Notes under the pieces: generated by a model
Databases searched by the model: none
What the model was told of the DNA's origin: nothing
What the model saw: the letters and a program-made list of their open reading frames with translations, nothing else
Position numbers and translations under genes: made by a program
Source: Deltaproteobacteria bacterium
Lineage (GTDB): Bacteria; Myxococcota_A; UBA796; UBA2385
Reading direction: 5' to 3'
NCBI GenBank assembly: GCA_016792625.1
Contig: JAEUKK010000027.1
Span: forward strand, 78,424-142,423
Length of the DNA: 64,000 nucleotides
Shown here: one piece after another, positions 1-64,000 of the stretch
How positions within the stretch are numbered: position 1 is the stretch's first letter
How the letters are laid out: the number at the start of each line of letters is the position of its first letter

Positions 1-1373
1 AGCAGCTTCAGCTTCTCCTGATCCATGTCGCTGAGCACGTTCTCGACGATGGGCGTGCCCGCGGCCAGGGCAGTCCACAGGCTGCCCAGGCGCTCTTCGG
101 CGGCGGCCAAACGGGCGGCCTCGGTCGGGGCGAGGTCGGCCCGCTCGCCGGGGTCGGCCCGCAGATCGTAGAGCTTGCGGGTGTCGACCAGGCCGTCGTA
201 GCTCTTCTCGATGTGAATGAGGTGCAGGTCACCATCCAAGAGGCCCCGGGCCACCGTGCGCTTGGGCCACTGCAGGTCGAGCACCAGCGGGCGGGGCGGC
301 AAGACCCCCTCTTTGGCCGCCGACCGCAGGTCGACCCCGTCAAAAGTACCCTCAGGCAGGCCCTTGTCGAGCCCGAGCGTGGCGAGCACAGTGGGCGTGA
401 TGTCCATCAAGGAGGCTGGGCCCTTGACCACCGCCCCCTCGGTCTGGCCCGGGTACTTGATGATCAGCGGCACCTGCACGACCTCGCGGTGCAGCGTGTA
501 GCCGTGCGAGAAGCCGCCGTGCTCGAACATCTCTTCGCCGTGGTCGGCGGTGACGATGATCAGCGCGTTGTCGTAGCGGCCGGTCGAGCGCAGGTGGCTG
601 AGCAGCTTGCCGACCTCGTCGGTGGCGTAGCGCACCGCGGTGAGCTGCTGCTCGCGCGCGCTCTGCAGGTAGCGCGAGCCCACCCGGTCGCGGGCCTCGA
701 GCTGCCGCTGGGTCATGATCTCGCCCATCGGGCCCTTGTAGTAGCGGAAGCCCATCAGCGGCCGGCGGCCATAGACCCGCTTGAGGGCTGATCTCGGCAC
801 GCGGTAGGGCCCGTGGCAGTTCATGGGCTGGAGCGCGGTGAACACCGGGCCCTCGGCCTCGCTGAGCCACTGCCGGGCGGCCTTGACCATGACGCTGGCG
901 TTCGGGTAGGCCACGGCCGGCTTGTCGCTGCTGGTGAAACGGTCGAAACCCTGGTGCAGCGCGTTCTTCTCACCAAAGTTCGCGTTATCAGACCAGCCGC
1001 CGGTGACCCAGCCGGCCGCGCCGAGGCGCTCGGCCAGGGTGAGCTGGGCCTCGGGCAGCTTGTCGCCGAAGGTGCGCAGGCCGTGGCGCAGCGGGTGCAG
1101 GCCGGTGTGGATGGTCGCTGTGCCCGGCAAGGTCCACGACGACGGCGCCCAGGCCGTCTCGTAGCGGGTCGCGTGGGCGGCCAGCGCGTCGATCGCCGGG
1201 CTGGTGGCGACCGTGGCCCCATAGGCCCCCAGCGAGTCGGGGCGCAGCGTGTCGAGCACGACGAGGATGACGTCAGGCGCGCCCGGCGGAGGGGCCGGCC
1301 GGTCGGCGCCGCAGCCCGCGAGAATGGCGCCGAGCAGGGCGGTCGGTGCATGGCGTACGGCGAAGCTCCACAT
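1..1373 (-). CDS. Sulfatase-like / alkaline-phosphatase-superfamily metalloenzyme (PF00884 or type I phosphodiesterase-like), lipoprotein; the 3' end runs off the window
   Basis: Manual minus-strand translation from ATG at 1373-1371 gives MWSFAVRHAPTALLGAILAGCGAD (signal peptide plus lipobox), then VILVVLDTLRPDSLGAYG ... IIVTADHGEEMFEHGGFSHGY, typical of sulfatase / nucleotide pyrophosphatase-like enzymes. No stop codon before the window edge. Absent from the ORF track, presumably because it is open-ended. Confidence 0.7.
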   Translation of the reverse strand, partial: MWSFAVRHAPTALLGAILAGCGADRPAPPPGAPDVILVVLDTLRPDSLGAYGATVATSPAIDALAAHATRYETAWAPSSWTLPGTATIHTGLHPLRHGLRTFGDKLPEAQLTLAERLGAAGWVTGGWSDNANFGEKNALHQGFDRFTSSDKPAVAYPNASVMVKAARQWLSEAEGPVFTALQPMNCHGPYRVPRSALKRVYGRRPLMGFRYYKGPMGEIMTQRQLEARDRVGSRYLQSAREQQLTAVRYATDEVGKLLSHLRSTGRYDNALIIVTADHGEEMFEHGGFSHGYTLHREVVQVPLIIKYPGQTEGAVVKGPASLMDITPTVLATLGLDKGLPEGTFDGVDLRSAAKEGVLPPRPLVLDLQWPKRTVARGLLDGDLHLIHIEKSYDGLVDTRKLYDLRADPGERADLAPTEAARLAAAEERLGSLWTALAAGTPIVENVLSDMDQEKLKL

Positions 1374-1555
1374 GACCGCCCCCTCTCGGGCGCGAGGCTA
1401 ATGCAGGCCGCCGCGGCCGACCACGAGCGCGGCGTTGGGGCGCGGTCAGGCGCCGCGGTGTGTGTGGGCGGCGCGCAGAGGGCGCGGCTGGCGTCTCCTT
1501 CGTGCTACATCCGCGAGGTTCCGGGCGGGGCGGCGTGCGCCCCGAGGGGGGCGCG

Positions 1556-2920
1556 GTGGGGCAGCGGCGCGGCAGCACAGGGGGCAGAGCGGGGCGCGGC
1601 GCGCGGGCCTGGGGTGTGGCGCTGGCCGCGGCGGCGCTGGCCGCCCCTGCCCCTGTTTGGGCCGAGATGCGCGACTATGACGTCACTGACCTTGAAGACA
1701 TCGGGGTCGGCGGCATGGTGATGGTCGACGCCCTGGGCGATGGGGTGCGGGTGCCCGTGGTGGTGGCCCGGGTGGCGGGTGTGCGCGGGCTCTTCCGCCT
1801 CGAGCTCGAGGCCCCGCCGGCCCTGCTCACCGGCCTGCCTGAAGTCGAGCTGACGCTGGCCCCTTGGCGCGCCGCGGCCGGCCCCGAAGAGCTGCTGCTG
1901 GCGGTCACGGGGAACCACTTCAACCTCGATCCGCTCTCGCCGAGCACTCCAGATGGCGCGCTCTACGTCATCCTCGACGTGGGCGGCGAAGCGCCGACGG
2001 TCAGCCAGGTCAGCCCGGTGCTGGGCACCGACCCGCGCGGGCGCCACATGGCCACCCGCGGCGACGGGGCTGTGGTGCTGAGCACCCCCGACGGGGTGGC
2101 GGCGGCGGTCTCCGACACCGACCCGACCCCCGTCCTAGCCCAGCGGGTGGACACTTGGGCCTACGGCGCCTATGGTCCGACCCACGCCCTGCTGCCCACC
2201 GCGGCCGCCCTGCTGCCGGTGGGCGAGACCGGCGCCTTCGCCGTCGGCGCCGATGATGTCGTGCGCTACCTACCGGCCAACCCCGACGCGCCCCTGGTCG
2301 CCACCCTCGGCCCGCTCGCCGGCGCCCTGCCCGCGCCGCTGGCGGTGGCCGGCCGCGGCGGGCCCTTCGTGACCACGATCACCGGCGCGCTGGTCGAGCT
2401 GCGGCCCGATGGCCCGGTGACCCTGCTCAGCACGCCCTTTGTGCGCGACGTGGCCGCGGGTGAGCGGGCCCTGGCCCTGCAGGTCGGCGGCGCGCTCTGG
2501 CTGGTGCCCGACCGCGGGGCCCTGGGCCTGCGGCAGATCGCCCCCTTCGGGATTGACGACAACGACGTCTTTTGGGTGCTCGGCGACACCGACGCCGACG
2601 GCTGCGAAGAGGTGGTCAGCACCGCCCGGGCCTCGGGGCGGGTGATCTGGTGGGAGGCCGGCTGCGAGGTCGGCCTCAGCCCGGCCAGCCCCGGCGCCTT
2701 GGCCGCGCCCGACGCGGCGGCGGCGCCCGCGGGCGTCGAGGTCGAGGGGGCCCCGCCCATTCGTGGTGCTGACCCGGCCGATCCGGCGCGGGACACCGGC
2801 GTTGCGCCCGAGGCCCTGGGCCCCTTGGAATTCGGCTGGGCCTGCGGCGGCGGAGGGGCGGGCGCGGCGCTGACCCTGCTCAGCGCGGGCCTCGTGGGGC
2901 TGCGGCGTCGGCGGCGTTGA
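1556..2920 (+). CDS. Secreted hypothetical protein with a C-terminal MYXO-CTERM-like sorting signal
   Basis: ORF 1460..2920. N-terminal signal-like RGARAWGVALAAAALAAPAPVWA. C-terminus GWACGGGGAGAALTLLSAGLVGLRRRRR is a Cys-containing motif followed by a hydrophobic helix and an Arg cluster, as in MYXO-CTERM. Start codon uncertain; the GTG at 1556 is chosen so the signal peptide is included. Confidence 0.65.
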   Translation: MGQRRGSTGGRAGRGARAWGVALAAAALAAPAPVWAEMRDYDVTDLEDIGVGGMVMVDALGDGVRVPVVVARVAGVRGLFRLELEAPPALLTGLPEVELTLAPWRAAAGPEELLLAVTGNHFNLDPLSPSTPDGALYVILDVGGEAPTVSQVSPVLGTDPRGRHMATRGDGAVVLSTPDGVAAAVSDTDPTPVLAQRVDTWAYGAYGPTHALLPTAAALLPVGETGAFAVGADDVVRYLPANPDAPLVATLGPLAGALPAPLAVAGRGGPFVTTITGALVELRPDGPVTLLSTPFVRDVAAGERALALQVGGALWLVPDRGALGLRQIAPFGIDDNDVFWVLGDTDADGCEEVVSTARASGRVIWWEAGCEVGLSPASPGALAAPDAAAAPAGVEVEGAPPIRGADPADPARDTGVAPEALGPLEFGWACGGGGAGAALTLLSAGLVGLRRRRR

Positions 2921-2924
2921 GGTG

Positions 2925-2975
2925 GGCGGGGGGCTCCGCCCCCCGCAACGCCCCCGGAGGCTTTTGTTTTTTTGG
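2925..2975 (+). terminator. Putative rho-independent terminator after the MYXO-CTERM gene
   Basis: GC stem cgggggg/ccccccg with loop ctccg at 2927-2945, then a T-run ttttgttttttt at 2962-2973, directly 3' of the stop at 2920. Confidence 0.35.
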
Positions 2976-3342
2976 TGTTCCCGCTGCGATGGAAGCGGCT
3001 CGTGCTCACGAGGCTTGGCCTCGTTGAGTTGACGAGGCTGTTCGCGCAGACCCTTCGGCTCGTTGTTGTCGATGCCGGGGGCCGCCGGCCCCCAGGCCCC
3101 CGGGCAAGGGGCCTGCGGGGCCCCTTGCATTCCCCGCCAAGGGGGGCAGCGGGCAGGCTTCGCGCGGCGCACGGTGGCGCCGCGCGCCAGCCCGCAAAGC
3201 CCCCCTTTGCCGGTTCTCCAAGACCGGGCCCCCAGGACCCGGCGCGACCCGCTGCTGCTGTGGGCGATGAGGGGGCTCGCCGCGAAGGCCTCGGCTGCTG
3301 CGGTTGGGGCGACGCCCGTGGCGCGGGGGCTTCGGAGCTGAA

Positions 3343-3963
3343 TCAGCCTTCGTCGGCAGAGGGGCGCGGCGTCGGGGGGGAGGGGCCGCCCGCTGCGCGC
3401 CAGGCGGCGCGCAGGGCGACGGCGGCGGGCCCGGGGTCGGGGGTGGCCAGGGCGCCGAGCACGGCTGCGCCCCAGGCGCCCGCGGCGGCGAGCTGGCCGA
3501 GGCGGGCGGCGTCGACGCCGCCCAAGGCGAGCACCGGTCGGCCGGCCGCGGCGGAGATCAGGGCCGCGGGCCCCAGCGGCGGGCGGGCGTCGCCGGGCTT
3601 GCTGCCCGGGGCCCAGATCGGCGAGAGCAGCGCGTAGCGCGCCCCTTCCGCGAAGGCGCGGTCGAGGGCGGCGGCGCTGTGGCAGCTGCGGCCCCAGGCC
3701 GCGGGGTGGTGGGGCCCGCCTGCGGGCAGGTGCAGGGGCCAGCCGCCCGGATCGGCCCGCGCGCCGGGGTTGTCGGCGTGCACGATGATCTGCAGGCCGA
3801 GCGCCGCGGCCCGCGCGGCGGCCGGGCGCCAAGCCTCGTCGAGATCGGCCTTCTCGCGCAGCAAGACGGCGGGCCAGCCGGCCGCGGCCAAGGCGTTGAG
3901 CCAGGGGCCCAGCGGGCGGCCGTCGCCGGGGCTGAGGGCGAGCAGGCGGGGGGGCGGCTCCAC
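3343..3963 (-). CDS. Thiamine-phosphate synthase family protein (ThiE/TenI-like)
   Basis: 206-aa ORF: AVLLREKAD ... IIVHAD ... YALLSPIWAPGSKPG ... PVLALGGVDAARLGQLAAAGAWGAAVLGAL matches the ThiE/TenI TIM-barrel motifs. Confidence 0.6.
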   Translation of the reverse strand: MEPPPRLLALSPGDGRPLGPWLNALAAAGWPAVLLREKADLDEAWRPAAARAAALGLQIIVHADNPGARADPGGWPLHLPAGGPHHPAAWGRSCHSAAALDRAFAEGARYALLSPIWAPGSKPGDARPPLGPAALISAAAGRPVLALGGVDAARLGQLAAAGAWGAAVLGALATPDPGPAAVALRAAWRAAGGPSPPTPRPSADEG

Positions 3964-4103
3964 GTGCGGCTCCTCGCGCGCGGGCGGGTGCGCGGCGCGG
4001 CGCCGGGGCTATGCTGGGGGTCGAACATCTGCGCGGGCAGCAGCTCTGCTGCCCCGCTGGTCCACCCCGCCGCGCCCTGCGCGGCCCCGCCCTGGAGCGC
4101 CCC

Positions 4104-4442
4104 ATGGTCCGCAGCCTCGCCCTCGCCGCCGCCCTGCTCTTCTCCTCGTCCGCGCTGGCCTGCCCGATGGCCGACGCCGCCGCCTTCACCGAAGCCGCCG
4201 CCAAGGTCGAGCAGGCCAGCGGCGCCAAGGCCACCTTCGCCGTGACCGGCATGCACTGCGGCTCTTGCTCCGACAAGGTCAGCAAGGCCCTGATCGCCGT
4301 CCCCGGCGTGACCGCCGCCGCCGTCGACTACCAGACCGGCAAGGTCGTGGTGGCCTACGACGCCCAGAAGGCCAACAAGGCCGCCATGCTCGAGGCGATC
4401 ACCAAGTCGGGCTTCAAGGCCACCGAAGCCACCAAGAACTGA
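4104..4442 (+). CDS. Periplasmic heavy-metal-associated (HMA) domain protein / metallochaperone
   Basis: MVRSLALAAALLFSSSALA signal peptide, then GMHCGSCSDKV (GMxCxxC HMA motif). The ORF 4011..4442 is trimmed to the ATG at 4104. Confidence 0.7.
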   Translation: MVRSLALAAALLFSSSALACPMADAAAFTEAAAKVEQASGAKATFAVTGMHCGSCSDKVSKALIAVPGVTAAAVDYQTGKVVVAYDAQKANKAAMLEAITKSGFKATEATKN

Positions 4443-4695
4443 GCCCGCCGGCCTCCGCGCCGCGCCATCGTCAAGGTGGTGCGGCGCGCGCCGTTTGGGC
4501 CCGGGTGCGGCCAAGCTCCGCGCCCGGCCGACCGGACCGCGCCGCGCAGCGGCGGCCCCCCCGGGGCCGAGCCCGCGCGCCCGGCGATCCCGCCGCAGGC
4601 GGAGCGCCGGGCGGGGCCGCGGGCGAGCGGGGAGGGCGGCCGCAGGCGCCCGTCTGCCCCCAGCGCCGGGCTAAGGTCCGCCCCTGGAGGCCTGC

Positions 4696-5946
4696 ATGGG
4701 CGCCCCCGCCGAACCCCTGATCTTCTCCTTTGACGTGGTCTGCCCCTACGCCTGCCTGGCGCTCTTCGAGGTCGAGGCGCTGGCCGCGCGGCTCGGGCTG
4801 CCGCTGGTGGTCGAGCCGGTGCTGCTCGGCGGCCTTTTTCGGGCCCAGTCGGCGCCCGATCAGCCCGCCGCGGGCTGGAGCGTGGCCAAGGCCCGGCACG
4901 GCGCGCTCGACGTCACCCGTCAGGCCCATGTGCGCGGCCAGGCGTGGCGGCTCGCCCCCGGGCACCCGCGCCGCAGCGTCGAGGCCATGCGCCTCGTGAT
5001 CGCCGCTGCGCCGGGCCAACGCCTGCCCCTGGCCCGCGCCTTGGCCCTGGCCTACCACGGCGAGGGTCAGGACCTCGCCGACCGCGCCGTGCTCGCGCCC
5101 ATCGGCGCGGCCTTCGGGGTCGACATCGCGCAGATTGACGTGGCTGAGGTCAAAGATGAGCTGCGCGCCAACACCGAGCGCGCGGCCGCCGCGGGCGCTT
5201 TTGGGGTGCCCACCCTGCGCCACGGCGAGCGCCTCTGGTGGGGCGTCGACCGTTTTGAGGCCGCCGCCCAGGCCATCGGCGGCCTGGCCCCCGCGCCGCT
5301 GCCCGCGCGCCCGGGCCACCGCCGGCGCCTGACCGTGGTCTTTGACCTCGCCAGCCCCTTCGCCCACATCGGGCTCAGCGTCGCGCAGGGCATCGCCGAG
5401 AAGCACGGCGTTGAGCTGGTGCTCTGGCCGGTGCTGCTCGGCGCGCTCTTCCGCAGCATCGGCACGCCCGACGTGCCGCTCTTCGCGATGGCCGAGGCCA
5501 AGCGCGCCTGGACGGGGCGCGACCTCTTCGAGCAGGCGGCCCAGCGCGGCGTTCCGCTTCAGTTTTCGAGCCACTTCCCCGTGCGCACCGTGCTGCCCCA
5601 GCGTGTGCTGCTCGACCGCCCCGACCTCGCCGTGGCCATGTCGGCGGCGGTCTGGTCCGAAGACCAAGACCTCGGCGACCCCGCGGCGCTGGCCGCCTGG
5701 CTGCGGGCCCGGGGCGAGGAGGCCGAGGCCCTGCTCGCCGCCGCCGAGGCGCCCGAGGTCAAGGCGCGCCTGCGGGATAGCAACACCCGCGCCGAAGAGG
5801 CCGGCGTCTTTGGTGTGCCCGCCTGGATCGTCGACGACGGCCCGCCCATTTGGGGCGTGGACCGCCTGCCCCTGGTCGAGCGCGTGCTCGCCGGCCTCGA
5901 GCTCGGTCCGGTCGACAGCTTCGCTGAGGGCGGCCCGCGGCCATGA
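4696..5946 (+). CDS. Tandem DsbA-like 2-hydroxychromene-2-carboxylate isomerase family protein (two fused thioredoxin-like domains)
   Basis: Two repeats of the HCCA-isomerase/DsbA-like pattern: FSFDVVCPYACLA ... GAFGVPTL and VVFDLASPFAHIG ... GVFGVPAWIVD. Confidence 0.7.
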   Translation: MGAPAEPLIFSFDVVCPYACLALFEVEALAARLGLPLVVEPVLLGGLFRAQSAPDQPAAGWSVAKARHGALDVTRQAHVRGQAWRLAPGHPRRSVEAMRLVIAAAPGQRLPLARALALAYHGEGQDLADRAVLAPIGAAFGVDIAQIDVAEVKDELRANTERAAAAGAFGVPTLRHGERLWWGVDRFEAAAQAIGGLAPAPLPARPGHRRRLTVVFDLASPFAHIGLSVAQGIAEKHGVELVLWPVLLGALFRSIGTPDVPLFAMAEAKRAWTGRDLFEQAAQRGVPLQFSSHFPVRTVLPQRVLLDRPDLAVAMSAAVWSEDQDLGDPAALAAWLRARGEEAEALLAAAEAPEVKARLRDSNTRAEEAGVFGVPAWIVDDGPPIWGVDRLPLVERVLAGLELGPVDSFAEGGPRP

Positions 5947-6704
5947 GCCGGCGCGCCGCTCCGCTCGATCACCTTGGAGCGCGCCTTGCGCTCGGGCTGC
6001 TGGGCCTCGCCCTGCTGGGCCTGCCGGCGGTGGCCGCCGATGGCCCGCCCGCGGCCCTGGTGCGCTGGGGGAATGGCCTCAAGCGCGCATTTCCGCACTA
6101 CCCCGAGGTGCGCGGCGGCTACGAAGAGGGCGGCGCGATCGGGGGCCGCTGCTTGCGCCCGGGTGAGCCCACGCCCCCGGCCGAGCGCCACCCGATGGAT
6201 CCGGCGCGGCGGGCGGCCCGGGCCGCCGACCCCGCCGCCGCCGAGGCCGCCTGCGTGGCCGCGCTGATCCCCGGCCCGCTGCTCAACGCCAGCTTGGAGC
6301 CCCAAGACCAGCGGATCTTCGCCCCCCTGGTGCTGCGCGTGGCCGCCGCCGCGGGCGGCGACGCCGACGCGGCCATCGCGGCCCTGCTCGCCCACGGCCC
6401 GCTGACCAACCGCAGCGAGCAGGCCTTGGTGCCGGTCGGGCCCTTCCTCATCGAGGTCGCCGCCCCCTGTCAGGTGGGCGGCCTCTTCGCCTATGACCTC
6501 TACGACGTCGTGCTCGCCGCGAAGCAGATCGCGCCCGAGCTGCCCCCGCCGGCCCGGGTGGCCTACAGCCCCTGCGCCAGCCTGAGCTACCAGTGGCTGT
6601 CGGTGGCCGAGCTGGCCGAGCGGGCCGCCCAGCCGCGTGAGCTGTGGGGCCTCGAGTTCCCCGAGGTGCGCGACCGCGCCAAGGCCCAGGCGGCGCCGCG
6701 CTGA
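5943..6704 (+). CDS. Hypothetical secreted protein
   Basis: Start overlaps the upstream stop (ATGA), so the two genes are translationally coupled. N-terminal signal peptide LALGLLGLALLGLPAVAADG. No recognisable domain. Confidence 0.5.
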   Translation: MSRRAAPLDHLGARLALGLLGLALLGLPAVAADGPPAALVRWGNGLKRAFPHYPEVRGGYEEGGAIGGRCLRPGEPTPPAERHPMDPARRAARAADPAAAEAACVAALIPGPLLNASLEPQDQRIFAPLVLRVAAAAGGDADAAIAALLAHGPLTNRSEQALVPVGPFLIEVAAPCQVGGLFAYDLYDVVLAAKQIAPELPPPARVAYSPCASLSYQWLSVAELAERAAQPRELWGLEFPEVRDRAKAQAAPR

Positions 6705-6750
6705 GCCGCGGGCCGGTGCTTGGGCCGATTTGGCGCCGGGATCTTGTGCT

Positions 6751-7950
6751 CTACGGCTTCGGTGACGCTGTTTTGGCCTTCTGGCGCTTCATCCACTCGA
6801 CGTAGCCATAGCACTGGCCGGCGGCCTCGCCCTTGAGCTGGGGGCAGGCCTTGTCGAGCAGGGGCTCGGCCTCGGGGATGCGCCCGGCGGTGACCAGGGC
6901 GCGGGCGAGGTTGGCCATGCTGGCCGGGCTGGCCTCGCCGCTGGCCGCGGCGGCCAGCGCCCCGCTCAGATCGCCGGCCTCGGTGGCCGCCCGCACGCGA
7001 ATGGTCTGGGCGAGGCCGCGCTCGTCGGCGTCGGCGGGCTGGGTGAGGCCGAGCAGCTTGACCGCGGTGCCCATGTCGCCGGCGTCGGCGATGAGGCGGG
7101 CGTGGCCGATCACCGCGCTCGACGGCAGGCCGCGGGCCTGCTGCGGCCCGACCTCTTTGAGCAGGGCGGTGGCGGCGCCGAGGTCTTCGGCCTGGACCGC
7201 GCAGGTGTAGCCGAGCGTGCGAAAGCGGGGCCGCTCGGCCTCGGGCAGCTCGGGCAAGGACTGGCGCACCACCTCGACGCAGGCCCGGGGCGCGCGGTCG
7301 TTGAGGTGGCGGGCCGCCCTGTTGAAGCGCGTGTCGGGTGAGCTGCGCACGGCCAGCACCTCGCGGGCGGCGGGCGTGATGCCGTCGGGGTCGAGGCTGG
7401 CCAGCTCGGCGGTGGCCCGCAGGTAGGCCAGCTCGTCGGGGGCGCCTTGGCGCAGCGCCCCGAGCTCGGCCCAGGCGCCGGGCCGGTCGCCGCCGTAGGC
7501 CCGCACCAGCACCGCCGCCCGCTGCAGGTGCGGGTCGGCCCCCACCGCCTTGCGCGCCCCCTCGAGCAGGGCCCGGGCCTCGCCCGCCCGATGGCCGTGG
7601 GCGAGCAGGATGGCGTAGAGCGCCAGCGCCTCGGCCCCGCGGGCCCCCAGCGGGCGGAAGGCCGCCGCGTCGGCCCCGCGCCAAGCCGCGTCGAGCGCCT
7701 CGCGCGCGACCTGGTAGCGGCCATTCTCGTAGAGGCAGTCGGCCACGGCGAAGCTCAGCGCGCGGTCGGTGGGCGCAGACGAGAGGCGCTGCTGCTGGGC
7801 GGGCAGGTCTTTGTCGCAGGCCTCGCGGGCGAGGCGGGCCGCGGCCAAGGTGTCGGCGGGGGTGCCGGCCACGGCCATGGGCGCCTGGCCGAGGGTGACG
7901 ACCAGCAGGGGAAGGAGGAGGGCAGGGGCGGAGGTGATCAGCGTGCGCAT
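6751..7950 (-). CDS. Secreted alpha-helical (TPR-like) hypothetical protein
   Basis: ORF 6751..8517 trimmed to MRTLITSAPALLLPLLVVTLGQAPMAVAG (signal peptide) at 7950. Helical repeats. C-terminal Cys pair CPQLKGEAAGQC. The upstream 189 aa of the ORF are Arg/Pro-rich junk. Confidence 0.5.
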   Translation of the reverse strand: MRTLITSAPALLLPLLVVTLGQAPMAVAGTPADTLAAARLAREACDKDLPAQQQRLSSAPTDRALSFAVADCLYENGRYQVAREALDAAWRGADAAAFRPLGARGAEALALYAILLAHGHRAGEARALLEGARKAVGADPHLQRAAVLVRAYGGDRPGAWAELGALRQGAPDELAYLRATAELASLDPDGITPAAREVLAVRSSPDTRFNRAARHLNDRAPRACVEVVRQSLPELPEAERPRFRTLGYTCAVQAEDLGAATALLKEVGPQQARGLPSSAVIGHARLIADAGDMGTAVKLLGLTQPADADERGLAQTIRVRAATEAGDLSGALAAAASGEASPASMANLARALVTAGRIPEAEPLLDKACPQLKGEAAGQCYGYVEWMKRQKAKTASPKP

Positions 7951-8338
7951 GGGCCGACCATAGCGCAGGCGGAGGCGCGGCTGGCGCTGGCCTGCGGGGC
8001 CGCGGCCTCGATCCGCCGGGGGCCTCGGGCCGTACCTACGCGCGTTGGCACGGGCCTTGCGTAGGGCCCTGCGTCGGCCCCCTGCGGGCCGCAGAGGAGT
8101 CCAGGATGAGCGGTGCGACGGTGACCCAGGCGGGGCCCTGGCCGGTGTCGGTGAGCTTGCTGCTGATGGGCGCGGTGGTCTGGGTGCCGCTGCTGCTCGC
8201 CTTCGCCCAGCGCGCGGGCGTGGTCGCCCTCTTCTGAGCCCCTGTGTCAGATCGCCCAGACCGCCTGTGCGCCCCGGCGCGCCGCCCGTGCGATGATGCG
8301 CGGCGCGCGCGGGCACCCGCCCGGCGGCAGAGGGTGGG

Positions 8339-9805
8339 ATGGACGCGAGCGCGGCGATGGAGCCTGGCTTTCTCTCGGTGGTGCCGGCGCTGGTCGCCAT
8401 CGCGCTGGCTTTTTGGACGAAGAACGTCCTGCCGGCGCTGTTCGCGGGCATCTTGACCGCCGGCTTGGTGATGTTCGCCCAGAGCGGCGAGGCCAAAGAC
8501 CTCAACGTGATCAGCAAGCTGCTGCTGCCGGCCCTGGGCAGCGAGGGCTATGCCAAGATCTTGCTCATCTACCTGTGGAGCCTCGGCGGCCTCATCGGGA
8601 TCTGGGAGAAGACCGGCGCCGCCCTGCACTTCGCCGAGGTGGTCGGCGGCAAGCTGGTCAAGGGCCCGCGCTCGGCCATGGTCTATGTCTGGGTGCTCGG
8701 CTGCGTCTTTCACCAGGGCGGGACGGTGAGCACCGTGCTCGCCGGCACCACCGCCCGGCCGGTGGCTGACAAGCACAAGATCAGCCACGAAGAGCTGTCC
8801 TACATCGTCGACAGCACCGCTTCGCCCGTGGCCACGGTGATCCCCTTCAACGCCTGGCCGACCTATGTCGCCGGCCTCATCGTCGGCGCGGTGCCCTTCC
8901 TCACCGACAGCGGGGCTGGGGTCACGCTGTTCTTCCAGTCCATCCCCTTCAACTTTTATGGGATCTTCGCGGTCTTCGGCACGCTGCTCTTCGCGCTGGG
9001 CTGGATGCCCTGGGTCGGCAAAGACATGGCGGCGGCCCGCACGCGCGCCCGCAGCACCGGCGTGCTCGACGCGCCGGGCGCCCGGCCGATGATGCCCTCG
9101 GCCGCCGACCTGAGCGCGGTGACCAGCACGGTGAAGGGCTACACCCCCTCGCTGCTCGACTTTGGCGTGCCGCTCGGCGTGCTCATCGGGCTCGCCGTCA
9201 TCCCCATCGCGCTGAGCAAAGCCGGGCTCATCAGCAACGGCAACTGGATCAACGAGGCCTTCCTCGCCTGCGTGCTCTCGGCCATGGTGGTCGCCGTGGC
9301 CCGCGGCATGAAGCTCGATGACGTGATGGACGGCTTTTTGGGCGGCTGCAAGTCCATGACCATCGGCGCGCTCATCCTCGGGCTCGCGGTCACCATGGGC
9401 GAGGCGGCCAAGGCCCTGCAGACCAGCGCCTACTTGGTCGGGCTGTTCGGTGACGCCCTGCCCGCCGTCGCTCTGCCTGCTGTGCTCACGCTCATCTGCA
9501 TGGGCATCGCGTTCGCTACGGGCACCAGCTTTGGCACCTACGCGGTGGTCATGCCCGTGGCCCTGCCCATGGCCTGGCACCTCGTGCCCGACCCGACCTA
9601 CCTCAAGGTCTGTTTTGGCGCGGTCATCGGCGGCGCGGTCTATGGCGACCAGTGCTCTCCGGTCTCGGACACGACCATCCTCAGCAGCATGTTCTCGGGC
9701 TGTGACCTGATGGACCACACCCGCACCCAGCTCCCTCTGGCCACGGTCTTCGCCGGCCTCGGCGCCCTGGCCAGCACCATCGCCGCGGCCCTGGTGCTCG
9801 CCTGA
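8339..9805 (+). CDS. nhaC: Na+/H+ antiporter NhaC family
   Basis: 488-aa polytopic membrane protein with NhaC-family architecture (about 12 hydrophobic segments with a central hydrophilic loop). Confidence 0.75.
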   Translation: MDASAAMEPGFLSVVPALVAIALAFWTKNVLPALFAGILTAGLVMFAQSGEAKDLNVISKLLLPALGSEGYAKILLIYLWSLGGLIGIWEKTGAALHFAEVVGGKLVKGPRSAMVYVWVLGCVFHQGGTVSTVLAGTTARPVADKHKISHEELSYIVDSTASPVATVIPFNAWPTYVAGLIVGAVPFLTDSGAGVTLFFQSIPFNFYGIFAVFGTLLFALGWMPWVGKDMAAARTRARSTGVLDAPGARPMMPSAADLSAVTSTVKGYTPSLLDFGVPLGVLIGLAVIPIALSKAGLISNGNWINEAFLACVLSAMVVAVARGMKLDDVMDGFLGGCKSMTIGALILGLAVTMGEAAKALQTSAYLVGLFGDALPAVALPAVLTLICMGIAFATGTSFGTYAVVMPVALPMAWHLVPDPTYLKVCFGAVIGGAVYGDQCSPVSDTTILSSMFSGCDLMDHTRTQLPLATVFAGLGALASTIAAALVLA

Positions 9806-9918
9806 GCGGGGCGGGCCCGCTGGCCCGGCTCTGGGCCGCCCTGGTCGGGCTGCTGCGCCCGCGCCCCACGATCCACCTGCCACCGCCCCCGCCGGGCGCC
9901 GCGGCGCTTTTTGACGCG

Positions 9919-11151
9919 GTGCGCTGGCTCTCGGCCGAGCAGACCCCCTGGGGCTGCCCGGTGCTCGACGTCGGGCCGGTCACGGGCGGGGTGGAGCCGC
10001 GGCTGCGCGCGGCGGTGCAGGCCATCGCCGATGGCTGGACCGGAGAGGACGGCGCCGGCCTCGGCCCCTTGCGCCCGCCCGAGGGGCCCGCCTTGCCGGG
10101 AGAGCTGCGGCTGCCGCTGTCTTCGGCCGATCCGGCGATGACGCCGGAGGGCGCGTTGTTCCGGCCCCAGCACCCCAGCGAGCGCCACGCGCTCTACCTG
10201 CGCGATGGGTGGGTCTGGGCGCTGGACGCCCACACCCGCGCCGTGCGGGCCGCCGCGCCGGCCAGCCGCGAGGGCGCGCTGCTCGTGATCGGCCCGCTGC
10301 ACGCTGGTCTGCTCGGCCCCGCGCCGGATGGGGGCCCACCCGCCGGCCTGGACTACGCCCAGAGCGGTGACCCGGCGATGGTCTGGGCGACCTTCACCTG
10401 GCTGCTGCGCAGCCACGCCTTGGGCGAGCTGCTGCCCGCGCCCCTGCCCGCCGCCCTCGCCGAAGAGCCCCGGGCCGCCGCCCTCTGGGCCAGCGGCTGG
10501 CTGGGCCGGCGCTGCCTCGGCCTCGCCGCGGCCCCGGCCCTGCCCCCGCCGACCCGCCCGCTGCGGGTGGACGGCGCCCTGCTCTTGGCCGCCCAGCGCG
10601 GTGATCTCGCGGGGCTTCAGGCCGCTTTGGCCGCCGGCGCGGCGCCGGCCGCCCCGGGCAGCTTCTTTGGCTACACCGCGCTGCACGCCGCGGCGGCGAT
10701 GGGCGAGGCGGGCTGCGTGGGCGCCCTGCTCGCCGCCGGCGCCCCGGTCGACGCGACCGCCGACGACGGGGCGACCCCCCTGCTCGCCGCCGCGGCCCAG
10801 CACGGGCCCGACACCAGCGCCGTGGTGGGCCTGCTCATCGCGGCGGGGGCGAAGCTCGACGCCCGGCTCGGGGCCCGGGGCGAGGCGGCGGTGCACCTCG
10901 CCGCCCAGGCGGGCCGCGGGCCCGTGCTCGCCCGCCTCATCGGCGCGGGGGCCGATATACACGCCGCCACCGACGGTGGTTTCACCGCCCTGCACATGGC
11001 GGCCGAGCTGGGGCGGGCCGATTTGGTGACCCTGCTGCGGGCGGCGGGGGCCGACCCGCGGGCGGCGGCGGGCGGCCTGCGCCCGGCCGATCTGGCCGAA
11101 GCCAAGGGGCACCTGACCCTGGCCGCCGCGCTGCGGGCCGCGGGCGGCTGA
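9919..11151 (+). CDS. Ankyrin-repeat protein
   Basis: C-terminal half has at least 4 canonical ankyrin repeats (TALHAAAAMGEAGCVGALLAAGAPVDA..., TPLLAAAAQHG..., AAVHLAAQAGRGPVLARLIGAGADIHA..., FTALHMAAELGRADLVTLLRAAGADP). Starts at a GTG. Confidence 0.75.
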   Translation: MRWLSAEQTPWGCPVLDVGPVTGGVEPRLRAAVQAIADGWTGEDGAGLGPLRPPEGPALPGELRLPLSSADPAMTPEGALFRPQHPSERHALYLRDGWVWALDAHTRAVRAAAPASREGALLVIGPLHAGLLGPAPDGGPPAGLDYAQSGDPAMVWATFTWLLRSHALGELLPAPLPAALAEEPRAAALWASGWLGRRCLGLAAAPALPPPTRPLRVDGALLLAAQRGDLAGLQAALAAGAAPAAPGSFFGYTALHAAAAMGEAGCVGALLAAGAPVDATADDGATPLLAAAAQHGPDTSAVVGLLIAAGAKLDARLGARGEAAVHLAAQAGRGPVLARLIGAGADIHAATDGGFTALHMAAELGRADLVTLLRAAGADPRAAAGGLRPADLAEAKGHLTLAAALRAAGG

Positions 11152-11253
11152 GCGCGGCGCCGGAGGGCGCTGCGCTGCCCTTTGGATCGGCGCGGCCCGG
11201 CCGATGGGGGGGAGCCGCGCGTGCACCCGTGCCCGCGCCCGGCCGAGGCCCCC

Positions 11254-12075
11254 ATGGACAACCGCCGCCGTCAGTACCGCGTCACCGCCGAGTTTGACCG
11301 CCTCGTGCAGGTCGAGCTGCTCGGCCCCAAGGTGCACGCCACCAACGTGCGCCTGCTCGATCTCTCGGCGGGCGGCGCGGGCATCGTGCTGCCCTCGCGC
11401 GCGAGCGGGGTGCTGCGCATGCGCGACCGCATCGAGCTGCGCTTGATCAGCGCCGCGTTGACCGAGCCGGTCCGCATGTTCGCCCGCATCAGCCACCTCG
11501 ACGAGCGTGAGCGCGAGCCCACGGTGGGCCTCGAGTTCGAGAGCTGGCGGGAGCACCGGGCCCTGCTCGACAGCGAGCTGAAGACCTTGTTCAACGAGCG
11601 CGAGGCCTTCCGGGTCGACCCAACCCACCGCGAGCCTGTCGAGCTGCGCATCGTCGGCCGGCCGAAGGATGGCCTGCTCGCCGCCACCCGGCCGGTGGGG
11701 GCGCGGCTGAGCGCGCCGGTTGAGGCGCAGCTGCGCGACATCTCGGTCACCGGCCTCGGCGTGAAGCTGCTCGGCCCGCTCACCGGCCCCTGGGGGGCCA
11801 CCGACGGGCTGCGGGTCGAGGCCCGCCTGCCCGGCGACAGCCAGGGGGTCACCCTCGAGGTCGAGCTGCGCTACCTGCGCCCCCACGCCGAGGGGGTGAC
11901 CCTGGCCGGCCTGCGCCTGACCGAGGACACGACCCCCCACGCCCGCCGGGCCCGCGCGGCGGTCACCCGCTACGTGATGGACCGCCAGCGCGCCATCCTG
12001 CGCGTGGGCCTGCGCGATGAAGAGCCGAGCCGCTCGATGGTCCGCCCCCTGCTCGAGGGCGCGGCCGCGCGCTGA
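11254..12075 (+). CDS. Tandem PilZ-domain protein (putative c-di-GMP receptor)
   Basis: MDNRRRQYRV ... DLSAGGAGI matches the RxxxR plus D/NxSxxG PilZ motifs. A second PilZ-like unit is EAFRVDPTHREP ... RDISVTGLGV. The ORF 11182..12075 is trimmed to the internal ATG at 11254. Confidence 0.7.
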   Translation: MDNRRRQYRVTAEFDRLVQVELLGPKVHATNVRLLDLSAGGAGIVLPSRASGVLRMRDRIELRLISAALTEPVRMFARISHLDEREREPTVGLEFESWREHRALLDSELKTLFNEREAFRVDPTHREPVELRIVGRPKDGLLAATRPVGARLSAPVEAQLRDISVTGLGVKLLGPLTGPWGATDGLRVEARLPGDSQGVTLEVELRYLRPHAEGVTLAGLRLTEDTTPHARRARAAVTRYVMDRQRAILRVGLRDEEPSRSMVRPLLEGAAAR

Positions 12076-12129
12076 AAAGCCCGCCCCGGGGCCCTGGTGG
12101 GCCCGCAGGCCGCGCGCTAGCCGGCGGCC

Positions 12130-12657
12130 ATGAGCACCCGCGCCGCCCCGCCGACCCCTGCGCCCGCCCCGCCGCGCGCGCCGTCCGCCCCCGCGCCCGC
12201 TGCCGCCGGCGGCCCCGCTGACGAGGCTGAGCTTTTCGGCGAAAACGACGCCGACGACGTCGAAGACGAGGCCCCTGGCCCGCCGCTCGACCCGCCGAGC
12301 CTCGAGCCGGTGCGCGTCGACAAGTGGCTCTGGGCCGCCCGCATGGTGAAGACCCGCACCCAGGCCAGCGACGCCTGCGCCGGCGGGCTCATCAAGGTCA
12401 ACGGCCTGACCGCCAAGGCCAGCCAAAAGGTCAAGCCGGGCGACCGGGTCGAGGGCGCGCTGCCCAGCGGCCGGCGGGTGCTCGAGGTGCGGGGCACGGC
12501 CGAGCGCCGCGGCAGCGCGCCGATCGCCCGCAGCCTCTACACCGACCTCGCCCCGCCTGAGCGCGCGCCCCGCCTGGGCTTCCTCGAGGTCGAGCGGGGT
12601 GAGGGCAGGCCGACCAAGGTCGACCGCCGCAAGATGGAGCGGGTGCGCGGATGGTAG
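12130..12657 (+). CDS. hslR: Ribosome-associated heat shock protein Hsp15 (S4 RNA-binding domain)
   Basis: VRVDKWLWAARMVKTRTQASDACAGGLIKVNG closely matches E. coli HslR RLDKWLWAARFYKTRALA. Has an N-terminal Ala/Pro-rich extension. Confidence 0.75.
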   Translation: MSTRAAPPTPAPAPPRAPSAPAPAAAGGPADEAELFGENDADDVEDEAPGPPLDPPSLEPVRVDKWLWAARMVKTRTQASDACAGGLIKVNGLTAKASQKVKPGDRVEGALPSGRRVLEVRGTAERRGSAPIARSLYTDLAPPERAPRLGFLEVERGEGRPTKVDRRKMERVRGW

Positions 12658-13544
12658 CCCCCCTGCGCTGGGGCGTGGTCGGGGTCGGCGTCGCCGGGAA
12701 GGCCCGCGCCCGCGCCATCGCCGACGACCCGCGGGCGGTCGGGGTCTGCGGCCTGCGCGGCGAGCCCGAGGCGGTGGGCCTGCGCCCGGTCAGCGCGCTC
12801 GACGCGCTGATCGCCGAGGTCGACGTCGTGGCGGTGTGCAGCCCCGACTCAACCCACCCCGCGGTGGTGCGGGCGGCGCTCGAGGCGGGCCGGCACGTGG
12901 TCTGCGAGTACCCGCTCGCGCCGAGCGCGCGTGAGGCCCGGGCCCTCTTCGCGCTCGCCGCCGAAAACGGCCTGCGCCTGCACGTCGAGCACATCGAGCT
13001 GCTCACCCCCCAGGCCCGCCACCTGCGCTTGGTCTGCCGGCCCGACCAGCTGCGCGGCGGGGCCCTGCGCTGGGTGGGGCCGCCCCGCGCCGATCAGCCG
13101 CGCTTGCCCCACGCCAACCTCGCCCGGCTGCACCGCCTGGTCGACACCATCGGCCTCCCCCGCCGGATTGACGTGCAACGCGCCGAAGCCGACGCCTACA
13201 TGGCCACGCTGCGCTTCGACAACGGCGCGACCGTCGAGCTCAGCCTGCAGGCCGAGGCCGGCGCCCGCCGCCACCTTGAGCTGACCCTGGTGATGGAGGC
13301 CGGGGTCGCCCTGCAGGTCGACCAGACCCTGCTCTGGCGCGGCGGCCCGGTCAGCCCGCCGCCCCAGGCGCTAGGGCTCTTCGCCCAAGACCAGCGGGCG
13401 GCCAGCGCGCTCATCCTCGACGACGCCCCGCCCTACGTCAATGAAGAGCGGGTGCTCGCCCTGCTCGAGCTGGCCGACAACCTCGAGCGGGCCGGTGAGC
13501 TGTGGCGGGGCCTCGAGGCCCGCGGGTCGCGCCGCTCGGGCTGA
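12651..13544 (+). CDS. Gfo/Idh/MocA-family NAD(P)-dependent oxidoreductase
   Basis: N-terminal Rossmann motif WGVVGVGVAGKARARAI and conserved EYPLA. The ATG overlaps the hslR stop (ATGGTAG). Confidence 0.7.
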   Translation: MVAPLRWGVVGVGVAGKARARAIADDPRAVGVCGLRGEPEAVGLRPVSALDALIAEVDVVAVCSPDSTHPAVVRAALEAGRHVVCEYPLAPSAREARALFALAAENGLRLHVEHIELLTPQARHLRLVCRPDQLRGGALRWVGPPRADQPRLPHANLARLHRLVDTIGLPRRIDVQRAEADAYMATLRFDNGATVELSLQAEAGARRHLELTLVMEAGVALQVDQTLLWRGGPVSPPPQALGLFAQDQRAASALILDDAPPYVNEERVLALLELADNLERAGELWRGLEARGSRRSG

Positions 13545-13599
13545 GGCCGCCGAGGGGCGGGGGCCTTGCCTGGGGCGCCCCCGCCGCCGGCCGCCGCGC

Positions 13600-15057
13600 T
13601 CAGGGCGCGAGCCACTCGAGGGTCAGCTCGTAGTCGACGCCGCCGACCGGGCCGCTCCAGGGCAGCAGGGTCAGCGTGTAGGTCGTGCCTGGCTCGAGCA
13701 CCACGCCGTAGTTGGCGATGGTGTCGAAGCGCTCGGGGTTGACGTCGCCCACGTCCCAGCCGGCGCCGAGGATGGTGCCGTCGGCCGCGTTCCAGTTCAT
13801 GTCGAGGTTGTAGGCGGTGTCGGCCCAGCTGAGCGTCGCCACCACGCCCATGCCCTCGGGCACCGAGAGGGTGAAGCTGTCGTTCTCGCCGGCCCAGCTC
13901 GGGTCGGCGGCGGGGAAGTCGACCCGGCCCCGCACGATGTCGACGAAGCCAGGGCCCGAGGCCGGGGGCAGGGCCTGGGGGCTGCCGCTGACCACGCTGT
14001 AGTTGGCGTCGACCTCGACGTTGTTGGGCTCGGTGTCGGTCTCTTCCCAGCCGACGACGATGGGCTGCACGGTGTCGACGCTGACCGTGAAGCGCGGGCG
14101 GATCTCGCGGTCGATCCACCGCAGGCGCACCTGACCCTCGACGTCGGCGTCGATCTCAACGGGCGTGCTCGAGAACATCGTGCCGGCGGTGATCCCCGCG
14201 TTGAGGTCGGGGAAGTTGCCCGCCCACACATAGGCCTTGGCCAGCTGCTCGCCCACCTCGGGCGTGTCGTCGACGCGGGTCACGGGGGTGGTGCCATAGG
14301 CCCGGAAGGGGGCCGAGCGGGTGCGTGTCGATGGGTCATCGACGAAGAGCTCGGCCGCCGCGCCGCCGAGGGGGGCGCCCCGGTCGTCGAGGGTCGCCCC
14401 GGCGTAGATGCCCGCCTTGAACCCGGCTGCGTTCGGGTCAAAGCCGTCGATCTGCAGCTCGTAGTCTGCGGCGCCCACCGTCGCGGCGCCGGCCTGCACG
14501 CCGATGAGCAGCTCGGCGCCGGCGGGCACCTCGATGGGCGCGACGAAGGCGCCGCCCGCCCCGTCGGTCGGACCCTCGAACAGCAGCGCGGGGATGCCGC
14601 TCTCGTCGAGCTGCGCCATGTCGTAGACCGAGAGCAGGTAGCGCTGGTCTTCGGGGCCAGCACCGCCGGTGTCGAGCGCGGCGGTGTCGCCCGAGGCGCC
14701 CGCCCCGGCGTCATAGAGCAGGGTCAGGTTGATCGGCCCGCTCGAGGTGGCCCGCAGCAGGTACCAGTCGGCGTCGCCGGTGGGCGTGCCGTTGGGCCGC
14801 TGGCGGAAGCAGAGGGCCCTGCCGAGCACCCGCAGGTTGGCGTAGCGCAGCTCGCCCAGATCGCTGAGCGCGCCGTTGAGCGGGTCGTCGTTGACGCCGA
14901 TGCCGGCCTCTTGCTCCGAGAAGATGACCGCGGGGATGTCGATCTGACCCTCGACCACCGTGCGGTCGACGCCCGCCTCGGGCGAGAGGCAGGCCGAGAG
15001 CAGCAGGGGGAGGAGGGCCGGCGCGCGCCAAGCCCGGCGCGGGAGGGGGCTGGACAT
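13600..15057 (-). CDS. Hypothetical lipoprotein (partner of the TonB-dependent receptor)
   Basis: ORF 13600..15114. Lipobox ALLPLLLSACLSPEAG. Begins 10 bp after the stop of the upstream TBDR gene. No recognisable catalytic motif. Confidence 0.55.
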   Translation of the reverse strand: MSSPLPRRAWRAPALLPLLLSACLSPEAGVDRTVVEGQIDIPAVIFSEQEAGIGVNDDPLNGALSDLGELRYANLRVLGRALCFRQRPNGTPTGDADWYLLRATSSGPINLTLLYDAGAGASGDTAALDTGGAGPEDQRYLLSVYDMAQLDESGIPALLFEGPTDGAGGAFVAPIEVPAGAELLIGVQAGAATVGAADYELQIDGFDPNAAGFKAGIYAGATLDDRGAPLGGAAAELFVDDPSTRTRSAPFRAYGTTPVTRVDDTPEVGEQLAKAYVWAGNFPDLNAGITAGTMFSSTPVEIDADVEGQVRLRWIDREIRPRFTVSVDTVQPIVVGWEETDTEPNNVEVDANYSVVSGSPQALPPASGPGFVDIVRGRVDFPAADPSWAGENDSFTLSVPEGMGVVATLSWADTAYNLDMNWNAADGTILGAGWDVGDVNPERFDTIANYGVVLEPGTTYTLTLLPWSGPVGGVDYELTLEWLAP

Positions 15058-15123
15058 GGGGGGCTCCGAGGCGAAGGGGGCGGGCGGGCCGACCAGGGTG
15101 CGGGGGGTGCTCATGGTGGCCTC

Positions 15124-17985
15124 TCAGAACTGACCGCGGAGGCCGAGCTGGAAGTAGCGCGGCGACTGCCGGGCGATCGGCTGGCCCTGCCAGGCGTTGC
15201 CGTCGGGGTCGAGGTAGGGGCCGCCCGCGGGGTCGTCGGCCTCGGTGGCCACGCCGGTCACCGTGCGGTCGTTAAAGACGTTGAAGCACTCGACGGTCAG
15301 CGCCCAGGCGGTGGGGCCGGCGCCAAAGCTCAGGCCGCCCTTCAGATCGGTCTGCGAGAAGGCGGGCAGGCGGTAGTCGCCGTCGATGGGCTCCTGCGCG
15401 TTGTTCCAGGCGCCGTAGTTGTCGTTCCAGTAGATGGGCCGCCAGGGGTAGCCCGAGCTGAAGTTGAAGTTCCAGCCGGCCAGCAGGCCCATGTTGGACT
15501 TGCCGACGCTCCACAGCGCGTCGTTGCGCCACGAGCCGGCGAACTTCACGTTGTGCGGCACGTCGTAGGGCATGAGGCCCACGTCGACGTTGTTCTGCTG
15601 GGGGATGTCCATGGCCGAGCTGGCGAGGCCCTGGCTCTGGTCGTCGCGCGCCCGCCCATAGGCCCGGCTGTAGGTGTAGCTGCCGAGCACACCCCAGCTG
15701 TCGCCAAACTGGCGCGAGGCGGCGACCTCCATCGAGTTGTAGCGGATGAAGGCCTCGTCGGGGGTCCGCAGGCGGAACAGCGCCTCGCCGCTGCCGTCGC
15801 GGCTGCCGATCACCTGCGTGCCGTCGGCGTTCCAGATGAGGTTGACCTCATCATCTTCGAACATGTTGCGGGTGAACTCGTGGGTGTAGTTGACGTCCAC
15901 CAGCCAGCCGCCGCCCAGATCGCGGGACACACCCACATCGAACTCGTCCGAGACGGGGGTCTGCAGGTCGGGGTGCTTGAGGAAGCTGTCGGCGAAGGCA
16001 TAGCTGGGCTCGGTCGACCAGTCGCCGGCCTGGCTGTCCCAGTTGTAGTAGCCGCCGCCGTTCAGCCCGCGGGCGAGGATGCTTGAGACCGACAAGAAGG
16101 CAGGGTCGTAGAAGCGGCCGTAGTAGGCGTGCAGGGCGGTGGTGCCCTTGCCGTCGAGGTCGGCCGCAAAACCCAGGCGCGGCGCCACGTTCACGCTCGA
16201 GTAGACCTTCTCGTCGACGTTGTTGTAAAAGGCGCTCTGGTCGAGGCGCACGCCCGGCCGCAGGGTGATGCGGGGCACGGGCTGCCAGACGTCTTGCAAA
16301 TAGACCCCGACCATGCTGCCGCGGAACTCGGCCTCGCTGTCGCTGTCGTACTTGATGAGCAGGGTGGGCTCATAGCCGGCGAGGTCTGAGGGGTCGCCGT
16401 TGTGGCTGTAGTACGGCATTCCCTGCGCGTAGCCGGGGTAGACCGTATAGGTCGAGACGAGGTCGGCCTGCACGCCCAGCTTGATCTGGTGCTCACCCAA
16501 GAAGCGCGCGAGCTGGGTGACCGAGAGGGTCAGGGCGTTGCGCTCGCGGCGGTCGATCGACGAGTCGGGGGTCATGCCGTACTGAAAGCCGTCGGCGTCA
16601 TAGGGCAAGAAGCTGTCGTAGTCCTGGGCGAAGCTGTCTTGGCACACGCCGACGTCGTTGTAGTTCTTGCAGTCCTTCCATTGCATGGGGCCGGTGATGA
16701 TGTAGCTGTGGTTGGTCGACAGCTGGGTGTCGATCACCGTGCTCGGCCCGGGCGTCCACTGGTGGCCCAGGCTGGCCAGCCAGCCGCCCTGTCGCCACCA
16801 GGTCTCTGCGTTGGGCAAGACATAGGGGTCGGCGGTCGCGTTGTCGATGTTGGTCGGGTCACCCTGGGCGTGCAGCCAGATCCGGTGGTTGGCCGAGGGC
16901 TTGTAGGTCAGCTTGCCGAAGAGGTAGCGGCTGCGCCAGTCGCGGGTCGCCAAGTCAAAGCCGGCGGGGCGGATGTCGCGGACCTCTTTGGTCATCACCG
17001 GGGTGTACAGGCTCTTGGTGAGCTGCAGGCCGGTAAAGAACCAGAGCTTGTCTTTGATGATCGGCCCGCCCACGTTGACCGCGAGCAGCTGGTCGGCGTT
17101 GTCGGGCTTGGGCACGCCCTTCTCTTCGGGCAGCGGCTGGTAGAGCTGGGTCTCGGTGCCGCTGTACAGCAGCTGCAGGTCGGCGGTGAATTTGTTGCCG
17201 CCCGAGCGGGTCACCACGTTGACCGCGCCGCCCATCGCTCGGCCATACTCGGCGTCCATGCCGCCGGTGATGACCTGGAACTCTTCGATGGCGTCATAGT
17301 TCATGTTCACAGAGAAGGTGTTGGTCACCGGGTCTGTGGTGTTCACGCCGTCGACGAAGTATTGGTTTCCAAACGAGAGGCCGCCGCGCATATTGGGGTT
17401 GCCCCCGCCGACCACGCCCGGCGCAAAACCCATCACCGACTGGTAGTCGCGGCCCGCGTTGGGGATGTCACGCAGCTGCTCGCGCGACATCACCGTGCCT
17501 GTGCGCGCGTTGGTCGCGTCGAGCGGCGGGCGCACGTCGGTGACCGTGATGGCCTCGCCGGCCTGGGCGAGGCTCAGCGGCACGTCGAGGCGGGCGGTCA
17601 GGCCCGAGCTGATGCGGGCGCGGGCCTTGGCGTCGTGGAAGCCCGGGGCCTGCACCAGCACGTCGTACTCGCCAACCGGCAGGGCCATGAAGCGGAAGTT
17701 GCCGTCGGCGTCGGCGCTGGCCTGCTTGGTGCCCTGCAGGGCGTCGGACTTGATCGTGATGAGCGCGGCGGGGACGGGCAGGCCCTCGGCGTCGCTGACC
17801 TTGCCGGCCAGCGCGCCGGTGAGCTCGACCGCGAAGGCGGGCAGGGCCGGCAGCAGGGTGAACAGGGTCAGGAGGGCCTGCAGCGACCAGCGCACGACCG
17901 GGAGGCGGCGCGCGGGCGGGGCGTGGAGTGGGCGACGGGACAAAGGGAGCTCCTCTCTCGGGCGGGCGAGCGCGGAGCCTACCAC
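15124..17985 (-). CDS. Oar-like TonB-dependent receptor (carboxypeptidase-regulatory-like N-domain, plug and beta-barrel)
   Basis: CarboxypepD_reg-like GKVSDAEGLPVPAALITIKS ... DGNFRFMALPVGEYDVLVQAPGF. Plug motifs NPNMRGG ... QYFVDGV ... DAIEEFQV ... AEYG ... GGAVNVVT. Terminal aromatic residue (...LGLRGQF). The true start is probably an internal GTG near 17898. Confidence 0.8.
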   Translation of the reverse strand: MVGSALARPREELPLSRRPLHAPPARRLPVVRWSLQALLTLFTLLPALPAFAVELTGALAGKVSDAEGLPVPAALITIKSDALQGTKQASADADGNFRFMALPVGEYDVLVQAPGFHDAKARARISSGLTARLDVPLSLAQAGEAITVTDVRPPLDATNARTGTVMSREQLRDIPNAGRDYQSVMGFAPGVVGGGNPNMRGGLSFGNQYFVDGVNTTDPVTNTFSVNMNYDAIEEFQVITGGMDAEYGRAMGGAVNVVTRSGGNKFTADLQLLYSGTETQLYQPLPEEKGVPKPDNADQLLAVNVGGPIIKDKLWFFTGLQLTKSLYTPVMTKEVRDIRPAGFDLATRDWRSRYLFGKLTYKPSANHRIWLHAQGDPTNIDNATADPYVLPNAETWWRQGGWLASLGHQWTPGPSTVIDTQLSTNHSYIITGPMQWKDCKNYNDVGVCQDSFAQDYDSFLPYDADGFQYGMTPDSSIDRRERNALTLSVTQLARFLGEHQIKLGVQADLVSTYTVYPGYAQGMPYYSHNGDPSDLAGYEPTLLIKYDSDSEAEFRGSMVGVYLQDVWQPVPRITLRPGVRLDQSAFYNNVDEKVYSSVNVAPRLGFAADLDGKGTTALHAYYGRFYDPAFLSVSSILARGLNGGGYYNWDSQAGDWSTEPSYAFADSFLKHPDLQTPVSDEFDVGVSRDLGGGWLVDVNYTHEFTRNMFEDDEVNLIWNADGTQVIGSRDGSGEALFRLRTPDEAFIRYNSMEVAASRQFGDSWGVLGSYTYSRAYGRARDDQSQGLASSAMDIPQQNNVDVGLMPYDVPHNVKFAGSWRNDALWSVGKSNMGLLAGWNFNFSSGYPWRPIYWNDNYGAWNNAQEPIDGDYRLPAFSQTDLKGGLSFGAGPTAWALTVECFNVFNDRTVTGVATEADDPAGGPYLDPDGNAWQGQPIARQSPRYFQLGLRGQF

Positions 17986-18050
17986 AAGGCGTTTGACGCA
18001 CAGGCTGTGCTCCGCGTGGATACGCAGCCAGCGACGCCCCGGAGCCCCCG

Positions 18051-19412
18051 ATGTCCACCCCCCGCTCTCCCTCCCCCTGGCCCCGCGCGCACCGCGCCCT
18101 CCCCCTGCTGCTCGGCCTGCTGGGCTGCGGGGCCGAGGGTGAAAAAGACGTCAGCGGTGATGAAGACGAGCAGGTCGCCGATGGCGGCGGCGCCGCCGAC
18201 GGGGGCGCGCCGACCACCGACCTGACCTGGCACCAAGACATCGCGCCGATCTTCTCGCAGAGCTGCGAAGGTTGCCACGGCGCGACCGGGGGCGGCGGTG
18301 GGCTCGACCTGTCGACCCCCGAGCGGGCGGCCGAGTGGGCCTTGCCGATCGCCGCGGCGGTCGAGGCCCGGCGCATGCCCCCGTGGACGGCGGCCGACGA
18401 CTGCAACAGCTACCAAGGCGACTTCTCGCTGAGCGCCGAGGACCGGGCCAAGGTCGTCGAGTGGGCCCGGGCCGGCGCGCCGGCGGGCGACCCAGCGACC
18501 GCGGCCGCGCTGCCGCCGGCCTACACGCCCCCGGTGCTGGACCGGGTCGACCTGCAGCTTGAGCTGCCGGTCGAGTACACGCCTGATCCTGGCCAGCCCG
18601 ATGATTACCGCTGCTTCTTGGTGGATTGGCCCTGGGCCGAAGACGCCTGGGTGACCGGCACGCACATCCGGCCGACCAACGAGGCGATCGCCCACCACGT
18701 CATCACCTTCCTCATCCCGCCCGAAGATGTGGCCACCTACGAGGCCCTCGACGCCGCCGACGCGGCCCCCGGCTACCCCTGCTATGGCGGGCCGGGCGGC
18801 GACATCGACTCGCTGCAGACCATGCGCTGGCTGGGTGCCTGGGCGCCGGGCGGCGGCGCGGCGGTCTACCCCGAGGGCACCGGCCTGCGGGTGCGGCCGG
18901 GCAGCAAGCTCGTGCAGCAGATGCACTACAATACGCTGGGCGGGCCCGGCGCCGACCGCACCGTGATGGACTTGCGGGTCGAGACCACCCCCCAGGGCTG
19001 GGCCGACATCCAACCCTGGACGGATGTGCGCTGGGTCCTGGGCGTGGGCATGGACATCCCCGCCAACACCGAGGGGGTCAGCCACGAGTTCCGCTACCGT
19101 GCGGGCGCGGGCGATCGCTTCGCCTTCCACAACGCCGCGCTGCACATGCACACCATGGGCGTGAGCGCCAGCTTGCACGTCGAGCACGCTGATGGCAGCG
19201 AGACCTGCCTGCTGCGCGAAGACAGCTGGGACTTCAACTGGCAGCGCACCTACGCGCTGACCACGCCGGTCAACGTGACCCCGGGCGACGAGATCGTGCT
19301 GCGCTGCACCTGGGACAACGAGAGCGACCAAAACGCGGCCTGGGGCGAGGGCACCGGCGACGAGATGTGCCTCGCGACCACCTACATCACCGACAGCTGG
19401 CCCGAGGACTGA
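18051..19412 (+). CDS. Lipoprotein with a cytochrome c (CxxCH) motif fused to a copper type II ascorbate-dependent monooxygenase-like (PHM/DBH-like) domain
   Basis: Lipobox LLGLLGCGAEG. SCEGCHG carries CxxCH. PHM-like motifs are present in order: DDYRCFLVDWP ... AIAHHVITFLI (HH), LVQQMHYNTL (H), AFHNAALHMHTMGV (HxH), GTGDEMCLATTYI (Met ligand). Confidence 0.7.
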   Translation: MSTPRSPSPWPRAHRALPLLLGLLGCGAEGEKDVSGDEDEQVADGGGAADGGAPTTDLTWHQDIAPIFSQSCEGCHGATGGGGGLDLSTPERAAEWALPIAAAVEARRMPPWTAADDCNSYQGDFSLSAEDRAKVVEWARAGAPAGDPATAAALPPAYTPPVLDRVDLQLELPVEYTPDPGQPDDYRCFLVDWPWAEDAWVTGTHIRPTNEAIAHHVITFLIPPEDVATYEALDAADAAPGYPCYGGPGGDIDSLQTMRWLGAWAPGGGAAVYPEGTGLRVRPGSKLVQQMHYNTLGGPGADRTVMDLRVETTPQGWADIQPWTDVRWVLGVGMDIPANTEGVSHEFRYRAGAGDRFAFHNAALHMHTMGVSASLHVEHADGSETCLLREDSWDFNWQRTYALTTPVNVTPGDEIVLRCTWDNESDQNAAWGEGTGDEMCLATTYITDSWPED

Positions 19413-19650
19413 GCCGCGTGGGCGCGGTGCGGCCGGCCGGCGCGCTCCGGGTCTGCGTCTTCGGCCCACGTTCACAATCAGACGGTTCCAACCTGGGGAG
19501 CATGGCGCCTGCGGCCCCCCTCTGCGCTCGCCGGGGCCCCGGGCGGCGCTCCGCCTGCGGCGGGATCGCCGCCCGCCCGGCTCGGCCCCTGCGGGGCCGC
19601 GGCTGCGCCGCGCGCGCCGGTCGGCCGGGCGCGGAGGGCGCGGCGAGGGT

Positions 19651-20919
19651 CTAGGCCCCGACCGGGCCGAGCAGCCGCAGGCCGATGCGCAGGCACTGCC
19701 AGCGCCCCGCCGCGGCGCGCGCGCGGTCGAGGCGGGCCTGGTCGAGGGGCTGGCCGCGCAGCTGGGCGATGTGCAGCAGCGCCAGATCACTGAGCAGCGG
19801 CCCCGCCTCGAGGTCGTTGACCGCCCGCGCCCGCTGGGCCCCCGCGCGGGCCAGGGCCTCGGCCTCGGACAGGCGGCCGAGCGCGGCCCTGGCGAAGGCC
19901 TCCCAGATCACGAGCTGGCCGTCGTACCAGGGGTCGGCGTCATCGAGCAGCGGGCCTTGCTGCAGCACGGCCAGCGCGGCCTCGGGCTCGCCGCGCAGCA
20001 GGCGCAAGCAGACCACGCCCTCGCGCGGGGCGGCGCTCGGGCGACCCGAGAGGGTGTGCTGGGCCAGCTCCCAGGCCTGCTGCAGCTGATCGGCGGCCTC
20101 GTCGAGCTCGTTGGCGTCGATGAGCGCCATGCCGAAGTTCGCGCGCAAGATCAGCTCGTGGCGCTTGGCGCCGGCCTCGCTCTGGACCCGCAAGGCGAAG
20201 CGGAAGCCCTTGATCGCCTCGTCGTGGCGGCCCTGCTCGCTGAGCAGGCTGGCGAGGTTGGCCGCGAGGGTGGCGGCGCGCATCGGGTTCGCGCGCGTGG
20301 AGGGCTGCTGCAGCGCGTGGACATAGGCGGCCTCGGCCTCGGCTTGGCGGCCGAGCCCCCACAGGTAGTTGCCGAGCAGCTGGGCCGCGGCGGCGCCCTC
20401 GGGCAGCTCGCAGGCGCGGCGCGCGTGGGCCACCGCCACCTCACCTTTGCCCTCTTGCCAGGCCGCTTGGGCGAGCAGGCGCACCGCGAGACCGACCAAA
20501 CGTGCGTCGCGCCGCCGCTCGGCCCGCTCGAGCACCGCGGCGGCCTCGTGCGCCCACTCGTAGCCCTCGCGCCGGCGCACGCCGTCGCGGGCGACCAGGA
20601 GGAGCACCTCGTCGGCCAGGGGAGGGGGCAGTCGGCTGCGGTAGCGGTCAAGGCCCAAGACAACGCGCCGGAGGGCGTCTTCGGCGCCGAGCACGCTCAG
20701 CGCCTCGGCGAGGCTGAGCCCGACCCGGGCGACCCCCACCGGGTCGGCGTCGAGCTGCTGGCCGAAGTTGCGCTCGACCGCGGCGAGCTGCGCGCCGATC
20801 CACCGCACGGCGGCGGGGCCCCCGGCCGTGTCGAGCGCGGAGAGCGCCCGCTGGAGCTCGGCCCAGACCTCGTGATCGCGCAGCGGCAGGGGCGGCGGCG
20901 GCGGCGCGGTGTGGGACAT
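19651..20919 (-). CDS. Hypothetical alpha-helical repeat (TPR-like) protein
   Basis: 422-aa ORF with repetitive Ala/Leu-rich helical pairs. No catalytic motif. Confidence 0.45.
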   Translation of the reverse strand: MSHTAPPPPPLPLRDHEVWAELQRALSALDTAGGPAAVRWIGAQLAAVERNFGQQLDADPVGVARVGLSLAEALSVLGAEDALRRVVLGLDRYRSRLPPPLADEVLLLVARDGVRRREGYEWAHEAAAVLERAERRRDARLVGLAVRLLAQAAWQEGKGEVAVAHARRACELPEGAAAAQLLGNYLWGLGRQAEAEAAYVHALQQPSTRANPMRAATLAANLASLLSEQGRHDEAIKGFRFALRVQSEAGAKRHELILRANFGMALIDANELDEAADQLQQAWELAQHTLSGRPSAAPREGVVCLRLLRGEPEAALAVLQQGPLLDDADPWYDGQLVIWEAFARAALGRLSEAEALARAGAQRARAVNDLEAGPLLSDLALLHIAQLRGQPLDQARLDRARAAAGRWQCLRIGLRLLGPVGA

Positions 20920-21033
20920 GGCGACCTCGGGCGGCTCTGTATCTTCGGCGGTGGCCGGCCCGCGCTGCGGGCTCGGCCCGTGGCGCGGCGCGTGAACTGC
21001 CCTGCCCCCGCAGCCCCGCCAGCGGCCCCAAGC

Positions 21034-22239
21034 TCAGGCCGGGGGCAGCGCCGCCCAAGCAGCGGCCAGCGCGCGCCCCGGCGCGGCCAGCGCCGCGTAG
21101 GCCCGGCCCGCCGCCGAGGCCGGGGTCAACCGCAGGGCCAGCGCCCGCAGGGCCCGCAGCGGAGCGGCCTGCCAGCCGGCGATCTGGCCCACCCGCCGAG
21201 AGCGGTCGGCCACCGTGCGCGCCCGCGCCGCCCGCGCCTGCACGTAGGCGGCGTGGGCCGCGGGCAGCGCCGCCTGCCCTTCGAGGGCCAGGGCCAGGGC
21301 CATCGCGTCTTCGATCGCCATGCCCGCGCCTTGGCCGAGGTTGGGGGTCATCCCGTGGGCGGCGTCGCCGAGCAGCCAGGCCGCGCCCGCCCCCCAGGCG
21401 TGGGTTCGGTGCTCGAGCAGGTCGTGGTGCAGCAGCGGACCCGCCCGCAGCGCCGGCCAGAGCGCCGCTGCCGCACCACCAAAGGCGCCGAAGATGGCGT
21501 CGAGAGCGGTGGGATCGAGGTCGGGCAGACCAGCGGCGCGGGCCCGGGTGAGGAAGACGTAGGCCCGTGCGCCGGAGAGCGGCACCACGCCGAAGCGGCA
21601 GCCCAGGCCCCAGTGCTCGACCGCGCCCCCGCCCTCGGTCACCATCGGGGGTGCGGGTACGACCGCGCGCCAGCAGGCCTCGCCGGCGGGTCGCAGCGCC
21701 TCTTCGCCCAGCAGCTGGCGGCGCACCGCGCTGCGCAGGCCGTCGGCGCCGATGATCAGCTCGGCCCGCAGCGGCGCGTCGCCGGCGAGGCGCACCGTCG
21801 GTTTGGCCCCGAGCTCGAGCGCCTCGACCGTCGCGCCCAGCCGCAGCTCGACGGTGGGCGGCAGGGCCGCGGCCAGGGCGGCGTGCAGCTCGGCCCGGTG
21901 CAGGGTCAGGGCGGGGCCCACGGTCGGGCGCAGCGCGGCCAGGTCGAGCCGCGAGGTCAGGGTGCCGTCGGCATCGGCGGTGTCCATTCGATCAAGGAGG
22001 GCGCCCGATGGGCGCAGATCGACGCCCAGCGCGTCAATCACCGCGATGGCGTTGGCGGCGAGCACGATGCCCGCGCCCACCGGCGCGAAGCGCGGCGCCC
22101 GCTCGAGCAGGGTGACCTCGTGCCCGCGCAGCCCGAGCGCGCGGGCGGCGACGAGCCCGCCGATGCCCCCGCCGACGATGATCACGCGCCGTCGGGGCGT
22201 GGGCCCCCCGCGCGGGCCGACCAGCGCCGCGCCGCTCAT
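21034..22239 (-). CDS. FAD-dependent aromatic-ring monooxygenase (UbiH / salicylate-hydroxylase family)
   Basis: MSGAAL ... RRVIIVGGGIGGLVAARALGLRGHEVTLLER (GxGxxG plus an acidic residue), GADGLRSAVR (DG motif), LLGDAAHGMTPNLGQGAGMAIEDA (GD motif). The ORF 21034..22977 is trimmed to the ATG at 22239. Confidence 0.8.
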   Translation of the reverse strand: MSGAALVGPRGGPTPRRRVIIVGGGIGGLVAARALGLRGHEVTLLERAPRFAPVGAGIVLAANAIAVIDALGVDLRPSGALLDRMDTADADGTLTSRLDLAALRPTVGPALTLHRAELHAALAAALPPTVELRLGATVEALELGAKPTVRLAGDAPLRAELIIGADGLRSAVRRQLLGEEALRPAGEACWRAVVPAPPMVTEGGGAVEHWGLGCRFGVVPLSGARAYVFLTRARAAGLPDLDPTALDAIFGAFGGAAAALWPALRAGPLLHHDLLEHRTHAWGAGAAWLLGDAAHGMTPNLGQGAGMAIEDAMALALALEGQAALPAAHAAYVQARAARARTVADRSRRVGQIAGWQAAPLRALRALALRLTPASAAGRAYAALAAPGRALAAAWAALPPA

Positions 22240-22907
22240 GGGCGCACCGCCTGGGCCGTCGGAGTCATCGGAGCCATCGGGGCCAGCAGGCGGTCGAGGG
22301 CCGCCCGCAGCAAGGGCCCGCGCGCGCCCGGGGGCAGCTCGCCCCGCAGCCCGCCCACCAACAAGCCGAAGTAGATCGAGAAGTAGGCGGTGAAGAAGCT
22401 CATCGGGTCGATGTCGTGCGGCGCGCCGCGGGCGGCGTCTGCGGTCAGCGCGCCGCCCACCCAGGCCCGGAAGCGGTCGAGCTGCGCGCTGAGCGGGCGG
22501 CCGGGTTCGGACAAGAACAGCGTCTGGCTCAGCAAGGCGCGCGCGAGGTCGGGGCGGGCGTCGTAGGTGGACCAGAGCGCCTCGGCCACTGCCACGAGCT
22601 GGGCGGCCAGCGGGGCCGCCGGGTCGGGGGGAAGCGCGTGGTCGAGGGCCGCCTCGATCTCGTCGTGCAGCAGCGCCTCGAACAGCGCGGCTTTGTCGGG
22701 GAAGTGCGAGAAGACCGCGCCGACCGAGACCCCGGCGACGGCGGCGACCGCGCGGGTGTGCGCGCCCTCGACCCCCTGGGCTTCGATGAGGCCGCGCGCG
22801 GCGGCGAGCACCCGCGCGCGGGTCTGCGCGGCCTGCTCGGCCCGCAGGCGGGAGCGGGGCGCGGCGCCACGGCCGGCGGCTGTCGTGGGCGCTGGAGGCG
22901 AGGTCAT
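22236..22907 (-). CDS. TetR-family transcriptional regulator
   Basis: N-terminal helix-turn-helix TRARVLAAARGLIEAQGVEGAHTRAVAAVAGVSVGAVFSHFPDKAALF. Its stop overlaps the monooxygenase start (ATGA), so the two form an operon. Confidence 0.75.
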   Translation of the reverse strand: MTSPPAPTTAAGRGAAPRSRLRAEQAAQTRARVLAAARGLIEAQGVEGAHTRAVAAVAGVSVGAVFSHFPDKAALFEALLHDEIEAALDHALPPDPAAPLAAQLVAVAEALWSTYDARPDLARALLSQTLFLSEPGRPLSAQLDRFRAWVGGALTADAARGAPHDIDPMSFFTAYFSIYFGLLVGGLRGELPPGARGPLLRAALDRLLAPMAPMTPTAQAVRP

Positions 22908-22999
22908 GGCGGGGCCCCGGGTGCGGGTGGGGTGAACGAGAGATGAGCGTGCTCGGTGATCGAGCGACACTGTTCACTGAGCATGTTCATTAACCGGAC

Positions 23000-24253
23000 G
23001 TGCTTAGCCTGTCCAGGGCCGACGCGCGCTCCGCTACACTCGCCGCGGAGGTGGGGATGGCGCGCGCGGTCTCGGGCATGGAGCGCCTCTGGTTGGCCGC
23101 GGGCCGGGTCGCGCCCCCCTTCGCGGTGCACGCGGTGGTCGAGCTGGACGCTGTCCCCGACGAGCGGGCGCTGGCTTTGGCCATCGGCGCCCTGCACGCC
23201 GCCTGGCCCGACCTGAGCCCCCGGCTCGCGGGGGTCTTGCGGGGCGCGCGCTGGGCGCCGGCGCCCGCGCCGCCCCTGGCCCTGTGCCCCGACCTGACCT
23301 GGGAGGATGGCGACATCAGCGCCGCGATCGCCGCTCTCGACGCGGCGGCCGCGCTCGACCCCGACGGCCCCAGCCTGCGCTGGCTGCTGGTCCCGGGGCC
23401 GCCGGCCCGGCTGGTGCTCTCGACCCTGCACGCGATCACCGATGGGCGCGGCGCCCTCACGATGTTGACCGCCCTCGCAGAGCTGCTGCGCGGGCAGGCG
23501 CCGCCGCCGCTGCCCAGCCAGCGGCACGAAGGCGACGAGGCCCTCGCCCGCGGCGGCCGGCCCGTGCCCCCGCCGCGGGCCGACGCCGCGGCGCCCTACG
23601 CCCCCGACGGAGATCCTGCTGATCGCGGGCGGCGCACCCTCCGCCGACGGGTCGCGCTCGCCCCGCGCGCCCCCCTGGCCCGCGCGCTGGCCGCGGCGGC
23701 GCGGGCCCGCCCGGGCGCGCGCCTGCGGGTGGACGTGCCGGTCGACCTGCGGCGCCCCGCGCTCGGCCCGCAGACCGGCAACCTCAGCGGCCTGCTGCGC
23801 GTCGAGCTGCCCGCAGAGGCGGGGGGCCCCGAGGGCGTGGCCGTCGTGGACGCCGCTCTGCGCGCGGCCATCGACGCCGGCGCCCACCTGCACACCACCG
23901 CCGAGGCCCAGCGCGTGCGCGCGTGGCCGCTGTGGCTGATCGCGGGCGAGGCGGAGCGCCGCGCCGCCGCCGAGCGCGCCCGCGGCGCTGTTCCGGTCTC
24001 GTTCACCTTTAGCAACTTAGGCCGGGTGCCCCTGCCTGCCCTGGATATGGGATCGGCGCGCTGTACGTCATTTTACCCGATTCCGCCCGCCGCGCCCGGC
24101 CTGCCCGCCCTCTGCACCCTGACCGGGGGTGACGATGGCGCGGGGCGCGTTCACCTTGAGCTGCTGGTCAGCGCGCCCGCCCGCTGGGCCAGCGCGCCCA
24201 CCCTGGCCGCTTGGGTCGAGGCGCTGGGCGCCGCGCTCGAGGCCCCGGTCTAA
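23000..24253 (+). CDS. Condensation-domain-like / WS-DGAT-like acyltransferase (HxxxDG motif)
   Basis: LVLSTLHAITDGRGALTML contains HxxxDG at the position expected for C-domain / wax-ester-synthase-like acyltransferases. About 417 aa, consistent with a standalone C-like fold. Confidence 0.5.
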   Translation: MLSLSRADARSATLAAEVGMARAVSGMERLWLAAGRVAPPFAVHAVVELDAVPDERALALAIGALHAAWPDLSPRLAGVLRGARWAPAPAPPLALCPDLTWEDGDISAAIAALDAAAALDPDGPSLRWLLVPGPPARLVLSTLHAITDGRGALTMLTALAELLRGQAPPPLPSQRHEGDEALARGGRPVPPPRADAAAPYAPDGDPADRGRRTLRRRVALAPRAPLARALAAAARARPGARLRVDVPVDLRRPALGPQTGNLSGLLRVELPAEAGGPEGVAVVDAALRAAIDAGAHLHTTAEAQRVRAWPLWLIAGEAERRAAAERARGAVPVSFTFSNLGRVPLPALDMGSARCTSFYPIPPAAPGLPALCTLTGGDDGAGRVHLELLVSAPARWASAPTLAAWVEALGAALEAPV

Positions 24254-24327
24254 GCGGCGCGCCGGGGGGCGTTGCGGGGGGGCGGCCAGCCCCCCCGCCC
24301 ATTGGACCGATCCCCTCTGCGGATTGC

Positions 24328-25161
24328 TCAGGGCTTGGGCGCGGAGAGCGAGTTGAGCTCGTCAAAGCCCGGCAGCGTCGAGAGGTCGGGCACCAGCACG
24401 ATCTCGATGCGGCGGTTGCGGGCCCGGGCGTCGACGTTGGTGTTGGGCACGGTGGGGCGGCTGTCGCCGAAGGCCGCGGCGCTCACGTTGCCTGGGGCCA
24501 TCCCGCCCTCGATCAGGGCCTTGAGCACGGTGATCGCGCGGGCGCTGCTCAGCTCCCAGTTGGAGGGGAAGGTCGCGCTTTTGATCGGCACGTCGTCGGT
24601 GTGGCCCTCGACCTGAAAGCGCCGGTCGCCCAGGGTGGCCAGGATGGCGCCGACCTCCATCACCGCCTGCTTCCCTTGGGGGGAGAGGGCCGCTTTGCCG
24701 CTGCCGAACAGGATGTCGGTGGCCATCTCGACCACGAGGCGCCCGTCGACCACCTTGACCCGCAGCTTGCCCGACTCGACCATGCCGGCGAAGCGGGCGA
24801 GAAGTGACTTGTACTCGGCGATCCGGTCGTCGGCCGCCTTCTTGCGCGCGGCCAGCTCGGCGAGGGCGCGGCTCATGTCCATCACCGAGTCGGTCAGCTG
24901 ACCCTTCTCGGACATCAGCCGGGCGACGTCTTCCCGCAGCTTGTCGGCCTCGGCGCCCAGCGTGGCCGTGCGGCGCTCTTCGGCGTCGAGTGAGGCCATC
25001 AGGGCCTCGGACTCGGCCTTGCGGTCGCGCAGCGCCTCGCGGGTCTTGTCGAGGACAGCGGCCTGCTCGTTGTACTTGCGCTTGCTAACGCAGCCGGTGC
25101 CCAGGGCGAGGGCCAGGGCCACCAGCAGCAGCGCACGGGGAGCGGAGGAGAGGAGGGGCAT
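24328..25161 (-). CDS. OmpA/MotB-family peptidoglycan-binding lipoprotein with a coiled-coil N-region
   Basis: Lipobox ALALGTGCVS. Coiled coil of about 120 aa. C-terminal OmpA domain FQVEGHTDDVPI ... NWELSSARA ... NRRIEIVL. Confidence 0.8.
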   Translation of the reverse strand: MPLLSSAPRALLLVALALALGTGCVSKRKYNEQAAVLDKTREALRDRKAESEALMASLDAEERRTATLGAEADKLREDVARLMSEKGQLTDSVMDMSRALAELAARKKAADDRIAEYKSLLARFAGMVESGKLRVKVVDGRLVVEMATDILFGSGKAALSPQGKQAVMEVGAILATLGDRRFQVEGHTDDVPIKSATFPSNWELSSARAITVLKALIEGGMAPGNVSAAAFGDSRPTVPNTNVDARARNRRIEIVLVPDLSTLPGFDELNSLSAPKP

Positions 25162-25184
25162 CGAACACCCGTGGACAGAGAGGG

Positions 25185-28100
25185 TCAGGTGGAGGTGGGC
25201 CGCTCAGAGGAAGGCGGATCAAGGGGGAGCTGCACCGCGGCCGGGTCGACCTGCTCGCCGGTCGCCTGCCCGAGCTGGCTGATCGCCTTGGCGATCCCGC
25301 GTCGCAGCTCGTCGAGGAAGGCCGCCTGCTCACCCGGCGGCAGGCGCTGGCGCACCTGCTCGGTGACCAGCGCGGCGAGGGCCTGCATGACCGGCAAGGC
25401 GCCGCTGAGCACATACTCGCCGGCCCGCAGCTGGCGCTGGGCGCCAGCCTGCATGCGCCCATAGGCCACCAAGGCGCGCTGCACCTCGGCGAGGATGGCG
25501 TGCCGCATGACCATATCGGCCTCTGCCCCCACCTCGAGGTCGGGGATGAGCCAGGGCGTCGATATGGGGGTTGTGCTTGTGTTGGCGGCAGCGGGGGCGG
25601 AAGACGGCGTGGGTACAACGCCCCGCAGCGCCTCGGCCAGGGCCTGGGGCAGGGCCCGGGCCAGGGCGGCGGCCTCAGCGCGGGCGGCGTCGAGCGCGGC
25701 GGTGAGGGGGGCCTGGGCTGCGGGGGCGGCGGCCCGCAGCGCGCCCACCTCGGCGCGCAGGGCGTCGAGGGGCGGGGTCAGCGCGGCGCCTAACGCGACG
25801 GCGGCGCGGTCGGCCCCGGGCGCGCGCAGGGCCTCGTCGATGCGGTCGAGGCTAGCCCCGAGGCCGGTCAGGGTGCCGGTGACCCGGGCGACCGGGTCTT
25901 GGTCGCTGCCGCCCATCAGCCGCTGCCGGGCGAATTCTTTGCAGATGGCGGCCCAGCGCTCTTGTTGGGCCGGCGTGGCCCGCCCGCGCAGCACGGCGAG
26001 CTTGAGCAGGTTGCTCTCGGCGCCGGTGGTCAGGGTCTGGGATTCGCCGACGTAGTGGTCGTCGACGAGGCGCTCGACCTCGTCGGGGGTCATCGCGCTG
26101 GCGATCTTTTCGCTGAGCTTGGCCATGTTGCGGTAGCTGCCCTGCAGCTTGAACGGCGGCTCGGTGCGGAATTTGTCGTCGACCCCCGCGCTGCGGATGT
26201 ACTCGGCGTTGACCTTGAGCAGGGTCTCGCGCACCCGCTCCATGCGCAGGAGCACCGCGCCGATCTCTTCTTGTTCCGCAGCCGAGGTGTCGGCGCTGAG
26301 CTTGGTCTGGTCAATCTCAACGCCGTGGGCCCGGTCGAGCAAGAAGTAGAGGTCGGCGAGAGGCCGGGCGGCGAGGGGGGCCAGCACGGGGTTGCTGGTG
26401 AGGCAGTTCTCAATGTAGGACAGGCCGAAGAGGTCTTGTCGGCCGCCGAGGATGTCGCCGAGGTTGTAGGTGTCGGCCCGGTTGGCCAACATGTCGGGGA
26501 TCTGAAAGCGGGCCCCGGTCTCGGTGTAGGGGTTCCCGGCCATGACCACGCAGAACTTCTTGCCCTTGAGATCGTAGGTGCGGCTCTTGCCCTTCCAAAT
26601 TCCTTCGACCCGACGGGTGCCGTCACAGAGCGAGATGAACTTTTGCAGCAGCTCGGGGTTGGTGTGCTGGATATCGTCGAGGTAGAGCATCACGTTCTCG
26701 CCCATCTCAAAGGCGAGGTTGATCTTCTCGACCTCTTGGCGGGCGGTCGCGTCGGGCGCCTGCTCGGGGTCGAGGCTGGTCACCGCGTGCCCGATGCTCG
26801 GGCCGTTGACCTTCATGAAAACGAGCCCCAGCACGTTGGCCACGTACTCCATGAGCGTGGTCTTGCCGTAGCCCGGCGGCGAGATGAGCAGCAGCAGGCC
26901 CATGGTGTCGGTGCGCTTGCCCGCGCCGGCCGCGCCGAGCTGCTTGGCGAGGTTGTTGCCGATGAGCGGCAGATACACCTCGTTGATCAACCGGTTGCGC
27001 ACAAATGAGGTCATCGGCTTGGGCTTGAGCTCATCGAGGCGCAGGGCCTTGCGGGCGCGCTCGACCACCCCGTGGCGGGCGGCCCGCAGCGCGGCGAAGC
27101 CGGGCACCTGCACCGCGCAGAAGCGCTCGAGGCGCGGGCCCAGCTCGTCGGCCCGCAGGCGCAGCTTCCCGCCCTGCACCCGCGCATGTTGGCCGAGCAG
27201 GCCGCTGATCTCGAGCTCGAGCGCCACCGCGCTGGGCGCCCGGTCGAGGCTGCGGTCGGTGATCAGGGCCACCGCCGCCTCGCGGGCGGCGAAGCTGTGC
27301 TCGATGAGCTTGGGGTCGCCGCCATAGCGCACCAGCGCGTCGAGCCAGCTCTCGACCAGCCCGAGGCGCGCGCCGAGATCGGCGTCGAGCGCGCGCAGGT
27401 CCTCTTCGAGGGCGGCGCGTTGGCGGGCGGCGTCGAGGCGGGCCTGCAGGGCGCTGAGCAGGGCGCTGGCGGCGGCGCTCAGCACGAAGCGGGGGCGCTC
27501 GGCGGCCAGCTCTTCGGCGAGGTAGGCCGCGGCCTCGGGCACCACCTCGGTCACCCAGGGGGTGCTGGGCAGGCGGTCGCGCGCCCAGGGGCCGATCACC
27601 CCGGCGAGGGCGGCGGTCAGGGCCCCGCGCGCCGGCGCTTGGGGGAAGGCGGCGATCAAGCGGGCGGCGGCGACGGCCTGGCGGTGCAGGGCGGCGCGCT
27701 GCTCACGGTCGCTGAGCGTGGCCCACCACAGGGCGCCCAGCGCCCGCGCGCTGGCCGAAAACCGCAGCAGGCCCACCGATCGACGCAGCCCGAGCAGCTT
27801 CTCGAGGATGGCCGCCGCGTCGGCGTCATGCACCCCCCGCTCGTAGCCCTCGTCGTAGCGGGTCGCCGCGAAGGCCCGCACCCGCTCGAGCAGGCCGCCC
27901 TCGACGAGCAGGGCCTCTTCGAGCGCGGCGACGCTGAGGCCGCCCGTGCCCGCCTCGGCCGCCCGCAGCAGGGCGTGGGCGAGGAACTCGGCGCGGTAGA
28001 CCTCGGCGTCTTCGCTGGCCACCGCCATCGACCAAAATGGCCGCGTGGACAGCAGCTCGGGGTCGGTCACCTCTTCGTAGTAGCCGGTTCCCGTGAGGTG

Positions 28101-30788
28101 CAGGGCCATACCCTCGCCGCGGGGCAGCAGGGTCAGCTCGACCGCGGCCTTGTTCACCGCGAAGCGGTGCTGGCCGAACTTGATGAGCTCGGCGCCCTCG
28201 TCGAAGAGGTCGAGCTTGTCGCGAATGACCCGCAGGGCGTTGGCCCGCACGGCGAGCAGGCGGCCAGCGAGGTCTTCGGACTTGACGCTGTCGCCGAGGG
28301 CGGCGAGCTGCTCGCTGATCTGGCGGACCTTCTGCACCATCGGGTCGCTGGCATACCAGGCAGCCAGCTCACGTTCGGCGGCAAAACCGCGGGCCCGCCG
28401 GTTGAGCCCCTCGAGGATGCGCGCCGCGGCGCTGATCAGGGCCTCGACCCGGCGCTGGCGCTCCTCGGTGAGCTGCTGGCGGCGGGCCTCAAATGCGTCG
28501 CTGACCTCTTCTCGTTTGTTGGCGATGTCAGCCAGGAAGGTGTCGAACTCGCCGAAGCGCCCCTCGAGCTCTTCGAGCTGCACCATGAGGCGGCCGCGTT
28601 GGGCGTCGCAGGCCTCGGGGGTGTCGGAGAGGCTGAGCGCGCTGCTGACCCCCTGGGCCAACAGCTTGAACTGGGCGGAGAACTCGGCCTGGGCCTCGAC
28701 CCGCCCGAGCTCACGTTTGCGGTTGTCGAGCAGGGCCCGCACCCGGTTGAGCTGGGCGAAGACCTCCGAGATGCGCTCGAGGATGGCCGTGCGCTGCACC
28801 GGGTCGCCGACCTCGAGCCCGCCGACCACCTCGGTGAGCAGGTTGAGGCCCTGGGCGGTGCGGTCGACGTCGGTGGCCACCTCTGCGCCCTCGGCGGCGC
28901 GCTTGAGCTGGGGCAGGCGGGCCTCGACGGCGCGGATCTGGTCGGTGATCCCGCTCAGGGCGGCGGGCTGCTGCAAGAAGCTGACGACCCCCACCGAGAG
29001 CGCGCCCTGGGCGGCGATGGTGGCCGCTTCGAGGGCGTCGAGGGCGGCCCGGTCGACCAAGCGCAGCTCTTTGAGGGTGATGAGCTTGCCCCTGTGCTCT
29101 CGCAGGCGGGCCATTCCGTCCATGAACGCGGGCAGGTCGGCCATGACCTCGGCGCGGCAGTCGAGCAACAGGCGGTCTTGTTCGGCGGTCGCACCTTCGA
29201 CCGCCTCTTTGGCCCGCCGCTGCAGGGCCTGCAGCTTCTCGAACTCGTCGATGATCAGCTCGGCGTTGCGCCGGGCCTGCTCGAGCCCGCGGCGGAGCTG
29301 GCCGTCGACCACCGCGCCGAGCCAGTGGAAGTGATCGATGACCCGGGTGGTCGCGCGGACCAAGTCCTCAAAAACGGGGCGGGAGGGGCTGAGGTTGCCC
29401 AGCTGGCGCGCGATGGCCAGCACCTCGCTCAGGCCGCGGACCAGATCGGCGTTCCCAATGCGGCCCAGCGGGCCGGCAGGTGCGGGCGTGTTCGCGTGGT
29501 GCTCGTCGCTGGTGAAGGGGGTCCGCCAGATTTGGAGCGGGTGCACCCGCGTCGGCTCTTCGGACTCGGCGCGGAAGATGACCAGCCGCCCGTCATCAAA
29601 GAGGCTGTAGCCGTGGCCGCCGATGGGTGTGGCGACCTCTTGCCGGATCAGGTTGTAGGGCAGGAGGACATAGACCCCCGTCTCTTCCCGGTGGAAGACA
29701 TAGAGGACGTCTTCGCCGTTGGGCGCCCGCACCATGCGCTTGAAGATGAGGCCCTCGGGCCGCTCATCGAAGATCCGAGAGACCCCCGACCGCAGGTAAT
29801 ATCCCCCGGGGAAGATGATGCCGTGGTCCTCGGGCAGCTGCACGCAGGCCTGGCCGATCGCGTCAATGCGGCGGACCTCACGGTTGCGGGTGTTGAACAA
29901 GAGGGTGCGGGTCTGCTCTTCGCCGAAGGGGCGGATACTGAGCAGCACGATGTTCCCGACCAGCGCGTACTTGATCTGCGCGTCGTCGAGGCTCTGGTGG
30001 GGGTCGTTGACCGGCTCGGCGTAGATGCCCTTGCCGGTCTTCGTGTTGTTCTCGACCTTGATGGTCAGGTCGCCGCCGATGGTCTCGACGAAGACCTTGT
30101 CGGCGATGTTGACGTGGGGGTGGTCGCCGAGCTCGTGGTCTTCGCGGGTGGTCGTGACCCAGTCGAAGTCGTGGGGCGGCGGGAAGGTGTGGTCCCGCTC
30201 GCCGCGGTTGTCGATGTAGCGCGGGCGGACGCCGGGCAGCATCTCCCAGCGGAAGACGCGCAGGTCGTCGGCCCGCTCGCCGATGCGAAAGACCGCCAGC
30301 AGCTTGTTGTCGAGCTTGCGAAGGGTGACCACCCGCGCGTCGCGGTAGTATTGGTAGAGCTCTTTAAATTGCGTGACGAAGCTCGGGTCGCTCAGCAGGC
30401 CCTCTTCGTCCTCGGCGGCGCCCAGATCCCAGCCCTCGGGCCCCTCGACGATGCGGTGCAGGCTGAACACGTCGCTGATCTGCACCTCGCGCTTGAGCGC
30501 GAAGCGCACGTTGTAGGCCAGCAGCAGCTTGCCGTTGACGTTCACGATGTTGCGCGGCACACACTTGTGCTCGGTGCGCACGCGCTCGTTGCCGATGACC
30601 ACTAGCTCTTGCCCGCCGAAGGTCTCTTTGCGCTGGGTGTTGAGCCCGTCGGCGAGCTGCAGCAGGGTCCGGGCGTCCTCTTCGAGGCGGGCACGCAGCA
30701 GGTCGTAGTTGCCGCCCTCGAGCTTCGGGGCGCCGCCCTGGGGGGCGGCGGCGGGCGCGGGTGCAGGGGGCGCGGGATCGGTGGCCAT
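25185..30788 (-). CDS. Giant (1867 aa) coiled-coil protein with a single MoxR/AAA_5-like AAA+ ATPase module; function unknown
   Basis: Uninterrupted ORF from the ATG at 30788. Walker A GLLLLISPPGYGKTTLMEY (near 26850-26880 on the minus strand). Walker B VMLYLDDIQHTNPE. FCVVMAGNPYTETG is typical of AAA_5/MoxR. Beta-rich N-terminal domain of about 480 aa; long helical/coiled-coil regions either side of the ATPase. No transmembrane segment. Confidence 0.8.
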   Translation of the reverse strand: MATDPAPPAPAPAAAPQGGAPKLEGGNYDLLRARLEEDARTLLQLADGLNTQRKETFGGQELVVIGNERVRTEHKCVPRNIVNVNGKLLLAYNVRFALKREVQISDVFSLHRIVEGPEGWDLGAAEDEEGLLSDPSFVTQFKELYQYYRDARVVTLRKLDNKLLAVFRIGERADDLRVFRWEMLPGVRPRYIDNRGERDHTFPPPHDFDWVTTTREDHELGDHPHVNIADKVFVETIGGDLTIKVENNTKTGKGIYAEPVNDPHQSLDDAQIKYALVGNIVLLSIRPFGEEQTRTLLFNTRNREVRRIDAIGQACVQLPEDHGIIFPGGYYLRSGVSRIFDERPEGLIFKRMVRAPNGEDVLYVFHREETGVYVLLPYNLIRQEVATPIGGHGYSLFDDGRLVIFRAESEEPTRVHPLQIWRTPFTSDEHHANTPAPAGPLGRIGNADLVRGLSEVLAIARQLGNLSPSRPVFEDLVRATTRVIDHFHWLGAVVDGQLRRGLEQARRNAELIIDEFEKLQALQRRAKEAVEGATAEQDRLLLDCRAEVMADLPAFMDGMARLREHRGKLITLKELRLVDRAALDALEAATIAAQGALSVGVVSFLQQPAALSGITDQIRAVEARLPQLKRAAEGAEVATDVDRTAQGLNLLTEVVGGLEVGDPVQRTAILERISEVFAQLNRVRALLDNRKRELGRVEAQAEFSAQFKLLAQGVSSALSLSDTPEACDAQRGRLMVQLEELEGRFGEFDTFLADIANKREEVSDAFEARRQQLTEERQRRVEALISAAARILEGLNRRARGFAAERELAAWYASDPMVQKVRQISEQLAALGDSVKSEDLAGRLLAVRANALRVIRDKLDLFDEGAELIKFGQHRFAVNKAAVELTLLPRGEGMALHLTGTGYYEEVTDPELLSTRPFWSMAVASEDAEVYRAEFLAHALLRAAEAGTGGLSVAALEEALLVEGGLLERVRAFAATRYDEGYERGVHDADAAAILEKLLGLRRSVGLLRFSASARALGALWWATLSDREQRAALHRQAVAAARLIAAFPQAPARGALTAALAGVIGPWARDRLPSTPWVTEVVPEAAAYLAEELAAERPRFVLSAAASALLSALQARLDAARQRAALEEDLRALDADLGARLGLVESWLDALVRYGGDPKLIEHSFAAREAAVALITDRSLDRAPSAVALELEISGLLGQHARVQGGKLRLRADELGPRLERFCAVQVPGFAALRAARHGVVERARKALRLDELKPKPMTSFVRNRLINEVYLPLIGNNLAKQLGAAGAGKRTDTMGLLLLISPPGYGKTTLMEYVANVLGLVFMKVNGPSIGHAVTSLDPEQAPDATARQEVEKINLAFEMGENVMLYLDDIQHTNPELLQKFISLCDGTRRVEGIWKGKSRTYDLKGKKFCVVMAGNPYTETGARFQIPDMLANRADTYNLGDILGGRQDLFGLSYIENCLTSNPVLAPLAARPLADLYFLLDRAHGVEIDQTKLSADTSAAEQEEIGAVLLRMERVRETLLKVNAEYIRSAGVDDKFRTEPPFKLQGSYRNMAKLSEKIASAMTPDEVERLVDDHYVGESQTLTTGAESNLLKLAVLRGRATPAQQERWAAICKEFARQRLMGGSDQDPVARVTGTLTGLGASLDRIDEALRAPGADRAAVALGAALTPPLDALRAEVGALRAAAPAAQAPLTAALDAARAEAAALARALPQALAEALRGVVPTPSSAPAAANTSTTPISTPWLIPDLEVGAEADMVMRHAILAEVQRALVAYGRMQAGAQRQLRAGEYVLSGALPVMQALAALVTEQVRQRLPPGEQAAFLDELRRGIAKAISQLGQATGEQVDPAAVQLPLDPPSSERPTST

Positions 30789-30922
30789 GGCACGCTCAAA
30801 GGCACGGGGATGGGCGCCGGCTGGCGCCGTGGGGCGCGCGGCTGCGGGGGGTCAAGCCCCCGCACGCGGGTGCGGACGCCACGGTCCGGGGTGGTCCGGC
30901 CGGGTGGGCGCCCGCGCAGACC

Positions 30923-33079
30923 TCAGCGCTGCTCGCCGAGGCCCAGGGCCTTGGCTTCGGCGAGCAGGCCGGCCAGCTTCTCTTTGGCCGGGCCCTCGGC
31001 GCGGTCCATCATGCGGGCGATGACCGCGGCCAGGGTGCTCTGGGTGACGAGGCCGGTGAGGTTGGTCTCGGTGCCGCTGGTGGCCGCCTCGAGCACCTTT
31101 TGCGCCGAGCCATTGCCGTCGACCAGGCCGTCGAAGGCCGCGCCGAGGCCAGCGGCCTGGGTGAAGCGCTCGATGAACTGGCTCTCGCCGCCGATGATCT
31201 TGATGTCGGCGCTCTTGAATGCCTCGGCGAGGATGCGGGACTGGCTCTCGGCGATGGCCTTCTGGGCGTCGAGCTTGGCGATGGTGACCGCCTTGGCCTG
31301 CTCGAGGCGCAGGCGGAACTCCTCGTGGTCGCGCGCGCTGCCCTCCATCGCCTTCATCGCGCTCAGCTTCTCGGCGAGGCCGGCCGCCTCGGCCGACATC
31401 TTGCTGCGAATGACCGCCGCCTCGGCCTGGCCGGCCTTCTCGATCGCCACCGCCTCGGCCTCGCGCGCCTGGACCTCGGCGAGGCGCCGGGCCTTGAGCG
31501 CGTCGGCCTCGGCCACGCCGAGCTCGCGGGTGGCCTCGGCTTTGGACCGCCCCTCGGCCTGAATGAGGCCGATGTGCAGCTCTTTGACCTTGACGTCGGC
31601 CACGCCGACCTTCTCGTTGCCGTCGGCCTCGGCGGCCATGCGCTCGCGGGTGACCCGGGCTTGGGCCATCCCGAGCTTCTCGGTGGCGAGGGCCTCGGCC
31701 TCTTTCACCCGGGCGCTGGCCAGACCGGCGGCGGCCTCTTGGGCCTGGGTGCCTTCGGCGGCGCGGATCTTGGCTTGGGTCTCTTTCTCGGCTGCTTCAA
31801 GGCTGGCCTGCGCGGCCACGAGGCGCTCGCGGGCCTTGAACTCGGCGACCTTCTCTTGGGCCTCGGCGCTCTTGATGTCTTTGACCAACTTCTCTTGGGC
31901 CTCACCCTCGGCGAGGGTGACCTTGACGTCGCGGGTGCGGCCGGCCTCGGCCATGGCGCGCATGGTCTTGATGCGCTCCTCTTCTTCGGCCACGGTCTTG
32001 TCGACGACGATGCGGCCGCGGATCACGTCGGCGATGTTCTTCTTCTCGACCTCGAGCGCCTTCTCCTTCTCGATGCGCTGCAGCTCGACCGCGCGCTCCC
32101 GGGCCAAGATCTCCAGCTGGCGCTCCTTGGCCACCTGCTCGGTCTTGATCGCGACCACGCGCTCCTTGTCCTTTTGGGCGACCTCGACCTGCCGGTCCTT
32201 GTTGACGTTGCCCAGCGCGATCTCCTCGGCGGCCTTGATCCGGGCCAGCTCCGACTTGCGGTGCTCCTCGGCCTGGATCTTCTCGGCTTCGGCCGACTCA
32301 CGCGCCTTGACGCTGGCGATCTCGCGCTGCTGGCGGGCCTCGGCGTCGGCCCGGCGGCGGCCGAGCTCCATCACCGCTTCGTCGGCCTCGAGGTTCTGGC
32401 GGCCTAGCTCTTTGCGCTCGGCTTGGCGCAGGTCATTGGTCTTGACGTTCTGCCCCGCGGTGATCTCGGTGATCTTGCGGATGCCCGAGGCGTCGAGGAT
32501 GTTGTTCTTGTCGAGCTTGTCGAGCGGCGTCTGCTCGAGGTAGTCGATGGCCGCGTCGGTGAGGATGTAGCCCTCGAGGTCACGCCCGATGACGTCGATG
32601 ATCTGGTCCTTGAACACATCGCGCTGGGTGTAGAGCTCTTCGAAGTCGAGGCGTTTGCCCACGGTCTTGAGCGCCTCAGAGAATTTGGCCACAAACAGCT
32701 CTTCGAGGGTGTTCTGGTCGCTGGCCCGCGCGCAGCCGATGCCCTGGGCGACCTTGAGCACGTCCTCGGTGGTCTTGTTCACCTTCACGAAGAAGGTGAC
32801 CTTGATGTCGGCGCGGATGTTGTCTTTGCAGATCAGGCCCTCGTTCCCGCGGCGCTCGATCTCGATGGCCTTGACCGAGATGTTCATCACCTCCCACCGG
32901 TGGAAGATGGGGAGCACGACCCCGCCGGTGAAGGTGACCACGGGCTGGTCCTGCATCTTGTTGATGATGAGGGCAGAGCCTTGGTCGACCTTGCGGTAGC
33001 AGCTCGCGACGAAGGCGAGGATGCCGCCCCCGATCAGCAGCGCGAAGACGACGATGACGATGATTGCGGTGGTTCCCAT
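30923..33079 (-). CDS. Flotillin / SPFH (band 7) family protein, YqiK/FloT-like
   Basis: N-terminal TM anchor IIVIVVFALLIGGGILAFVA, then an SPFH domain, then a very long Glu/Ala/Lys-rich coiled coil (EA repeats) typical of flotillins. RBS GAGGAG upstream of the ATG. Confidence 0.85.
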   Translation of the reverse strand: MGTTAIIVIVVFALLIGGGILAFVASCYRKVDQGSALIINKMQDQPVVTFTGGVVLPIFHRWEVMNISVKAIEIERRGNEGLICKDNIRADIKVTFFVKVNKTTEDVLKVAQGIGCARASDQNTLEELFVAKFSEALKTVGKRLDFEELYTQRDVFKDQIIDVIGRDLEGYILTDAAIDYLEQTPLDKLDKNNILDASGIRKITEITAGQNVKTNDLRQAERKELGRQNLEADEAVMELGRRRADAEARQQREIASVKARESAEAEKIQAEEHRKSELARIKAAEEIALGNVNKDRQVEVAQKDKERVVAIKTEQVAKERQLEILARERAVELQRIEKEKALEVEKKNIADVIRGRIVVDKTVAEEEERIKTMRAMAEAGRTRDVKVTLAEGEAQEKLVKDIKSAEAQEKVAEFKARERLVAAQASLEAAEKETQAKIRAAEGTQAQEAAAGLASARVKEAEALATEKLGMAQARVTRERMAAEADGNEKVGVADVKVKELHIGLIQAEGRSKAEATRELGVAEADALKARRLAEVQAREAEAVAIEKAGQAEAAVIRSKMSAEAAGLAEKLSAMKAMEGSARDHEEFRLRLEQAKAVTIAKLDAQKAIAESQSRILAEAFKSADIKIIGGESQFIERFTQAAGLGAAFDGLVDGNGSAQKVLEAATSGTETNLTGLVTQSTLAAVIARMMDRAEGPAKEKLAGLLAEAKALGLGEQR

Positions 33080-33150
33080 GGCTCCTCAGGGGTACGGGGC
33101 GGTGATCGAGGCGAAGGAGAAAATAGGGGGAGGGTGGCTCGGCGCGTGAC

Positions 33151-33882
33151 TCAGCGCGTGGTCTGCGCCGGGGTGGCCCGTCGGGCGGAGGTGCGGGGCG
33201 CCGGCCCGCCCGGGTGGAGGGGCTCGATGACGAAGGCCTCGCGGGCGGGGTCGAAGTGCACGAGCAGCGCCTCATCACCCTTCTGCAGGCTGTTTTCATG
33301 ATCGCAGCGCACCTGAACCACCAGCAGGCTGCCCCCGTCGTCGATCTCGGCCTGGCCGAAGCGGCCGTCGACGCGCAGGGTCGAGAGGCGGCAGGCGCGC
33401 CCGATGAGCTCAGCGCGGCGGCGGGCGGGGCGCTCAGCGAAGACCGGGCCCAGCGGGCGGGCGGCGAGCGACCCGAGGACGACCCCGACCGCGAGGCTGC
33501 CCAGGCTCACCAGCCCGGCGGTGAGGCCCGCGGGCAGCGCGCCCGCCAACAGGGGGGCCCCCCAGGCCATGCCGCAGAAGCTGGCGATCCAGCCGAAGAA
33601 GATGACGAAGCTCAGCGCGACGGTGAGGGGGACCTGGCGCAGGCCCAGCACCTGCAGCAGCTTGGCGAGGCCGCTGATCCCCTCGACCGCCCCCTCGTGG
33701 CCCTGGGCGCCGTCGAGGTGAACATCGATGTCGACGTCAATGTCGCCGCTGCCGTCGATGTGCCAGATGTCGATGTCGAGGGCCCCGGCGATGACCAGCA
33801 GCCAGTAGAGGCCCACCACGAGCAGCGCCGCGGACCAGACCGCGGTGGGCAGGGCGAAGGCGACGTTGAGGAAGTCCATCAT
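33151..33882 (-). CDS. NfeD/YqiJ-like membrane protein (flotillin partner, C-terminal OB-fold)
   Basis: Several TM helices, then a C-terminal beta domain (RLSTLRVDGRFGQAEIDDGGSLLVVQVRCD ... GDEALLVHFDPAREAFVIEPL). Lies directly upstream of flotillin, as in yqiJ-yqiK / nfeD-floT operons. Confidence 0.6.
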   Translation of the reverse strand: MMDFLNVAFALPTAVWSAALLVVGLYWLLVIAGALDIDIWHIDGSGDIDVDIDVHLDGAQGHEGAVEGISGLAKLLQVLGLRQVPLTVALSFVIFFGWIASFCGMAWGAPLLAGALPAGLTAGLVSLGSLAVGVVLGSLAARPLGPVFAERPARRRAELIGRACRLSTLRVDGRFGQAEIDDGGSLLVVQVRCDHENSLQKGDEALLVHFDPAREAFVIEPLHPGGPAPRTSARRATPAQTTR

Positions 33883-33959
33883 CGCGGGCGGCGCCTGGGG
33901 AGCGGGGCGGGTGCGGGCGGAGCGGCCGCGGGGGCAGGGTATTGCCGCACGCGGGCCGT

Positions 33960-34472
33960 CTATTGCCTTGGGTTGGCGGGTGTTGTCGTCGGGCGGAGCT
34001 GTTCGAGCAGGCCCCGGCCCGCCCGCAGGCAGAGGTCGTGGACGAGCGCGAAGCCCTCCGGGCCACCGTAGTAGGGGTCGGGGACCTCAGCCCCCGGCGG
34101 CGAGAGGGGGTCGAAGCTGCGCAGCAGGGCGAGCCGCGCGCGGGGCTTGGCCGGCGCGCGGGCCCGCAGCGCCTCGAGGTTGTGCGCGTCGAGCGCGATG
34201 ATCCAGTCGAAGCGCTGAAAGTCATCGGGCCGCAGCCCCCGGGCGCGGTGGCGCAGGGCGAGCCCGCGGCGGGCCGCTTCGGCCGCGCTGCGGGGGTCGG
34301 GCGCCTCGCCGGCGTGCAGGTCGATGGTGCCCGCGCTGTCGATGTCGAAGCGCGACCCGAGCCCTTCCGCGGCGACCAGGTCGGCGAAGATGGCCTCTGC
34401 GACGGGGCTTCGGCAGATGTTGCCCATGCACACGAAGAGCACGCCCAGGCGCTCGCCCGCTCCGCTCGTCAT
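33960..34472 (-). CDS. Low-molecular-weight protein tyrosine phosphatase
   Basis: P-loop VLFVCMGNICRSPVAE (CX5R) and the DPYYG motif. The ORF 33960..34517 is trimmed to MTSGAGERLGVLFV. Confidence 0.8.
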   Translation of the reverse strand: MTSGAGERLGVLFVCMGNICRSPVAEAIFADLVAAEGLGSRFDIDSAGTIDLHAGEAPDPRSAAEAARRGLALRHRARGLRPDDFQRFDWIIALDAHNLEALRARAPAKPRARLALLRSFDPLSPPGAEVPDPYYGGPEGFALVHDLCLRAGRGLLEQLRPTTTPANPRQ

Positions 34473-34549
34473 CCGGCCTCCTCGGCGCCGACCGGGCGCC
34501 CCCCGGCGCAATAGCATGGGGCGCCCGCCCGCCGCCCGGAGCTGCGACC

Positions 34550-35338
34550 ATGGCCCCGTCCCCGCGCGCCCAGCGCCGGCGCATCGTCGGCTTCGCCGTG
34601 CACTTCCTGGTGTTCACCGCGCTGCTGCTGCTCTCGCGCGGGCGCATCCCCGGGCCTGCCGCCGCGGCCTGGTGGGGTCTGGGCCTGGGCATCCACGGCG
34701 TGGTCGCGCTGTTGCCCGTGATCCTGAGCCAGCTCAGCCTGCGCGCCGCGGCCGTGCCCGAGCCGCAGCCCTCCGGGCCGATCGTCCGGCCGGCCCGCGG
34801 GGTGGCCCGGGGCTTCTGGGCCGAGGCCGGCGTGCTCATCGACGCCTTGGAACAGCAGCGCCGCGACGGCGGCCTGCACCCTCGGCTCGACTTCGCCGGG
34901 CTGCGCGAGGCCGTGCTCGACCTGCACCACCGGGCCGACGGCCTCGCCGGCCTGGGCGACGAGGGCGACCTGCTGCAGCTCAGCGTGCAACAAGAAGAGG
35001 CCGCCGAGCGGGCCCGGGCCGCCTCTGACGAGACCAGCGCCGAAGCTTTTGAGCAAGAGGCGCTGGCGATCGCCCACCGTAAAAGCAGTCTCGAGGCGGC
35101 GATCCGCACGCGGGTCAGGCTGCAGGCCCGGCAGCGCACCCTGCTGCACCAGCTGCAGTCGCTGCGGGCCTCGGGCGCCCACGCCTTGGCGGGCGCGGCC
35201 CAGGGGGCGGAGGAGGAGCTCAACGCCGAGGCGGAGCAGCTGCTCGAGGAGCTTCAGGCGAACCGCGAGGTCGAAGAGGAGCTCGCCCGCGGCCGCCGGA
35301 GCGCCAGCCGGGCCCGCCGCGCGCCCGAGGGCAGCTGA
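34550..35338 (+). CDS. Hypothetical membrane protein with a C-terminal coiled coil
   Basis: Two N-terminal hydrophobic helices (IVGFAVHFLVFTALLLL; WWGLGLGIHGVVALLPVIL), then about 130 aa of predicted coiled coil. Confidence 0.45.
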   Translation: MAPSPRAQRRRIVGFAVHFLVFTALLLLSRGRIPGPAAAAWWGLGLGIHGVVALLPVILSQLSLRAAAVPEPQPSGPIVRPARGVARGFWAEAGVLIDALEQQRRDGGLHPRLDFAGLREAVLDLHHRADGLAGLGDEGDLLQLSVQQEEAAERARAASDETSAEAFEQEALAIAHRKSSLEAAIRTRVRLQARQRTLLHQLQSLRASGAHALAGAAQGAEEELNAEAEQLLEELQANREVEEELARGRRSASRARRAPEGS

Positions 35339-35484
35339 GCGGCGCCCAACTCGGCTGACCCGACCGGTGCCACGGCCTGCGCTGGCGCAGCAGAACGGGA
35401 CCCTCGTGGTTCTAGCGCAACACCCGGCCTGGTGGCCCAAGACAGGCCGGCGCGCGTGGCATAGCCTCGGCGCGCGAGGTCCCC

Positions 35485-37662
35485 ATGTCCCTGCTCGTCG
35501 GCGCGCTCACCCTCCTCAGCCTGCCCGCGGCCCGCGCCGAAGAGCCAGCGGCGCCCGCCACCGCGCCCCTGTCCGCGCCCGCGCCGACCGACGCCGCTGC
35601 CGTCGCGCGTGAGGCCCAGGCGGCGATCGCCGTCGACCCGCTGGCCTCCCCCGAGCGCCGCCGCGCGGCCGTGCGGGCCCTGCTCGCCGAGGGCGCCCCG
35701 GCTCTGCCCTACCTGCGCGCGCTGGTCACCGGCCCCGACCCGGCGATGGCCGGCGCGGTGCTCGCGGGCCTCAGCGCCCTGCCCTCCGAGGCGGCCCTGC
35801 CCCTGGCCCGCTTGGCCGCCGCCGAGGCCCTTGAGCCCGATCTGCAGCTCGACGCCGTGCGCGCGGTCGAGGCGCTTGGGCGGCCCGAGGCGGGGGCCGC
35901 GCTCTGGGCCTGGGCGGGCGCCGCCCAGCTCGCGCCGGCCGTGCGCCGCGCCGCCGACGCCGCCCTGCGCCGCAGCTACCCCGAGGTGCTCAGCCGCAAG
36001 GGGCCGCCCGCCGCCACCACCGCGCCGGTGGCCCTGCTGTTGACCGCCGGCGCGGGGGCCACGACCGTCGGCGCGACCCTGGCTGGTGTGGGCCAACTCA
36101 CTGACAATGACGTAGCCACCGTTGTTGGCGGCGTGGGCGGGGCGGGTGTGGGCGGCACGCTGGGCGCGCTCTGGGGCCGGCAGGCGAACCTCAGCGTCGA
36201 CAGCGCGCTGGCGCTGCAGACCGGCAGCGGCTGGGGGCTCGCGGTCGGCGCGCTGGTGGGCGAGGGCCTCGGCCCGACCACCTGGGACCCCGGCGCCGCA
36301 GCGCTGCGCCGCCACCAGCGCCTGACCGGGCTCAGCCGCATGGCCGGCACGCTCGGCGGCGCGGGCGTCGCGGCCCTGCGCCTCGACGCGCCGCCGACCT
36401 GGCAGCACAGCCTGGCCACCTCGGTCGCCGGCGGCTTCGGCCTCGCCGCGGGCTTCGGCCTACACGAGCTGCGCTACCCCGACTGTGTGCCCGGCGACGT
36501 CGTGAAAGACGAGCTCATCGTCTACTCACCCTGTGATGAGTTCGTGGCCTGGCGCACCCGCGGCAACCTCTGGGGGGCCGCCGGCGCGGCGGCGGGCCTG
36601 GGCGCCGCCTGGGCGCTCGAGGGGCGGTGGAGCCCAGACACCGCCGCTGACCCCATTTTGTGGGCGGTCGGCGCCGGCGCGCTGGGCCGGGTCGGCGGCG
36701 AGATCGACGGGCTCCGGTCGTCTGCGCCTGACGGCAGCCGCACCCAGCCCGCCACCCCCGTCGGTGCCGCGGTGGGCTTCGCCGCGGGCGCGCTGACCGT
36801 CGAGCTGCTCGAGCCGGCGCCCCGGCAGGCGGCGCTGGCCGGCGCGGGTTTGGGCCTGGGCATGCTGGGCGGCGAAGGTGTCGAGCGCCTCGTCGGCCTC
36901 GACGAGCGGGGCGCGGCGGCGGGCTGGCTCGGGGCCGGTCTGGGCCTGGGCGGCGCAGCGGCCGGCCTGGGCCTGAGCCAGACCAGCACCTGGAGCGCCG
37001 GGGACCGCACCCTCGTCGCTGTGGGCAGCCCGGTGGTCTGGGCGTGGTCGGGCCTCTGGCAGGCCAGCCTCAGCGCCCAGGGCCTCGACGTCGACGGTCT
37101 CGCGCTGACCAGCGGCGCGGCGCTGAACACTGGCCTGCTCGGCCTCAGCCGGGGGGTCGAGCCCGAGGCCGGCGACGTCGCGCTGCTCGGGGCGGGCGCG
37201 GCCTGGGGGGCGACCCTGGGCGTCATGGGCCCGCTGGCCTTCGGCGCCGACGGGCAGGCGGTGCTCGCGACCTCCACCGTCGCGGGCTCGCAGCTGATCG
37301 CCGCGGGTGTGGCCGCCGCGGTCTACTCCCCGCTGCAGCTCGAGGCGCGGCGCACGCTGAAGCCGCAGCTCGGCGGGCTGCTCGGCCTGACCTCGGGCGC
37401 CCTCGTCGGCGCGCTGGTCCAGCCCTCGACCCAGGCGGTCAGCGTGGGCGGCCTGCTCGGCGCCGCGGCGGGCCTGGGTGGCGGCGTGGCTTGGGAGCGG
37501 GCGCGCCCGACCCAGGAGCGGGGCACCGCGCAGGCCGCCGCGCGGGTCGGGGGTGCGCGGGGCGCGGGGCCGCAGGGCCCGCTGCCGAGCTTCGTGGCGA
37601 CGCCCACGCTGATCGGCGATCAGGTGGGCGTCTCGGTGCAGGCGGGCCTGCACGGCTGGTGA
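35485..37662 (+). CDS. Secreted/membrane hypothetical protein: HEAT-like N-terminal repeats plus a long Gly/Ala-rich hydrophobic region
   Basis: Signal peptide MSLLVGALTLLSLPAARA. PBS-lyase/HEAT-like repeats (ALPYLRALV ... AVLAGL ...). About 500 aa of GxGxG-rich, low-complexity segments. Confidence 0.5.
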   Translation: MSLLVGALTLLSLPAARAEEPAAPATAPLSAPAPTDAAAVAREAQAAIAVDPLASPERRRAAVRALLAEGAPALPYLRALVTGPDPAMAGAVLAGLSALPSEAALPLARLAAAEALEPDLQLDAVRAVEALGRPEAGAALWAWAGAAQLAPAVRRAADAALRRSYPEVLSRKGPPAATTAPVALLLTAGAGATTVGATLAGVGQLTDNDVATVVGGVGGAGVGGTLGALWGRQANLSVDSALALQTGSGWGLAVGALVGEGLGPTTWDPGAAALRRHQRLTGLSRMAGTLGGAGVAALRLDAPPTWQHSLATSVAGGFGLAAGFGLHELRYPDCVPGDVVKDELIVYSPCDEFVAWRTRGNLWGAAGAAAGLGAAWALEGRWSPDTAADPILWAVGAGALGRVGGEIDGLRSSAPDGSRTQPATPVGAAVGFAAGALTVELLEPAPRQAALAGAGLGLGMLGGEGVERLVGLDERGAAAGWLGAGLGLGGAAAGLGLSQTSTWSAGDRTLVAVGSPVVWAWSGLWQASLSAQGLDVDGLALTSGAALNTGLLGLSRGVEPEAGDVALLGAGAAWGATLGVMGPLAFGADGQAVLATSTVAGSQLIAAGVAAAVYSPLQLEARRTLKPQLGGLLGLTSGALVGALVQPSTQAVSVGGLLGAAAGLGGGVAWERARPTQERGTAQAAARVGGARGAGPQGPLPSFVATPTLIGDQVGVSVQAGLHGW

Positions 37663-37726
37663 ACCGGCGGCCCGCGCGCGGCGGCTCGGGGGCGCCCGCC
37701 GTCACCAGCGGGGCCCCCGGGGCGCC

Positions 37727-39676
37727 TCAGCGGCTGGGGATGACCGCGATGTCGGCGTCGTCGGGATCACCGCAGTCCGCGGTGTAGCCGTCGCCGTCGG
37801 TGTCGGTGCCCAGCGTCGGGCAGAAGCTCAGCACCCGACCCTCGAGGTCGTAGGGGTCGGTCGAGCGGAAGACGTCGCCGCTGGAGCCGCTGTAGATGTA
37901 GCCGAAGCGCTCCCACATCAGGCGCTGGCGGCCGGTGCCGAGGCCCAGCGCGCCGGTGTAGGGCTCGGCGGCCGACATGTCGGTCTCGCGGTCGGCGGTC
38001 GTACCCGCGCCGCAGCTCCAGCCGACCACCGCGTCGGTCGCGTAGGTGCCGCCGATGTCGTAGACCTCGTCGTGGCGGATCTCGAAGCTGCCGTCGATGA
38101 ACAGCAGGGCCGAGAAGGTGTTGGGGCTGTACAGGTCGGAGCTGTTCCAGAAGCTGGTGTTCACCCAGTAGATGCCCACCGCGTCGTCAAATTCGACCGC
38201 GTAGACCGCGCCCTGCTCTTCGGGGATCTCGGTCAGCTCGGCGGCCATGTCATCCCACAGCACGGCGATCATGGGGTTCTTCGCCGAGGTGCCCGTGGCC
38301 GAGCTCAACATGTCGTTCGACGAGGGGCTGAGGTCGTAGCTGCCCAGGCCGAAGTGCAGGCGGCCGTTGGTGTCGACCCGCACGCCGGTCTGGCTCGTGC
38401 CGCAGAAGGGGAAGGTGAGGGTGGGGAAGCTCACCGTCGTGATGCCGTCGTCGGTGTCGGTGAAGGTGACCTCGAGCGCGTCGGTGTCGGCCGCGTCGAC
38501 GAGGCCGTCGCAGTCGTTGTCGAGCGTGTCGGTGTCGGTCGACAGCTCGAGCGCGTAGGGGCGGATGGCCGCGTCGGTGTCGTCGCAGTCATCGCCGCCG
38601 TAGGCGCTCGCCGCGAAACCATCGACGTCCGCGTCGTAGTCATCGCCGCCCGCGCAGTCCTGGTCGAAGCCGTCGTACCAGAGCTCAGCGGCGCCGGGGT
38701 AGGTGGCCGCGTCGCTGTCATTGCAGTCAGTGCCGCTGTACTCATCGCTGTCGACGCCGTCGAGGTCGGCGTCGAAGTCGCTGGTGGTCGAGCAGTCCTG
38801 GTCGACGCCGTCGTACCAGATCTCGGTGGCCGCGGTGTTGATCGCGCTGTCGGTGTCGTTGCAGTCGGTGCCGCCGTAGGCGCTCGCGTCGAAGCTGTCG
38901 AGGTCGGCGTCATAGTCGCTGCCGCCGCTGCAGTCGTTGTCGGCGCCGTCGTACCAGGTCTCGGTGTTGCCCGGGTAGGCCGCCTCGTTCGTGTCGTCGC
39001 AGTCGGTGTTGTCGTCGACGTGCTCGGTGGGCTGGCTGCAGGCCACCGCGGGGGTGGCGGGGTCGCCGTAGCCGTCGCCGTCGGCGTCCCAGTACCAGGT
39101 AAACGCGTCGACGCTGTCGCTGCCGTCGATCACCGTGTCGCAGTTGTCGTCGATGCCGTTGCAGGACTCGTCGGCGTCGGGCGCGATGGCCGAGTTGGCG
39201 TCATCACAGTCACCGGCTTCGGCGGCGAGGCCGGCGGCGGCGCCGCAGGTGGTCACCGGCAGCGACTCGTCGCCGAAGCCGTCGCTGTCGGCGTCGGTGT
39301 AGTAGGTGAGCGTGCCGGTGACGCTGTCGTCCTCCATGTCGATGAGGCCGTCGCAGTCGTTGTCGATGCCGTCGCAGGCCTCGGTCGCGCTGGGGTTGAC
39401 CGCGGGGTCGCTGTCATCGCAGTCCACGTCGGCGGTGGCGCCGTCTTCGTCGGCGTCGACCGGGCCGCCGTCGGTGCCATCGGCGCCGTCTGCGCCATCG
39501 GCGGTGCCGTCGTCTGCGGTGCCGTCATCAGCGGTGCCGTCGTCTGCGGTGCCGTCATCAGCGGTGCCGTCATCGGCGGCGCCGCCGCTGTCCTTGTCGC
39601 TGGTCGGTTCGCAGCCGGTCAGCAGGCCGCCCGCGAGGGCGAGGAGGAGGGAGGGGAACAGGCGCGACATGGTCAT
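37727..39676 (-). CDS. Lipoprotein with myxobacterial MopE-like 'putative metal-binding' Cys/Asp-rich repeats
   Basis: MTMSRLFPSLLLALAGGLLTGCEP lipobox. (GTADD)x5 low-complexity linker. At least 7 repeats of ...DADGDGYG ... DCDD ... NP ... E.C(D/N)G.D(N/Q)DC(D/S)G.D. The C-terminal 280 aa form a different, unknown domain. The ORF 37727..40060 is trimmed to the ATG at 39676. Confidence 0.7.
   Translation of the reverse strand: MTMSRLFPSLLLALAGGLLTGCEPTSDKDSGGAADDGTADDGTADDGTADDGTADDGTADGADGADGTDGGPVDADEDGATADVDCDDSDPAVNPSATEACDGIDNDCDGLIDMEDDSVTGTLTYYTDADSDGFGDESLPVTTCGAAAGLAAEAGDCDDANSAIAPDADESCNGIDDNCDTVIDGSDSVDAFTWYWDADGDGYGDPATPAVACSQPTEHVDDNTDCDDTNEAAYPGNTETWYDGADNDCSGGSDYDADLDSFDASAYGGTDCNDTDSAINTAATEIWYDGVDQDCSTTSDFDADLDGVDSDEYSGTDCNDSDAATYPGAAELWYDGFDQDCAGGDDYDADVDGFAASAYGGDDCDDTDAAIRPYALELSTDTDTLDNDCDGLVDAADTDALEVTFTDTDDGITTVSFPTLTFPFCGTSQTGVRVDTNGRLHFGLGSYDLSPSSNDMLSSATGTSAKNPMIAVLWDDMAAELTEIPEEQGAVYAVEFDDAVGIYWVNTSFWNSSDLYSPNTFSALLFIDGSFEIRHDEVYDIGGTYATDAVVGWSCGAGTTADRETDMSAAEPYTGALGLGTGRQRLMWERFGYIYSGSSGDVFRSTDPYDLEGRVLSFCPTLGTDTDGDGYTADCGDPDDADIAVIPSR
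39485..39590. repeat. Tandem 15-bp repeat (gcggtgccgtc[a/g]tc[a/t]) encoding (A/T)DDGT x5-6 within the MopE-like lipoprotein gene
   Basis: Direct head-to-tail near-identical 15-nt units visible at 39490-39590. Confidence 0.6.
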
Positions 39677-39792
39677 GGAGTGCTCCGGCGGCAGTGGGGA
39701 CGCGCGGGCAACCCGCGCGAGCAGCGGCGCGATACCACGCCGATGCGCCACTGTCCTGACACCAGCCTCACATCCGGCGCCCCGGAGCCTCC

Positions 39793-41430
39793 ATGCGCGC
39801 TTCGCTCCTCCTCCTGTTGGGCCTCGGTCTCGGCTGTGCCTCGTCGACCGAGAAGGTGGAGGAGGGAGCGGACGGCGCAGGTGAAGCGGACGGCGCCACC
39901 GGTGGGGCCGACGCCGCCGATGGTGCGGCCGACGCTGGGGGTGAGGGGCAGGAAGAGGGTGCGGATGGCGCGGATGGCGCCGACGGCGCCGCCGTCGACG
40001 CGGACGGGGATGGGAGCCCCGCGCCCGCCGACTGCGACGACGACGATCCCCTGCGGTCACCCGAGCTGGTCGAGCTGCCCGACGACGGCATCGACAATGA
40101 CTGCAACCCTGCCACCTGCCCCGGGCTCGGCTTCGCTGACCGCCCCGTCGACTACGCCCTGCCTGAGGGCTACCCCGCGCTCTCGTTCATCGTGCAGCAG
40201 CGCGAGGCCCGCTGCGCCGACGGGCTGCGCGCCCACAGCCTGCGCGAGCTCGACGGCGACGGCTGGCTCGATCTGGTGGTCACCGCCAGCCCCTGCGGTG
40301 GCGAAGAGCCCGGCCTCGCCGCTTGGTGGCTGCACCGGGGTGGTCCCGATGGCTTCTCCGCCGTTGCCAGCCCCTGGGCTTTGCCCTCCGCCTTCCCCGC
40401 CGGCTCCCTCTCCGCGCCGACCGGGGTCGCTGACTGTGGGCTGGGCCGTCCGCGCTATGGTCTGCTCGATGTGAACGGCGACGGCGCCGACGATCTGGTG
40501 GCCTTCTCCGCCGCTTGCGGTGAAGGGGAGCCCGGCCTCTCCTCATGGCTGGTCGCTCCGAGCGACGGCGCGGCTGGCTTCGGCGCCGCCGCCGACTGGG
40601 CCCTGCCGGCCGACGCGCCGGCGGGTGGGCTGCGCGCGCCCTCCGCTCCCGCCGATTGTGGCGCAGGGCAGCCCGCCTACGCCTTGGTCGCGGCCCGCCG
40701 GGGCGCGGCGCCGGGGCTGATGTTCACCGGCGCGGCCTGCGGCGACGGCGCGCCCGGCGAGGGGAGCTGGACCTTCTCTGCCCCGGGCGCCGCGGGCTTC
40801 GCGGCGGGCGTGGAGTGGGCCTTGCCGGCGGGCCGTTGGGATGGGCTCACCGGCCTGCCCGACTGCGGCGCGGGCCGGCGCGGCTGGGCCACGCTCGACC
40901 TGACCGGCGATGGGCTGCTCGATCTGGTCGAGACCGAGGGCTGCGATGGCGGTGGGTGGACGCTCTTTGTCGGCGATGGTGCAGGCTTCTCCACCGAGGG
41001 GCGGCCGCTGAGCCTCCCCTCGGCCCTCGCTGGCCTGCTCCCCAGCCCCGGCGTGGCCGCCGACTGCGCGCTGGGGCGCCCGGCGGTCAGCCTGCTCAGC
41101 CTGCGCCCCGGCGCTGCGCCGGCCCTGGTGATCACCGCATCAGCCTGCGGAGACGACGCGCTGGGCACGAGCCTGTGGCGCGCCCACCTGCCGGTCGAGG
41201 GCGGCTGGGCGGAGGAGGCGGGGGAGCTGAACCTCCCGCCAGGCTTCTCGGCGGGCAGCTTCGCGGCGGTGGGCGGAGAGCGGGGCTGCGCCGCCGAGCG
41301 CCCCGGCTGGCTGCTGGCCGAGCTCACCGGGGATGGCCAGCTCGACGTCGTGATCACCGCGCTGCCCTGCCTCGAGGACGGCGTGGGCGCCGACCGCTGG
41401 CAGATCTACCCGGGGAGCTGCGCGCCCTAA
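39793..41430 (+). CDS. FG-GAP / VCBS-like repeat lipoprotein (integrin-alpha-like beta-propeller)
   Basis: Lipobox LLLLLGLGLGCASS. Acidic Gly/Ala/Asp linker. Repeated xDxxGDGxxDLV Ca-binding motifs (ELDGDGWLDLVV, LDVNGDGADDLV, DLTGDGLLDLVE, ELTGDGQLDVVI). One MopE-like DCDDDDP ... DGIDNDC unit near the N-terminus. Confidence 0.65.
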   Translation: MRASLLLLLGLGLGCASSTEKVEEGADGAGEADGATGGADAADGAADAGGEGQEEGADGADGADGAAVDADGDGSPAPADCDDDDPLRSPELVELPDDGIDNDCNPATCPGLGFADRPVDYALPEGYPALSFIVQQREARCADGLRAHSLRELDGDGWLDLVVTASPCGGEEPGLAAWWLHRGGPDGFSAVASPWALPSAFPAGSLSAPTGVADCGLGRPRYGLLDVNGDGADDLVAFSAACGEGEPGLSSWLVAPSDGAAGFGAAADWALPADAPAGGLRAPSAPADCGAGQPAYALVAARRGAAPGLMFTGAACGDGAPGEGSWTFSAPGAAGFAAGVEWALPAGRWDGLTGLPDCGAGRRGWATLDLTGDGLLDLVETEGCDGGGWTLFVGDGAGFSTEGRPLSLPSALAGLLPSPGVAADCALGRPAVSLLSLRPGAAPALVITASACGDDALGTSLWRAHLPVEGGWAEEAGELNLPPGFSAGSFAAVGGERGCAAERPGWLLAELTGDGQLDVVITALPCLEDGVGADRWQIYPGSCAP

Positions 41431-41506
41431 AATGCGCACAGACGCGTCGCTTCACCTTGGTGTCACGGACCTGCCACGCCCCGGTTAAGCTCCGGGTGGA
41501 GGTCTG

Positions 41507-44215
41507 ATGACCACGCCTGATCGTGCGCTGCGCCCCTCTCTCCTCTCCCCCACCGCCGCGCTGCTGCTCGCCGCCTGCGCGGGCGCGGGCAGCAAGCCGG
41601 GGGGCGCGCCTGACGCCGACGGGGGCGATGACGGCGAAGATGCCCTTCCTGACGTTGATCTGGTCAGCAAGCTGCCCGAGGGCGAGGCGCGCGCCGGCGT
41701 GGTCACCGACGAGCGGGCGCTCTTTGGGGGCACCGCCGCCTCGGGCCGGGTCGGCGACCTCAAGCTCTACAACCACGTCGCCCGCTTCGTGATCAGCGGC
41801 ATGCGGCCGGGCGACTACTACATCCGCCACGGCGGCGTGCTCATCGACGCCGACGCCGAGCGCCCCGAGGCTGAGGCGGGCCGCGACCTGCTCGACGAGC
41901 ACAGCCCCATGCTCGGGCTCGGCCGCATCGTCGAGGCCACCGCGGTCGAGGTGCTCGACGCGGGCGGCCCGGGCCGGGCGGCGGTGGTGCAGGTCCGCGG
42001 GGTGGGCGCGCCTTTTGAGCTGCTCACCGGGGCCACCGAGAGCCCAGACTTCGTGCCCGACATCGATGTCGAGGTGGTCACCACCTACACCCTCGAACCC
42101 GACAGCCCCCTGCTGCAGATCGAGACCACGCTCACCTGGAACGGCAGCCCCCAGCCCGTCCAGGTCGGTGATCTCGCGCTCTACGGCATCGAGGCCGGCC
42201 AGATCTTCGGCCCTGGCGTCGGTTTTGCCGAGGGCAGCGGCCGCGACCCGGGCTGGGTCGCCGTCGTCGCGCACGACGCTGACGTGGCGGTGGGCATCTT
42301 CGGCGAGGGCGAGGCCGACTTCCCCGGCTCGCCGATCGAGGCCCTGCTCGGCGACATCGGCCCGGTGCTCGCCGCTCTGCGGCCGAGCCTGACCTTGAGC
42401 ACCGGCCAGCAGCACAGCTGGCGGCGCAGCATCGGGGTGGCCCGTGACCTCGCGACGCTGACCGGGGCCTGGTTTACCGCCCGCGGCGTGGCGACCACCC
42501 CCGTCGGCGGCGTGGTCGAGGTCAGCGGCGCGCCGGTCGAGGGTGTGCGGGTGATCTTGCAGGACGATGCGGTGCGCCCGGCGACCCTGGCGCTGACCGG
42601 CCCCGATGGGCGCTGGTCGGCGCAGCTGCCGGCCACCGCGGGCTGGACGGCGCTCGGCGACGGGCGCGGCGATGGGCGCAGCGTAGACCTGCCGGCCGGC
42701 GCCCCCTGGTACCCGCCGCACGGCGCCGCCTTCACCCAGCAGCTCGCCCTCGACACGCTGCTGCTGCCGCGGGCCACCGCCTGGGCCGAGGGCCTCGGGC
42801 TCGCCGGCCCCGCGCCGGTCTCGGCCGAGACCCCGCTCAACTTCGTGGGCCCGGGCCGGTTGGTGGTCGAGCTGGGCGACGGCCGGCCGGCGGTGGTCCG
42901 GGTCGACTTCGCCGCGGGTGATCCGGTGGTGGCCGACAGCACCCGGGTCCGCCCGCGGGCCGATGGGCGGGCCGGGTGGCTCTACTTGCGCGACGGCGCG
43001 GGGGTGCTCCCCCTCGAGCCGGGCGACTACCTCGTGACCGTGCACCGGGGCCTGCGGTGGGAGGCCGAGACCCTCCCCGTCCGCGTCGAGAGCGGCGTCG
43101 ACACCCCGCTCTCGCTCAGCTTGGAACAGGCCTTTGAGACGCCCGGCCTCATCGCCATCGACCCCCACAGCCACGCCTCTCCTTCGCCCGATGGCCGGGT
43201 CGAGATGGCCGAGCGCCTGGTCACCTCGGCGGCCCACGGCGTCGATCTGCACATCGGCACCGATCATGAGCACGTCGCCGACTACCGGCCGCTGCTCGCC
43301 GCGCTCGGGCTCGACCGCTTCGGCGCCACGGTGCCTGCCACCGAGGTCAGCCCGGTGCTCAAGGGCCACACCAACGTCTGGCCGCTGGAGGTCGATCCCG
43401 CCGCCCAGGGCGGCGGCGGCCTGCGCTGGTGGGAGGTCGACATCGACACCGATACCCTCTACGCCGCCATTCACGAGGCCTATGGCGCGGGCGCCATGCT
43501 CCAGGTCAACCACCCCTCGGGCGGGGCGGGCATGTTCGGGGCGGCCGACCTGCGGCCCGATGGCAGCGCGGTCACCGCCCCCTCCCGCTGGTCGTCGAAC
43601 TTCGAGCTGGTCGAGGTGCTCAACGACGGCAGCTGGGTCGACTACAGCTCGGACTTCCTCGGCTTGGTCAACCACGGCGTGCTCGCCGTGCCGGTCGGGG
43701 TCAGCGACAGCCACGGCCACGAGAGCGGCATGGGGGCCAACCTCACCTGGCTCTACACCGGCGAAGATCACGCCGCGCTCACTGATCTCGCGGCGCTCAA
43801 GGCGGCGACCCTGGCCGGCGGCACGGTGCCCGCGCTCGGGCCCTACCTCGACCTGCGGGTGGGCGGCGCTTGGGCCGCGGGCCAGCGCTTCACCGGGCCC
43901 CAGGCCCTCGACGTGCAGGTGCGGGCGGCCCGCTGGTGCCGGGTCGACCGCGTGCAGCTGCTCCGCGACGGGGTGGTGGTCGACGAGCGGGCCGTGCTCC
44001 CCGAGGACGCCGGCGCGGGCGGCCTGCTCTGGTCGGGGCGCTTTGAGCTCGAGCCCGAAGATGACGCCAGCTACGTCATCATGGCCCACGGCAGCGCCGA
44101 TATGAGCCCGGCCTACCCGGGCAAGCGCCCCTGGGCGATGAGCGCGCCCCTGTTCATCGACCTCGACGGCGACGGCTGGTCGCCGCCTGGGGGCGCCTTC
44201 ACCGTCGGCGGCTGA
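41507..44215 (+). CDS. Large lipoprotein with a C-terminal PHP-like (polymerase/histidinol-phosphatase-type) metal-dependent phosphoesterase domain
   Basis: Lipobox LLLAACAGAG. His-rich metal-ligand motifs IAIDPHSHASPSPDG, DLHIGTDHEH, VNHPSGG, VSDSHGHESG resemble PHP / CehA-McbA metallohydrolases. Confidence 0.55.
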   Translation: MTTPDRALRPSLLSPTAALLLAACAGAGSKPGGAPDADGGDDGEDALPDVDLVSKLPEGEARAGVVTDERALFGGTAASGRVGDLKLYNHVARFVISGMRPGDYYIRHGGVLIDADAERPEAEAGRDLLDEHSPMLGLGRIVEATAVEVLDAGGPGRAAVVQVRGVGAPFELLTGATESPDFVPDIDVEVVTTYTLEPDSPLLQIETTLTWNGSPQPVQVGDLALYGIEAGQIFGPGVGFAEGSGRDPGWVAVVAHDADVAVGIFGEGEADFPGSPIEALLGDIGPVLAALRPSLTLSTGQQHSWRRSIGVARDLATLTGAWFTARGVATTPVGGVVEVSGAPVEGVRVILQDDAVRPATLALTGPDGRWSAQLPATAGWTALGDGRGDGRSVDLPAGAPWYPPHGAAFTQQLALDTLLLPRATAWAEGLGLAGPAPVSAETPLNFVGPGRLVVELGDGRPAVVRVDFAAGDPVVADSTRVRPRADGRAGWLYLRDGAGVLPLEPGDYLVTVHRGLRWEAETLPVRVESGVDTPLSLSLEQAFETPGLIAIDPHSHASPSPDGRVEMAERLVTSAAHGVDLHIGTDHEHVADYRPLLAALGLDRFGATVPATEVSPVLKGHTNVWPLEVDPAAQGGGGLRWWEVDIDTDTLYAAIHEAYGAGAMLQVNHPSGGAGMFGAADLRPDGSAVTAPSRWSSNFELVEVLNDGSWVDYSSDFLGLVNHGVLAVPVGVSDSHGHESGMGANLTWLYTGEDHAALTDLAALKAATLAGGTVPALGPYLDLRVGGAWAAGQRFTGPQALDVQVRAARWCRVDRVQLLRDGVVVDERAVLPEDAGAGGLLWSGRFELEPEDDASYVIMAHGSADMSPAYPGKRPWAMSAPLFIDLDGDGWSPPGGAFTVGG

Positions 44216-44242
44216 TCGGCGGGCGGGCCGCGGTGGCCGCGC

Positions 44243-46234
44243 TCAGGGCAGCGGGATGGCGTCGCTGCAGCGCAGCTTGCCCACGGTGTTCCCGCGCAGG
44301 CAGATCACCGACTTGTTGCGGTCGGCGGAGAAGGTGCCCGTCCAGGCGCCCTCGGGGAAGACCACGCTCACCTCGCAGGTGCCGCTGGGGGCCTGCTCGG
44401 CGAGGATGCGCTCCTTCGCGGTCACCCCGCGCGAGAAGCCCTGCCCGCAGCGCAGCTCGACCGCGCGGGCCAGGGGGGCGCGCAGCTCGATGTCCACCGC
44501 CGCGCCGGGCGCCGCGGCGGGCGTGGGGGCCGGCGCGCGGCCGTGCTCACGTTGGGCGCAGCGCAGCTGGCCGGGGAGCGCGATGCGGCAGATCATGTCC
44601 ATCGACCTGTCGACCATGACCTGCGCGCGGGCGTCTTCGTCGGGCGGGAAGGTGGCCGAGACGGTGCAGCGCCCAGCGGGGATCTGCATCATCGCCACCC
44701 GCTCCGGGCTGCGACCGGCCTGCGAGAGGCCGTTGTCGCAGGCCAGGGCCACGCTGCGGGCCAGGGCCACCTCGACGAAGAGGTCGTGCGGGCCGAGCGT
44801 GCCCTCGGGGCGCGGCCAGGGCGGTGGGCCCTCTTTGGGGGTGATCGGGGTGGGCGCGGCGGCCCCCTCGGCCCCGGGCGGCGGCGCGCCGGGCTGGATC
44901 GGGTCGTCGGTGAGGGCGAGGGCGCGATCAGGGCGAGGCGCTGCGCCATCGTCGGTGGGGGTGAGCCCCTCCTCCTCGGGGAGGACGGTGACCGGGCCGG
45001 CGGGAGGGGCCTCGGCCACGCCGTCCCCCGGCACATCTCCACCCCCGCGCACGGTCACCGGGCCGGCGTTGGCGGCTTGGTTGGGGCCCGCTTGGTCGGT
45101 GGCCACGTCGGGGCCGTCCATCGGACCGAAGTAGGGCAGCCAGAACCGGCGGAGCACAAAACCGCCCGAGAGGGTGAGGAGGACCGCCCCCGCGATCACC
45201 CCCGCCGCGATCTTCGCCCGGCGCTGGGCCCGGGCGTCGGCCTCGATCTCGGCCTTGGCCTTTTTGAGAGGGCGCAGCAGGCCGTCGTTGTCGAACTTGG
45301 CCTCGCCGTGGTCAGCCTCGCCGCTGGCGCTCGGGCCGCGCGGATCTTTGGCCACCGCGGTGGTCGCCGCGCCGACCGGGGCCGGCCGCTCGCGGGGCGC
45401 GCCCCCGACCCGCTCGTCGGCCCAGGTCGACAGCCAGGCGCCAGGAAGGTTGGGGATGATCATGCGCAGCTGGCGGGCCACGTCGCGGGCCGGCGGGCGC
45501 ATGTCGGGGTTGGCGGCGAAGCAGCCGCGCAGCAGGTCGCCGAGCTCGGCGGGCAGGGCTGGGTCGAGCTGGCCCACCGCCGCGTGAATGGCGGCGTCGA
45601 CGTCGTCGGGCCCGCTGGCGGCCAGCTGCGGGTTGGACCCGAGCAGACAGGCGTAGAGCAGGCAGCCGAGGTTCAGCACGTCGTTGGCCGGCGTCTCGGT
45701 CGGGTGCAGGGCGCGGTGCAGGCCATAGTCGGTCAGCACCACCTCGCCCGCGCCGGTCACTAGCACGTGGTCGGGCACCACCGCGCCGTGGGCCAGCTCG
45801 AGCGGCCGGATGCTGTCGGGGCTCAGCGCCCCGTGCGCGGCGTGCAGGGCCCAGGCCAGCTCGAGCGCGAGCTCGGCGGCGGCCCGCGGCGGCATCGGGC
45901 CGGTCTGCAGCAGGTCGCGCAGGCTTCGCCCGCTCACCTCGGGGCTGACCGCGGCGGGCACACCCCCGACCGGGATCATCGCTTCGATGTGGCCGATGTT
46001 CGGGTTCTTGAGGCCCTCGAGGATGGCCATGTCTTTGCGCACGCGCTCGAGGAAGGGCGCCTCGCGCGCGGCCCGTGTGTCGAGCACGGTGACCACGACA
46101 GCCCGCTGGACCCCCTCGGGGTCGGTCGCCGTGCCTCGCCACTGGGTGCCAAAGGCGCTGGCGCCGAGCTTCTCGTGCAGCTCGTAGCTGGAGCTCGGCG
46201 CGTCTGTCGGGCCGCTCATGCGGTCTGCCCCCAC
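44243..46234 (-). CDS. Membrane-anchored protein-kinase-like protein (probable pseudokinase) with an extracytoplasmic Cys-rich domain
   Basis: Kinase-like N-domain: Gly-loop-like LGASAFGTQW. The beta3 Lys is replaced (VVVTVLD). The HRD motif is degenerate (LAHGAVVPDHVLV). DYG stands in place of DFG. Single TM helix IAAGVIAGAVLLTLSGGFVL. C-terminal region of about 270 aa with at least 8 Cys. Confidence 0.6.
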   Translation of the reverse strand: MGADRMSGPTDAPSSSYELHEKLGASAFGTQWRGTATDPEGVQRAVVVTVLDTRAAREAPFLERVRKDMAILEGLKNPNIGHIEAMIPVGGVPAAVSPEVSGRSLRDLLQTGPMPPRAAAELALELAWALHAAHGALSPDSIRPLELAHGAVVPDHVLVTGAGEVVLTDYGLHRALHPTETPANDVLNLGCLLYACLLGSNPQLAASGPDDVDAAIHAAVGQLDPALPAELGDLLRGCFAANPDMRPPARDVARQLRMIIPNLPGAWLSTWADERVGGAPRERPAPVGAATTAVAKDPRGPSASGEADHGEAKFDNDGLLRPLKKAKAEIEADARAQRRAKIAAGVIAGAVLLTLSGGFVLRRFWLPYFGPMDGPDVATDQAGPNQAANAGPVTVRGGGDVPGDGVAEAPPAGPVTVLPEEEGLTPTDDGAAPRPDRALALTDDPIQPGAPPPGAEGAAAPTPITPKEGPPPWPRPEGTLGPHDLFVEVALARSVALACDNGLSQAGRSPERVAMMQIPAGRCTVSATFPPDEDARAQVMVDRSMDMICRIALPGQLRCAQREHGRAPAPTPAAAPGAAVDIELRAPLARAVELRCGQGFSRGVTAKERILAEQAPSGTCEVSVVFPEGAWTGTFSADRNKSVICLRGNTVGKLRCSDAIPLP

Positions 46235-46347
46235 CTGCGGCCCGCCCGAGGGGGGATTGACGCAGCCGAGGCCAATCCGCCGCCCGTGTCTGGCCGCCGC
46301 AGCACCATCCCACCTGCGGAGGCCCGCGGGCAGGGGTTACCGGAAAA

Positions 46348-47325
46348 TTACGTAGCCGTCGTGATCTTCGGCGCAGTTTGGGTGGAGGAGGCCGGGCCCG
46401 GGTGGAGCGCGGTCATGCCCAGCCAGACCACCGAGAGCCAGACCGCGTCGGCGAGGAGCAGGTGGACCAGCTGCGCCCAGACCGGGGCCAGCAGCGCGAG
46501 GTTGATGACACCCACAGTGATCTGGGTGAGGAAGAGGCCAAGCACCACCAGCGCCGACCGCCGCGCCGCGGCCCCGCGGCCAAAACCCACCGCCACCGCG
46601 ACCACCGCGGTGAAGCCGCCGACCAGCACCGCGCCGAGCGGATGGAAGACCCGCAGGCGGATGAGCAGGTGGGCGGTGGGGGAGAGGTCCTGCGCGATCC
46701 CCTCGGCGAGGCTGCCCGCGGGGAAGAGCGTGTCGCCGAGCGCGGTCACCGCCCCGCTGGCCCCGAGCACCAGCAAGAGGCCGAGGTTGACGGCCAGCAG
46801 CACCAAGGGAGCGCCTTGGCCCCGCAGCTGCACCGCCGGCGCGCCCGTGGCCCAGCGGGCGGCGATGAGGTTGCTGGCCAGCAGCAAGAAGGTGTTGCCC
46901 AGGTGCACGGCCATGATGACCGCCCGGCCGATGCTGTCGTCTTGGCCGACCTTCTTGAGCAGCACGATCGCCGCGCCCACCCCCGCCTCGGCCAGCATGA
47001 AGCCCATGGTCACCAGGGCTGCCCGCCGCACCCGGTGCCCGGCCGGCCAGGCGCGCCAGCCCAAGATCAGCGTGGCGAGGGTCATCAAGAGCACCACCCC
47101 GCTGGTGAGCCGGTGGGTGAGCTCGATGAGGGTCTCGACCGCCGGCGCGCGCGGCACCAGCTCGCCGTTGCACATCGGCCAGTGATCACCGCAGCCGGCG
47201 CCCGAGCCCGAGGCCCGCACAAAGGCCCCCCAGGCGATCACGAAGAAGTTGACCAGCAGGGTGGCCCAGGCGAGGCGGGCGGCGCGCTGCTGCGCAGGCG
47301 AAGCGGCGGGGTCGGCGAAGAGCAT
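46348..47325 (-). CDS. ctaA: Heme A synthase (CtaA/COX15 family)
   Basis: GAFVRASGSGAGCGDHWPMCNG plus multiple TM helices and conserved His residues. The ORF 46348..48156 is trimmed to the ATG at 47325. Confidence 0.8.
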   Translation of the reverse strand: MLFADPAASPAQQRAARLAWATLLVNFFVIAWGAFVRASGSGAGCGDHWPMCNGELVPRAPAVETLIELTHRLTSGVVLLMTLATLILGWRAWPAGHRVRRAALVTMGFMLAEAGVGAAIVLLKKVGQDDSIGRAVIMAVHLGNTFLLLASNLIAARWATGAPAVQLRGQGAPLVLLAVNLGLLLVLGASGAVTALGDTLFPAGSLAEGIAQDLSPTAHLLIRLRVFHPLGAVLVGGFTAVVAVAVGFGRGAAARRSALVVLGLFLTQITVGVINLALLAPVWAQLVHLLLADAVWLSVVWLGMTALHPGPASSTQTAPKITTAT

Positions 47326-47584
47326 CGGGCGCCTCGACAGGGCGAGGCCCGGGCAGCGGAGGGCGCCGCGGCGCGGGCAAGGTGCCGCTCTAATCGGGGC
47401 GGAGGGGCGCGCCCCGGGCGGTGGTGGGCGGCGCGCCCAGATCAGCGCGCGGCAGGCAGGACACCGCGCTGCAATCGACGCAGCTTGCGCCGGTCCGGTA
47501 CAAGAGCTGCGGGAGGGCCTGCGTGGGCCGTACCGGGGCCGCCGTCGCCCCTGCACCCGCGCCCCCTTCCTCCTGGAGGAGCCT

Positions 47585-50119
47585 GTGTCCGAGAAGCGCA
47601 ACGCCGCCCCGTCTCCCTCCCTCGCCCCGGCCCGTGGGGGCGCGCCCGCCCGCGGCGGCGCGGGCTCCGCAGGCCCGACCGCTGCGCCGGTGATCGGCGC
47701 CGCGATGAACCAAGAGGTGGTCGAGGCCATCGGTTTTGCGCAGTCCGGCGACACCGTCGTGCTCCAAGAGATGATGGCGCGCGGCGTCGATGTCACCGCG
47801 GTGATGGGCGATATGTGGGCCCGCAGCAGCAGCCGCGAGAGCGAGAGCACCGTCGCCCAGGCCCACGCCGAGCCGACCGGCGCGATGTGGGCCGACGTCA
47901 CCCACCGCACCGAAGAGGCCGAAGAGCTGCGCGCAGGTATGGGCCGGCCCCCCGAGGTCGCCCCGGTGGCCGAGGTCGCGGTGCCCGAGGCCAAGCTGCC
48001 GCCGGCGGTCGAGATCCACGACATGGGCCCCGCCCAGCGCTGGGACAGCGTGGGCTCCGACATGGCCACCAGCGAAGAGGCGGGCGACTCCGACCGCATC
48101 GCCGAGATTCTGGTGACCGACTTGGGCACCGACCTCTCGGGCATGCCCATCCACATGGATCGGCCGGCTTGGCGGGTGGCCTCGACCTACAACGCCGAGG
48201 CGGTGATCGTCGACGAAGAGGTCTACCTCCACCGCAACGTCGAGGAGCGCATCTCTGGCGAGCTGGCTGGGCCCGAGCTGGGCGCCTCGCTCGACACCGA
48301 CGGCAGCCGCCTGGGCGGCCTCGTCTCCCCCTCCTGGCGCCCGCCCTTCCTGCGCCACTCGGGCTCGGCCGTGGTCATCACCGATGGCGGCTACACCATC
48401 GAGATGAAGAACGAAGAGGTCATCGTCTTTGACGAGACCGGCGAGCAGATCACCCACATCTGGGGCGACCCGCACGTCAACGAGGGCAAGGGCGGCGACG
48501 ACTGGCACTTCGGCGAAGACAGCACCTTCATCCTCCCCGATGGCACCAAGATCTGCCTCGACACCGAGCCCAACTCGGCCGGTGAGTGGTACGTCGTCGG
48601 CGTCGATGTTTTGGGCGGCAGCCAGCGCTACCACTACGGCGTGGGCGGCAAGCAGGGCATGACCCAAGACGCCGAAGAGTTCGACCTCGCCCACGAAGAC
48701 GCGAGCAAAGACAAGTCGGCCGGCGTCTTCGCCCTGGCCGCGGGCAACCAGTGGGCCAAGATGGGCGCCGACGGCGAGTTCTACGACGTCAATGATGAGA
48801 GCTGGGGCGGCTACCTGGCCACCCGCGACGTCACCGGCGGCGCCAAGGCCGAGGTGAACGACCGCCAAAAGGCCGTCGCTGGCGACAAAGACCTCAAGGC
48901 CCAAGCCAAGCAGAAAAAGGGCAAGGGCGCGGCTGACGACAGCTTGATCTCGAGCCACCGCGAGAGCACCGAGACCAAGGCCTGGGTCGCGGCCCAGCAG
49001 GTCGAGGTCGACGCCCAGACCGGCAAGGTGATCGACCCGCTGCGCTACATGCCCCAGGCCGTCGAGATCGACGACCGCGGCGAGCCCAACTACATCCCGG
49101 GCATCGAGCGCGAGATGGCGGTCAGCCAGCCCCACGGCGACTCCGCGCGCGCGGGCCAGCTGCTCAAGCCGAAGCTGGGCATCGACTTCTCCCGCTACGA
49201 CGTGCACATCGACGACGAGGCGCAGAAGGTCGCCTGGGCCTACAACGCCAACGCGGTCCTCTTTGGCCAGAGCCTGTATGTGCACGCCGATCTGGTCAAC
49301 CAGATCGAGGTCGAGCTCGCCGCGCCGGCGGTCGAGACCCGGGGCGCGGGCGCCGAAGAGACCACCCGCGACGGCTTCCTCATCGCGCCGAAGTGGCGGC
49401 CGCCCTTCGCCCGCCTCGCTGGCTCCGAGATCGTGATCACGCCCTCGGGCTACACCATCGAGATGAAGGGCGCTGACGTCATCGTCTTCGACGAGACCGG
49501 CGAGCAGATCACCCACATCTGGGGCGACCCCCACGTCAACGAGGGCAAGGGCGGCGACAACTGGCACTTCGGCCAGGACAGCACCTTCATCCTCCCCGAC
49601 GGCAGCAAGCTCTGCCTCGACACCGAGCAGAACGCGGGCGGCGAGTGGTACGTGGTCGGCGTCGACGTGCTCTGCGGCCGCGAGCGCTACCACTACGGGG
49701 TGGGCGACAAGGGCGGCATGACCGAGGACGCCCTCGACTGGGACAAGGACCACAAAGACGCCGCCGCCGACGCCTCGGCCGGTGTCTTCGCGCTCCAAGA
49801 GAACGGCCAGTGGGCCATTATGGCCAAGGACGGCAAGTTCTACGACGTGCGCGACGAGTCCTGGCAGTCCTACCTCAAGGACAAGGACGTCGACTTCGAC
49901 CCCAACAGCATGGCCAAGGGCCTGACCGAGAAGCAGATCGCGGTGGCTGACGACCGCGACCTCGCCCGCCAAGAGGCGGCCCAAGACAATGGCTGGGGTC
50001 GCTCCCGCCCGGTGACCAGCGGCGGCAAGCGCTACCACCGCTTTGAGAGCATGAAGATCGAGGCCGAGCTGATGATGCTCCTGCGCGACGACAAGATCGT
50101 CCAGCGCCGCATCGGCTGA
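47585..50119 (+). CDS. Hypothetical cytoplasmic protein built from a tandem duplication of a ~350-aa module containing GDPH motifs
   Basis: RBS ggagga upstream of the GTG at 47585. No signal peptide. Two modules share near-identical segments: GYTIEMK..VIVFDETGEQITHIWGDPHVNEGKGGD(D/N)WHFG(E/Q)DSTFILPDG.K.CLDTE ... GEWYVVGVDVL.G..RYHYGVG.K.GMT.DA. The ORF 47249..50119 is trimmed. Confidence 0.6.
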   Translation: MSEKRNAAPSPSLAPARGGAPARGGAGSAGPTAAPVIGAAMNQEVVEAIGFAQSGDTVVLQEMMARGVDVTAVMGDMWARSSSRESESTVAQAHAEPTGAMWADVTHRTEEAEELRAGMGRPPEVAPVAEVAVPEAKLPPAVEIHDMGPAQRWDSVGSDMATSEEAGDSDRIAEILVTDLGTDLSGMPIHMDRPAWRVASTYNAEAVIVDEEVYLHRNVEERISGELAGPELGASLDTDGSRLGGLVSPSWRPPFLRHSGSAVVITDGGYTIEMKNEEVIVFDETGEQITHIWGDPHVNEGKGGDDWHFGEDSTFILPDGTKICLDTEPNSAGEWYVVGVDVLGGSQRYHYGVGGKQGMTQDAEEFDLAHEDASKDKSAGVFALAAGNQWAKMGADGEFYDVNDESWGGYLATRDVTGGAKAEVNDRQKAVAGDKDLKAQAKQKKGKGAADDSLISSHRESTETKAWVAAQQVEVDAQTGKVIDPLRYMPQAVEIDDRGEPNYIPGIEREMAVSQPHGDSARAGQLLKPKLGIDFSRYDVHIDDEAQKVAWAYNANAVLFGQSLYVHADLVNQIEVELAAPAVETRGAGAEETTRDGFLIAPKWRPPFARLAGSEIVITPSGYTIEMKGADVIVFDETGEQITHIWGDPHVNEGKGGDNWHFGQDSTFILPDGSKLCLDTEQNAGGEWYVVGVDVLCGRERYHYGVGDKGGMTEDALDWDKDHKDAAADASAGVFALQENGQWAIMAKDGKFYDVRDESWQSYLKDKDVDFDPNSMAKGLTEKQIAVADDRDLARQEAAQDNGWGRSRPVTSGGKRYHRFESMKIEAELMMLLRDDKIVQRRIG
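48389..48840. repeat. Intragenic direct repeat, copy 1 (about 85-90% nt identity to copy 2)
   Basis: ggctacaccatcgagatgaag ... shared with 49448 onward. Long runs of identical nucleotides. Confidence 0.7.
49448..49900. repeat. Intragenic direct repeat, copy 2
   Basis: See copy 1. The copies lie 1059 bp apart in the same frame. Confidence 0.7.
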
Positions 50120-50259
50120 GGCTGCCCGTGGCGCGTCCTCCGCTCCGCTTGCAGCTTCTCCGACCCGCTTCTCCGACGAACCTCTCGCCGCCCTGGCCCT
50201 TGTGGCCCGGGCGGCGTAGTTGTGCGCGCCCACCCGAATCGGCGGCGGTCGACCCGCGC

Positions 50260-50787
50260 TCAGCGCACCGCGGCCCGCAGGCGCTCGGCGGCGACGAGCA
50301 GCGCGTCGATGATCTCGCGCTCGCGCACCTCGTCGAGGCGGTCGAGCAGGGTCGCCTCGAGGCGCCGGCGCCAGGGGACCTCGCCCTCCCACCAGCCGCG
50401 GCGGAGCCACAGGTCGAGCGTGACCGGGCGCGCCGCCGGGCGGATCGCACGCGCGCCTTCGGCCTGCAGCGCGTCAACCTCGGCGCCATAGAGCAGGGCG
50501 GTGTCGCGGGCGAGGCCGGCCACGCACAGGTCGAGCCGGCGCCGGGCGTGCTGGTAAAACATGGCGTGCACGGGCACCCGCAGGCCGTTCCAGACGAGGC
50601 GCCACCAGCCGATCCGCGGGGCGCTCTCGACCGCGTCTTGGCGCAGGCCCTCGGCCCAGGTGCGGGTCTCGGCGCGCAGGCGCACAGCCGCCGCCTCGAC
50701 GAGGGCGGTAAACGCTTGCTCACGCGCGGCCTCGCCAAGGACGGGCGGGGCGAAGAGCGCGGGCGTGGGGTGCAGCGCGATGGTCAT
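50260..50787 (-). CDS. Hypothetical protein (175 aa)
   Basis: ORF 50260..51213 trimmed to MTIALHPTPALF at 50787. The upstream part of the ORF is compositional junk and overlaps the 3' end of the rumA-like gene. No recognisable domain. Confidence 0.4.
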   Translation of the reverse strand: MTIALHPTPALFAPPVLGEAAREQAFTALVEAAAVRLRAETRTWAEGLRQDAVESAPRIGWWRLVWNGLRVPVHAMFYQHARRRLDLCVAGLARDTALLYGAEVDALQAEGARAIRPAARPVTLDLWLRRGWWEGEVPWRRRLEATLLDRLDEVREREIIDALLVAAERLRAAVR

Positions 50788-50881
50788 GGGGGGCTCCGGG
50801 CGGCCAGCGCCGCTCTGTCGCTCTATGCCCCGCTGGACCGGGCCCGTCGCGCCAAAGGGCCTTGCAGCGGCTTTCCGCGGC

Positions 50882-52045
50882 TTAGGCCCGCGGCCGCAAG
50901 GTGCAGAGCAGCTCGAGGTGCGGCGTGCCCGGGAACATGTCGAAGGCCACCAGCTCGGTCGGCGCGTAGCCAGCGGCCGCGGCCAGGGCGAGGTCGCGGG
51001 CCAGCGCGTGCGGGTTGCACGAGACGTAGAGCATGGCGCTCGGCCGGGTGAGGGCCAGCTCGGACAGCACCGCGCCCGCGCCGATGCGCGGCGGGTCGAG
51101 CAGCACCAGATCGAAGAAGGCGTCGCCGCAGCGGTAGCGGTGGGCATCGCCCCGGCGCAGGTCGACCTGGCTTGTGGGCAGCCCCCACTCCTCAGCCACC
51201 TTCTGCGCGTCATTGACCGCGCCCGGGGCGCTCTCGATGAGCGTGAGGCCCATGCCCTCTTTGGCCAGCCCGAGGCTCAGGTTGCCCACCCCGCCGTAGA
51301 GGTCGAGCAGGCGGCTCGGCTGCAGGGCCCGCACCCGCGCCTGCACAGCGTCGACCAGCAGGGCGTTGAGCTCGAGGTTGACCTGAAAGAAGCTGTTGGG
51401 CCCGAGGCGCAGGCGTTGGCCGGCGACCAGGGGGCGCAGCACCGGGTCGCCCCGCACCGCCCGGCCGTCGATGGCCGCGCCGACCGCCGCGCCGGCCTCG
51501 CCCATGGCGTCGAGAGCGGCGCCGAGGCGGCGGGCGAGGGTGCTGCGGTCCTCGGGGCCGCGGCGGCCGCGCTGGTTGCCCGCCCGGGCGGTCGAGCTGG
51601 CGCAGACCACGAGGCGCTCGCCGTCGGTGCGCAGCTCGATTGAGGCGAAGCCGGGCAGGGGGCCCAGCGCCGCGGCGAGGGCGTGCAGCTCGGGGCGGGC
51701 GAGCGGGTTGCTCGACAGGGGGGCTGGGCGGTGGCTGCCTGGCTGGGTGTAGCCGAGGCGGCCATCGGGCCCTGGGCGGAGCAAGATCCGCGCGCGGTAG
51801 CCGGTCTGCTTGGGTGAGGGCACGACGCCGTCGACACCGCGGCCGAGCAGGGCCTCGACCGCCGCCACCTTGGCCTCGAGGCCCGGCGCGTCGGGAGCAG
51901 CGTGCCCGTCAGGCTCTTCGTCGTCGACCTCGACCGATTTGGCCGGCGCGCTGGGCGGGCGCAGGGCGGCGGGCGGCTGGTGGGCGAGGTCACGGTGCAC
52001 GCCGGGGCGGGCAGCGGGCTGGGAGGCGAGCAGGCGGCGGGACAT
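50882..52045 (-). CDS. 23S rRNA (uracil-C5)-methyltransferase, RumA/RlmD (TrmA) family
   Basis: SAM-binding motif LLDLYGGVGNLSL, LLDPPRIGAG, and the catalytic Cys region MLYVSCNPHALARDL. N-terminal TRAM-like region. Confidence 0.75.
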   Translation of the reverse strand: MSRRLLASQPAARPGVHRDLAHQPPAALRPPSAPAKSVEVDDEEPDGHAAPDAPGLEAKVAAVEALLGRGVDGVVPSPKQTGYRARILLRPGPDGRLGYTQPGSHRPAPLSSNPLARPELHALAAALGPLPGFASIELRTDGERLVVCASSTARAGNQRGRRGPEDRSTLARRLGAALDAMGEAGAAVGAAIDGRAVRGDPVLRPLVAGQRLRLGPNSFFQVNLELNALLVDAVQARVRALQPSRLLDLYGGVGNLSLGLAKEGMGLTLIESAPGAVNDAQKVAEEWGLPTSQVDLRRGDAHRYRCGDAFFDLVLLDPPRIGAGAVLSELALTRPSAMLYVSCNPHALARDLALAAAAGYAPTELVAFDMFPGTPHLELLCTLRPRA

Positions 52046-52147
52046 GGGGGGGACTATCCAGGCTGCGCCTCGGTCGACCGCGGCGGCGCGGCGGGGTGCC
52101 GGGATATGCGCGAGGGCCCGCCTCCACCGCCCGCCCCGGGGTCTTGA

Positions 52148-52822
52148 ATGCGCCGCTCAGGCTTCCACCCCACCGCTGCGCTCAGCGCCCTGCTCTTCGT
52201 GGCCTGCGAGCCGATGCCGCCCTCGGGCGCGCCCTTCGCTCCGGTCGCTGACCGCGCGGCCAGCGCCGCCGGCGGCGCCGAAGACCCGCGCTTCGACCGG
52301 CCCGAGCCCAAGGTCTGGACGAGCGAAGAGCTGCACGCCGCCGCCAAAGTTGAGGCCCCCGCGGCCGGCGGCCCGGTGGTGGTCAGCAGCGGCGCGCCGC
52401 TGGGCGGGCCCGCCACCCCCGCCGCTGCGGCGGCCAGCGGCGCCGCCCCGACCCCGGGCCCTGGTGGCGCGGCCAGCCCCCCTGCGCCGAGCCCTGCGCC
52501 CGCGCCGGCCAGCGTGGCGACCGCGACCCCGAGCGCCGCCTCGGCCGCCTCGCCCGCTCCGTCGGCGCCCGGGTCCTCCACGCCCGCGGTCAGCGGCGCC
52601 TGGCCGCTGCGCTTGGTGCGCGCGCTGCCCGACACCATCCCGCCGCGGGCGATCCTCGGCCTGCCCGATGGGCGTGAGGTCGTGGTCAGCCCGGGCACCA
52701 TGCTCCCCGAGGTCGGGGTGGTCGTGATGGCGGTCGGCCGCGAGCGCCTGCAGGTCGCCAAGATCGCCGCGGTCGGCGATCACGCCGCGGTGCAAGAGAT
52801 CACGCTGAGCAGCCAGTACTGA
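52148..52822 (+). CDS. Hypothetical lipoprotein with a Pro/Ala/Ser-rich linker
   Basis: Lipobox ALLFVACEP. Low-complexity PAPSPAPAPAS linker. Small C-terminal beta domain of about 70 aa. Confidence 0.5.
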   Translation: MRRSGFHPTAALSALLFVACEPMPPSGAPFAPVADRAASAAGGAEDPRFDRPEPKVWTSEELHAAAKVEAPAAGGPVVVSSGAPLGGPATPAAAAASGAAPTPGPGGAASPPAPSPAPAPASVATATPSAASAASPAPSAPGSSTPAVSGAWPLRLVRALPDTIPPRAILGLPDGREVVVSPGTMLPEVGVVVMAVGRERLQVAKIAAVGDHAAVQEITLSSQY

Positions 52823-52931
52823 GCGGCGGCGCTCCGTCTTTGCCTGCGGCGCTCCGTCTTTGCCTGCGGCGCTCCGCATTGACCGGCGGCCCGCGGAATG
52901 AGGCGCGGCGCGACCCTCCGCTCTCTCCGGC

Positions 52932-53813
52932 TCAGCTGGGCTCCGCTCCCTCGGGGCCCTCTTCATCGTCCCACCCGTCGTTCTCCCCCTCGGCCTCGAA
53001 GCCGGGCACGGGGTAGCCGAGGGCGGCGGCGGTCTGGGCCGCTTCGGCCGCCCCGGGCAGATCGATGGGTCCGCCCTCTCCGTTGCGCCGCATGCGGGCG
53101 AGGTTCTGCGCGGCCAGCCCGCTGCCTGCCGCGGCGGCCACGGCGTAGCGGGCCCGGGCCTCGGCGAGGTCGACCGGGCGCCCCTCGCCGATCGCCGCGA
53201 AGACCCCGAGGTTGTACAGCGCGCGGGGGTGGCCCAGGGCGGCGGCTTTGGCGCACCAAGCGGTCGACTGGTCGGTGGGCGCGCCGCTGCTGCGCAAGAG
53301 CACGTGCACCTCGAACATGCCCTCTGGTGCGCCACTTTCGGCCGAGACCATCGCCAGCCGCAGCGCGAGCGCGGGGTCCGCTTCGACGCCGAGCCGGCGG
53401 GTGCAGAGGAAGGACGCGAAGAGGCTCGCCCGCGGCTCACCTGCCGCCACCGCCGGCTGCAGCGCCGCCCAGGCCGCGGGGCCCGCCTCGGGCCAGCCGC
53501 GCAGGGCCAGCCGGGCCAGGGCCTCGGGCGCGCCGGGGTCACCGGCTGCCTGGGCGCGGGTGTAGCAGTCCAGCGCCGCCTCGGGCTGATAGCCGAGCAC
53601 GTCGATGCCCTCGGCCCAGCAGTCGCCGAGCTCCCGCCAGGCCTCGGTGGCCCCGGCGGCGGCCGCGGCGGCGTAGAGGCCGGGCAGGCGCTCGGCCTCT
53701 TCGACCGACAGCAGGCCGATCATCGCCTCGGCGCGCAGCAGGGCGTCGCGCAGGGCGCGGGCCTGCTCGAGCGGGCTGCGCGGATCATCCTCCAGCTCGG
53801 TGGGCTCGGTCAT
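52932..53813 (-). CDS. Sel1-like (TPR-like) repeat protein
   Basis: Repeats of A..W..KAAA.G...A.YNLG..Y..G type (WCAKAAALGHPRALYNLGVFAAIGEG ...). Trimmed to the ATG at 53813. Confidence 0.6.
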   Translation of the reverse strand: MTEPTELEDDPRSPLEQARALRDALLRAEAMIGLLSVEEAERLPGLYAAAAAAGATEAWRELGDCWAEGIDVLGYQPEAALDCYTRAQAAGDPGAPEALARLALRGWPEAGPAAWAALQPAVAAGEPRASLFASFLCTRRLGVEADPALALRLAMVSAESGAPEGMFEVHVLLRSSGAPTDQSTAWCAKAAALGHPRALYNLGVFAAIGEGRPVDLAEARARYAVAAAAGSGLAAQNLARMRRNGEGGPIDLPGAAEAAQTAAALGYPVPGFEAEGENDGWDDEEGPEGAEPS

Positions 53814-53830
53814 CACAACCTCCGCGGGGC

Positions 53831-54739
53831 TCAAGAGATGAGGAGCTCGGCCACCCGGCCGCGGCTCGAGGCCCGGCTGTTGATCGCCCGGCCGCACAGC
53901 ACGGTGCGGTGGTGGAAGCTGCCCTGGTAGAGCTCCCGCACGGTCGCCGTGTCGGAATTGCTGAGCAGCACGTGCACCCCGCGGTCTTTGAGCGCGGCGG
54001 CCACGTCGCGCAGCCGCGCTTGGTCGGCCATGCTGAAGCCGTCGGCGGTGTAGCTGGTGAAGTCGGCCGTGTGGCTGACCGGCACATAGGGCGGGTCGAA
54101 GTACACGAAGTCGCCGGGCAGGGCGCGGTCGAGCACGCTGTCGAAGGGCGCGTGCTCGATGTGGGCGCCGGCCAGGGCGCGGCTGGCCACGCGCAGCCCC
54201 TCGGCGTCGCAGATCTGCGGGTCGGCGTAGCGGCCGAGCGGCACGTTGAAGCCGCCGCTGCGGTTGACCCGGTAGAGGCCGTTGTAGGCCGTCTTGTTCA
54301 AGTAGATGAACCAGGCGGCCACGTCGGTGTCGTCGTCGAACTTGTCCACGTCGATGGCCCGCACGGCGTAGAACTGCTCCTCGTCGTGGGCCTCGGCGTA
54401 GTCTTTGAGGCGCAAGATCAGCCCCTCGACGTCATTTTGCACCGCGCGCCAAGTGCGCACGAGGCGAATGTTCACGTCCGACAGGCTGGCCCAGGCGCCC
54501 GGGCGCACAAAACGCCCCGCCAGCGCGAAGAAGAGCGCGCCGCCGCCCACAAATGGCTCGTGGTAGCGCCGAAAGCCCGCCGGTGCGCCCTCGAGCAGCT
54601 CGTCGATCAGGCGGCGCTTGCCGCCGGCCCACTTCACGAAGGGGCGGGCCTGGGCGGGGGGCTGCGCGGGGAGCAGGCCAGGGTGGGCGAGCTGCTGCGC
54701 GCCGGGCCGGGGCAGGGCACGGAGGGAGGGTGCGGGCAT
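53831..54739 (-). CDS. DNA adenine methyltransferase (Dam / D12 class N6-adenine MTase)
   Basis: N-terminal FVKWAGGKRRL, the FxGxG SAM motif EPFVGGGALFF, and catalytic DPPY (VYFDPPYVPVS). Confidence 0.8.
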   Translation of the reverse strand: MPAPSLRALPRPGAQQLAHPGLLPAQPPAQARPFVKWAGGKRRLIDELLEGAPAGFRRYHEPFVGGGALFFALAGRFVRPGAWASLSDVNIRLVRTWRAVQNDVEGLILRLKDYAEAHDEEQFYAVRAIDVDKFDDDTDVAAWFIYLNKTAYNGLYRVNRSGGFNVPLGRYADPQICDAEGLRVASRALAGAHIEHAPFDSVLDRALPGDFVYFDPPYVPVSHTADFTSYTADGFSMADQARLRDVAAALKDRGVHVLLSNSDTATVRELYQGSFHHRTVLCGRAINSRASSRGRVAELLIS

Positions 54740-55179
54740 GGCGGTCCAAGGCCGTGTGGCCGTCGGCGGAGAGCAGGGGGAGGGGTTGACATGCCAACCC
54801 TACTGCTCGACGTGACCTCAGACCAGCCCCGAGACCGCTGATGACGACGACATCTTCGTCGACCCGTGGAACGGCAGCCCCCCGTGCGGGGAACGCCAGG
54901 GCTGGACCGACCCTCGCAGGGGCGGCCCCGGCGCCCGCGCCTGTTCCCCGGGGGGCAGCGGCGCGTGGAACCAACCGGCGATCGGCCCGGCCTCTTGGGC
55001 GCAGCGCCGCGGGGCGGATCGGGGCCCGTGGCGCGCGCGGCGCCGATCCGGCGCAGGACGCCCTCAGAAACCGGTCGCTGGGCCGATGCTCAGCGGCGCG
55101 GCTCGGCTACGCTCGGGCCGTCGCACGGGCGGGCTCCCCCCGCTGCCCTCCGCTGTGTCCCCAAAGAGGGAGGTTGTCG

Positions 55180-58029
55180 ATGTCCCGCCGCTCCGTGCTC
55201 CCCCTGGCCGCGCTGCCCCTCCTCCTCCCCCTGGCCCTCGGCGCGGCCCCCGCCCGCGCCCAAGAGCTGCCCGACGACTTCGTCCTCGAGACGGTGGCCG
55301 GCGGCTTCTTCCTCCCCATCACCTTTGACCTCGCCTGGGATGGCACACCTTTTGTCGCCACCAAAGACGGCAAGGTCTGGTCGGTCGATGAAGACGGCGA
55401 CAAGCGCGTGGTCCTCGACCTCAGCGCCGAGGTCAACGGCCAGGGTGACCGCGGCATGGTCGGCCTCGCCCTGCACCCCGACTTCGAGGTCAACGGCTGG
55501 TTCTACGTCGTCTACACCGTCGATCCCATCGAGGGTGAGCCGGATGAGGCCGCCACCGCCGCCTCGTGGGGCCGCCTCGAGCGGTGGACCTTGACCCGCC
55601 GCCCCGGCGCCGCGCCGGCCGACTGGGCCCTCGACCCGGCCAGCCGCTTCGTCATCATCGGCGAGACCCCCGAGGCCGGCTTCCCCAGCTGCTCGGTCAC
55701 CCACCACGTCGGCTCGGTGCGTTTTGGCCCCGACGGCGCGCTCTACGTCTCGGCCGGCGAGGGCGCACACTTCGACTACTACGCCGATCTGGGCCAAGAC
55801 CTCACCGCCGACGATGAGCAGTGCTCGGCTTGGTTCACCGACGATGACGTGGGCGCCCTGCGCGCCCAGGCCCTCTGGTCGCTCGGCGGCAAGGTGCTGC
55901 GCCTCGACCCCGAGACCGGCCTCGGCCTGCCCGACAACCCGCACTACACGGGCAACCCGAGCGACATCGAGTCGATGGTCTGGGTCAACGGCCTGCGCAA
56001 CCCCTGGCGCTTCTCGATCGACCCGGTCGACGGCTGGGTGTGGATCGGCGACGTCGGCGAAGACCGCTGGGAAGAGCTCAACTTCGCCCCCGGCGGCGAG
56101 AACTTCGGCTGGCCCTGCTACGAGGGCATCTCTGACAACCCGCAGTACCTCGAGGCCGACGCACCGTTGGCCGGCTGCGAGACCATCGAGACCAGCCTCA
56201 ACCCCGGCGATCTGACCTCGCCGCTGATGACCTGGAACCACTACGTCGACACCCTGCTCAGCCCGAGCGGGGTCAGCGACACGCTGTTCACCGGGGCGAC
56301 GGCCCTGGCCGGCCCGACCTACGTCGGCGGCCTCTACCCCGAAGAATACGTCGGCCGCGTCTTTTTCGGCGACTTCACCGCCGGCTGGCTGCGCACCGCC
56401 GAGGTGAACATCACCGGCAGCGGCCACTTCGCCGAGGCCGAGCTGCTCAGCGTCGAGACCTTCGGCACCGATCTCATCGGCTTGGTCGACATGGGCGCCC
56501 ACCCGGTCACCGGCGACCTCTACCTGCTCAACATTTACAACGGCGGGCTCTTCCGGCTGAAGTACGACGGCGGCGGCGACCGCGCGCCGATCCCGGTGCT
56601 CGAGCTCAGCGCCAACGCCGGCTCGGCCCCCTTCGCCGTCTCAGCCGACGCCAGCGCCAGCCTCGACCCCGAGGGTGCGCCGCTCAGCTTCACCTGGCTG
56701 TGGGGCGATGGTGCCACCTCGACCGGCCCGACGGCCACCCACACCTACACCGCGGGCGGCACCTACCTGCTGACCCTGCGGGTGAGCGACGCGACGGGCA
56801 ACGTCAGCTCGACCGCCCAGCGCATCCTCGTCGACCGCAGCGCGCCGACCGCGACGATCACCGCGCCGGTCGACGGCCTGCGCTTCACCCTGCCCAACAC
56901 GTTTACGCTCAGCGGGGTGGGCACCGACGCCGAAGACGCGCCCGCCGCCCTGCAGTATCGCTGGTCGATCGACCTCTACCACAACACCCACTACCACCCC
57001 TCCTACCGGGTGCTGACCGGGGCCAACGCCAGCCTGCCCGTGGCGGCGATCGACGAAAACGGCTTCATGGAGGTGAACCTCACCGTCACCGACAGCGACG
57101 GCCTGACCGCCACCGACAGCGTGCGCATCTACCCGAGCAACCGCCCGCCCGCGGCCAGCGTGCCGGCGGGCCAGGTCGGCCGGGCCGGCGCGCCCATGCT
57201 CATCCCGCTGACCATCGTCGATCCCGAGGGTGACGACATCACCATCGAGGCCCTCGACCTGCCCGCTGGGGTGAGCCTCGACGTCGCGGGGCGTCGCCTG
57301 CTGTGGACGCCGACGACCGCCCAGGTCGGCACGCACACCTTCCGCCTGCTGGTCGGTGACCGCAACCCTGCGCCGATGACCCGCGAGCTCATCTTTGACG
57401 TCGAGGTGCTGCCCAGCAGCAGCCAGGTGCTCGCCCTGACCATGACCGAGGACTGGGGCGGCGGCTACTGCGGCGACATCGAGTGGACCAACGACACCGG
57501 CGCGCCCGTGCGCGACTGGGCCATCCTGATGGGCCTGACCGCCGAGGTCTTCGCGTCTTGGTCGGGCGTGTTCAGCGAGGTGGCCGGCGGCTACCTCATT
57601 GAGCCGGTCTGGTACAACGAAGAGCTGCCGCCTGGCGCCACCCTCCTGGTCGGTTTCTGTGCGGCGGGCCCGGCCCCGAGCAGCGTCGAGCTCATCCTGC
57701 CCGACACCGAGACCGGCGAGGGCGCCGATGTGTTGGTCAGCTACACCGAGTGGGGCCGCTGGGGCGCGGCCAGCTGCGGCGACGTGTCCATCCGCAACAA
57801 CGAGCCGCTGCCGATCATCGGCTGGACGGTCAGCTTCGACCTGCCGATCACCCACGATCTCAGCAGCTTCTGGTTGGCCAACATCACCGAGCCGCTGCCC
57901 GGCCAGTGGCAGGCCAGCGACGAGGGCTGGAACGCCTGGCTCACCGAAGCGGGCGGCGAGCCGCAGGTCTTCGGCATCTGCATCGCCGGCGCCTCGGCCC
58001 CGACCAACCTGAGCTGGGGGCCGATCTAA
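55180..58029 (+). CDS. Secreted GSDH/PQQ-dependent sugar-dehydrogenase-like beta-propeller enzyme with one PKD domain, Ig-like domain(s) and two C-terminal CBM2-like carbohydrate-binding modules
   Basis: RBS agagggagg, then the ATG at 55180. Signal peptide MSRRSVLPLAALPLLLPLALGAAPARA. GSDH-family motifs (LETVAGGFFLPITFDLAWDGTPFVATKDGKVW ... MVGLALHPDF ... GWFYVVYT). PKD (FTWLWGDGATSTGPTATHTYTAGGTYLLTLRVSDATGN). Two CBM2-like units, each with a Cys pair (GGYCGDIEWTN ... GFCAAG; ASCGDVSIRNN ... GICIAG). The ORF 54841 start is rejected. Confidence 0.75.
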   Translation: MSRRSVLPLAALPLLLPLALGAAPARAQELPDDFVLETVAGGFFLPITFDLAWDGTPFVATKDGKVWSVDEDGDKRVVLDLSAEVNGQGDRGMVGLALHPDFEVNGWFYVVYTVDPIEGEPDEAATAASWGRLERWTLTRRPGAAPADWALDPASRFVIIGETPEAGFPSCSVTHHVGSVRFGPDGALYVSAGEGAHFDYYADLGQDLTADDEQCSAWFTDDDVGALRAQALWSLGGKVLRLDPETGLGLPDNPHYTGNPSDIESMVWVNGLRNPWRFSIDPVDGWVWIGDVGEDRWEELNFAPGGENFGWPCYEGISDNPQYLEADAPLAGCETIETSLNPGDLTSPLMTWNHYVDTLLSPSGVSDTLFTGATALAGPTYVGGLYPEEYVGRVFFGDFTAGWLRTAEVNITGSGHFAEAELLSVETFGTDLIGLVDMGAHPVTGDLYLLNIYNGGLFRLKYDGGGDRAPIPVLELSANAGSAPFAVSADASASLDPEGAPLSFTWLWGDGATSTGPTATHTYTAGGTYLLTLRVSDATGNVSSTAQRILVDRSAPTATITAPVDGLRFTLPNTFTLSGVGTDAEDAPAALQYRWSIDLYHNTHYHPSYRVLTGANASLPVAAIDENGFMEVNLTVTDSDGLTATDSVRIYPSNRPPAASVPAGQVGRAGAPMLIPLTIVDPEGDDITIEALDLPAGVSLDVAGRRLLWTPTTAQVGTHTFRLLVGDRNPAPMTRELIFDVEVLPSSSQVLALTMTEDWGGGYCGDIEWTNDTGAPVRDWAILMGLTAEVFASWSGVFSEVAGGYLIEPVWYNEELPPGATLLVGFCAAGPAPSSVELILPDTETGEGADVLVSYTEWGRWGAASCGDVSIRNNEPLPIIGWTVSFDLPITHDLSSFWLANITEPLPGQWQASDEGWNAWLTEAGGEPQVFGICIAGASAPTNLSWGPI

Positions 58030-58180
58030 GGTCGGGCGCCCGGGCGGGCCCTGCGGGGGTCGCGGGGGCCCACCGCCGCGGCGCAGGGCGCCGCGGCGCC
58101 CCGCTCCGCCCCGGTCCGCTGTGCGGCCCGGGGCCCGCTGCGCGGCCCCTGCGGTCCCTGGCGCGGCCCATGGCCCTCTT

Positions 58181-59860
58181 CTACTTGATGCGGAAGCCCC
58201 GCAGCTCGTTGTTGAAGACCCATGCCACCACCTCGCCGATCTCGAAGCCGGCGGCCGAGTAGGTGTGGGTGCTGGCCGCGGCCGAGCCGGCCTCGCGCAG
58301 GTCGGCGCGGGTCTGCAGCATGGCCCGGAAGCGCCCGATCCAGGTCTGGATGTTGCTCGGCCGCAGGTCGATCCAGCCCTTCTTGGCCCACTTGTCGAGC
58401 GCGTCTGGGTCGCCCAAGGGCACGCTGGCGCTGTGGCCGACCAGCTCGGGCACGTTGATCCGGGGCCCGCGCAGCACGGTCTGGCCGTCGGGCAGCAGCA
58501 CGGGGATGCCGATGCTCGGCGCGGTCTTCGCCACGCCCGACTTCTCCAAAATACCCTCCAGGCGCTTGCTCACCGCGGCTGGGTCGGCGCCGGCCTCGAT
58601 CGCCTTGGCCATCGTGCCGTAGGCCTGCTTGAACAGCTGGGCCTCGAAGAGCAGCTTGCTCAGCTCGGGCGGCCCGAGGCGGCCGAGCGCGATGCTCGGC
58701 ACGCCGGTCTCGAGCTCGACCGCCTCGAGGTCGTGCATGGCGGCGCTGCGCAGCAGGCCGGCCTTGTACGAGGGGTTGAGCACGCTGGCGTCGAGGCTCG
58801 ACACGATGTCCTGGCCGGTGTTCGCGCCGCGGATCTCGTGCACGACCGTGCGGGCGATCTCCTCAGGGGTGATGAACTCCATCTGGCCCAGCGCGGTGAT
58901 CGCCGCGAACTCTCCGCGGGTGAACACGCCGTTCTCGCCGGTGTCGACCAGCGGCACCTCGAGGCTGCCCACCTCTTTGTAGCCCTCGGCGCTCTGGCGC
59001 AGCTCCAGCGCCTTGTGCTCGCCGAGTTTTACCGCGACAGGGGCGTACAGCACGCTGTTCTCGTGCTTGTCGCGGGCACGGGCGACCTTGACCCCGCGGT
59101 AGCCGATCATGGCGGCGGGCTTGACCTCTTTGACGATCGGCGCGTCGGGCGTGCGGGCGAGCAAGAACAGCAGGCCGGTGTGGCCAAAAGCCGCCTCGTT
59201 CTTGGCCAAGAGCTTGTGGCTCGGGCGGTCTTCGCTGTGGGTGTAGGGGATGTTCAGCCCCATGCCGCCCGTGCCCGTCGTGCCCACCTTCAAGTAGACC
59301 TGGGTCTGGTACTCGGTGGTCGCGCGGTGCACGAAGCGCACGTGGCGCACGAGCTGGGGCACCGACTGGCTGAGCAAGAAGACCTCGAGGTCGGTCACGC
59401 CCTCGGGCGCGTAGCCGCCCTCGGCGCCGATCCACTCGCGCACCTTGGCGCTGCCGTCGAAGACGTCCTGGTAGGACAGGCCGGTGGCCGTGTTGACGCA
59501 GTCGACGATGACCTCGGGGCGGTGCTGGCGGATGAGCTGCACGAGGTGGTTGTCGCGGTAGGCCGCCTCAAAGTCGTCGTAGAGGGCCGCGAGCAGCTCT
59601 TTGCGCACGGCGCGGTCGGCGAGCAGCTCTTTGCGCTTGCGGTCGGCGTGGCGGGCCGGCAGGAAGAGGTCACCCCAGGCGGGCACAAAAGCGACCCGGT
59701 CGCCAAACTCGCGCTCGAGCTTGAGCGCGGCCTCTTCGGCCTCGGCCCGCAGCAGCGAGGCCACCACGATGCGCCGGGGCTGCAGGCGCTGCACGATGTG
59801 CCGGCAGACCTGCAGGCCGACCAGGCCCGCGCCGCCGAGGATGAGAAAGTCGTGGTACAT
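58181..59860 (-). CDS. Hypothetical NAD(P)-binding Rossmann-fold protein (559 aa)
   Basis: MYHDFLILGGAGLVGLQVCRHIV (GxGxxG) at the trimmed N-terminus (ATG at 59860). The upstream 160 aa of the ORF 58181..60349 are Arg-rich junk. The rest has no confident family assignment. Confidence 0.5.
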   Translation of the reverse strand: MYHDFLILGGAGLVGLQVCRHIVQRLQPRRIVVASLLRAEAEEAALKLEREFGDRVAFVPAWGDLFLPARHADRKRKELLADRAVRKELLAALYDDFEAAYRDNHLVQLIRQHRPEVIVDCVNTATGLSYQDVFDGSAKVREWIGAEGGYAPEGVTDLEVFLLSQSVPQLVRHVRFVHRATTEYQTQVYLKVGTTGTGGMGLNIPYTHSEDRPSHKLLAKNEAAFGHTGLLFLLARTPDAPIVKEVKPAAMIGYRGVKVARARDKHENSVLYAPVAVKLGEHKALELRQSAEGYKEVGSLEVPLVDTGENGVFTRGEFAAITALGQMEFITPEEIARTVVHEIRGANTGQDIVSSLDASVLNPSYKAGLLRSAAMHDLEAVELETGVPSIALGRLGPPELSKLLFEAQLFKQAYGTMAKAIEAGADPAAVSKRLEGILEKSGVAKTAPSIGIPVLLPDGQTVLRGPRINVPELVGHSASVPLGDPDALDKWAKKGWIDLRPSNIQTWIGRFRAMLQTRADLREAGSAAASTHTYSAAGFEIGEVVAWVFNNELRGFRIK

Positions 59861-59895
59861 GCTGTCCTCGCGAAGGTGAGGGGAGGGTGAGGGGC

Positions 59896-60684
59896 TCAGC
59901 GGCGCCGGTCGGCGGCCAGCGCGGCGCCGAGCAGCAGCAGGTCGGCCGGGCCGAGCCCGCCGGGGGGCGGCGGCAGGGCCACGCCGGCCCGGGCCGCCAC
60001 GGCGAAGGCCAGCCCGCGGGCCCCGGGCGGGCCCCGGCGGCTGGCCGCGGCCTTGCGCAAGGCGGCCAGCAGGGCGCGATCGTCGAGGAAGCTGGTGATC
60101 GGCCAGAACCACAGGCCCAGCGCCTCCTGGTCGGCGGGCAGGGCATCGGCCATCCAGCCGGCGAGCTTGCGCATCCAGTCGACGTGCAGGGCGGTGAAGA
60201 CCACGTCGGCCGAGGCCAGGGCGTCGACCAACAGGGGGTGCAGGTCGCCGGGAAAGACGTAGGGCAGGTCTTGTTCGCTGAGCGCCATGCGGCTCGCCCG
60301 CACACGCGCGGGTGAGGCGGCGTGGTGCAGGCGGGCGGCGGGCACCCACCAGCGCAGGTCACCCTGGGCAGCGGCCTCGAGCGCGGCGGCCCAGGGCGCG
60401 GGCAGGGCGGCCCCGGCCTCGACGTGGCTCAGCCCCGCGTGCACCGCGGCCTGCAGGTCTGCGGCCGGGTCGGGCAGGGGAGTTGGGGGCGAGATGCCCG
60501 CCAGCGCGTTGATCTCATCGGGCAGGCCCAGCTGGGCCAGCGCGGCCTGCAGCGGCGGCGCGCGCCGGGCCAAGCGGGCCACCGCCGCGGCGAGGCGCGG
60601 CTCGGCGAGGGCGTCGGCGTCGGGGGCGGCGCAGAAGTGCGCGAGGGCGGCGTCGGCCGCCTCACGCGGCGGGGGCAGGGGCAC
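59896..60684 (-). CDS. Hypothetical protein
   Basis: 262-aa ORF with reasonable composition and GC3 bias. No motif recognised. Confidence 0.35.
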   Translation of the reverse strand: MPLPPPREAADAALAHFCAAPDADALAEPRLAAAVARLARRAPPLQAALAQLGLPDEINALAGISPPTPLPDPAADLQAAVHAGLSHVEAGAALPAPWAAALEAAAQGDLRWWVPAARLHHAASPARVRASRMALSEQDLPYVFPGDLHPLLVDALASADVVFTALHVDWMRKLAGWMADALPADQEALGLWFWPITSFLDDRALLAALRKAAASRRGPPGARGLAFAVAARAGVALPPPPGGLGPADLLLLGAALAADRRR

Positions 60685-60790
60685 CGGAGCTCCGCGGCGG
60701 CAGGGGCGGGGACTCTACCAGCCGGCGGGGCCCCGCTGGGCCGCCGGCCCCGGGGCTGCGGGGCAGCGCCCCCGCGCGATAACCGCGGCC

Positions 60791-61828
60791 ATGCCCGACG
60801 CCCTGACCCTGCCCCGCCCCGACGACTGGCACCTGCACCTGCGCGACGGCGCGGCGCTGGCCGCGGTGCTCCCCCACACCGCCCGCCAGTTCGCCCGGGC
60901 GGTGGTGATGCCCAACCTGAGCCCGCCCGTGGTGCGCCTCGCCGATGCCCGCGCCTACCAGGCCCGCATCGAGGCGGCCCTGCCGCCGGGCGCGGCTTTT
61001 CAGCCGCTGATGACGCTGTACTTGACCGAGGCCACCCCGCCCGAGGCCCTCATCGAGGCCGCCGAGAGCGGCGCGGTGGTGGGCGTCAAGCTCTATCCGG
61101 CGGGGGCGACGACCAACTCCGACAGCGGGGTGCGCGAGGTGAGCGCCGTGCTGCCGCAGCTCGAGGTGATGGCCGCGGCCGGCCTCCCCCTGCTGGTGCA
61201 TGGCGAGGTCACCGACCCGGCGGTCGACATCTTTGACCGCGAGGCGGTCTTTTTGGAGCGCACCTTGGGCCCGCTGCTCGAGCGGCTGCCCACCCTGCGC
61301 GTGGTGCTCGAGCACATCACCACCGCCGCCGCGGTGCGCTTCGTCGACGCCGCCGGGCCCCAGCTCGGGGCCACGATCACCGCCCACCACCTGCTCGCGA
61401 CGCGCAACGACATGCTGGTGGGCGCCATCCGGCCCCACTACTTCTGCCTGCCGGTGCTCAAGCGCGCCCGCGACCGCGAGGCCCTGCTCGAGGCCGCAGC
61501 GCGGGGCCCGAGCCGCTACTTCTTGGGCACCGACTCGGCGCCGCACGCCGTCGACAAGAAGGAGTGCCCGGCGGGCTGCGCGGGCAGTTTTACCGCCCAC
61601 GCCGCGCTCGAGCTCTACGCCGAGGCCTTTGACGAGGTCGGCGCCCTCGACCGGCTGGCCGACTTCGCCAGCCGCAACGGGCCGCGCTGGTATGGCCTGC
61701 CCGAGAATGACGGTGAGGTCACGCTCCTGCGCGAGGAGTGGGCGCCGCCAGCCGCCTACCCCTTTGGTGCGGGCGCGCTGCGGCCCTGGCGCCACGACAA
61801 GCCGCTGCGCTGGCGCTTCGTCGGCTGA
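60791..61828 (+). CDS. pyrC: Dihydroorotase (class II, E. coli type)
   Basis: MPDALTLPRPDDWHLHLRDG ... VVMPNL ... KLYPAGATTNS ... PLLVHGEV ... FLGTDSAPH is near-colinear with E. coli PyrC. The ORF 60287 start is trimmed to the ATG at 60791. Confidence 0.85.
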   Translation: MPDALTLPRPDDWHLHLRDGAALAAVLPHTARQFARAVVMPNLSPPVVRLADARAYQARIEAALPPGAAFQPLMTLYLTEATPPEALIEAAESGAVVGVKLYPAGATTNSDSGVREVSAVLPQLEVMAAAGLPLLVHGEVTDPAVDIFDREAVFLERTLGPLLERLPTLRVVLEHITTAAAVRFVDAAGPQLGATITAHHLLATRNDMLVGAIRPHYFCLPVLKRARDREALLEAAARGPSRYFLGTDSAPHAVDKKECPAGCAGSFTAHAALELYAEAFDEVGALDRLADFASRNGPRWYGLPENDGEVTLLREEWAPPAAYPFGAGALRPWRHDKPLRWRFVG

Positions 61829-61835
61829 GGGCGGC

Positions 61836-63215
<1,380 letters not shown>

Positions 63216-63252
63216 GCACCGCCCCCGTTGGCCCAGCGGGGCCGCGGCGGGC

Positions 63253-64000
63253 CTATCGCGGCGCCCCGGCGCTGGCGGGGGGCTCGACCCGCTGCAGCAG
63301 CAGCTCGAAGCGCGCGCCCGGCCCGCCCTCGGCGAGGCGCAGCTGCCCGCCGTGCTCGCTGACGATGGTGGCCGAGATGCCCAAGCCGAGCCCGGTGCCC
63401 TCACCCAGCGCCTTGGTGGTGAAGAAGGGCTCGAAGATCTGCTTGCGAATGGCCTCGGGCACGCCCGGCCCCTCATCCTGTACGGCCAGGCAGACCGCCG
63501 GCCCGGGCGCGCCGCCCAGCTCACAGGCGAAGGTGCCCGCCTCGACGCTGACCGTGATGGCCCGGCCGCGCGGGCTCACCGAGACCGCGTTGATGAGCAG
63601 GTTCACCAAGGCCTGCTCGATGAGCACGGGGTCGACCAGAACATGCGCGCCGCCGCTGGTGTCGATGACCAGCAGCTCGAGCTCATTGGTGCGGGCCAGC
63701 GTCTCGACCATGCCCACCGCGGCCTCGGCCAGCCGCACCGCGGGCAGGGCCTCGCGGGCGCCCTCGCGGCGGCTGTAGTCGAGCATCCGGCGGATCACGA
63801 GGCTGATCCGGTCGGTCTGCTCGGCGGCGATGCGGGCGTGCTCGCGGGCCTGCTCCCCCTCGGCCTGCCCCCGCGCGATCTTCCGCACCCGCGCGCTGAT
63901 CACGTTGAGCGGCGTGCCGATCTCGTGGGCGACCCGGCTCATCATCATGCCGATCGCGCCGAGGCGGTCGGCGTGGCGCAGCTGCTCGCGCAGGCGGCTG
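63253..64000 (-). CDS. Sensor histidine kinase (HisKA + HATPase_c), 5'-truncated by the window edge
   Basis: H-box VAHEIGTPLN, N-box LVNLLINAV, G-boxes DEGPGVP / GTGLGL. Lies directly upstream of the NtrC-like regulator (two-component pair). Confidence 0.75.
   Translation of the reverse strand, partial: SRLREQLRHADRLGAIGMMMSRVAHEIGTPLNVISARVRKIARGQAEGEQAREHARIAAEQTDRISLVIRRMLDYSRREGAREALPAVRLAEAAVGMVETLARTNELELLVIDTSGGAHVLVDPVLIEQALVNLLINAVSVSPRGRAITVSVEAGTFACELGGAPGPAVCLAVQDEGPGVPEAIRKQIFEPFFTTKALGEGTGLGLGISATIVSEHGGQLRLAEGGPGARFELLLQRVEPPASAGAPR

Follow-up and report, generated by a model that had tools for sequence, protein, structure and literature searches.

A cytochrome c-fused PHM/DBH-type copper lipoprotein family, mainly of Myxococcota, predicted from sequence and structural modelling

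The lipoprotein gene described here, located in a 64-kb stretch of DNA (the window), encodes a predicted heme-fused variant of the established PHM/DBH kind of enzyme and belongs to a very large, conserved family. Animal enzymes of this kind produce noradrenaline and amidated hormones. The predicted core of the lipoprotein was confirmed as a PHM/DBH-type copper monooxygenase fold with complete predicted CuH and CuM sites, as judged from profiles, alignments and a structural model. The protein is probably a Sec-exported, lipid-anchored enzyme of the envelope, in which a tethered and docked cytochrome c feeds the two-copper core and the core hydroxylates a C–H bond of the substrate. The gene and the features of its N-terminal segment were as follows.

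18051..19412, + strand: cytochrome c–PHM/DBH-like copper lipoprotein gene, from the ORF list (453 aa plus stop, ATG start)
18051..18128, + strand: signal peptide and lipobox L-L-G-C26 with the lipid-anchor Cys, sequence MSTPRSPSPWPRAHRALPLLLGLLGC (pattern match only)
18129..18218, + strand: acidic, Gly-rich disordered tether, residues 27–56 (low pLDDT, sequence divergence)

The GC3 of the gene was 0.91 and the dN/dS against a 91%-identical homologue was 0.146; the ORF is therefore a real gene on which purifying selection acts. A GGAG was located 7 nt 5' of the start. Homologues of the protein spanned 91% down to ~35% identity, and no record of an identical protein was found in the contig index searched. 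The window contained no second paralogue and no further CxxCH protein. A search around the gene for sites resembling sigma-70 promoters or intrinsic terminators found none, a result that is uninformative at the genome GC of 74%.

The conserved motifs followed one another in the order LLG-C26, S-C72-E-G-C75-H76, M109-P-P-W, Y186-R-C188, A-H215-H216-V-I-T-F, Q290-M-H292-Y, H365-M-H367, and D-E438-M439-C440. All of the PHM landmark residues (HH, H, HxH, and Met) and the Y-x-C, HHV(I/M)xF, and QxHY signatures that the first-pass annotation had read in the sequence were thus located in order. The LLG-C26 segment was preceded by a basic n-region and then a hydrophobic core, and fits the [LVI][ASTVIL][GAS]C lipobox pattern. 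A Cys occupied the C26 column in 54/55 and 242/257 homologues of two alignments, and the protein is a predicted bacterial lipoprotein, lipidated at Cys26. The segment around the anchor was flexible and divergent: residues 1–46 had a pLDDT below 50 in the AlphaFold model, and residues 1–53 held 17 of the 40 amino-acid differences from the 91% homologue. Attachment of heme to CxxCH takes place in the periplasm. The predicted lipoprotein signal, the CxxCH motif and the conserved Cys pairs, which are predicted to form disulfides, all agree with export.

The copper core was composed of two predicted domains, each carrying one set of metal ligands.

18537..18959, + strand: N-terminal beta-sandwich, the predicted CuH domain, residues 163–303 (PF01082 E 6e-4; HH and QxHY alignment to PHM)
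18693-18698, + strand: predicted CuH ligands H215 and H216
18924-18926, + strand: predicted CuH ligand H292
18960..19391, + strand: C-terminal beta-sandwich, the predicted CuM domain, residues 304–447 (PF03712 E 6.9e-13; HxH and DEMC alignment to PHM)
19143-19151, + strand: predicted CuM ligands H365 and H367
19365-19367, + strand: predicted CuM ligand M439

The PF03712 profile, proposed earlier as a check, matched the lipoprotein with 48.8 bits over the cut-off of 23, and matched 55/55 family members. The PF01082 match of the lipoprotein itself scored 20.4 bits, below the cut-off of 30, whereas PF01082 was found at E<=0.01 in 54/55 relatives, with a best value of 4.4e-10. In phmmer searches against the PDB, the lipoprotein matched DBH (2.7e-6) and PHM (4e-5). 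A family profile matched PHM at 9.3e-16, spanned both PHM domains and kept the same ligand register as the phmmer alignment. In both alignments, H215, H216, and H292 corresponded to the CuH ligands H107, H108, and H172 of PHM, and H365, H367, and M439 corresponded to the CuM ligands H242, H244, and M314. The register of these six His/Met residues had been set beforehand as the point on which the assignment could fail, and all six were in register.

The second-sphere residues Tyr79, Gln170, and Glu313 of PHM corresponded to Y186, Q290, and E438, which were invariant or nearly so in the family. Furthermore, C188/C244 were aligned with C81/C126 of PHM (PHM numbering derived from a chain offset of 44), and C419/C440 with C293/C315. 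The AlphaFold (AF2) model had a pLDDT of 88.5 and a pTM of 0.82 over the whole chain. Structural modelling, which the first-pass annotation had suggested, bore out the fold: Foldseek matched the model to DBH and PHM structures with E values of 4e-15 to 1e-13 (4.3e-15 for DBH and ~2e-14 for PHM). The TM-scores, normalised to target length, were 0.67–0.69 over ~300 columns, and the double beta-sandwich fold was present.

Residues that hold the peptide substrate in PHM were replaced in the lipoprotein. Residue R240 of PHM corresponded to A363 (A, S, G, N, or T in the family), residue N316 to L441 (Leu in 55/55 and 201/257 sequences, the rest being mostly other aliphatics), and residue Y318 to a variable position (T, V, I, or G). 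Peptide amidation was considered and rejected as unlikely, as these residues make the glycine carboxylate and backbone contacts in PHM. A peptide with a C-terminal glycine is thus an unlikely substrate, and peptidyl-Gly, one of the substrates first suggested for screening, lost ground. If the lipoprotein were a genuine peptidylglycine alpha-hydroxylating monooxygenase of bacteria, acting in the amidation of secreted peptides, that would account for PHM being the best profile match with every metal ligand aligned; this is nevertheless a very improbable identity, because R240 was changed to A, S, or G, N316 was Leu in most of the 257 sequences, Y318 was variable, and neither a gene for peptidyl-alpha-hydroxyglycine alpha-amidating lyase (PAL) nor a precursor-peptide gene was conserved in the neighbouring loci compared.

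The heme domain preceded the copper core and contained two predicted ligand segments.

18219..18485, + strand: predicted class I-type monoheme cytochrome c domain, residues 57–145
18264..18278, + strand: heme c attachment motif C72-E-G-C75-H76 (from the translation; invariant in 55/55 and present in 254-255/257 homologues)
18375..18383, + strand: M109-P-P, with the predicted distal (sixth) heme ligand Met (invariant in 257/257)

The N-terminal SCEGCH motif had been proposed as a heme c site, with the reservation that it might lie in the signal peptide or anchor region. It was located outside that region, 46 residues past the lipid-anchor Cys26 and inside a confidently modelled helical domain. 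The heme would be attached through C72 and C75, with H76 as its predicted proximal ligand. In the alignment to QcrC cytochrome c, residue M109 fell on the Met of "GRMP", from which we infer its role as a heme ligand. The Pfam profile PF13442 matched the lipoprotein at E 8.7e-5, under its gathering cut-off. Membership of PSCyt1 (PF07635) was tried and rejected, since the match covered only residues 72–95 (E 0.099, 13.7 bits against a cut-off of 22). The isolated heme domain gave no significant Foldseek match. Its nearest structural relatives included PccH and the putative iron oxidase FoxE.

These relatives bear on the direction of electron flow. If the flow were reversed, the copper core would oxidise the substrate and the heme would pass electrons on to the respiratory chain, as a dehydrogenase or oxidase does. 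The kinship with FoxE and PccH would suit such a scheme, as would the appearance of the fructose dehydrogenase cytochrome subunit among the weak matches, periplasmic dehydrogenases being commonly fused to cytochrome c domains. The conserved His3 and His2Met mononuclear copper sites, however, are of the O2-activating monooxygenase type, and no PHM/DBH-family member is known to us to work in this direction, which makes reversed flow decidedly unlikely. PccH (4RLR), FoxE (5MAB), the YhjA cytochrome domain (9QDT) and the actinobacterial bc1 QcrC occur as free-standing electron carriers or as components of respiratory or peroxidase complexes, whereas the cytochrome of the lipoprotein is covalently fused to a copper monooxygenase core and is predicted to be docked onto it.

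The predicted docking involved a Cys pair specific to the family.

18402..18404, + strand: C118, predicted half of the interdomain disulfide with C386 (Cys covariation; DCA rank 7)
19206..19208, + strand: C386, predicted disulfide partner of C118 (covariation and DCA; without a Cys counterpart in the PHM alignment)

Both C118 and C386 were Cys in 232 sequences, neither was Cys in 25, and a single Cys was found in none. The 25 sequences may form a single clade, in which case they would represent one evolutionary event. Mean-field DCA used ~231 effective sequences, and its top ~70 couplings were interpreted, the ranking being noisy beyond them. In the top 70, nine couplings joined the cytochrome to the C-terminal domain (cyt-C) versus one to the N-terminal domain (cyt-N; binomial p 0.009). 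The couplings 70-387, 103-403, 113-390, and 114-399 flanked both heme-ligand segments. From covariation, the cytochrome appears to be fixed on the CuM domain or hinge by C118–C386 and co-evolving contacts, not loosely tethered, and it appears not to be obviously next to CuH. The whole-chain pTM of 0.82 also fits a fixed docking.

CuH is the electron-storage site in PHM. The electron route is consequently uncertain, since the docking indicates the CuM domain whereas PHM stores electrons at CuH. We infer that heme-to-copper electron delivery in place of ascorbate would be the best mechanism, with steps modelled on the established chemistry of PHM and DBH. Periplasmic respiratory carriers would give single electrons to the heme, which would hand them to the coppers and so take over the job of ascorbate, which is regenerated via cytochrome b561 for eukaryotic PHM and DBH. 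Reduced CuM would then bind O2, and the resulting cupric-superoxo species would take hydrogen from the substrate C–H bond. The second electron would be supplied by CuH across the cleft, and the substrate would be hydroxylated. However, c-type hemes with His/Met ligands are often high-potential and could reduce CuM poorly.

The same set of parts could also serve a cytochrome-driven reductase or oxidase of small molecules, in which heme electrons would let the copper reduce O2, peroxide/superoxide, or nitrite in a detoxifying or respiratory role, with no organic hydroxylation, by analogy with cytochrome c-fused copper nitrite reductases. A heme donor and a copper site in a periplasmic protein encoded by a stand-alone gene would make a self-contained redox enzyme, PHM structures hold nitrite or azide at copper (3mib, 3mlk, and 3mll), and residues for binding an organic substrate were not recognisable in the comparison with PHM. 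Such a role is nonetheless unlikely: the full catalytic apparatus of PHM was conserved as in C–H hydroxylators, including the CuM Met and Y186, Q290, and E438; the paired copies in several genomes and the tandem triplet on one contig are more typical of substrate-diversified enzymes; and the nitrite reductases and oxidases known so far are built on cupredoxin folds.

The hydroxylase assignment was compared with known systems. PHM is the catalytic core of PAM (1PHM, 1OPM, and 1SDW). Within the PHM/PNGase F clan, it forms the eukaryotic branch (PMC8812541). It shared with the lipoprotein the two beta-sandwiches, the CuH His3 and CuM His2Met sites in identical register, the equivalents of Q170, Y79, and E313, and two conserved disulfides (C81–C126 and C293–C315). 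The sequence identity was ~21%, and the lipoprotein differed in having neither a PAL partner nor the R240/N316/Y318 triad, and in carrying an N-terminal c-type cytochrome and a predicted extra Cys pair that pins it. PHM is a secretory-granule enzyme with ascorbate as donor, whereas the lipoprotein would belong to the Gram-negative envelope with heme as the presumed donor. DBH, tyramine beta-monooxygenase (TBM), and MOXD1 (4ZEL) have the copper core in common with the lipoprotein; DBH gave the best single-sequence and Foldseek matches, and in both proteins an N-terminal accessory domain precedes the catalytic core. In DBH, however, this domain is a DOMON domain without a c-type heme site, and no Pfam match to DOMON was found in the lipoprotein at E<=10. 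The dimerisation domain of DBH was also absent.

Heme domains also serve copper enzymes in the cytochrome c-fused copper nitrite reductases and in cellobiose dehydrogenase, whose cytochrome domain feeds lytic polysaccharide monooxygenases (LPMOs). In these systems, as proposed for the lipoprotein, a heme domain gives single electrons to a mononuclear copper site outside the cytoplasm, but the copper folds (cupredoxin and LPMO) are unrelated, the chemistry is different and there is no sequence relationship. PHM, DBH, and TBM serve as the reference systems for electron transfer between distant coppers and for C–H activation by cupric-superoxo species. To our knowledge, the members studied are all eukaryotic, ascorbate-dependent, and hard to produce. 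The bacterial family would give a bacterially encoded enzyme with a spectroscopically visible donor of its own, and the heme might allow the entry of electrons and their transfer between the coppers to be tracked optically. It would also test whether ascorbate dependence is intrinsic to PHM/DBH chemistry, and would offer a new hydroxylation reaction in the envelope of the predatory, metabolite-rich Myxococcota.

At E<1e-30, the family comprised ~1,300 clusters (50% identity). Species-representative genomes contained at least 580 matching loci, for the most part from Myxococcota. All ten heme and copper ligands were intact in 249 of the 257 near-full-length homologues and invariant in 55/55; taken singly, the CuH ligands were kept in 55/55 and 253-256/257 homologues and the CuM ligands in 254-255/257. 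The predicted heme–copper fusion architecture is a family trait. A few members (P0212, P0221, and P0252) had lost copper ligands and retained the heme site. These members, together with the MopE-type metal-binding motif of P0189, would fit a non-catalytic protein with the PHM fold that binds or carries heme and copper, for instance to handle or sense copper. Such a role is most improbable, given the retention of every ligand of both copper sites and the second-sphere residues in 249/257 homologues, and the purifying selection on the gene.

The gene neighbourhood was also compared across the family.

15124..17985, - strand: TonB-dependent-receptor-like outer-membrane protein (Pfam CarboxypepD_reg, Plug, and OMP_b-brl_4), divergent, 65 bp upstream

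This divergent receptor and a 504-aa lipoprotein neighbour were retained only in the loci of the 91% and 73% homologues. In the four loci of 54–57% homologues, the neighbours all differed and the TonB-dependent receptor was absent. None of six window neighbours was found by tblastn in 80 genome loci, and in all-vs-all clustering of flanking ORFs the most frequent family occurred in 17 or fewer of 82 loci, at scattered positions. An operon-level functional link, including one to the TonB-dependent receptor, was therefore rejected, since no gene neighbour was conserved across the family.

Tentatively, the family may represent a widespread, self-sufficient C–H hydroxylase of the Myxococcota envelope, powered by the respiratory chain and acting on a non-peptide substrate derived from the envelope, from prey or from signals. 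In that case, the family would provide the first example from nature of a c-type heme electrically connected to a non-coupled binuclear copper monooxygenase. By the standard of the PHM scheme, electrons may come in on the "wrong" side, because the heme domain is predicted to be disulfide-pinned to the CuM domain and not to the CuH domain.

The first-pass annotation had called bacterial members largely uncharacterised, and a literature search agreed, yielding nothing on bacterial PHM/DBH homologues or on their fusion to cytochrome c. None of the curated NCBIfam models covered the family, whose database names were only "hypothetical protein", "monooxygenase", or "cytochrome c family protein". 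In several genomes, two copies were located at loci apart from each other, and three lay in tandem on one contig. The genera of cultured members included Sorangium, Nannocystis, Archangium, and Enhygromyxa.

The gene at 18051–19412 (plus strand) encoded 453 residues from an ATG start, with GGAG located 7 nt 5′ of the ATG. Long spurious ORFs are frequent in DNA of such high G+C as the window (~74%), and an antisense 603-aa ORF overlapped the gene. The third-position G+C was 0.91, a value typical of real genes, and homologues of the protein spanned 91% to ~35% identity. Comparison with the 91%-identical gene on locus L082 gave a dN/dS of 0.146, and the signal peptide and linker held 17 of the 40 substitutions. 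In the translation, every motif of the first-pass annotation, which had proposed a heme c site joined to a PHM/DBH-like monooxygenase, was found where claimed. The PHM numbers below were derived from a chain offset of 44 in the PDB-sequence alignment.

Motifs of the 453-aa protein and their PHM counterparts
Lipobox: LLG-C26
Heme c attachment: C72-E-G-C75-H76
Distal-Met segment: M109-P-P-W
Y-x-C signature: Y186-R-C188 (Y186, PHM Y79, second sphere)
CuH His pair: H215-H216 (PHM H107/H108, CuH ligands)
QxHY signature: Q290-M-H292-Y (Q290, PHM Q170, second sphere; H292, PHM H172, CuH ligand)
CuM HxH: H365-M-H367 (PHM H242/H244, CuM ligands)
CuM Met context: D-E-M439-C440 (E438, PHM E313, second sphere; M439, PHM M314, CuM ligand)
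Disulfides: C188–C244 (PHM C81–C126) and C419–C440 (PHM C293–C315)

In Pfam searches, the protein matched Cu2_monoox_C (PF03712) at 6.9e-13, exceeding the gathering score, and Cu2_monooxygen (PF01082) at 6e-4, under the gathering score; these domains were matched by 55 and 54 of the 55 aligned relatives, respectively. Against PDB sequences, residues 163–441 of the single protein matched human DBH at 2.7e-6 and rat PHM at 4e-5 to 1e-4, and the family profile matched PHM at 9.3e-16. The copper ligands were in register with PHM in both the single-protein and family-profile alignments, so that the His and Met residues fell on the CuH and CuM sites as anticipated. The AlphaFold2 model, built from the 55-sequence alignment, was of high confidence (pLDDT 88.5, pTM 0.82), with disorder confined to residues 1–46. 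The proposed fold was borne out by Foldseek, in which the model matched DBH at 4e-15 and ~30 PHM structures at 2e-14 to 3e-11, with TM-scores normalised to target length of 0.67–0.69. The next matches were PNGase F and viral capsids, known distant double-jelly-roll relatives. The alignments identified a complete predicted PHM-type CuH/CuM core. The protein shared the PF03712 domain, both copper-ligand sets, and the fold with the PHM/DBH superfamily, and would work like PHM/DBH.

The CxxCH was located 46 residues past the lipobox Cys, in a modelled helical domain with pLDDT of 78–97, and therefore did not lie inside the signal or anchor region, the position that would have spoken against the heme domain claimed in the first-pass annotation. 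Cytochrome_CBB3 (PF13442) was matched at 8.7e-5, slightly below the cut-off, and by 41 of 55 relatives. A heme-domain-only profile matched QcrC, the cytochrome c subunit of actinobacterial bc1 complexes, at 2e-4, and also PccH and CcoP. In the QcrC alignment the CxxCH was matched, and the family-invariant R-M109-P-P was placed opposite G-R-M-P. The heme-domain-only model (pLDDT 86.8) gave no significant Foldseek match. Crossing of the N- and C-terminal helices is a hallmark of class I cytochromes c, and the top couplings within the heme domain joined these helices (64–134, 97–143, and 101–140) in mean-field DCA (effective sequence number 231). These features identified the predicted product as an exported lipoprotein-type precursor carrying a c-type heme site in which the distal Met is conserved.

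Two further conserved Cys residues lacked PHM counterparts: C118 follows the heme Met by nine residues, and C386 belongs to a strand in the C-terminal sandwich. Among 257 near-full-length family members, both were Cys in 232, neither in 25, and one alone in none. This co-occurrence is the signature of a predicted disulfide, a conserved link between the two domains, with the caveat that the 25 sequences may represent one clade. The 118–386 coupling ranked seventh in the DCA. Within the top 70 long-range couplings, nine linked the cytochrome region to the CuM domain (119–385, 114–399, 120–404, 103–403, 131–377, 119–403, 70–387, 113–390, and 118–386) and one linked it to the CuH domain (9 vs 1, binomial p 0.009). 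The coupled positions 70 and 103, 113, and 114 flank both heme-ligand segments. Weaker couplings extended to the first strand of the N-domain and to the linker between the domains (68/71–310 and 103–172). Together, the Cys co-occurrence and the couplings make attachment of the cytochrome to the CuM domain, close to the hinge, the most likely arrangement, and the docking data favour its proximity to this domain.

In PHM, the carboxylate of the glycine and the backbone of the peptide are held by Arg240, Asn316, and Tyr318. Arg240 was replaced by A363 here and by A/S/G/N/T across the family; Asn316 was replaced by L441, a position with Leu in all 55 sequences of the closer set and in 201 of the 257 members, the remainder being mostly aliphatic; and Tyr318 corresponded to a variable position. 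Because these contacts were unconserved, a peptidyl-glycine hydroxylase was rejected, and true peptide amidation was not favoured by the conservation pattern. The protein thus differed from PHM proper in the substrate triad and from the DBH subfamily in the DOMON domain, which was absent in the Pfam search.

A single CxxCH, MPP, HH, and HxH occurred in every full-length sequence among the best 120 matches, the four heme residues and six copper ligands were all intact in 249 of the 257 members, and the lipobox Cys column was conserved in 242. This pattern gave no favour to a small-molecule reductase, to reversed electron flow, or to a non-catalytic protein. By analogy with established PHM/DBH chemistry, the heme would accept single electrons from periplasmic carriers and reduce the coppers, taking the place of ascorbate; CuM(I) would activate O2 and hydroxylate a C–H bond, with the second electron supplied by CuH.

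At E<1e-30, an exhaustive HMMER scan over 1.84 billion cluster representatives gave 1,343 clusters, a count that rose to 4,787 at E<1e-10. At least 580 loci with a relative were found among species-representative genomes, overwhelmingly in Myxococcota, and cultured carriers included Sorangium cellulosum So ce56, Nannocystis exedens, Archangium gephyra, Enhygromyxa salina, and Pyxidicoccus. The minority carriers were Bradymonadia, Oligoflexus, and Gammaproteobacteria (Halioglobus, Haliea, and Woeseiaceae). Relatives were named 'hypothetical protein', 'monooxygenase', or 'mono/diheme cytochrome c family protein', NCBIfam had no model for the family, and full-text literature searches found no description of a bacterial cytochrome c–PHM/DBH-like protein. 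A recent paper presents PHM as its clan's eukaryotic branch (PMC8812541). The predicted c-type cytochrome fusion, lipid anchor, and extra disulfide set the protein apart as a distinct bacterial variant. The architecture is visible to standard domain annotation, and the surprise is therefore moderate. The value of the family would lie in a tractable model, equipped with a built-in heme domain, of a copper mechanism that is much debated, and in a putative envelope hydroxylation reaction across hundreds of myxobacterial species.

Some genomes carry more than one family member, with two loci in several (L012/L027, L020/L038, L056/L080, and L002/L043) and three tandem paralogues on one contig (L066, 1123–5911, plus strand). 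Several copper ligands were missing from members P0212, P0221, P0252, and P0140, where HHHHHM was replaced by, for example, RRAQRM or HNNRLL, while the heme residues (CxxCH and Met) were retained; these copies may have degenerated or been repurposed. A C-terminal beta-propeller was occasionally fused. In P0189, a MopE-type metal motif was fused at the N-terminus, and the same motif (PF11617, 5e-51) formed six putative copper/metal-binding repeats in an 819-aa protein of the window (37730–40186, minus strand). Halioglobus/Haliea-like gammaproteobacterial members had a C-terminal extension of ~280 residues without a Pfam match, in stop-to-stop ORFs of ~845 codons:

L069, 7842–10370, plus strand: extended ORF
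L075, 7821–10361, plus strand: extended ORF
L079, 7938–10475, plus strand: extended ORF

A TlpA/redoxin-type thioredoxin gene was directly downstream in L075 (10328–10876), and similar ORFs clustered in 4 loci.

The gene was flanked upstream by a divergent pair and downstream by genes for a TPR protein, an FAD monooxygenase, and a TetR regulator.

13600–17985, minus strand: receptor and lipoprotein pair, comprising a 953-aa Oar-like, TonB-dependent-receptor-like protein (CarboxypepD_reg, Plug, and OMP_b-brl_4), 65 bp from the gene, and next to it a 504-aa predicted lipoprotein without a Pfam match

This pair was also found beside the 91% (L082) and 73% (L081) homologues, with S4 and GFO_IDH_MocA genes, and was missing from more distant homologue loci; the sharing is ordinary synteny. 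None of six window neighbours searched by tblastn was present in 80 genome loci, and the neighbours at four loci of 54–57% homologues were all different. Because no neighbour family was kept across the homologue loci, the gene is a stand-alone unit. The L081 contig, syntenic with the window, encoded a flagellin (16924–18312, minus strand; Flagellin_N/Flagellin_C), an unusual feature if this organism is a classical myxobacterium.

The FAD-dependent monooxygenase was listed as a 647-aa ORF (21034–22977, minus strand), in which the FAD-binding domain started only at residue 264 and the N-terminal part overlapped the TetR gene (22236–22970) in a different frame. Translation probably begins near 22200, the long ORF being a high-GC artefact. 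Other genes of the window were as follows:

24331–33085, minus strand: three-gene run of a 720-aa protein without a Pfam match, a protein of 1,888 residues that combines DUF3686 ('ATPase involved in DNA repair', 9e-195), DUF7902, and AAA, and an OmpA-family protein
47186–50116, plus strand: 977-aa protein containing DUF1521 and eCIS_core domains
53834–54799, minus strand: D12-class adenine methyltransferase, just upstream of the next gene and on the opposite strand
54790–58026, plus strand: 1,079-aa secreted-type multidomain protein with a glucose/sorbosone dehydrogenase (GSDH) beta-propeller, PKD, Ig-like, and CBM2 cellulose-binding domains

Follow-up and report, generated by a model that had tools for sequence, protein, structure and literature searches.

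Flotillins and polymers of the PspA type are believed to keep bacterial membranes organised and in repair, and to our knowledge no ATP-driven factor is known that assembles or dismantles them. Known pairings of a membrane scaffold with an AAA+ machine include HflK/C–FtsH, in which an SPFH cage surrounds an AAA+ protease, and the action of Vps4 on ESCRT-III/PspA-type polymers. A 2025 review notes that PspA polymers have no known Vps4-like regulator in bacteria, where one appears to be absent. Ravi et al. 2024 (PMC11237479) describe an operon of a band-7/flotillin protein, a YqiJ/YuaF protein and a β-propeller AAA+ ATPase, often fused to YjfI-PspA(YjfJ) and with 'abbreviated' forms included. Their account, a single paragraph in which the ATPase is unnamed and no experiments are presented, draws the same functional inference as we do below.

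The window studied here (the whole 64-kb stretch of DNA analysed) holds a further copy of this computationally known, experimentally uncharacterised module. Five co-directional minus-strand ORFs were confirmed across 24328-34472:

24328-25161, minus strand, OmpA-like lipoprotein gene (277 aa)
25185-30788, minus strand, giant ATPase gene (1867 aa), third gene of the conserved core
30923-33079, minus strand, flotillin-family SPFH gene (718 aa), second gene of the conserved core
33151-33882, minus strand, YqiJ/NfeD-like gene (243 aa), first gene of the conserved core
33960-34472 (ATG start) or to 34517 (longest ORF), minus strand, LMW-PTP gene (170 or 185 aa)

The coordinates and the intergenic gaps (23, 134, 71 and 77 bp from the OmpA-like side to the LMW-PTP side) reproduce those of an earlier note on this DNA. 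All five ORFs carry the coding signature of a ~74% GC genome (GC3 0.90-0.95, GC2 0.40-0.57). The block is flanked by a divergent plus-strand ORF (34550-35338) and a convergent plus-strand ORF (23000-24253); a search for promoter-like sites at the block found none, and terminator-like sites were no more frequent there than in shuffles.

The earlier note knew of no characterised flotillin operon with such a composition, yet the composition of the core is already in print (Ravi et al. 2024). The window's flotillin-like protein has the published architecture (TM, band-7 (SPFH), coiled coil and flotillin region), and its giant has the β-propeller and AAA+ features according to Pfam, AF2 and Foldseek. 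Because the CesT/Tir (YjfI)-PspA (YjfJ) dyad is missing from the window (phmmer, no PspA or YjfI homologue at E <= 0.01 within the 64 kb), this locus is an abbreviated form of the operon; it also lacks the PLD gene. The full form with YjfI-PspA was recovered independently in gammaproteobacterial loci. Neither the downstream OmpA-like lipoprotein nor the upstream LMW-PTP is mentioned by Ravi et al. 2024, and the window's contribution beyond that paper is modest, namely an accessory gene of OmpA type within a single small clade.

A conserved three-gene core

Only the YqiJ/NfeD-like, flotillin-like and giant genes, among the five, make up a conserved unit. Their order (YqiJ/NfeD-like, flotillin-like, giant) is kept in 70 of the 73 genome loci whose upstream DNA sufficed for a gene-order count, both partners being adjacent in 68, and the exceptions are insertions. 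These core loci are found in Myxococcota, Actinomycetota, Gammaproteobacteria, Planctomycetota and Zetaproteobacteria, and tractable carriers of the giant include Myxococcus, Corallococcus, Stenotrophomonas, Proteus, Streptomyces and plasmid pQBR103 (P. fluorescens SBW25). The pairwise-identity matrices of the three core proteins correlate (r = 0.94 for giant versus flotillin-like). This locus is one copy of a three-gene membrane module that is widespread and vertically coherent. Hydropathy assigns three TM segments to the YqiJ/NfeD-like protein, one to the flotillin-like protein and none to the giant.

The TM-like segments of the YqiJ/NfeD-like protein lie at about 4-40, 78-108 and 116-148, with an Asp-rich loop at about 36-60 and a β-rich C-terminal domain. 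The window protein has no Pfam match; among 21 family members YqiJ_N matched four, and NfeD one, at 0.029. Aligned by hhalign to E. coli YqiJ, the family scored 85.9% (E 5e-6), the match including the C-terminal β-rich part. The three TM-like segments, the hhalign result and the YqiJ_N matches together lend moderate support to a 3-TM protein of YqiJ/YuaF type.

The flotillin-like protein starts with a TM helix (residues 1-29) and continues through an SPFH region and a long helical stretch rich in Ala, Glu and Lys to a C-terminal region that is conserved. Its family matches E. coli YqiK over 409 columns covering the TM, SPFH and helical regions (hhalign, 99.9%, E 2.9e-32). The window protein was matched by neither Band_7 (PF01145) nor Flotillin (PF15975) in Pfam, even at E <= 1, Band_7 being found in 2 of 21 family members, and the NCBIfam FloT model gave 1.3e-5 and 24.4 bits, below its cutoff of 700. 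By its profile–profile match to YqiK the protein is assigned to a divergent SPFH subfamily. The labels 'flotillin' and 'NfeD/YqiJ-like' given in the earlier note are thus borne out by hhalign, at the level of profiles only.

Architecture of the giant ATPase

The giant, a soluble cytoplasmic protein, is matched in Pfam by DUF3686 (9e-195), DUF7902 (2e-25) and AAA (5e-7), and has more than 6472 homologues. Of 1.84 billion representatives only 719 contain its N-terminal domain, the family collapsing to 719 at 50% identity, and apparently complete matches to this domain are 1550-2036 aa long. Across phyla the median identity of the giant is 50% over about 1650 residues. Three regions can be delimited:

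29325-30662, minus strand, DUF3686 β-propeller (giant residues 43-488; strands at 63-422, with a long helix at 27-57 ahead of them)
27189-29324, minus strand, helical middle (giant residues 489-1200; from AF2 secondary structure and invariant columns)
26532-26894, minus strand, AAA+ core (giant residues 1299-1419, Pfam AAA) with Walker A and Walker B

The propeller region has a pLDDT of about 85-90 in the AF2 model, and Foldseek places it among prolyl-oligopeptidase, CyRPA, clathrin terminal-domain and paraoxonase propellers (E 6e-5 to 2.5e-3). The same model predicts a long helical/coiled-coil region (446-861) that encloses DUF7902 (610-693), followed by a small β domain (869-906) and a helical domain (932-1176), the last containing the invariant motif GYERGVHDAD at residues 981-990. 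Both Walker A (SPPGYGKTT, nt 26856-26882) and Walker B (MLYLDDIQH, nt 26664-26690) are invariant in the family, Walker B carrying DD instead of DE. Small score margins place the AAA+ core closest to ATPases of the MoxR/NorQ/midasin type. The earlier description of an AAA+ coiled-coil giant was right about the AAA+ core and the long helices but incomplete, as a β-propeller takes up the N-terminal 360 residues; calling the ATPase 'motor-like' was speculation.

We found no solved structure of a giant relative and, besides one comparative-genomics paragraph, no experimental work on the giant in the literature. NCBI names the protein 'DNA repair ATPase', and the literature yielded no experimental basis for this name. 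It appears unsupported and has spread over thousands of sequences, so that its correction would be of practical value.

Accessory neighbours and proposed function

The OmpA-like protein begins with a signal peptide and lipobox-like LGTGC, its N-terminal hydrophobic segment being the only one in hydropathy. A coiled-coil segment (about 30-135) leads to an OmpA_C peptidoglycan-binding domain at residues 151-250 (nt 24412-24711; OmpA PF00691, 1e-17), in which NWELSSARA, as read from the sequence, fits the peptidoglycan-binding motif NxxLSxxRA. Against NCBIfam MotB/MotD-like models all scores fell far below the curated cutoffs, and PADLOC ZorB3 matched the OmpA part only (3e-28). In close relatives (94% giant identity, 81% OmpA identity) the gene is kept downstream of the giant, and synteny stops exactly at its stop codon. 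Among 68 other loci, none has an OmpA-like gene within 2.5 kb downstream of the giant. The OmpA-like lipoprotein is a clade-specific accessory gene outside the general core, confined to the window's close relatives, and the wall anchor proposed in the earlier note is not a general partner.

Elsewhere the downstream slot is occupied by MutH-like, PLD, rhomboid, M50B, TelA-like or rhodanese genes, which often overlap the giant by stop/start codons. In the sister clade, whose giants are about 60% identical, a MutH-family nuclease fills the slot and is translationally coupled to the giant; a DUF790 gene stands beside the giant once, also in sister-clade loci. About half of the loci, most actinomycete ones included, have no conserved co-directional downstream gene.

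The LMW-PTP is matched along its full length (LMWPc PF01451, 2.4e-35) and has the CX5R(S/T) P-loop motif CMGNICRS. Its ATG at 34472 is preceded by GAGGAGG and is a more plausible start than 34517. No homologue lies near the cassette in any of 80 loci, and synteny with a 77%-identical relative spans 24326-33883, leaving the gene outside; GreA takes its place upstream of the cassette in that relative. Despite the 77-bp gap and shared direction, the LMW-PTP is a mere neighbour, unrelated to the conserved unit. Of the operon drawn in the earlier note, then, the flotillin/NfeD pair extended by the giant ATPase is strongly conserved, in at least five phyla, and giant orthologues do co-occur with flotillin/NfeD genes, the reverse of what the note named as a refutation; the OmpA-like linkage and the LMW-PTP drop out as general components.

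Upstream of the core, DUF2170/YjfI and PspA_IM30 are present in 16 loci, and on the megaplasmid pQBR103 the cassette comes after yjfK/L/M/C-like genes. Together with the PLD, rhomboid, M50B, TelA-like and rhodanese genes downstream, these make up recurrent company of a membrane-stress kind. We propose that the module is a membrane-stress/remodelling system whose ATPase works on assemblies of flotillin and possibly of PspA, a reading to which we give about even weight. The flotillin-like protein and its YqiJ-like partner would form an oligomeric SPFH cage or patch at the cytoplasmic face of the inner membrane, on which an oligomeric giant would dock via its propeller and helical arms. ATP would be spent on assembling, disassembling or remodelling the SPFH scaffold or its clients, conceivably PspA-type polymers encoded elsewhere. 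Such a role, within an envelope/membrane-stress response, would resemble that of FtsH inside HflK/C cages or of Vps4 on ESCRT-III. In the window's narrow, Myxococcota-like clade the periplasmic OmpA-like lipoprotein may provide a local link between the response and the wall, though not as a defining component. We infer the giant–flotillin interaction from gene order only.

Certain observations count against this model. Pure membrane remodelling does not account for the giant-coupled MutH-family nuclease of the sister clade, nor for its single DUF790 gene. The DD of Walker B, the small margins that place the AAA+ clade and the missing PspA homologue in the 64-kb window also weigh on that side.

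The earlier note saw in the five genes one candidate envelope-spanning machine, with flotillin scaffold, motor-like ATPase and OmpA wall anchor physically connected; in this reading the phosphatase would be a regulator. The OmpA-like gene does follow the giant after 23 bp, it carries the peptidoglycan-binding motif, and its link to the giant is kept in close relatives up to the syntenic boundary; a second, unrelated OmpA-domain gene lies inside the cassette at locus L014, and another 5 kb downstream at L007. However, Myxococcota encode OmpA-domain proteins in great number, so that one would now and then be expected beside the cassette, and the OmpA homologues sharing 59% and 56% identity lie away from it. 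The 0/68 and 0/80 counts, the MutH gene in the slot at about 60% giant identity, the phosphatase beyond the syntenic block, and an N-terminus of signal/lipobox rather than MotB type with no MotA/ZorA partner likewise make a five-gene machine quite improbable. As a general envelope-spanning system it is unsupported, and the trans-envelope connection is speculative.

Somewhat less improbable, though still unlikely, is a conflict or anti-phage defence role, in which the giant, together with its membrane partners, would detect infection or a disturbed membrane and switch on a downstream effector that varies between loci (MutH-like or PLD nuclease, rhomboid or M50 protease, hydrolase). Defence systems are commonly built from a large STAND- or AAA-type ATPase and a variable effector, and here nuclease, hydrolase and protease families are over-represented in the slot, their start codons often overlapping the giant's stop; the giant also appears sporadically on megaplasmids such as pQBR103. 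Yet a defence gene would not usually be so highly conserved, about half of the loci have no conserved gene in the slot, and the recurrent partners are PspA/YjfI stress genes. Searches of PADLOC-DB 2.0 returned for the giant only a sub-threshold IetA P-loop match (0.0058) and nothing for the flotillin-like, NfeD-like or PTP proteins; phage genomes gave no match, and the window's flanks hold no defence genes. That the giant repairs DNA together with nucleases, as its NCBI and Pfam names imply, is very improbable. The MutH-family and DUF790 neighbours of the sister clade fit the name, as do RuvB and MCM among the structural neighbours of the AAA+ core, but these score no better than NorQ, CbbQ, ClpB and p97, a generic AAA+ similarity; Pfam detects no DNA-binding domain in the giant, and both of its invariable partners are integral membrane proteins.

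Returning to membrane remodelling, the giant is an obvious candidate for the ATP-driven role described at the outset, given its strong conservation, its single architecture, and flotillin/YqiJ genes that are almost always adjacent and PspA genes that often are. In a more specific and decidedly tentative version, the DUF3686 giant would be the missing bacterial ATP-driven remodeller of flotillin and/or PspA (ESCRT-III-like) assemblies, a functional analogue of Vps4 or of FtsH in HflK/C with an AAA+ core of MoxR-like type. Docking on the SPFH scaffold would fall to its propeller and long helices, and in the window's clade the machine would be wired to the wall via a dedicated OmpA-type lipoprotein.

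Comparison with known systems

Like the window, the E. coli yqiJ-yqiK and B. subtilis yuaF-floT operons place a gene for an NfeD-like 3-TM protein ahead of a flotillin gene, with homology at the profile level; unlike the window, they have no giant ATPase. The window's flotillin-like and YqiJ-like proteins form a divergent subfamily mostly missed by the Pfam Band_7, Flotillin, NfeD and YqiJ models, and the flotillin-like protein exceeds YqiK in length by about 165 residues. MoxR-type ATPases (NorQ, CbbQ, RavA) have about 300 residues and are usually paired with a VWA-domain protein, whereas the giant has 1867 and none of the five genes has a VWA match in Pfam.

With MotB/ZorB/Pal-type anchors the OmpA-like protein shares a complete OmpA_C domain and the peptidoglycan-binding motif, its best matches being MotB/MotD/ZorB3. 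In contrast to MotB, it begins with a signal peptide and lipobox instead of a TM helix bearing the conserved Asp, and the window operon encodes no MotA/ZorA/TolQ-type partner. Only the OmpA part aligns, and the protein does not fit a MotB/ZorB stator subunit.

Compared with FtsH, the giant has neither a protease domain nor a TM anchor, and its AAA+ core lies, by those small margins, nearer the MoxR/NorQ/midasin type than FtsH or Vps4. Its large propeller and helical N-terminal part have no counterpart in the HflK/C–FtsH or Vps4 systems. What the window module may share with both is a common logic, proposed here by analogy, of an oligomeric membrane scaffold served by an AAA+ machine; in many genomes a module of this type adjoins a PspA/IM30 gene.

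Coding signal and products of the minus-strand block

Five ORFs lie on the minus strand with the coordinates and gaps (23, 134, 71 and 77 bp) that the earlier note had reported.

Minus-strand ORFs of the block (window coordinates; names as in the earlier note)
24328-25161, minus strand, OmpA/MotB-like protein, 277 aa
25185-30788, minus strand, giant AAA+ protein, 1867 aa
30923-33079, minus strand, flotillin, 718 aa
33151-33882, minus strand, NfeD/YqiJ-like protein, 243 aa
33960-34472, minus strand, LMW-PTP (phosphatase), 170 aa

GC3 is 0.90-0.95 in all five (window GC ~74%), which marks them as true coding sequence rather than chance open frames. The longest LMW-PTP ORF extends to 34517, and a GAGGAGG stands shortly before the ATG at 34472. 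The block is bordered by a divergent plus-strand ORF (34550-35338) and a convergent one (23000-24253), the latter with good coding statistics and without a Pfam match. A promoter and terminator scan of the block gave nothing above shuffled expectation and therefore says nothing on operon structure. Between 24 and 34 kb, GC dips to 0.68-0.73 against ~0.78 in both flanks. This dip raised the possibility of a horizontally acquired island, which was rejected because GC3 stays at 0.90-0.95; the dip reflects the coding of Ala/Glu/Lys-rich coiled coils rather than foreign DNA. About 3 kb from the block lies a gene for a 777-aa protein with six MopE-type Cu-binding repeats (37727-40060, minus strand). 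Two relatives also carry MopE-repeat proteins a few kb from the cassette or an OmpA homologue (L082:15588-17507 and 18781-19542; L091:16106-18433), a proximity that is probably no more than a result of how common such proteins are there.

Neither the 718-aa nor the 243-aa protein has a Pfam match, and NCBIfam FloT matches the former below threshold only. Family profiles nevertheless uphold the names flotillin and NfeD/YqiJ-like: a 21-member Flot-like profile matches E. coli YqiK over 409 columns (probability 99.9%, E 2.9e-32), and the YqiJ-like profile matches E. coli YqiJ (probability 85.9%, E 5e-6). Both proteins belong to divergent subfamilies, with one N-terminal TM segment in the Flot-like protein and three TM-like segments in the YqiJ-like protein; searched against solved structures, the two profiles returned nothing meaningful. 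The OmpA-like protein (Pfam OmpA, 1e-17) consists of an N-terminal hydrophobic segment, its only one, with a lipobox-like LGTGC, followed by a coiled-coil stretch and a complete OmpA domain containing NWELSSARA. Its matches to MotB, MotD and ZorB cover the OmpA part only and fall far below curated cutoffs. LMW-PTP matches Pfam LMWPc (2.4e-35).

Architecture of the giant ATPase

The giant has no TM segment and was modelled with AlphaFold2 in two pieces from 41-sequence alignments (residues 1-1200, mean pLDDT 83; residues 1101-1867, mean pLDDT 73), the second of which contains one AAA+ module.

Pfam domains and AlphaFold2 segments of the giant (residues)
27-57, long helix (AlphaFold2)
43-488, DUF3686 (Pfam, 9e-195)
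63-422, β-rich domain (AlphaFold2)
446-861, very long helices (AlphaFold2)
610-693, DUF7902 (Pfam)
869-906, small β domain (AlphaFold2)
932-1176, helical domain (AlphaFold2)
1299-1419, AAA (Pfam)

Foldseek searches of the PDB match the β domain to propellers, including prolyl oligopeptidase, CyRPA, the clathrin terminal domain and paraoxonase (E 6e-5 to 2.5e-3). The clathrin terminal-domain-plus-linker matches raised a protocoatomer-like arrangement of propeller and helical-repeat coat, which was set aside given TM-scores of ~0.1-0.2 and long rod helices with no solenoid. The modelled AAA+ module is divergent, since its Foldseek matches are spread over RuvB, NorQ, MCM, CbbQ, ClpA/B and dynein at ~1e-5; it leans to the MoxR/midasin side by small margins, and its placement with DnaA-like ATPases found no support. 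Neither Walker A (SPPGYGKTT) nor Walker B (MLYLDDIQH) varies within the family; Walker B carries DD, not DE. The giant sequence searched against solved structures gave matches at the level of Walker A only. A further motif, GYERGVHDAD (residues 981-990; window 27819-27848), lies in the helical domain that separates the long helices from the AAA+ module; of its residues, G981, Y982, R984, G985, H987, D988 and D990 are invariant in both 12- and 41-sequence alignments. R977 is invariant in the smaller alignment and nearly so in the larger, and neither it nor the motif matches a known catalytic or binding motif.

A conserved three-gene core with variable neighbours

Homologues of the giant number more than 6472 at E <= 1e-10, and the majority carry either no name or the label 'DNA repair ATPase' or 'AAA family ATPase'. 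Of 1.84 billion 50%-identity representatives, only 719 match its first 500 residues, and the apparently complete matches are 1550-2036 aa long, so the propeller domain is essentially confined to one architecture. The family evolves slowly: over their aligned parts, members from different phyla have a median pairwise identity of 50%. No match was found in a phage genome collection, and plasmid copies are rare (13 records, mostly megaplasmids or mislabelled chromosomes). One of these is pQBR103 of Pseudomonas fluorescens SBW25 (NC_009444.1, 86452-103317), a 425-kb environmental megaplasmid, where the cassette directly follows yjfK/L/M/C-like genes (DUF2491, DUF350, DUF1190, glutathionylspermidine synthase family) and an MvaT/MvaU-type gene lies just downstream. 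This plasmid offers a tractable model for cassette function.

Gene neighbourhoods were scanned in one genome per species, giving at least 559 confirmed loci. The search for them used two AAA+ peptide patterns, which leaves out very divergent relatives. In the best-scoring 80 loci, all ORFs were searched with the five window proteins. The 80 come from Myxococcota, Actinomycetota (Nonomuraea, Micromonospora, Streptomyces and others), Planctomycetota, Zetaproteobacteria and Gammaproteobacteria (Pseudomonas, Stenotrophomonas, Xanthomonas, Xenorhabdus and others). Where at least 3.3 kb of upstream DNA was available among these best 80, the Flot-like gene lies directly upstream of the giant in 70 of 73 loci, and the YqiJ-like gene directly upstream of that in 68 of 73. 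The five exceptions keep the genes close by and are accounted for by insertions or a frameshift. One locus has two tandem PDDEXK_2 transposase-like genes between flotillin and giant (L079:7988-9888); another has inserted surface-protein genes there (L014:4056-9351), including an OmpA and thrombospondin-repeat protein, a second and unrelated OmpA-domain gene within the cassette. The identity matrices of the core trio are correlated (r = 0.86-0.94). This is consistent with the three being inherited together, and shared phylogeny by itself would have the same effect. The linkage of flotillin and NfeD to the giant is borne out by these loci; it is real and striking, yet already noted computationally.

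The two outer genes behave differently from the core. An OmpA-like gene occurs within 2.5 kb downstream of the giant in 0/68 loci for which at least that much downstream DNA was available, and an LMW-PTP homologue within ±10 kb in 0/80, both among the best 80 of at least 559. One relative (L083, giant 94% identical) carries that OmpA gene 23 bp past the giant; on this 91% identical contig, DNA similarity with the window breaks off precisely at the stop codon of OmpA, which places a rearrangement breakpoint at the very end of the block, and a GH1-annotated gene follows (L083:6547-7780). In a second relative (L089), an OmpA homologue (81% identical) begins 15 bp after the giant, and GreA rather than a phosphatase lies upstream of the cassette. 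DNA synteny between L089 and the window spans exactly 24326-33883; it reaches from the start of the YqiJ-like gene to the stop of OmpA and leaves LMW-PTP outside. OmpA homologues at 59% and 56% identity lie away from any such cassette, and where giants are ~60% identical, MutH-family genes (PF02976) occupy the OmpA position, overlapping or abutting the giant stop codon.

Genes downstream of the giant in relatives with ~60% identical giants
L081:13718-14401, MutH-family gene
L082:13673-14353, MutH-family gene
L084:13604-14293, MutH-family gene
L084:14287-15543, DUF790 gene after MutH (once)
L086:8938-9606, MutH-family gene

The conservation in L083 and L089, the synteny limits, the MutH slot and the unlinked OmpA homologues together identify the OmpA gene as a real but narrow, clade-specific addition and LMW-PTP as a bystander.

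Elsewhere the company of the cassette is of the membrane-stress kind: DUF2170 (YjfI) and PspA/IM30 (YjfJ-type) genes precede it in 16 loci, mostly gammaproteobacterial. The downstream slot varies by lineage among PLD/HKD hydrolase, rhomboid protease, M50B peptidase, rhodanese, α/β hydrolase, a weakly matching TelA-like protein, and nothing conserved. The TelA-like case concerns seven Xanthomonadales loci (L052, L060, L061, L069, L071, L075 and L076; ~15260-16080 in each), where a ~250-aa gene overlaps the giant stop codon and its product's sole match, to TelA (toxic anion resistance), is sub-threshold (E 6e-6; 26 bits, cutoff 30). The 64-kb window contains no homologues of PspA, YjfI, PLD, rhomboid, MutH or the TelA-like protein.

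Candidate function and relation to described systems

On the cytoplasmic side of the inner membrane, the Flot-like protein may build an SPFH assembly together with its YqiJ-like partner. The giant, a soluble protein, would oligomerise through its AAA+ module, dock by way of its propeller and long helices, and spend ATP on building, taking apart or reshaping that scaffold or its clients, with PspA polymers possibly among them. In the window's clade, the OmpA lipoprotein could tie this response to the wall. FtsH within HflK/C cages and Vps4 on ESCRT-III are functional analogies for the giant. We infer the giant-flotillin interaction with gene order as its sole basis; further weak points are that the proposal does not account for the MutH and DUF790 genes beside sister-clade giants, and that Walker B has DD.

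It is chiefly the coupling of MutH nucleases to a membrane module that leaves room for defence and DNA-related readings. A defence system with variable downstream effectors would account for a slot rich in nucleases, proteases and hydrolases and for copies of the giant on megaplasmids; it is unlikely in view of the very high conservation of the giant, the lack of any PADLOC or phage signal (PADLOC has no model for the cassette), the PspA/YjfI company and the many loci with no downstream partner. That the giant is a 'DNA repair ATPase', an inherited database name to which the MutH neighbours lend some substance, is highly improbable: the literature search found no supporting experiments, and its invariable partners are membrane proteins. 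The five-gene envelope-spanning machine proposed in the earlier note survives in its flotillin/NfeD-giant part. Among the loci examined, its OmpA link is maintained only in the window's own small clade and the phosphatase is never linked, making the complete machine quite improbable.

According to a 2025 review, bacteria seem to have no Vps4-like regulator of PspA polymers. A literature search on the giant or DUF3686 with flotillin, NfeD, YqiJ/YqiK or SPFH found nothing relevant beyond Ravi et al. 2024 (mSystems, PMC11237479), where the operon type is covered in one paragraph. The window locus is a computationally described, experimentally uncharacterised system with a clade-specific accessory gene; it adds little beyond the published description, though the system at large would be well worth experiments. 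The operon of Ravi et al. includes a 3-TM YqiJ/YuaF protein and sometimes a PLD hydrolase, and the window operon is an abbreviated form of it.

Follow-up and report, generated by a model that had tools for sequence, protein, structure and literature searches.

A DUF3686-family AAA+ ATPase encoded beside a flotillin-like protein: a candidate remodeller of flotillin scaffolds

The role of bacterial flotillins and of their NfeD/YqiJ partners is still debated, and the cages formed by SPFH proteins are now known structurally. In HflK/C-FtsH and Vps4-ESCRT-III, an SPFH cage or a membrane-remodelling polymer is coupled to an AAA+ machine; to our knowledge, HflK/C-FtsH is the one case in which SPFH cages have been linked to an energy-consuming partner. 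Known ATPases of the MoxR class (CbbQ, NorQ and RavA) operate with a vWA partner (CbbO, NorD and ViaA). The closest described relative of the locus considered here, a flotillin-YqiJ-AAA+ operon, was described computationally in 2024 in the context of PspA and envelope stress (PMC11237479). That study proposes sub-membrane assembly and membrane dynamics for the operon, covers an ‘abbreviated’ form as well, and suggests that PspA elsewhere in the genome serves the abbreviated form.

The stretch of deltaproteobacterial DNA analysed here (64,000 nucleotides, hereafter the window) carries the same cassette, in the order YqiJ/NfeD-like membrane protein, 718-aa flotillin-like SPFH protein and ATPase (Table 1). 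The Pfam domains and the gene order agree with those of the DUF3686 family and the published cassette, at 50-63% identity. The PspA-CesT/Tir pair adjacent to the full form is missing at the window locus, which thus represents the ‘abbreviated’ form, and the window cassette differs further by an added OmpA-like lipoprotein, shared with its closest relatives only, and by a variable C-terminal tail of its own. Because a comparative-genomics study had already reported the association, the window adds a confirming member, structural predictions and the OmpA-like addition, and no discovery; the new context is the strict cassette around the window gene, the operon itself being known.

Table 1. Features of the cassette in window coordinates; domains and motifs are those of the ATPase.
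Feature	Residues	Position	Strand	Basis
Gene 1: YqiJ/YuaF (DUF1449, short NfeD-like) membrane protein, 243 aa		33151..33882	(-)	Homology and hydrophobicity
Gene 2: flotillin-like SPFH protein, 718 aa		30923..33079	(-)	NCBIfam, Pfam, homology
Gene 3: DUF3686-family AAA+ ATPase, 1867 aa		25185..30788	(-)	ORF, Pfam and homologue comparison
N-terminal helix ahead of propeller	27-57	30618..30710	(-)	AF2 N-half model, pLDDT >90
Predicted beta-propeller, ~seven four-stranded blades, core of DUF3686	60-425	29514..30611	(-)	Pfam, AF2 and Foldseek
Helical region I, three long coiled-coil-like helices (51-58 residues)	430-865	28194..29501	(-)	Pfam and AF2
Pfam DUF7902, inside helical region I	610-693	28710-28961	(-)	Pfam
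Small beta domain, breaks up helical region	866-930	27999..28193	(-)	AF2 strands at 869-906
Helical region II, bundles of 10-36-residue helices	931-1290	26919..27998	(-)	AF2
AAA+ alpha/beta core and lid	1291-1500	26289..26918	(-)	
Walker A, SPPGYGKTT	1303-1311	26856..26882	(-)	Invariant in homologues
Walker B, LYLDD	1368-1372	26673..26687	(-)	DD pair invariant; Asp-Asp, not Asp-Glu
Pre-sensor-1 beta-hairpin, RVEGIWKGKSRTYD	1393-1406	26571..26612	(-)	AF2: two strands between alpha-3 and beta-4
Strand beta-4 and sensor 1, FCVVMAGNP (Asn1419)	1412-1420	26529..26555	(-)	Sequence and conservation
Candidate arginine-finger motif, MLANRAD (Arg1437)	1433-1439	26472..26492	(-)	N-R-A-D invariant
Post-AAA helical domain, conserved	1501-1640	25869..26288	(-)	63% identity; AF2 helical
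C-terminal tail, variable, Ala/Pro-rich	1641-1867	25188..25868	(-)	16% identity; pLDDT partly low
Gene 4: putative lipoprotein, 277 aa, signal peptide and Cys, coiled coil, OmpA/MotB-type peptidoglycan-binding domain		24328..25161	(-)	Pfam OmpA, E 1e-17

The ATPase ORF is a genuine gene: at 0.92, its GC3 is what real genes in this ~73% GC window typically show, and a homologue of the same length (P0001) is 94% identical. An earlier note on this DNA had read the same 1867-aa protein and judged its architecture to fit no nameable family. The gene is confirmed, but the novelty gives way to a large, database-annotated family. Pfam searches find DUF3686 (PF12458; E 9e-195, 647.8 bits against a cut-off of 25; residues 43-488, profile positions 3-448 of 448), DUF7902 (PF25472; 89.2 bits against 26) and a single C-proximal AAA+ module, and family members, at 50-63% identity, are colinear with the protein over its full length. 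At least 120 listed homologues of 1650-2030 aa carry the same precomputed Pfam set at 50-94% identity and 87-100% query coverage; representatives with the N-domain measure 1590-2036 aa when complete. In all, more than 6400 homologues from at least seven phyla share one common architecture. By its sequence, the protein is a member of the known DUF3686 + DUF7902 + AAA family and not unprecedented. In the literature searched, no paper mentions DUF3686, PF12458 or DUF7902 or pairs ‘DNA repair ATPase’ with flotillin, and no experiments on any family member were found; wider searches yielded the PSP comparative-genomics paper and general papers on SPFH proteins, and nothing else.

The N-domain, which the earlier note had called beta-rich and proposed to check for a propeller, is all-beta in the AlphaFold model (pLDDT ~90), and the predicted fold together with Foldseek supports a beta-propeller. 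The structural matches are the propellers of Elp1, CyRPA, the clathrin terminal domain, prolyl oligopeptidase and Ski8 (E 1e-5 to 1e-3), and mean identity in the region is 60% across homologues. More than 1000 residues of coiled coil had also been claimed. The helical content stands, at 1048 residues in the models, but only three helices reach 40 residues (493-543, 663-720 and 749-799), the others measuring 10-36 residues in bundle-like domains, and the small beta domain interrupts the run. Conservation is high in the pre-AAA linker at the end of helical region II (residues 1261-1295; 82% identity), and the post-AAA domain is modelled with pLDDT of at least 90 over most of its length. Alignments to other phyla by tblastn end at about residue 1650. 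The note's statement that TM helices and nuclease or helicase motifs are absent is borne out: hydrophobicity reveals no TM helix in the ATPase (maximum Kyte-Doolittle 19-residue mean 1.39), and domain searches return AAA-type and DUF domains only, with no nuclease, helicase or DNA-binding domain. Scanning for promoters and terminators gave no information in DNA this rich in GC, the counts equalling the shuffled expectation.

No part of the ATPase is nearly as conserved as the AAA+ core (85% identity), and core and lid lie ~50-60 residues upstream of the 1340-1560 interval first assigned to them. Walker A, Walker B and FCVVMAGNP, all recognized at the outset, are invariant or nearly so in 89 homologues, and the catalytic motifs are also invariant in 15 cross-phylum sequences. 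In the pre-sensor-1 hairpin, whose strands span model residues 293-298 and 301-306, E, G, T, Y and D do not vary across phyla and W is kept in at least 90%. MLANRAD falls at the end of the helix ahead of strand beta-5 in the model and, by analogy with the LxxxLxDRF motif of MoxR and RuvB, Arg1437 is probably the arginine finger. The Walker B DD in place of DE may make hydrolysis slow or switch-like, and the pore-loop-1 position (GHxVTSLDPxEAPNAT) has no aromatic residue, which makes classical polypeptide threading doubtful. The MoxR/AAA_5-like assignment holds up on the predicted fold, to which MoxR-class structures are the closest. The Pfam AAA_5 match is marginal (24.8 bits against a cut-off of 22) and lower than that of the generic PF00004 (30.8 bits). 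A PDB search with the whole protein and a profile of the AAA region matched only the Walker-A half of Rix7, NVL and p97 (classic clade) and RuvB, and matches so confined do not settle the clade. Between beta-2 and alpha-2 the model has a conserved 18-residue loop (~1329-1346) in which no strands are predicted.

The most informative evidence, absent from the earlier note, is the conserved neighbourhood. By tblastn, the gene immediately preceding the ATPase gene is flotillin-like in 78 of 82 loci as well as in the window, and the loci with no such match have under 300 nt of DNA ahead of the ATPase gene. In 69 of 72 loci the stop codon of the flotillin-like gene adjoins the ATPase start (median offset +3), and a YqiJ-like gene is upstream in 60 of 72. 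A fourth conserved gene was sought on both sides, and none exceeded 16 of 72 or 13 of 80 loci. Besides its N-terminal TM helix (KD19 3.09) and Band-7/SPFH domain, the flotillin-like protein has a long coiled coil rich in Glu and Ala, and its C-terminal region is conserved; it matches NCBIfam FloT (E 1.3e-5, residues 47-413) and a pQBR103 ‘SPFH domain-containing protein’ (39% identity, E 1e-130), and Pfam Band_7 is matched in 5 of 16 orthologues (best E 1.5e-9). The YqiJ-like protein combines N-terminal TM helices (hydrophobic segments up to KD19 2.28), an acidic loop and a beta-rich, OB-like C-terminal part. It is 31% identical (E 3e-14) to a Hymenobacter protein annotated by NCBI as ‘DUF1449 family protein’, and Pfam YqiJ_N and YqiJ_OB are matched, weakly, in 1 of 13 orthologues. 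PDB sequence and profile searches with these two proteins gave nothing significant. In Hymenobacter this cassette comes after the genes of a CesT/Tir chaperone and PspA, and in pQBR103 after a PspA-polyamine operon. Searches by tblastn with the Hymenobacter PspA and CesT/Tir proteins found neither in the 64-kb window or the loci, a search that a divergent PspA could escape. The OmpA-like gene starts 23 nt past the ATPase stop codon, and its product also matches NCBIfam MotD, MotB and PRK09039. Only L001 and L002, the two closest relatives, also carry such a gene downstream of the ATPase, which on this comparison of loci makes it a lineage-specific addition.

How does this ATPase compare with better-known machines? 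It shares with the MoxR class the sensor-1 ‘NP’ motif, the pre-sensor-1 hairpin, the L..R arginine-finger motif and a chaperone/remodeller logic. However, and in line with the earlier note, no vWA/MIDAS partner is conserved near it in 72-80 loci. Unlike MoxR proteins, it also places its module inside an 1867-aa chain with ~1290 residues N-terminal to it, uses DD in Walker B, shows no clear helix-2 beta-hairpin in the model, and is closest in sequence to Rix7, NVL and p97 over the N-terminal half of the module (alpha-0, beta-1, Walker A and beta-2). An unrelated vWA gene lies on the opposite strand, 3 kb away, in one Corallococcus locus. As in midasin (Rea1/Mdn1) and dynein, long helical extensions would join the ATPase ring to a distal binding domain. 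Those proteins concatenate six AAA modules per chain, whereas this one has a single module and would have to oligomerise; its distal domain is a predicted beta-propeller in place of a MIDAS or microtubule-binding domain, and homology is limited to the AAA module. The pairing of an SPFH cage or membrane polymer with an AAA+ protein recalls HflK/C-FtsH and Vps4, although the coupling is read here from gene order, and the ATPase belongs to a different AAA+ clade and lacks a TM anchor, a protease domain and a MIT domain.

Together, these results suggest that the ATPase is a cytoplasmic MoxR-class AAA+ remodeller acting on or with the flotillin (SPFH) scaffold encoded upstream, a reading to which we give a probability of about 55%. 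A flotillin gene adjoins in every related locus with enough upstream DNA, so flotillin membrane scaffolds, and not DNA, are most likely what is remodelled; both cassette partners are membrane proteins, and the ATPase has no TM helix. The single AAA+ module, with its conserved Walker A, sensor 1 and candidate arginine finger, would form a ring, probably a hexamer, with the N-terminal propellers held outward by long helical arms. The propellers may dock on a cytoplasmic flotillin/YqiJ cage, or on clients held in it, and ATP binding and hydrolysis would be relayed via the pre-AAA linker and the arms, such that the cage is assembled, opened or dismantled, or clients are extracted, as part of a membrane or envelope-stress response. 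The logic would be that of midasin or of CbbQO/NorQD, in which the target is pulled via a distal binding domain. In the window lineage, the OmpA-like lipoprotein may tether the module to the envelope on its peptidoglycan side. Of the ‘mechanochemical scaffold’ proposed in the earlier note, scaffold or remodeller is retained as a reasonable functional class.

In at least seven phyla, a giant AAA+ ATPase is strictly encoded together with one flotillin subfamily, and this offers a testable handle on flotillin function. If the ATPase is a flotillin remodeller, a misleading ‘DNA repair ATPase’ annotation spread over thousands of genomes would be corrected, and a MoxR-class motor would be seen to work without a vWA adaptor. 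Could the family supply bacterial flotillin microdomains with their missing source of energy? This bolder proposal is tentative, with odds well short of even. Six ~1300-residue, propeller-tipped arms on a MoxR-like ring would grip flotillin/NfeD cages, and the ring would open, recycle or reposition them, at the expense of ATP, during envelope stress. In prokaryotes, such a machine would parallel Vps4-ESCRT-III or the machines that uncoat coats, its MoxR module having exchanged the vWA adaptor for a fused beta-propeller.

The databases imply a different role, that of a repair ATPase acting on DNA: Pfam describes DUF3686 as ‘ATPase involved in DNA repair’ and NCBI uses ‘DNA repair ATPase’. For the AAA+ half, Foldseek ranks RuvB best by E-value (7e-6), and knock-out of the Shewanella flotillin homologue SO1377 raises the spontaneous mutation rate, an effect put down by the authors to iron and oxidative stress (PMC1468410). 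However, the name looks like electronic annotation that no paper in the searched literature connects with repair, and a protein with no recognizable DNA-binding, nuclease or helicase domain, whose sole conserved neighbours are two membrane proteins, is highly improbable as a repair factor. A structural or cytoskeletal scaffold, coat-like and self-assembling, could instead organise membrane domains with ATP as an assembly switch and without mechanical work on flotillin. More than 1000 helical residues are consistent with such a protein, and Walker B DD and the pore loop without an aromatic residue fit a slow switch. The N-half does find weak Foldseek matches to the clathrin terminal domain and linker and to IFT-A, but similarity to coat proteins is very low by TM-score (0.06-0.13) and the matches are accounted for by the propeller alone, so they are not read as coat homology. 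The conservation of the AAA+ core, with sensor 1 and the candidate arginine finger intact, argues at the level of sequence for real catalysis, and a scaffold of this kind is unlikely.

The flotillin remodeller also has to be weighed against the motor of a mobile anti-phage or conflict system, with flotillin and YqiJ as membrane sensor/effector and the OmpA/ZorB-like protein serving as in Zorya. The distribution is patchy and spans many phyla, yet ATPase and flotillin remain 45-60% identical, which suggests horizontal spread, and the family is found on megaplasmids, pQBR103 among them, as well as on plasmids of Hymenobacter, Deinococcus and Streptomyces. The downstream OmpA-like protein matches PADLOC ZorB3 (3e-28), but through the generic OmpA/MotB domain only, and its gene is confined to the closest relatives. 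Zorya membership was rejected, since that system pairs ZorA (MotA-like) and ZorB with ZorC/D or ZorE, and ZorA, ZorC and ZorD are absent here. The ATPase, flotillin-like and YqiJ-like proteins match no PADLOC model, the cassette encodes no nuclease, protease, toxin or other effector, and no phage in the search carried a homologue, all of which leaves a defence role improbable. The cassette is instead repeatedly tied to PspA envelope-stress genes, and its flanking genes are variable and housekeeping in appearance; the gene upstream of the window cassette encodes an LMW phosphotyrosine phosphatase.

The decisive evidence on the 1867-residue ATPase comes from its gene surroundings, which were compared across 80 genomic loci around homologues and two plasmid loci. 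By tblastn, 78 of the 82 loci, and the window too, have a flotillin-like gene as the direct upstream neighbour of the ATPase gene; the loci lacking it begin less than 300 nt from the ATPase gene, and every locus with upstream DNA carries it. ORF clustering over 72 loci recovers the flotillin-like gene in 69, its stop codon abutting the ATPase start (median offset +3), and a YqiJ-like gene in 60. No further upstream gene is conserved (no other family in more than 16 of the 72 loci), nor is any downstream gene (no family in more than 13 of 80), and the compared loci hold no conserved vWA gene, in keeping with an earlier note on this DNA that had seen no vWA/MIDAS partner. The ATPase is strictly co-inherited with the flotillin and the YqiJ/NfeD partner, and is likely to be translationally coupled to them.

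The 718-residue flotillin-like protein matches NCBIfam FloT (E 1.3e-5, residues 47-413) and is missed, like 11 of its 16 orthologues, by the Pfam Band_7/Flot models; Band_7 is detected in the remaining 5 (best E 1.5e-9). An "SPFH domain-containing protein" of Pseudomonas plasmid pQBR103 is 39% identical to it (E 1e-130); the protein is a divergent flotillin. Its identity across phyla runs parallel to that of the ATPase, at 45-60% between Actinomycetota, Myxococcota, Planctomycetota and Acidobacteriota (orthologues in loci L002-L082), and the ATPase-linked flotillin seems to form an SPFH subfamily of its own, 640-720 aa long and slow to evolve. The 243-residue protein can be called YqiJ/DUF1449-like from its similarity to a Hymenobacter "DUF1449 family protein" (31% identity, E 3e-14); direct Pfam YqiJ_N and YqiJ_OB matches among its orthologues are weak.

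The cassette is also recurrently linked to PspA systems. On the Hymenobacter plasmid (L082, 2574-11887) "molecular chaperone Tir" and "PspA/IM30" come before it, and on pQBR103 (L081, 1-12190) the genes ahead of it encode PspA, a rhomboid protease, DUF2491, DUF350 and DUF1190 proteins and a glutathionylspermidine synthase-like protein. These arrangements match two operon classes of PMC11237479 (mSystems 2024), a comparative genomics study that described exactly this cassette operon, with CesT/Tir-PspA combined with components including a 3TM YqiJ/YuaF protein, and took the system to be machinery for sub-membrane assembly and dynamics. The association of the ATPase with flotillin is already published; the family remains a good entry point into the function of bacterial flotillins. 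Experimental work on the ATPase was not found in the literature searched, and a related Shewanella DUF1449-flotillin pair that lacks the ATPase gives iron and oxidative-stress phenotypes when knocked out (PMC1468410). The window carries an abbreviated form of the operon, with neither PspA nor Tir detected within its 64 kb. The next gene upstream of the cassette, on the same strand as the YqiJ-like gene, encodes a low-molecular-weight phosphotyrosine phosphatase (33960-34517, (-); Pfam LMWPc, E 2e-35), whose 3' end runs into the YqiJ-like ORF when that reading frame is extended.

Codon-position GC in the ATPase ORF (0.74, 0.46 and 0.92 at first, second and third positions) has the signature of real genes in a window of about 73% GC, so the ORF is genuine, and a river-sediment MAG (L001) encodes a protein of exactly equal length and 94% identity. 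The earlier note held that the architecture fits no family that can be named; it is in fact a new member of a known and widespread one, so far described computationally (Pfam DUF3686, DUF7902 and AAA). A search of 5.8 billion proteins gave 6472 of 8000 scored candidates at E below 1e-5, and the best 120 of these (1650-2030 aa, 50-94% identity, 87-100% query coverage) share its Pfam set; the names given to them, if any, are "DNA repair ATPase", "AAA family ATPase" or "MoxR-like ATPase". HMMER, run exhaustively with residues 1-500, recovered 719 clusters (50% identity level), of which 246 fall at E below 1e-30; complete members span 1590-2036 aa and the domain is N-terminal in nearly all, indicating that it is almost exclusive to one architecture. 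Carriers belong to Actinomycetota, Myxococcota, Planctomycetota, Acidobacteriota, Deinococcota, Bacteroidota and Pseudomonadota, the last including Proteus, Vibrio, Photobacterium, Halomonas and pQBR103.

Features of the ATPase and of the adjoining genes
Feature	Window position (nt)	Strand	ATPase residues	Basis or remark
YqiJ/DUF1449-like multi-TM protein, 243 aa	33151-33882	(-)		upstream of ATPase
Flotillin-like protein, 718 aa	30923-33079	(-)		upstream of ATPase; N-terminal TM helix, long Glu/Ala-rich coiled coil
ATPase, 1867 aa	25185..30788	(-)		ORF
Putative lipoprotein, 277 aa	24328-25161	(-)		coiled coil (roughly 100 residues), OmpA/MotB peptidoglycan-binding domain
DUF3686 (PF12458, "ATPase involved in DNA repair")			43-488	Pfam, E 9e-195
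DUF7902 (PF25472)			610-693	Pfam, E 2e-25
AAA, AAA_22, AAA_5, RuvB_N			1287-1422	weak Pfam matches
Disordered N-terminus			1-25	AlphaFold model
Helix			27-57	AlphaFold model
All-beta domain, about seven four-stranded blades			60-425	AlphaFold model
Helical region I			430-865	AlphaFold model
Small beta domain			866-930	AlphaFold model
Helical region II			931-1290	AlphaFold model
AAA+ alpha/beta core and lid			~1291-1500	AlphaFold model
Walker A SPPGYGKTT			1303-1311	
Walker B LYLDD	26673-26687	(-)	1368-1372	
FCVVMAGNP			1412-1420	
MLANRAD			1433-1439	invariant; beyond the earlier note's motifs
Conserved helical domain, post-AAA			1501-1640	AlphaFold model and conservation
Ala/Pro-rich tail, ~230 residues	25188-25868	(-)	1641-1867	poorly conserved, length-variable

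The protein was modelled from an 89-row alignment as two overlapping halves, 1-1150 (mean pLDDT 85.5) and 1101-1867 (mean pLDDT 80.9). Whether the N-domain is a beta-propeller had been asked in the earlier note, and Foldseek, run with the N-half against the PDB, supports one, with matches to the propellers of Elp1, CyRPA, the clathrin terminal domain, prolyl oligopeptidase and Ski8 (E 1e-5 to 1e-3). Matches to IFT-A and to clathrin with its linker were treated as propeller-driven, their TM-scores being only 0.06-0.13. Averaged over homologues, identity to the window protein is 0.85 in the AAA core, 0.82 in the pre-AAA linker, 0.63 in the post-AAA domain, 0.60 in the propeller, 0.45-0.49 in the helical regions and 0.16 in the tail, the conserved part of the family stopping at about residue 1640. 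The original observation is real except in two respects: the ATPase module, put at 1340-1560, was misplaced by some 50-60 residues (Pfam AAA/AAA_5 covers 1299-1422), and "more than 1000 aa of coiled coil" overstates the 1048 helical residues in the models, where just three helices are 40 residues or longer (493-543, 663-720 and 749-799) and the others, of 10-36, lie in bundles. The predicted absence of TM helices holds (highest 19-residue Kyte-Doolittle mean 1.39).

The Walker A, Walker B and FCVVMAGNP motifs that had been quoted are all present and, with MLANRAD, invariant or nearly so in the 89-sequence alignment as well as in another that spans phyla with 15 sequences. Sequence alone leaves the AAA+ clade ambiguous: PF00004 (30.8 bits) and AAA_5 (24.8 bits) both score above cut-off, and the family profile matches classic-clade Rix7, NVL and p97 just over alpha-0, beta-1, Walker A and beta-2 (E about 3e-7). 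Foldseek with the AAA+ half places RuvB (E 7e-6) slightly ahead of NorQ and CbbQ (E 2e-5), MoxR proteins whose target-normalised TM-scores are the higher (0.55-0.58). The model has a pre-sensor-1 beta-hairpin at 1393-1406 and, at the helix-2 hairpin position, a conserved 18-residue loop with no hairpin predicted. The sensor-1/arginine-finger stretch AGNPYTE.G..F.IPDMLANRAD resembles the MoxR/Mg-chelatase motif NP...G...LP.A.LDRF. The structural matches, the hairpin and this likeness support the MoxR/AAA_5-like call. The protein is odd in its Walker B Asp-Asp, invariant across the family in place of the usual Asp-Glu, in lacking an aromatic pore-loop-1 residue (the position holds an invariant loop, GHxVTSLDPxEAPNAT), and in the classic-clade look of the N-terminal half of the module.

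What is at hand is a soluble MoxR-class AAA+ module, its nucleotide-binding and inter-subunit (arginine) motifs intact, and a distal propeller that the models join to it through helical domains totalling about 850 residues. The favoured reading, to which we give a probability of roughly 0.55, is a ring-forming ATPase acting through its propellers on the flotillin/YqiJ cage or its clients during envelope stress. The AAA+ modules would form the ring and the propellers would bind the cytoplasmic face of the cage, or clients inside; nucleotide-driven movements, relayed via the highly conserved pre-AAA linker and the helical arms, would build up, open or take apart the cage, or pull clients out of it. 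Such a working would parallel midasin and the MoxR-vWA machines, which pull substrate via a distal adaptor, with a fused propeller in place of the vWA adaptor.

Could the protein do something else? The Walker B Asp-Asp and the non-aromatic pore loop are both unusual for a substrate-threading AAA+ ATPase. A coat-like or switch-like scaffold doing little mechanical work seems unlikely. Longer odds attach to a mobile conflict or defence module, a reading to be set beside plasmid-borne homologues and none among 50,697 phage records. A true DNA-repair enzyme is very improbable: the database name "DNA repair ATPase" is probably wrong, and domain searches of the ATPase gave no nuclease or helicase domain, in line with the earlier note, which saw no such motif. 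The probability left over is given to no named reading.

Downstream, the stop codon of the ATPase is followed after 23 nt by the OmpA-like lipoprotein gene. Beyond the window, this gene accompanies the cassette in just two loci, those of the closest relatives (L001 and L002); in the 78 other loci it does not, and it is absent from Corallococcus and from another MAG. It looks like a lineage-specific fourth component joining the cytoplasmic cassette to the periplasm, where it would anchor or report the peptidoglycan side of the proposed machine. Elsewhere in the window, two proteins have multiple MopE-type Cu-binding motifs (37727-40060, (-), and 39793-41430, (+)), one also with FG-GAP repeats. 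Taken with a TonB-dependent receptor (15124-17985) and a Cu-monooxygenase-like gene (18051-19412) that includes a cytochrome c domain, they point to a host that is Gram-negative, resembles Myxococcota and has envelope genes related to metals. A 977-residue protein (47186-50119, (+)) combines DUF1521 (Pfam E 2e-22) with an eCIS core domain (E 5e-8) and could be an effector or toxin with a relation to an extracellular contractile injection system.
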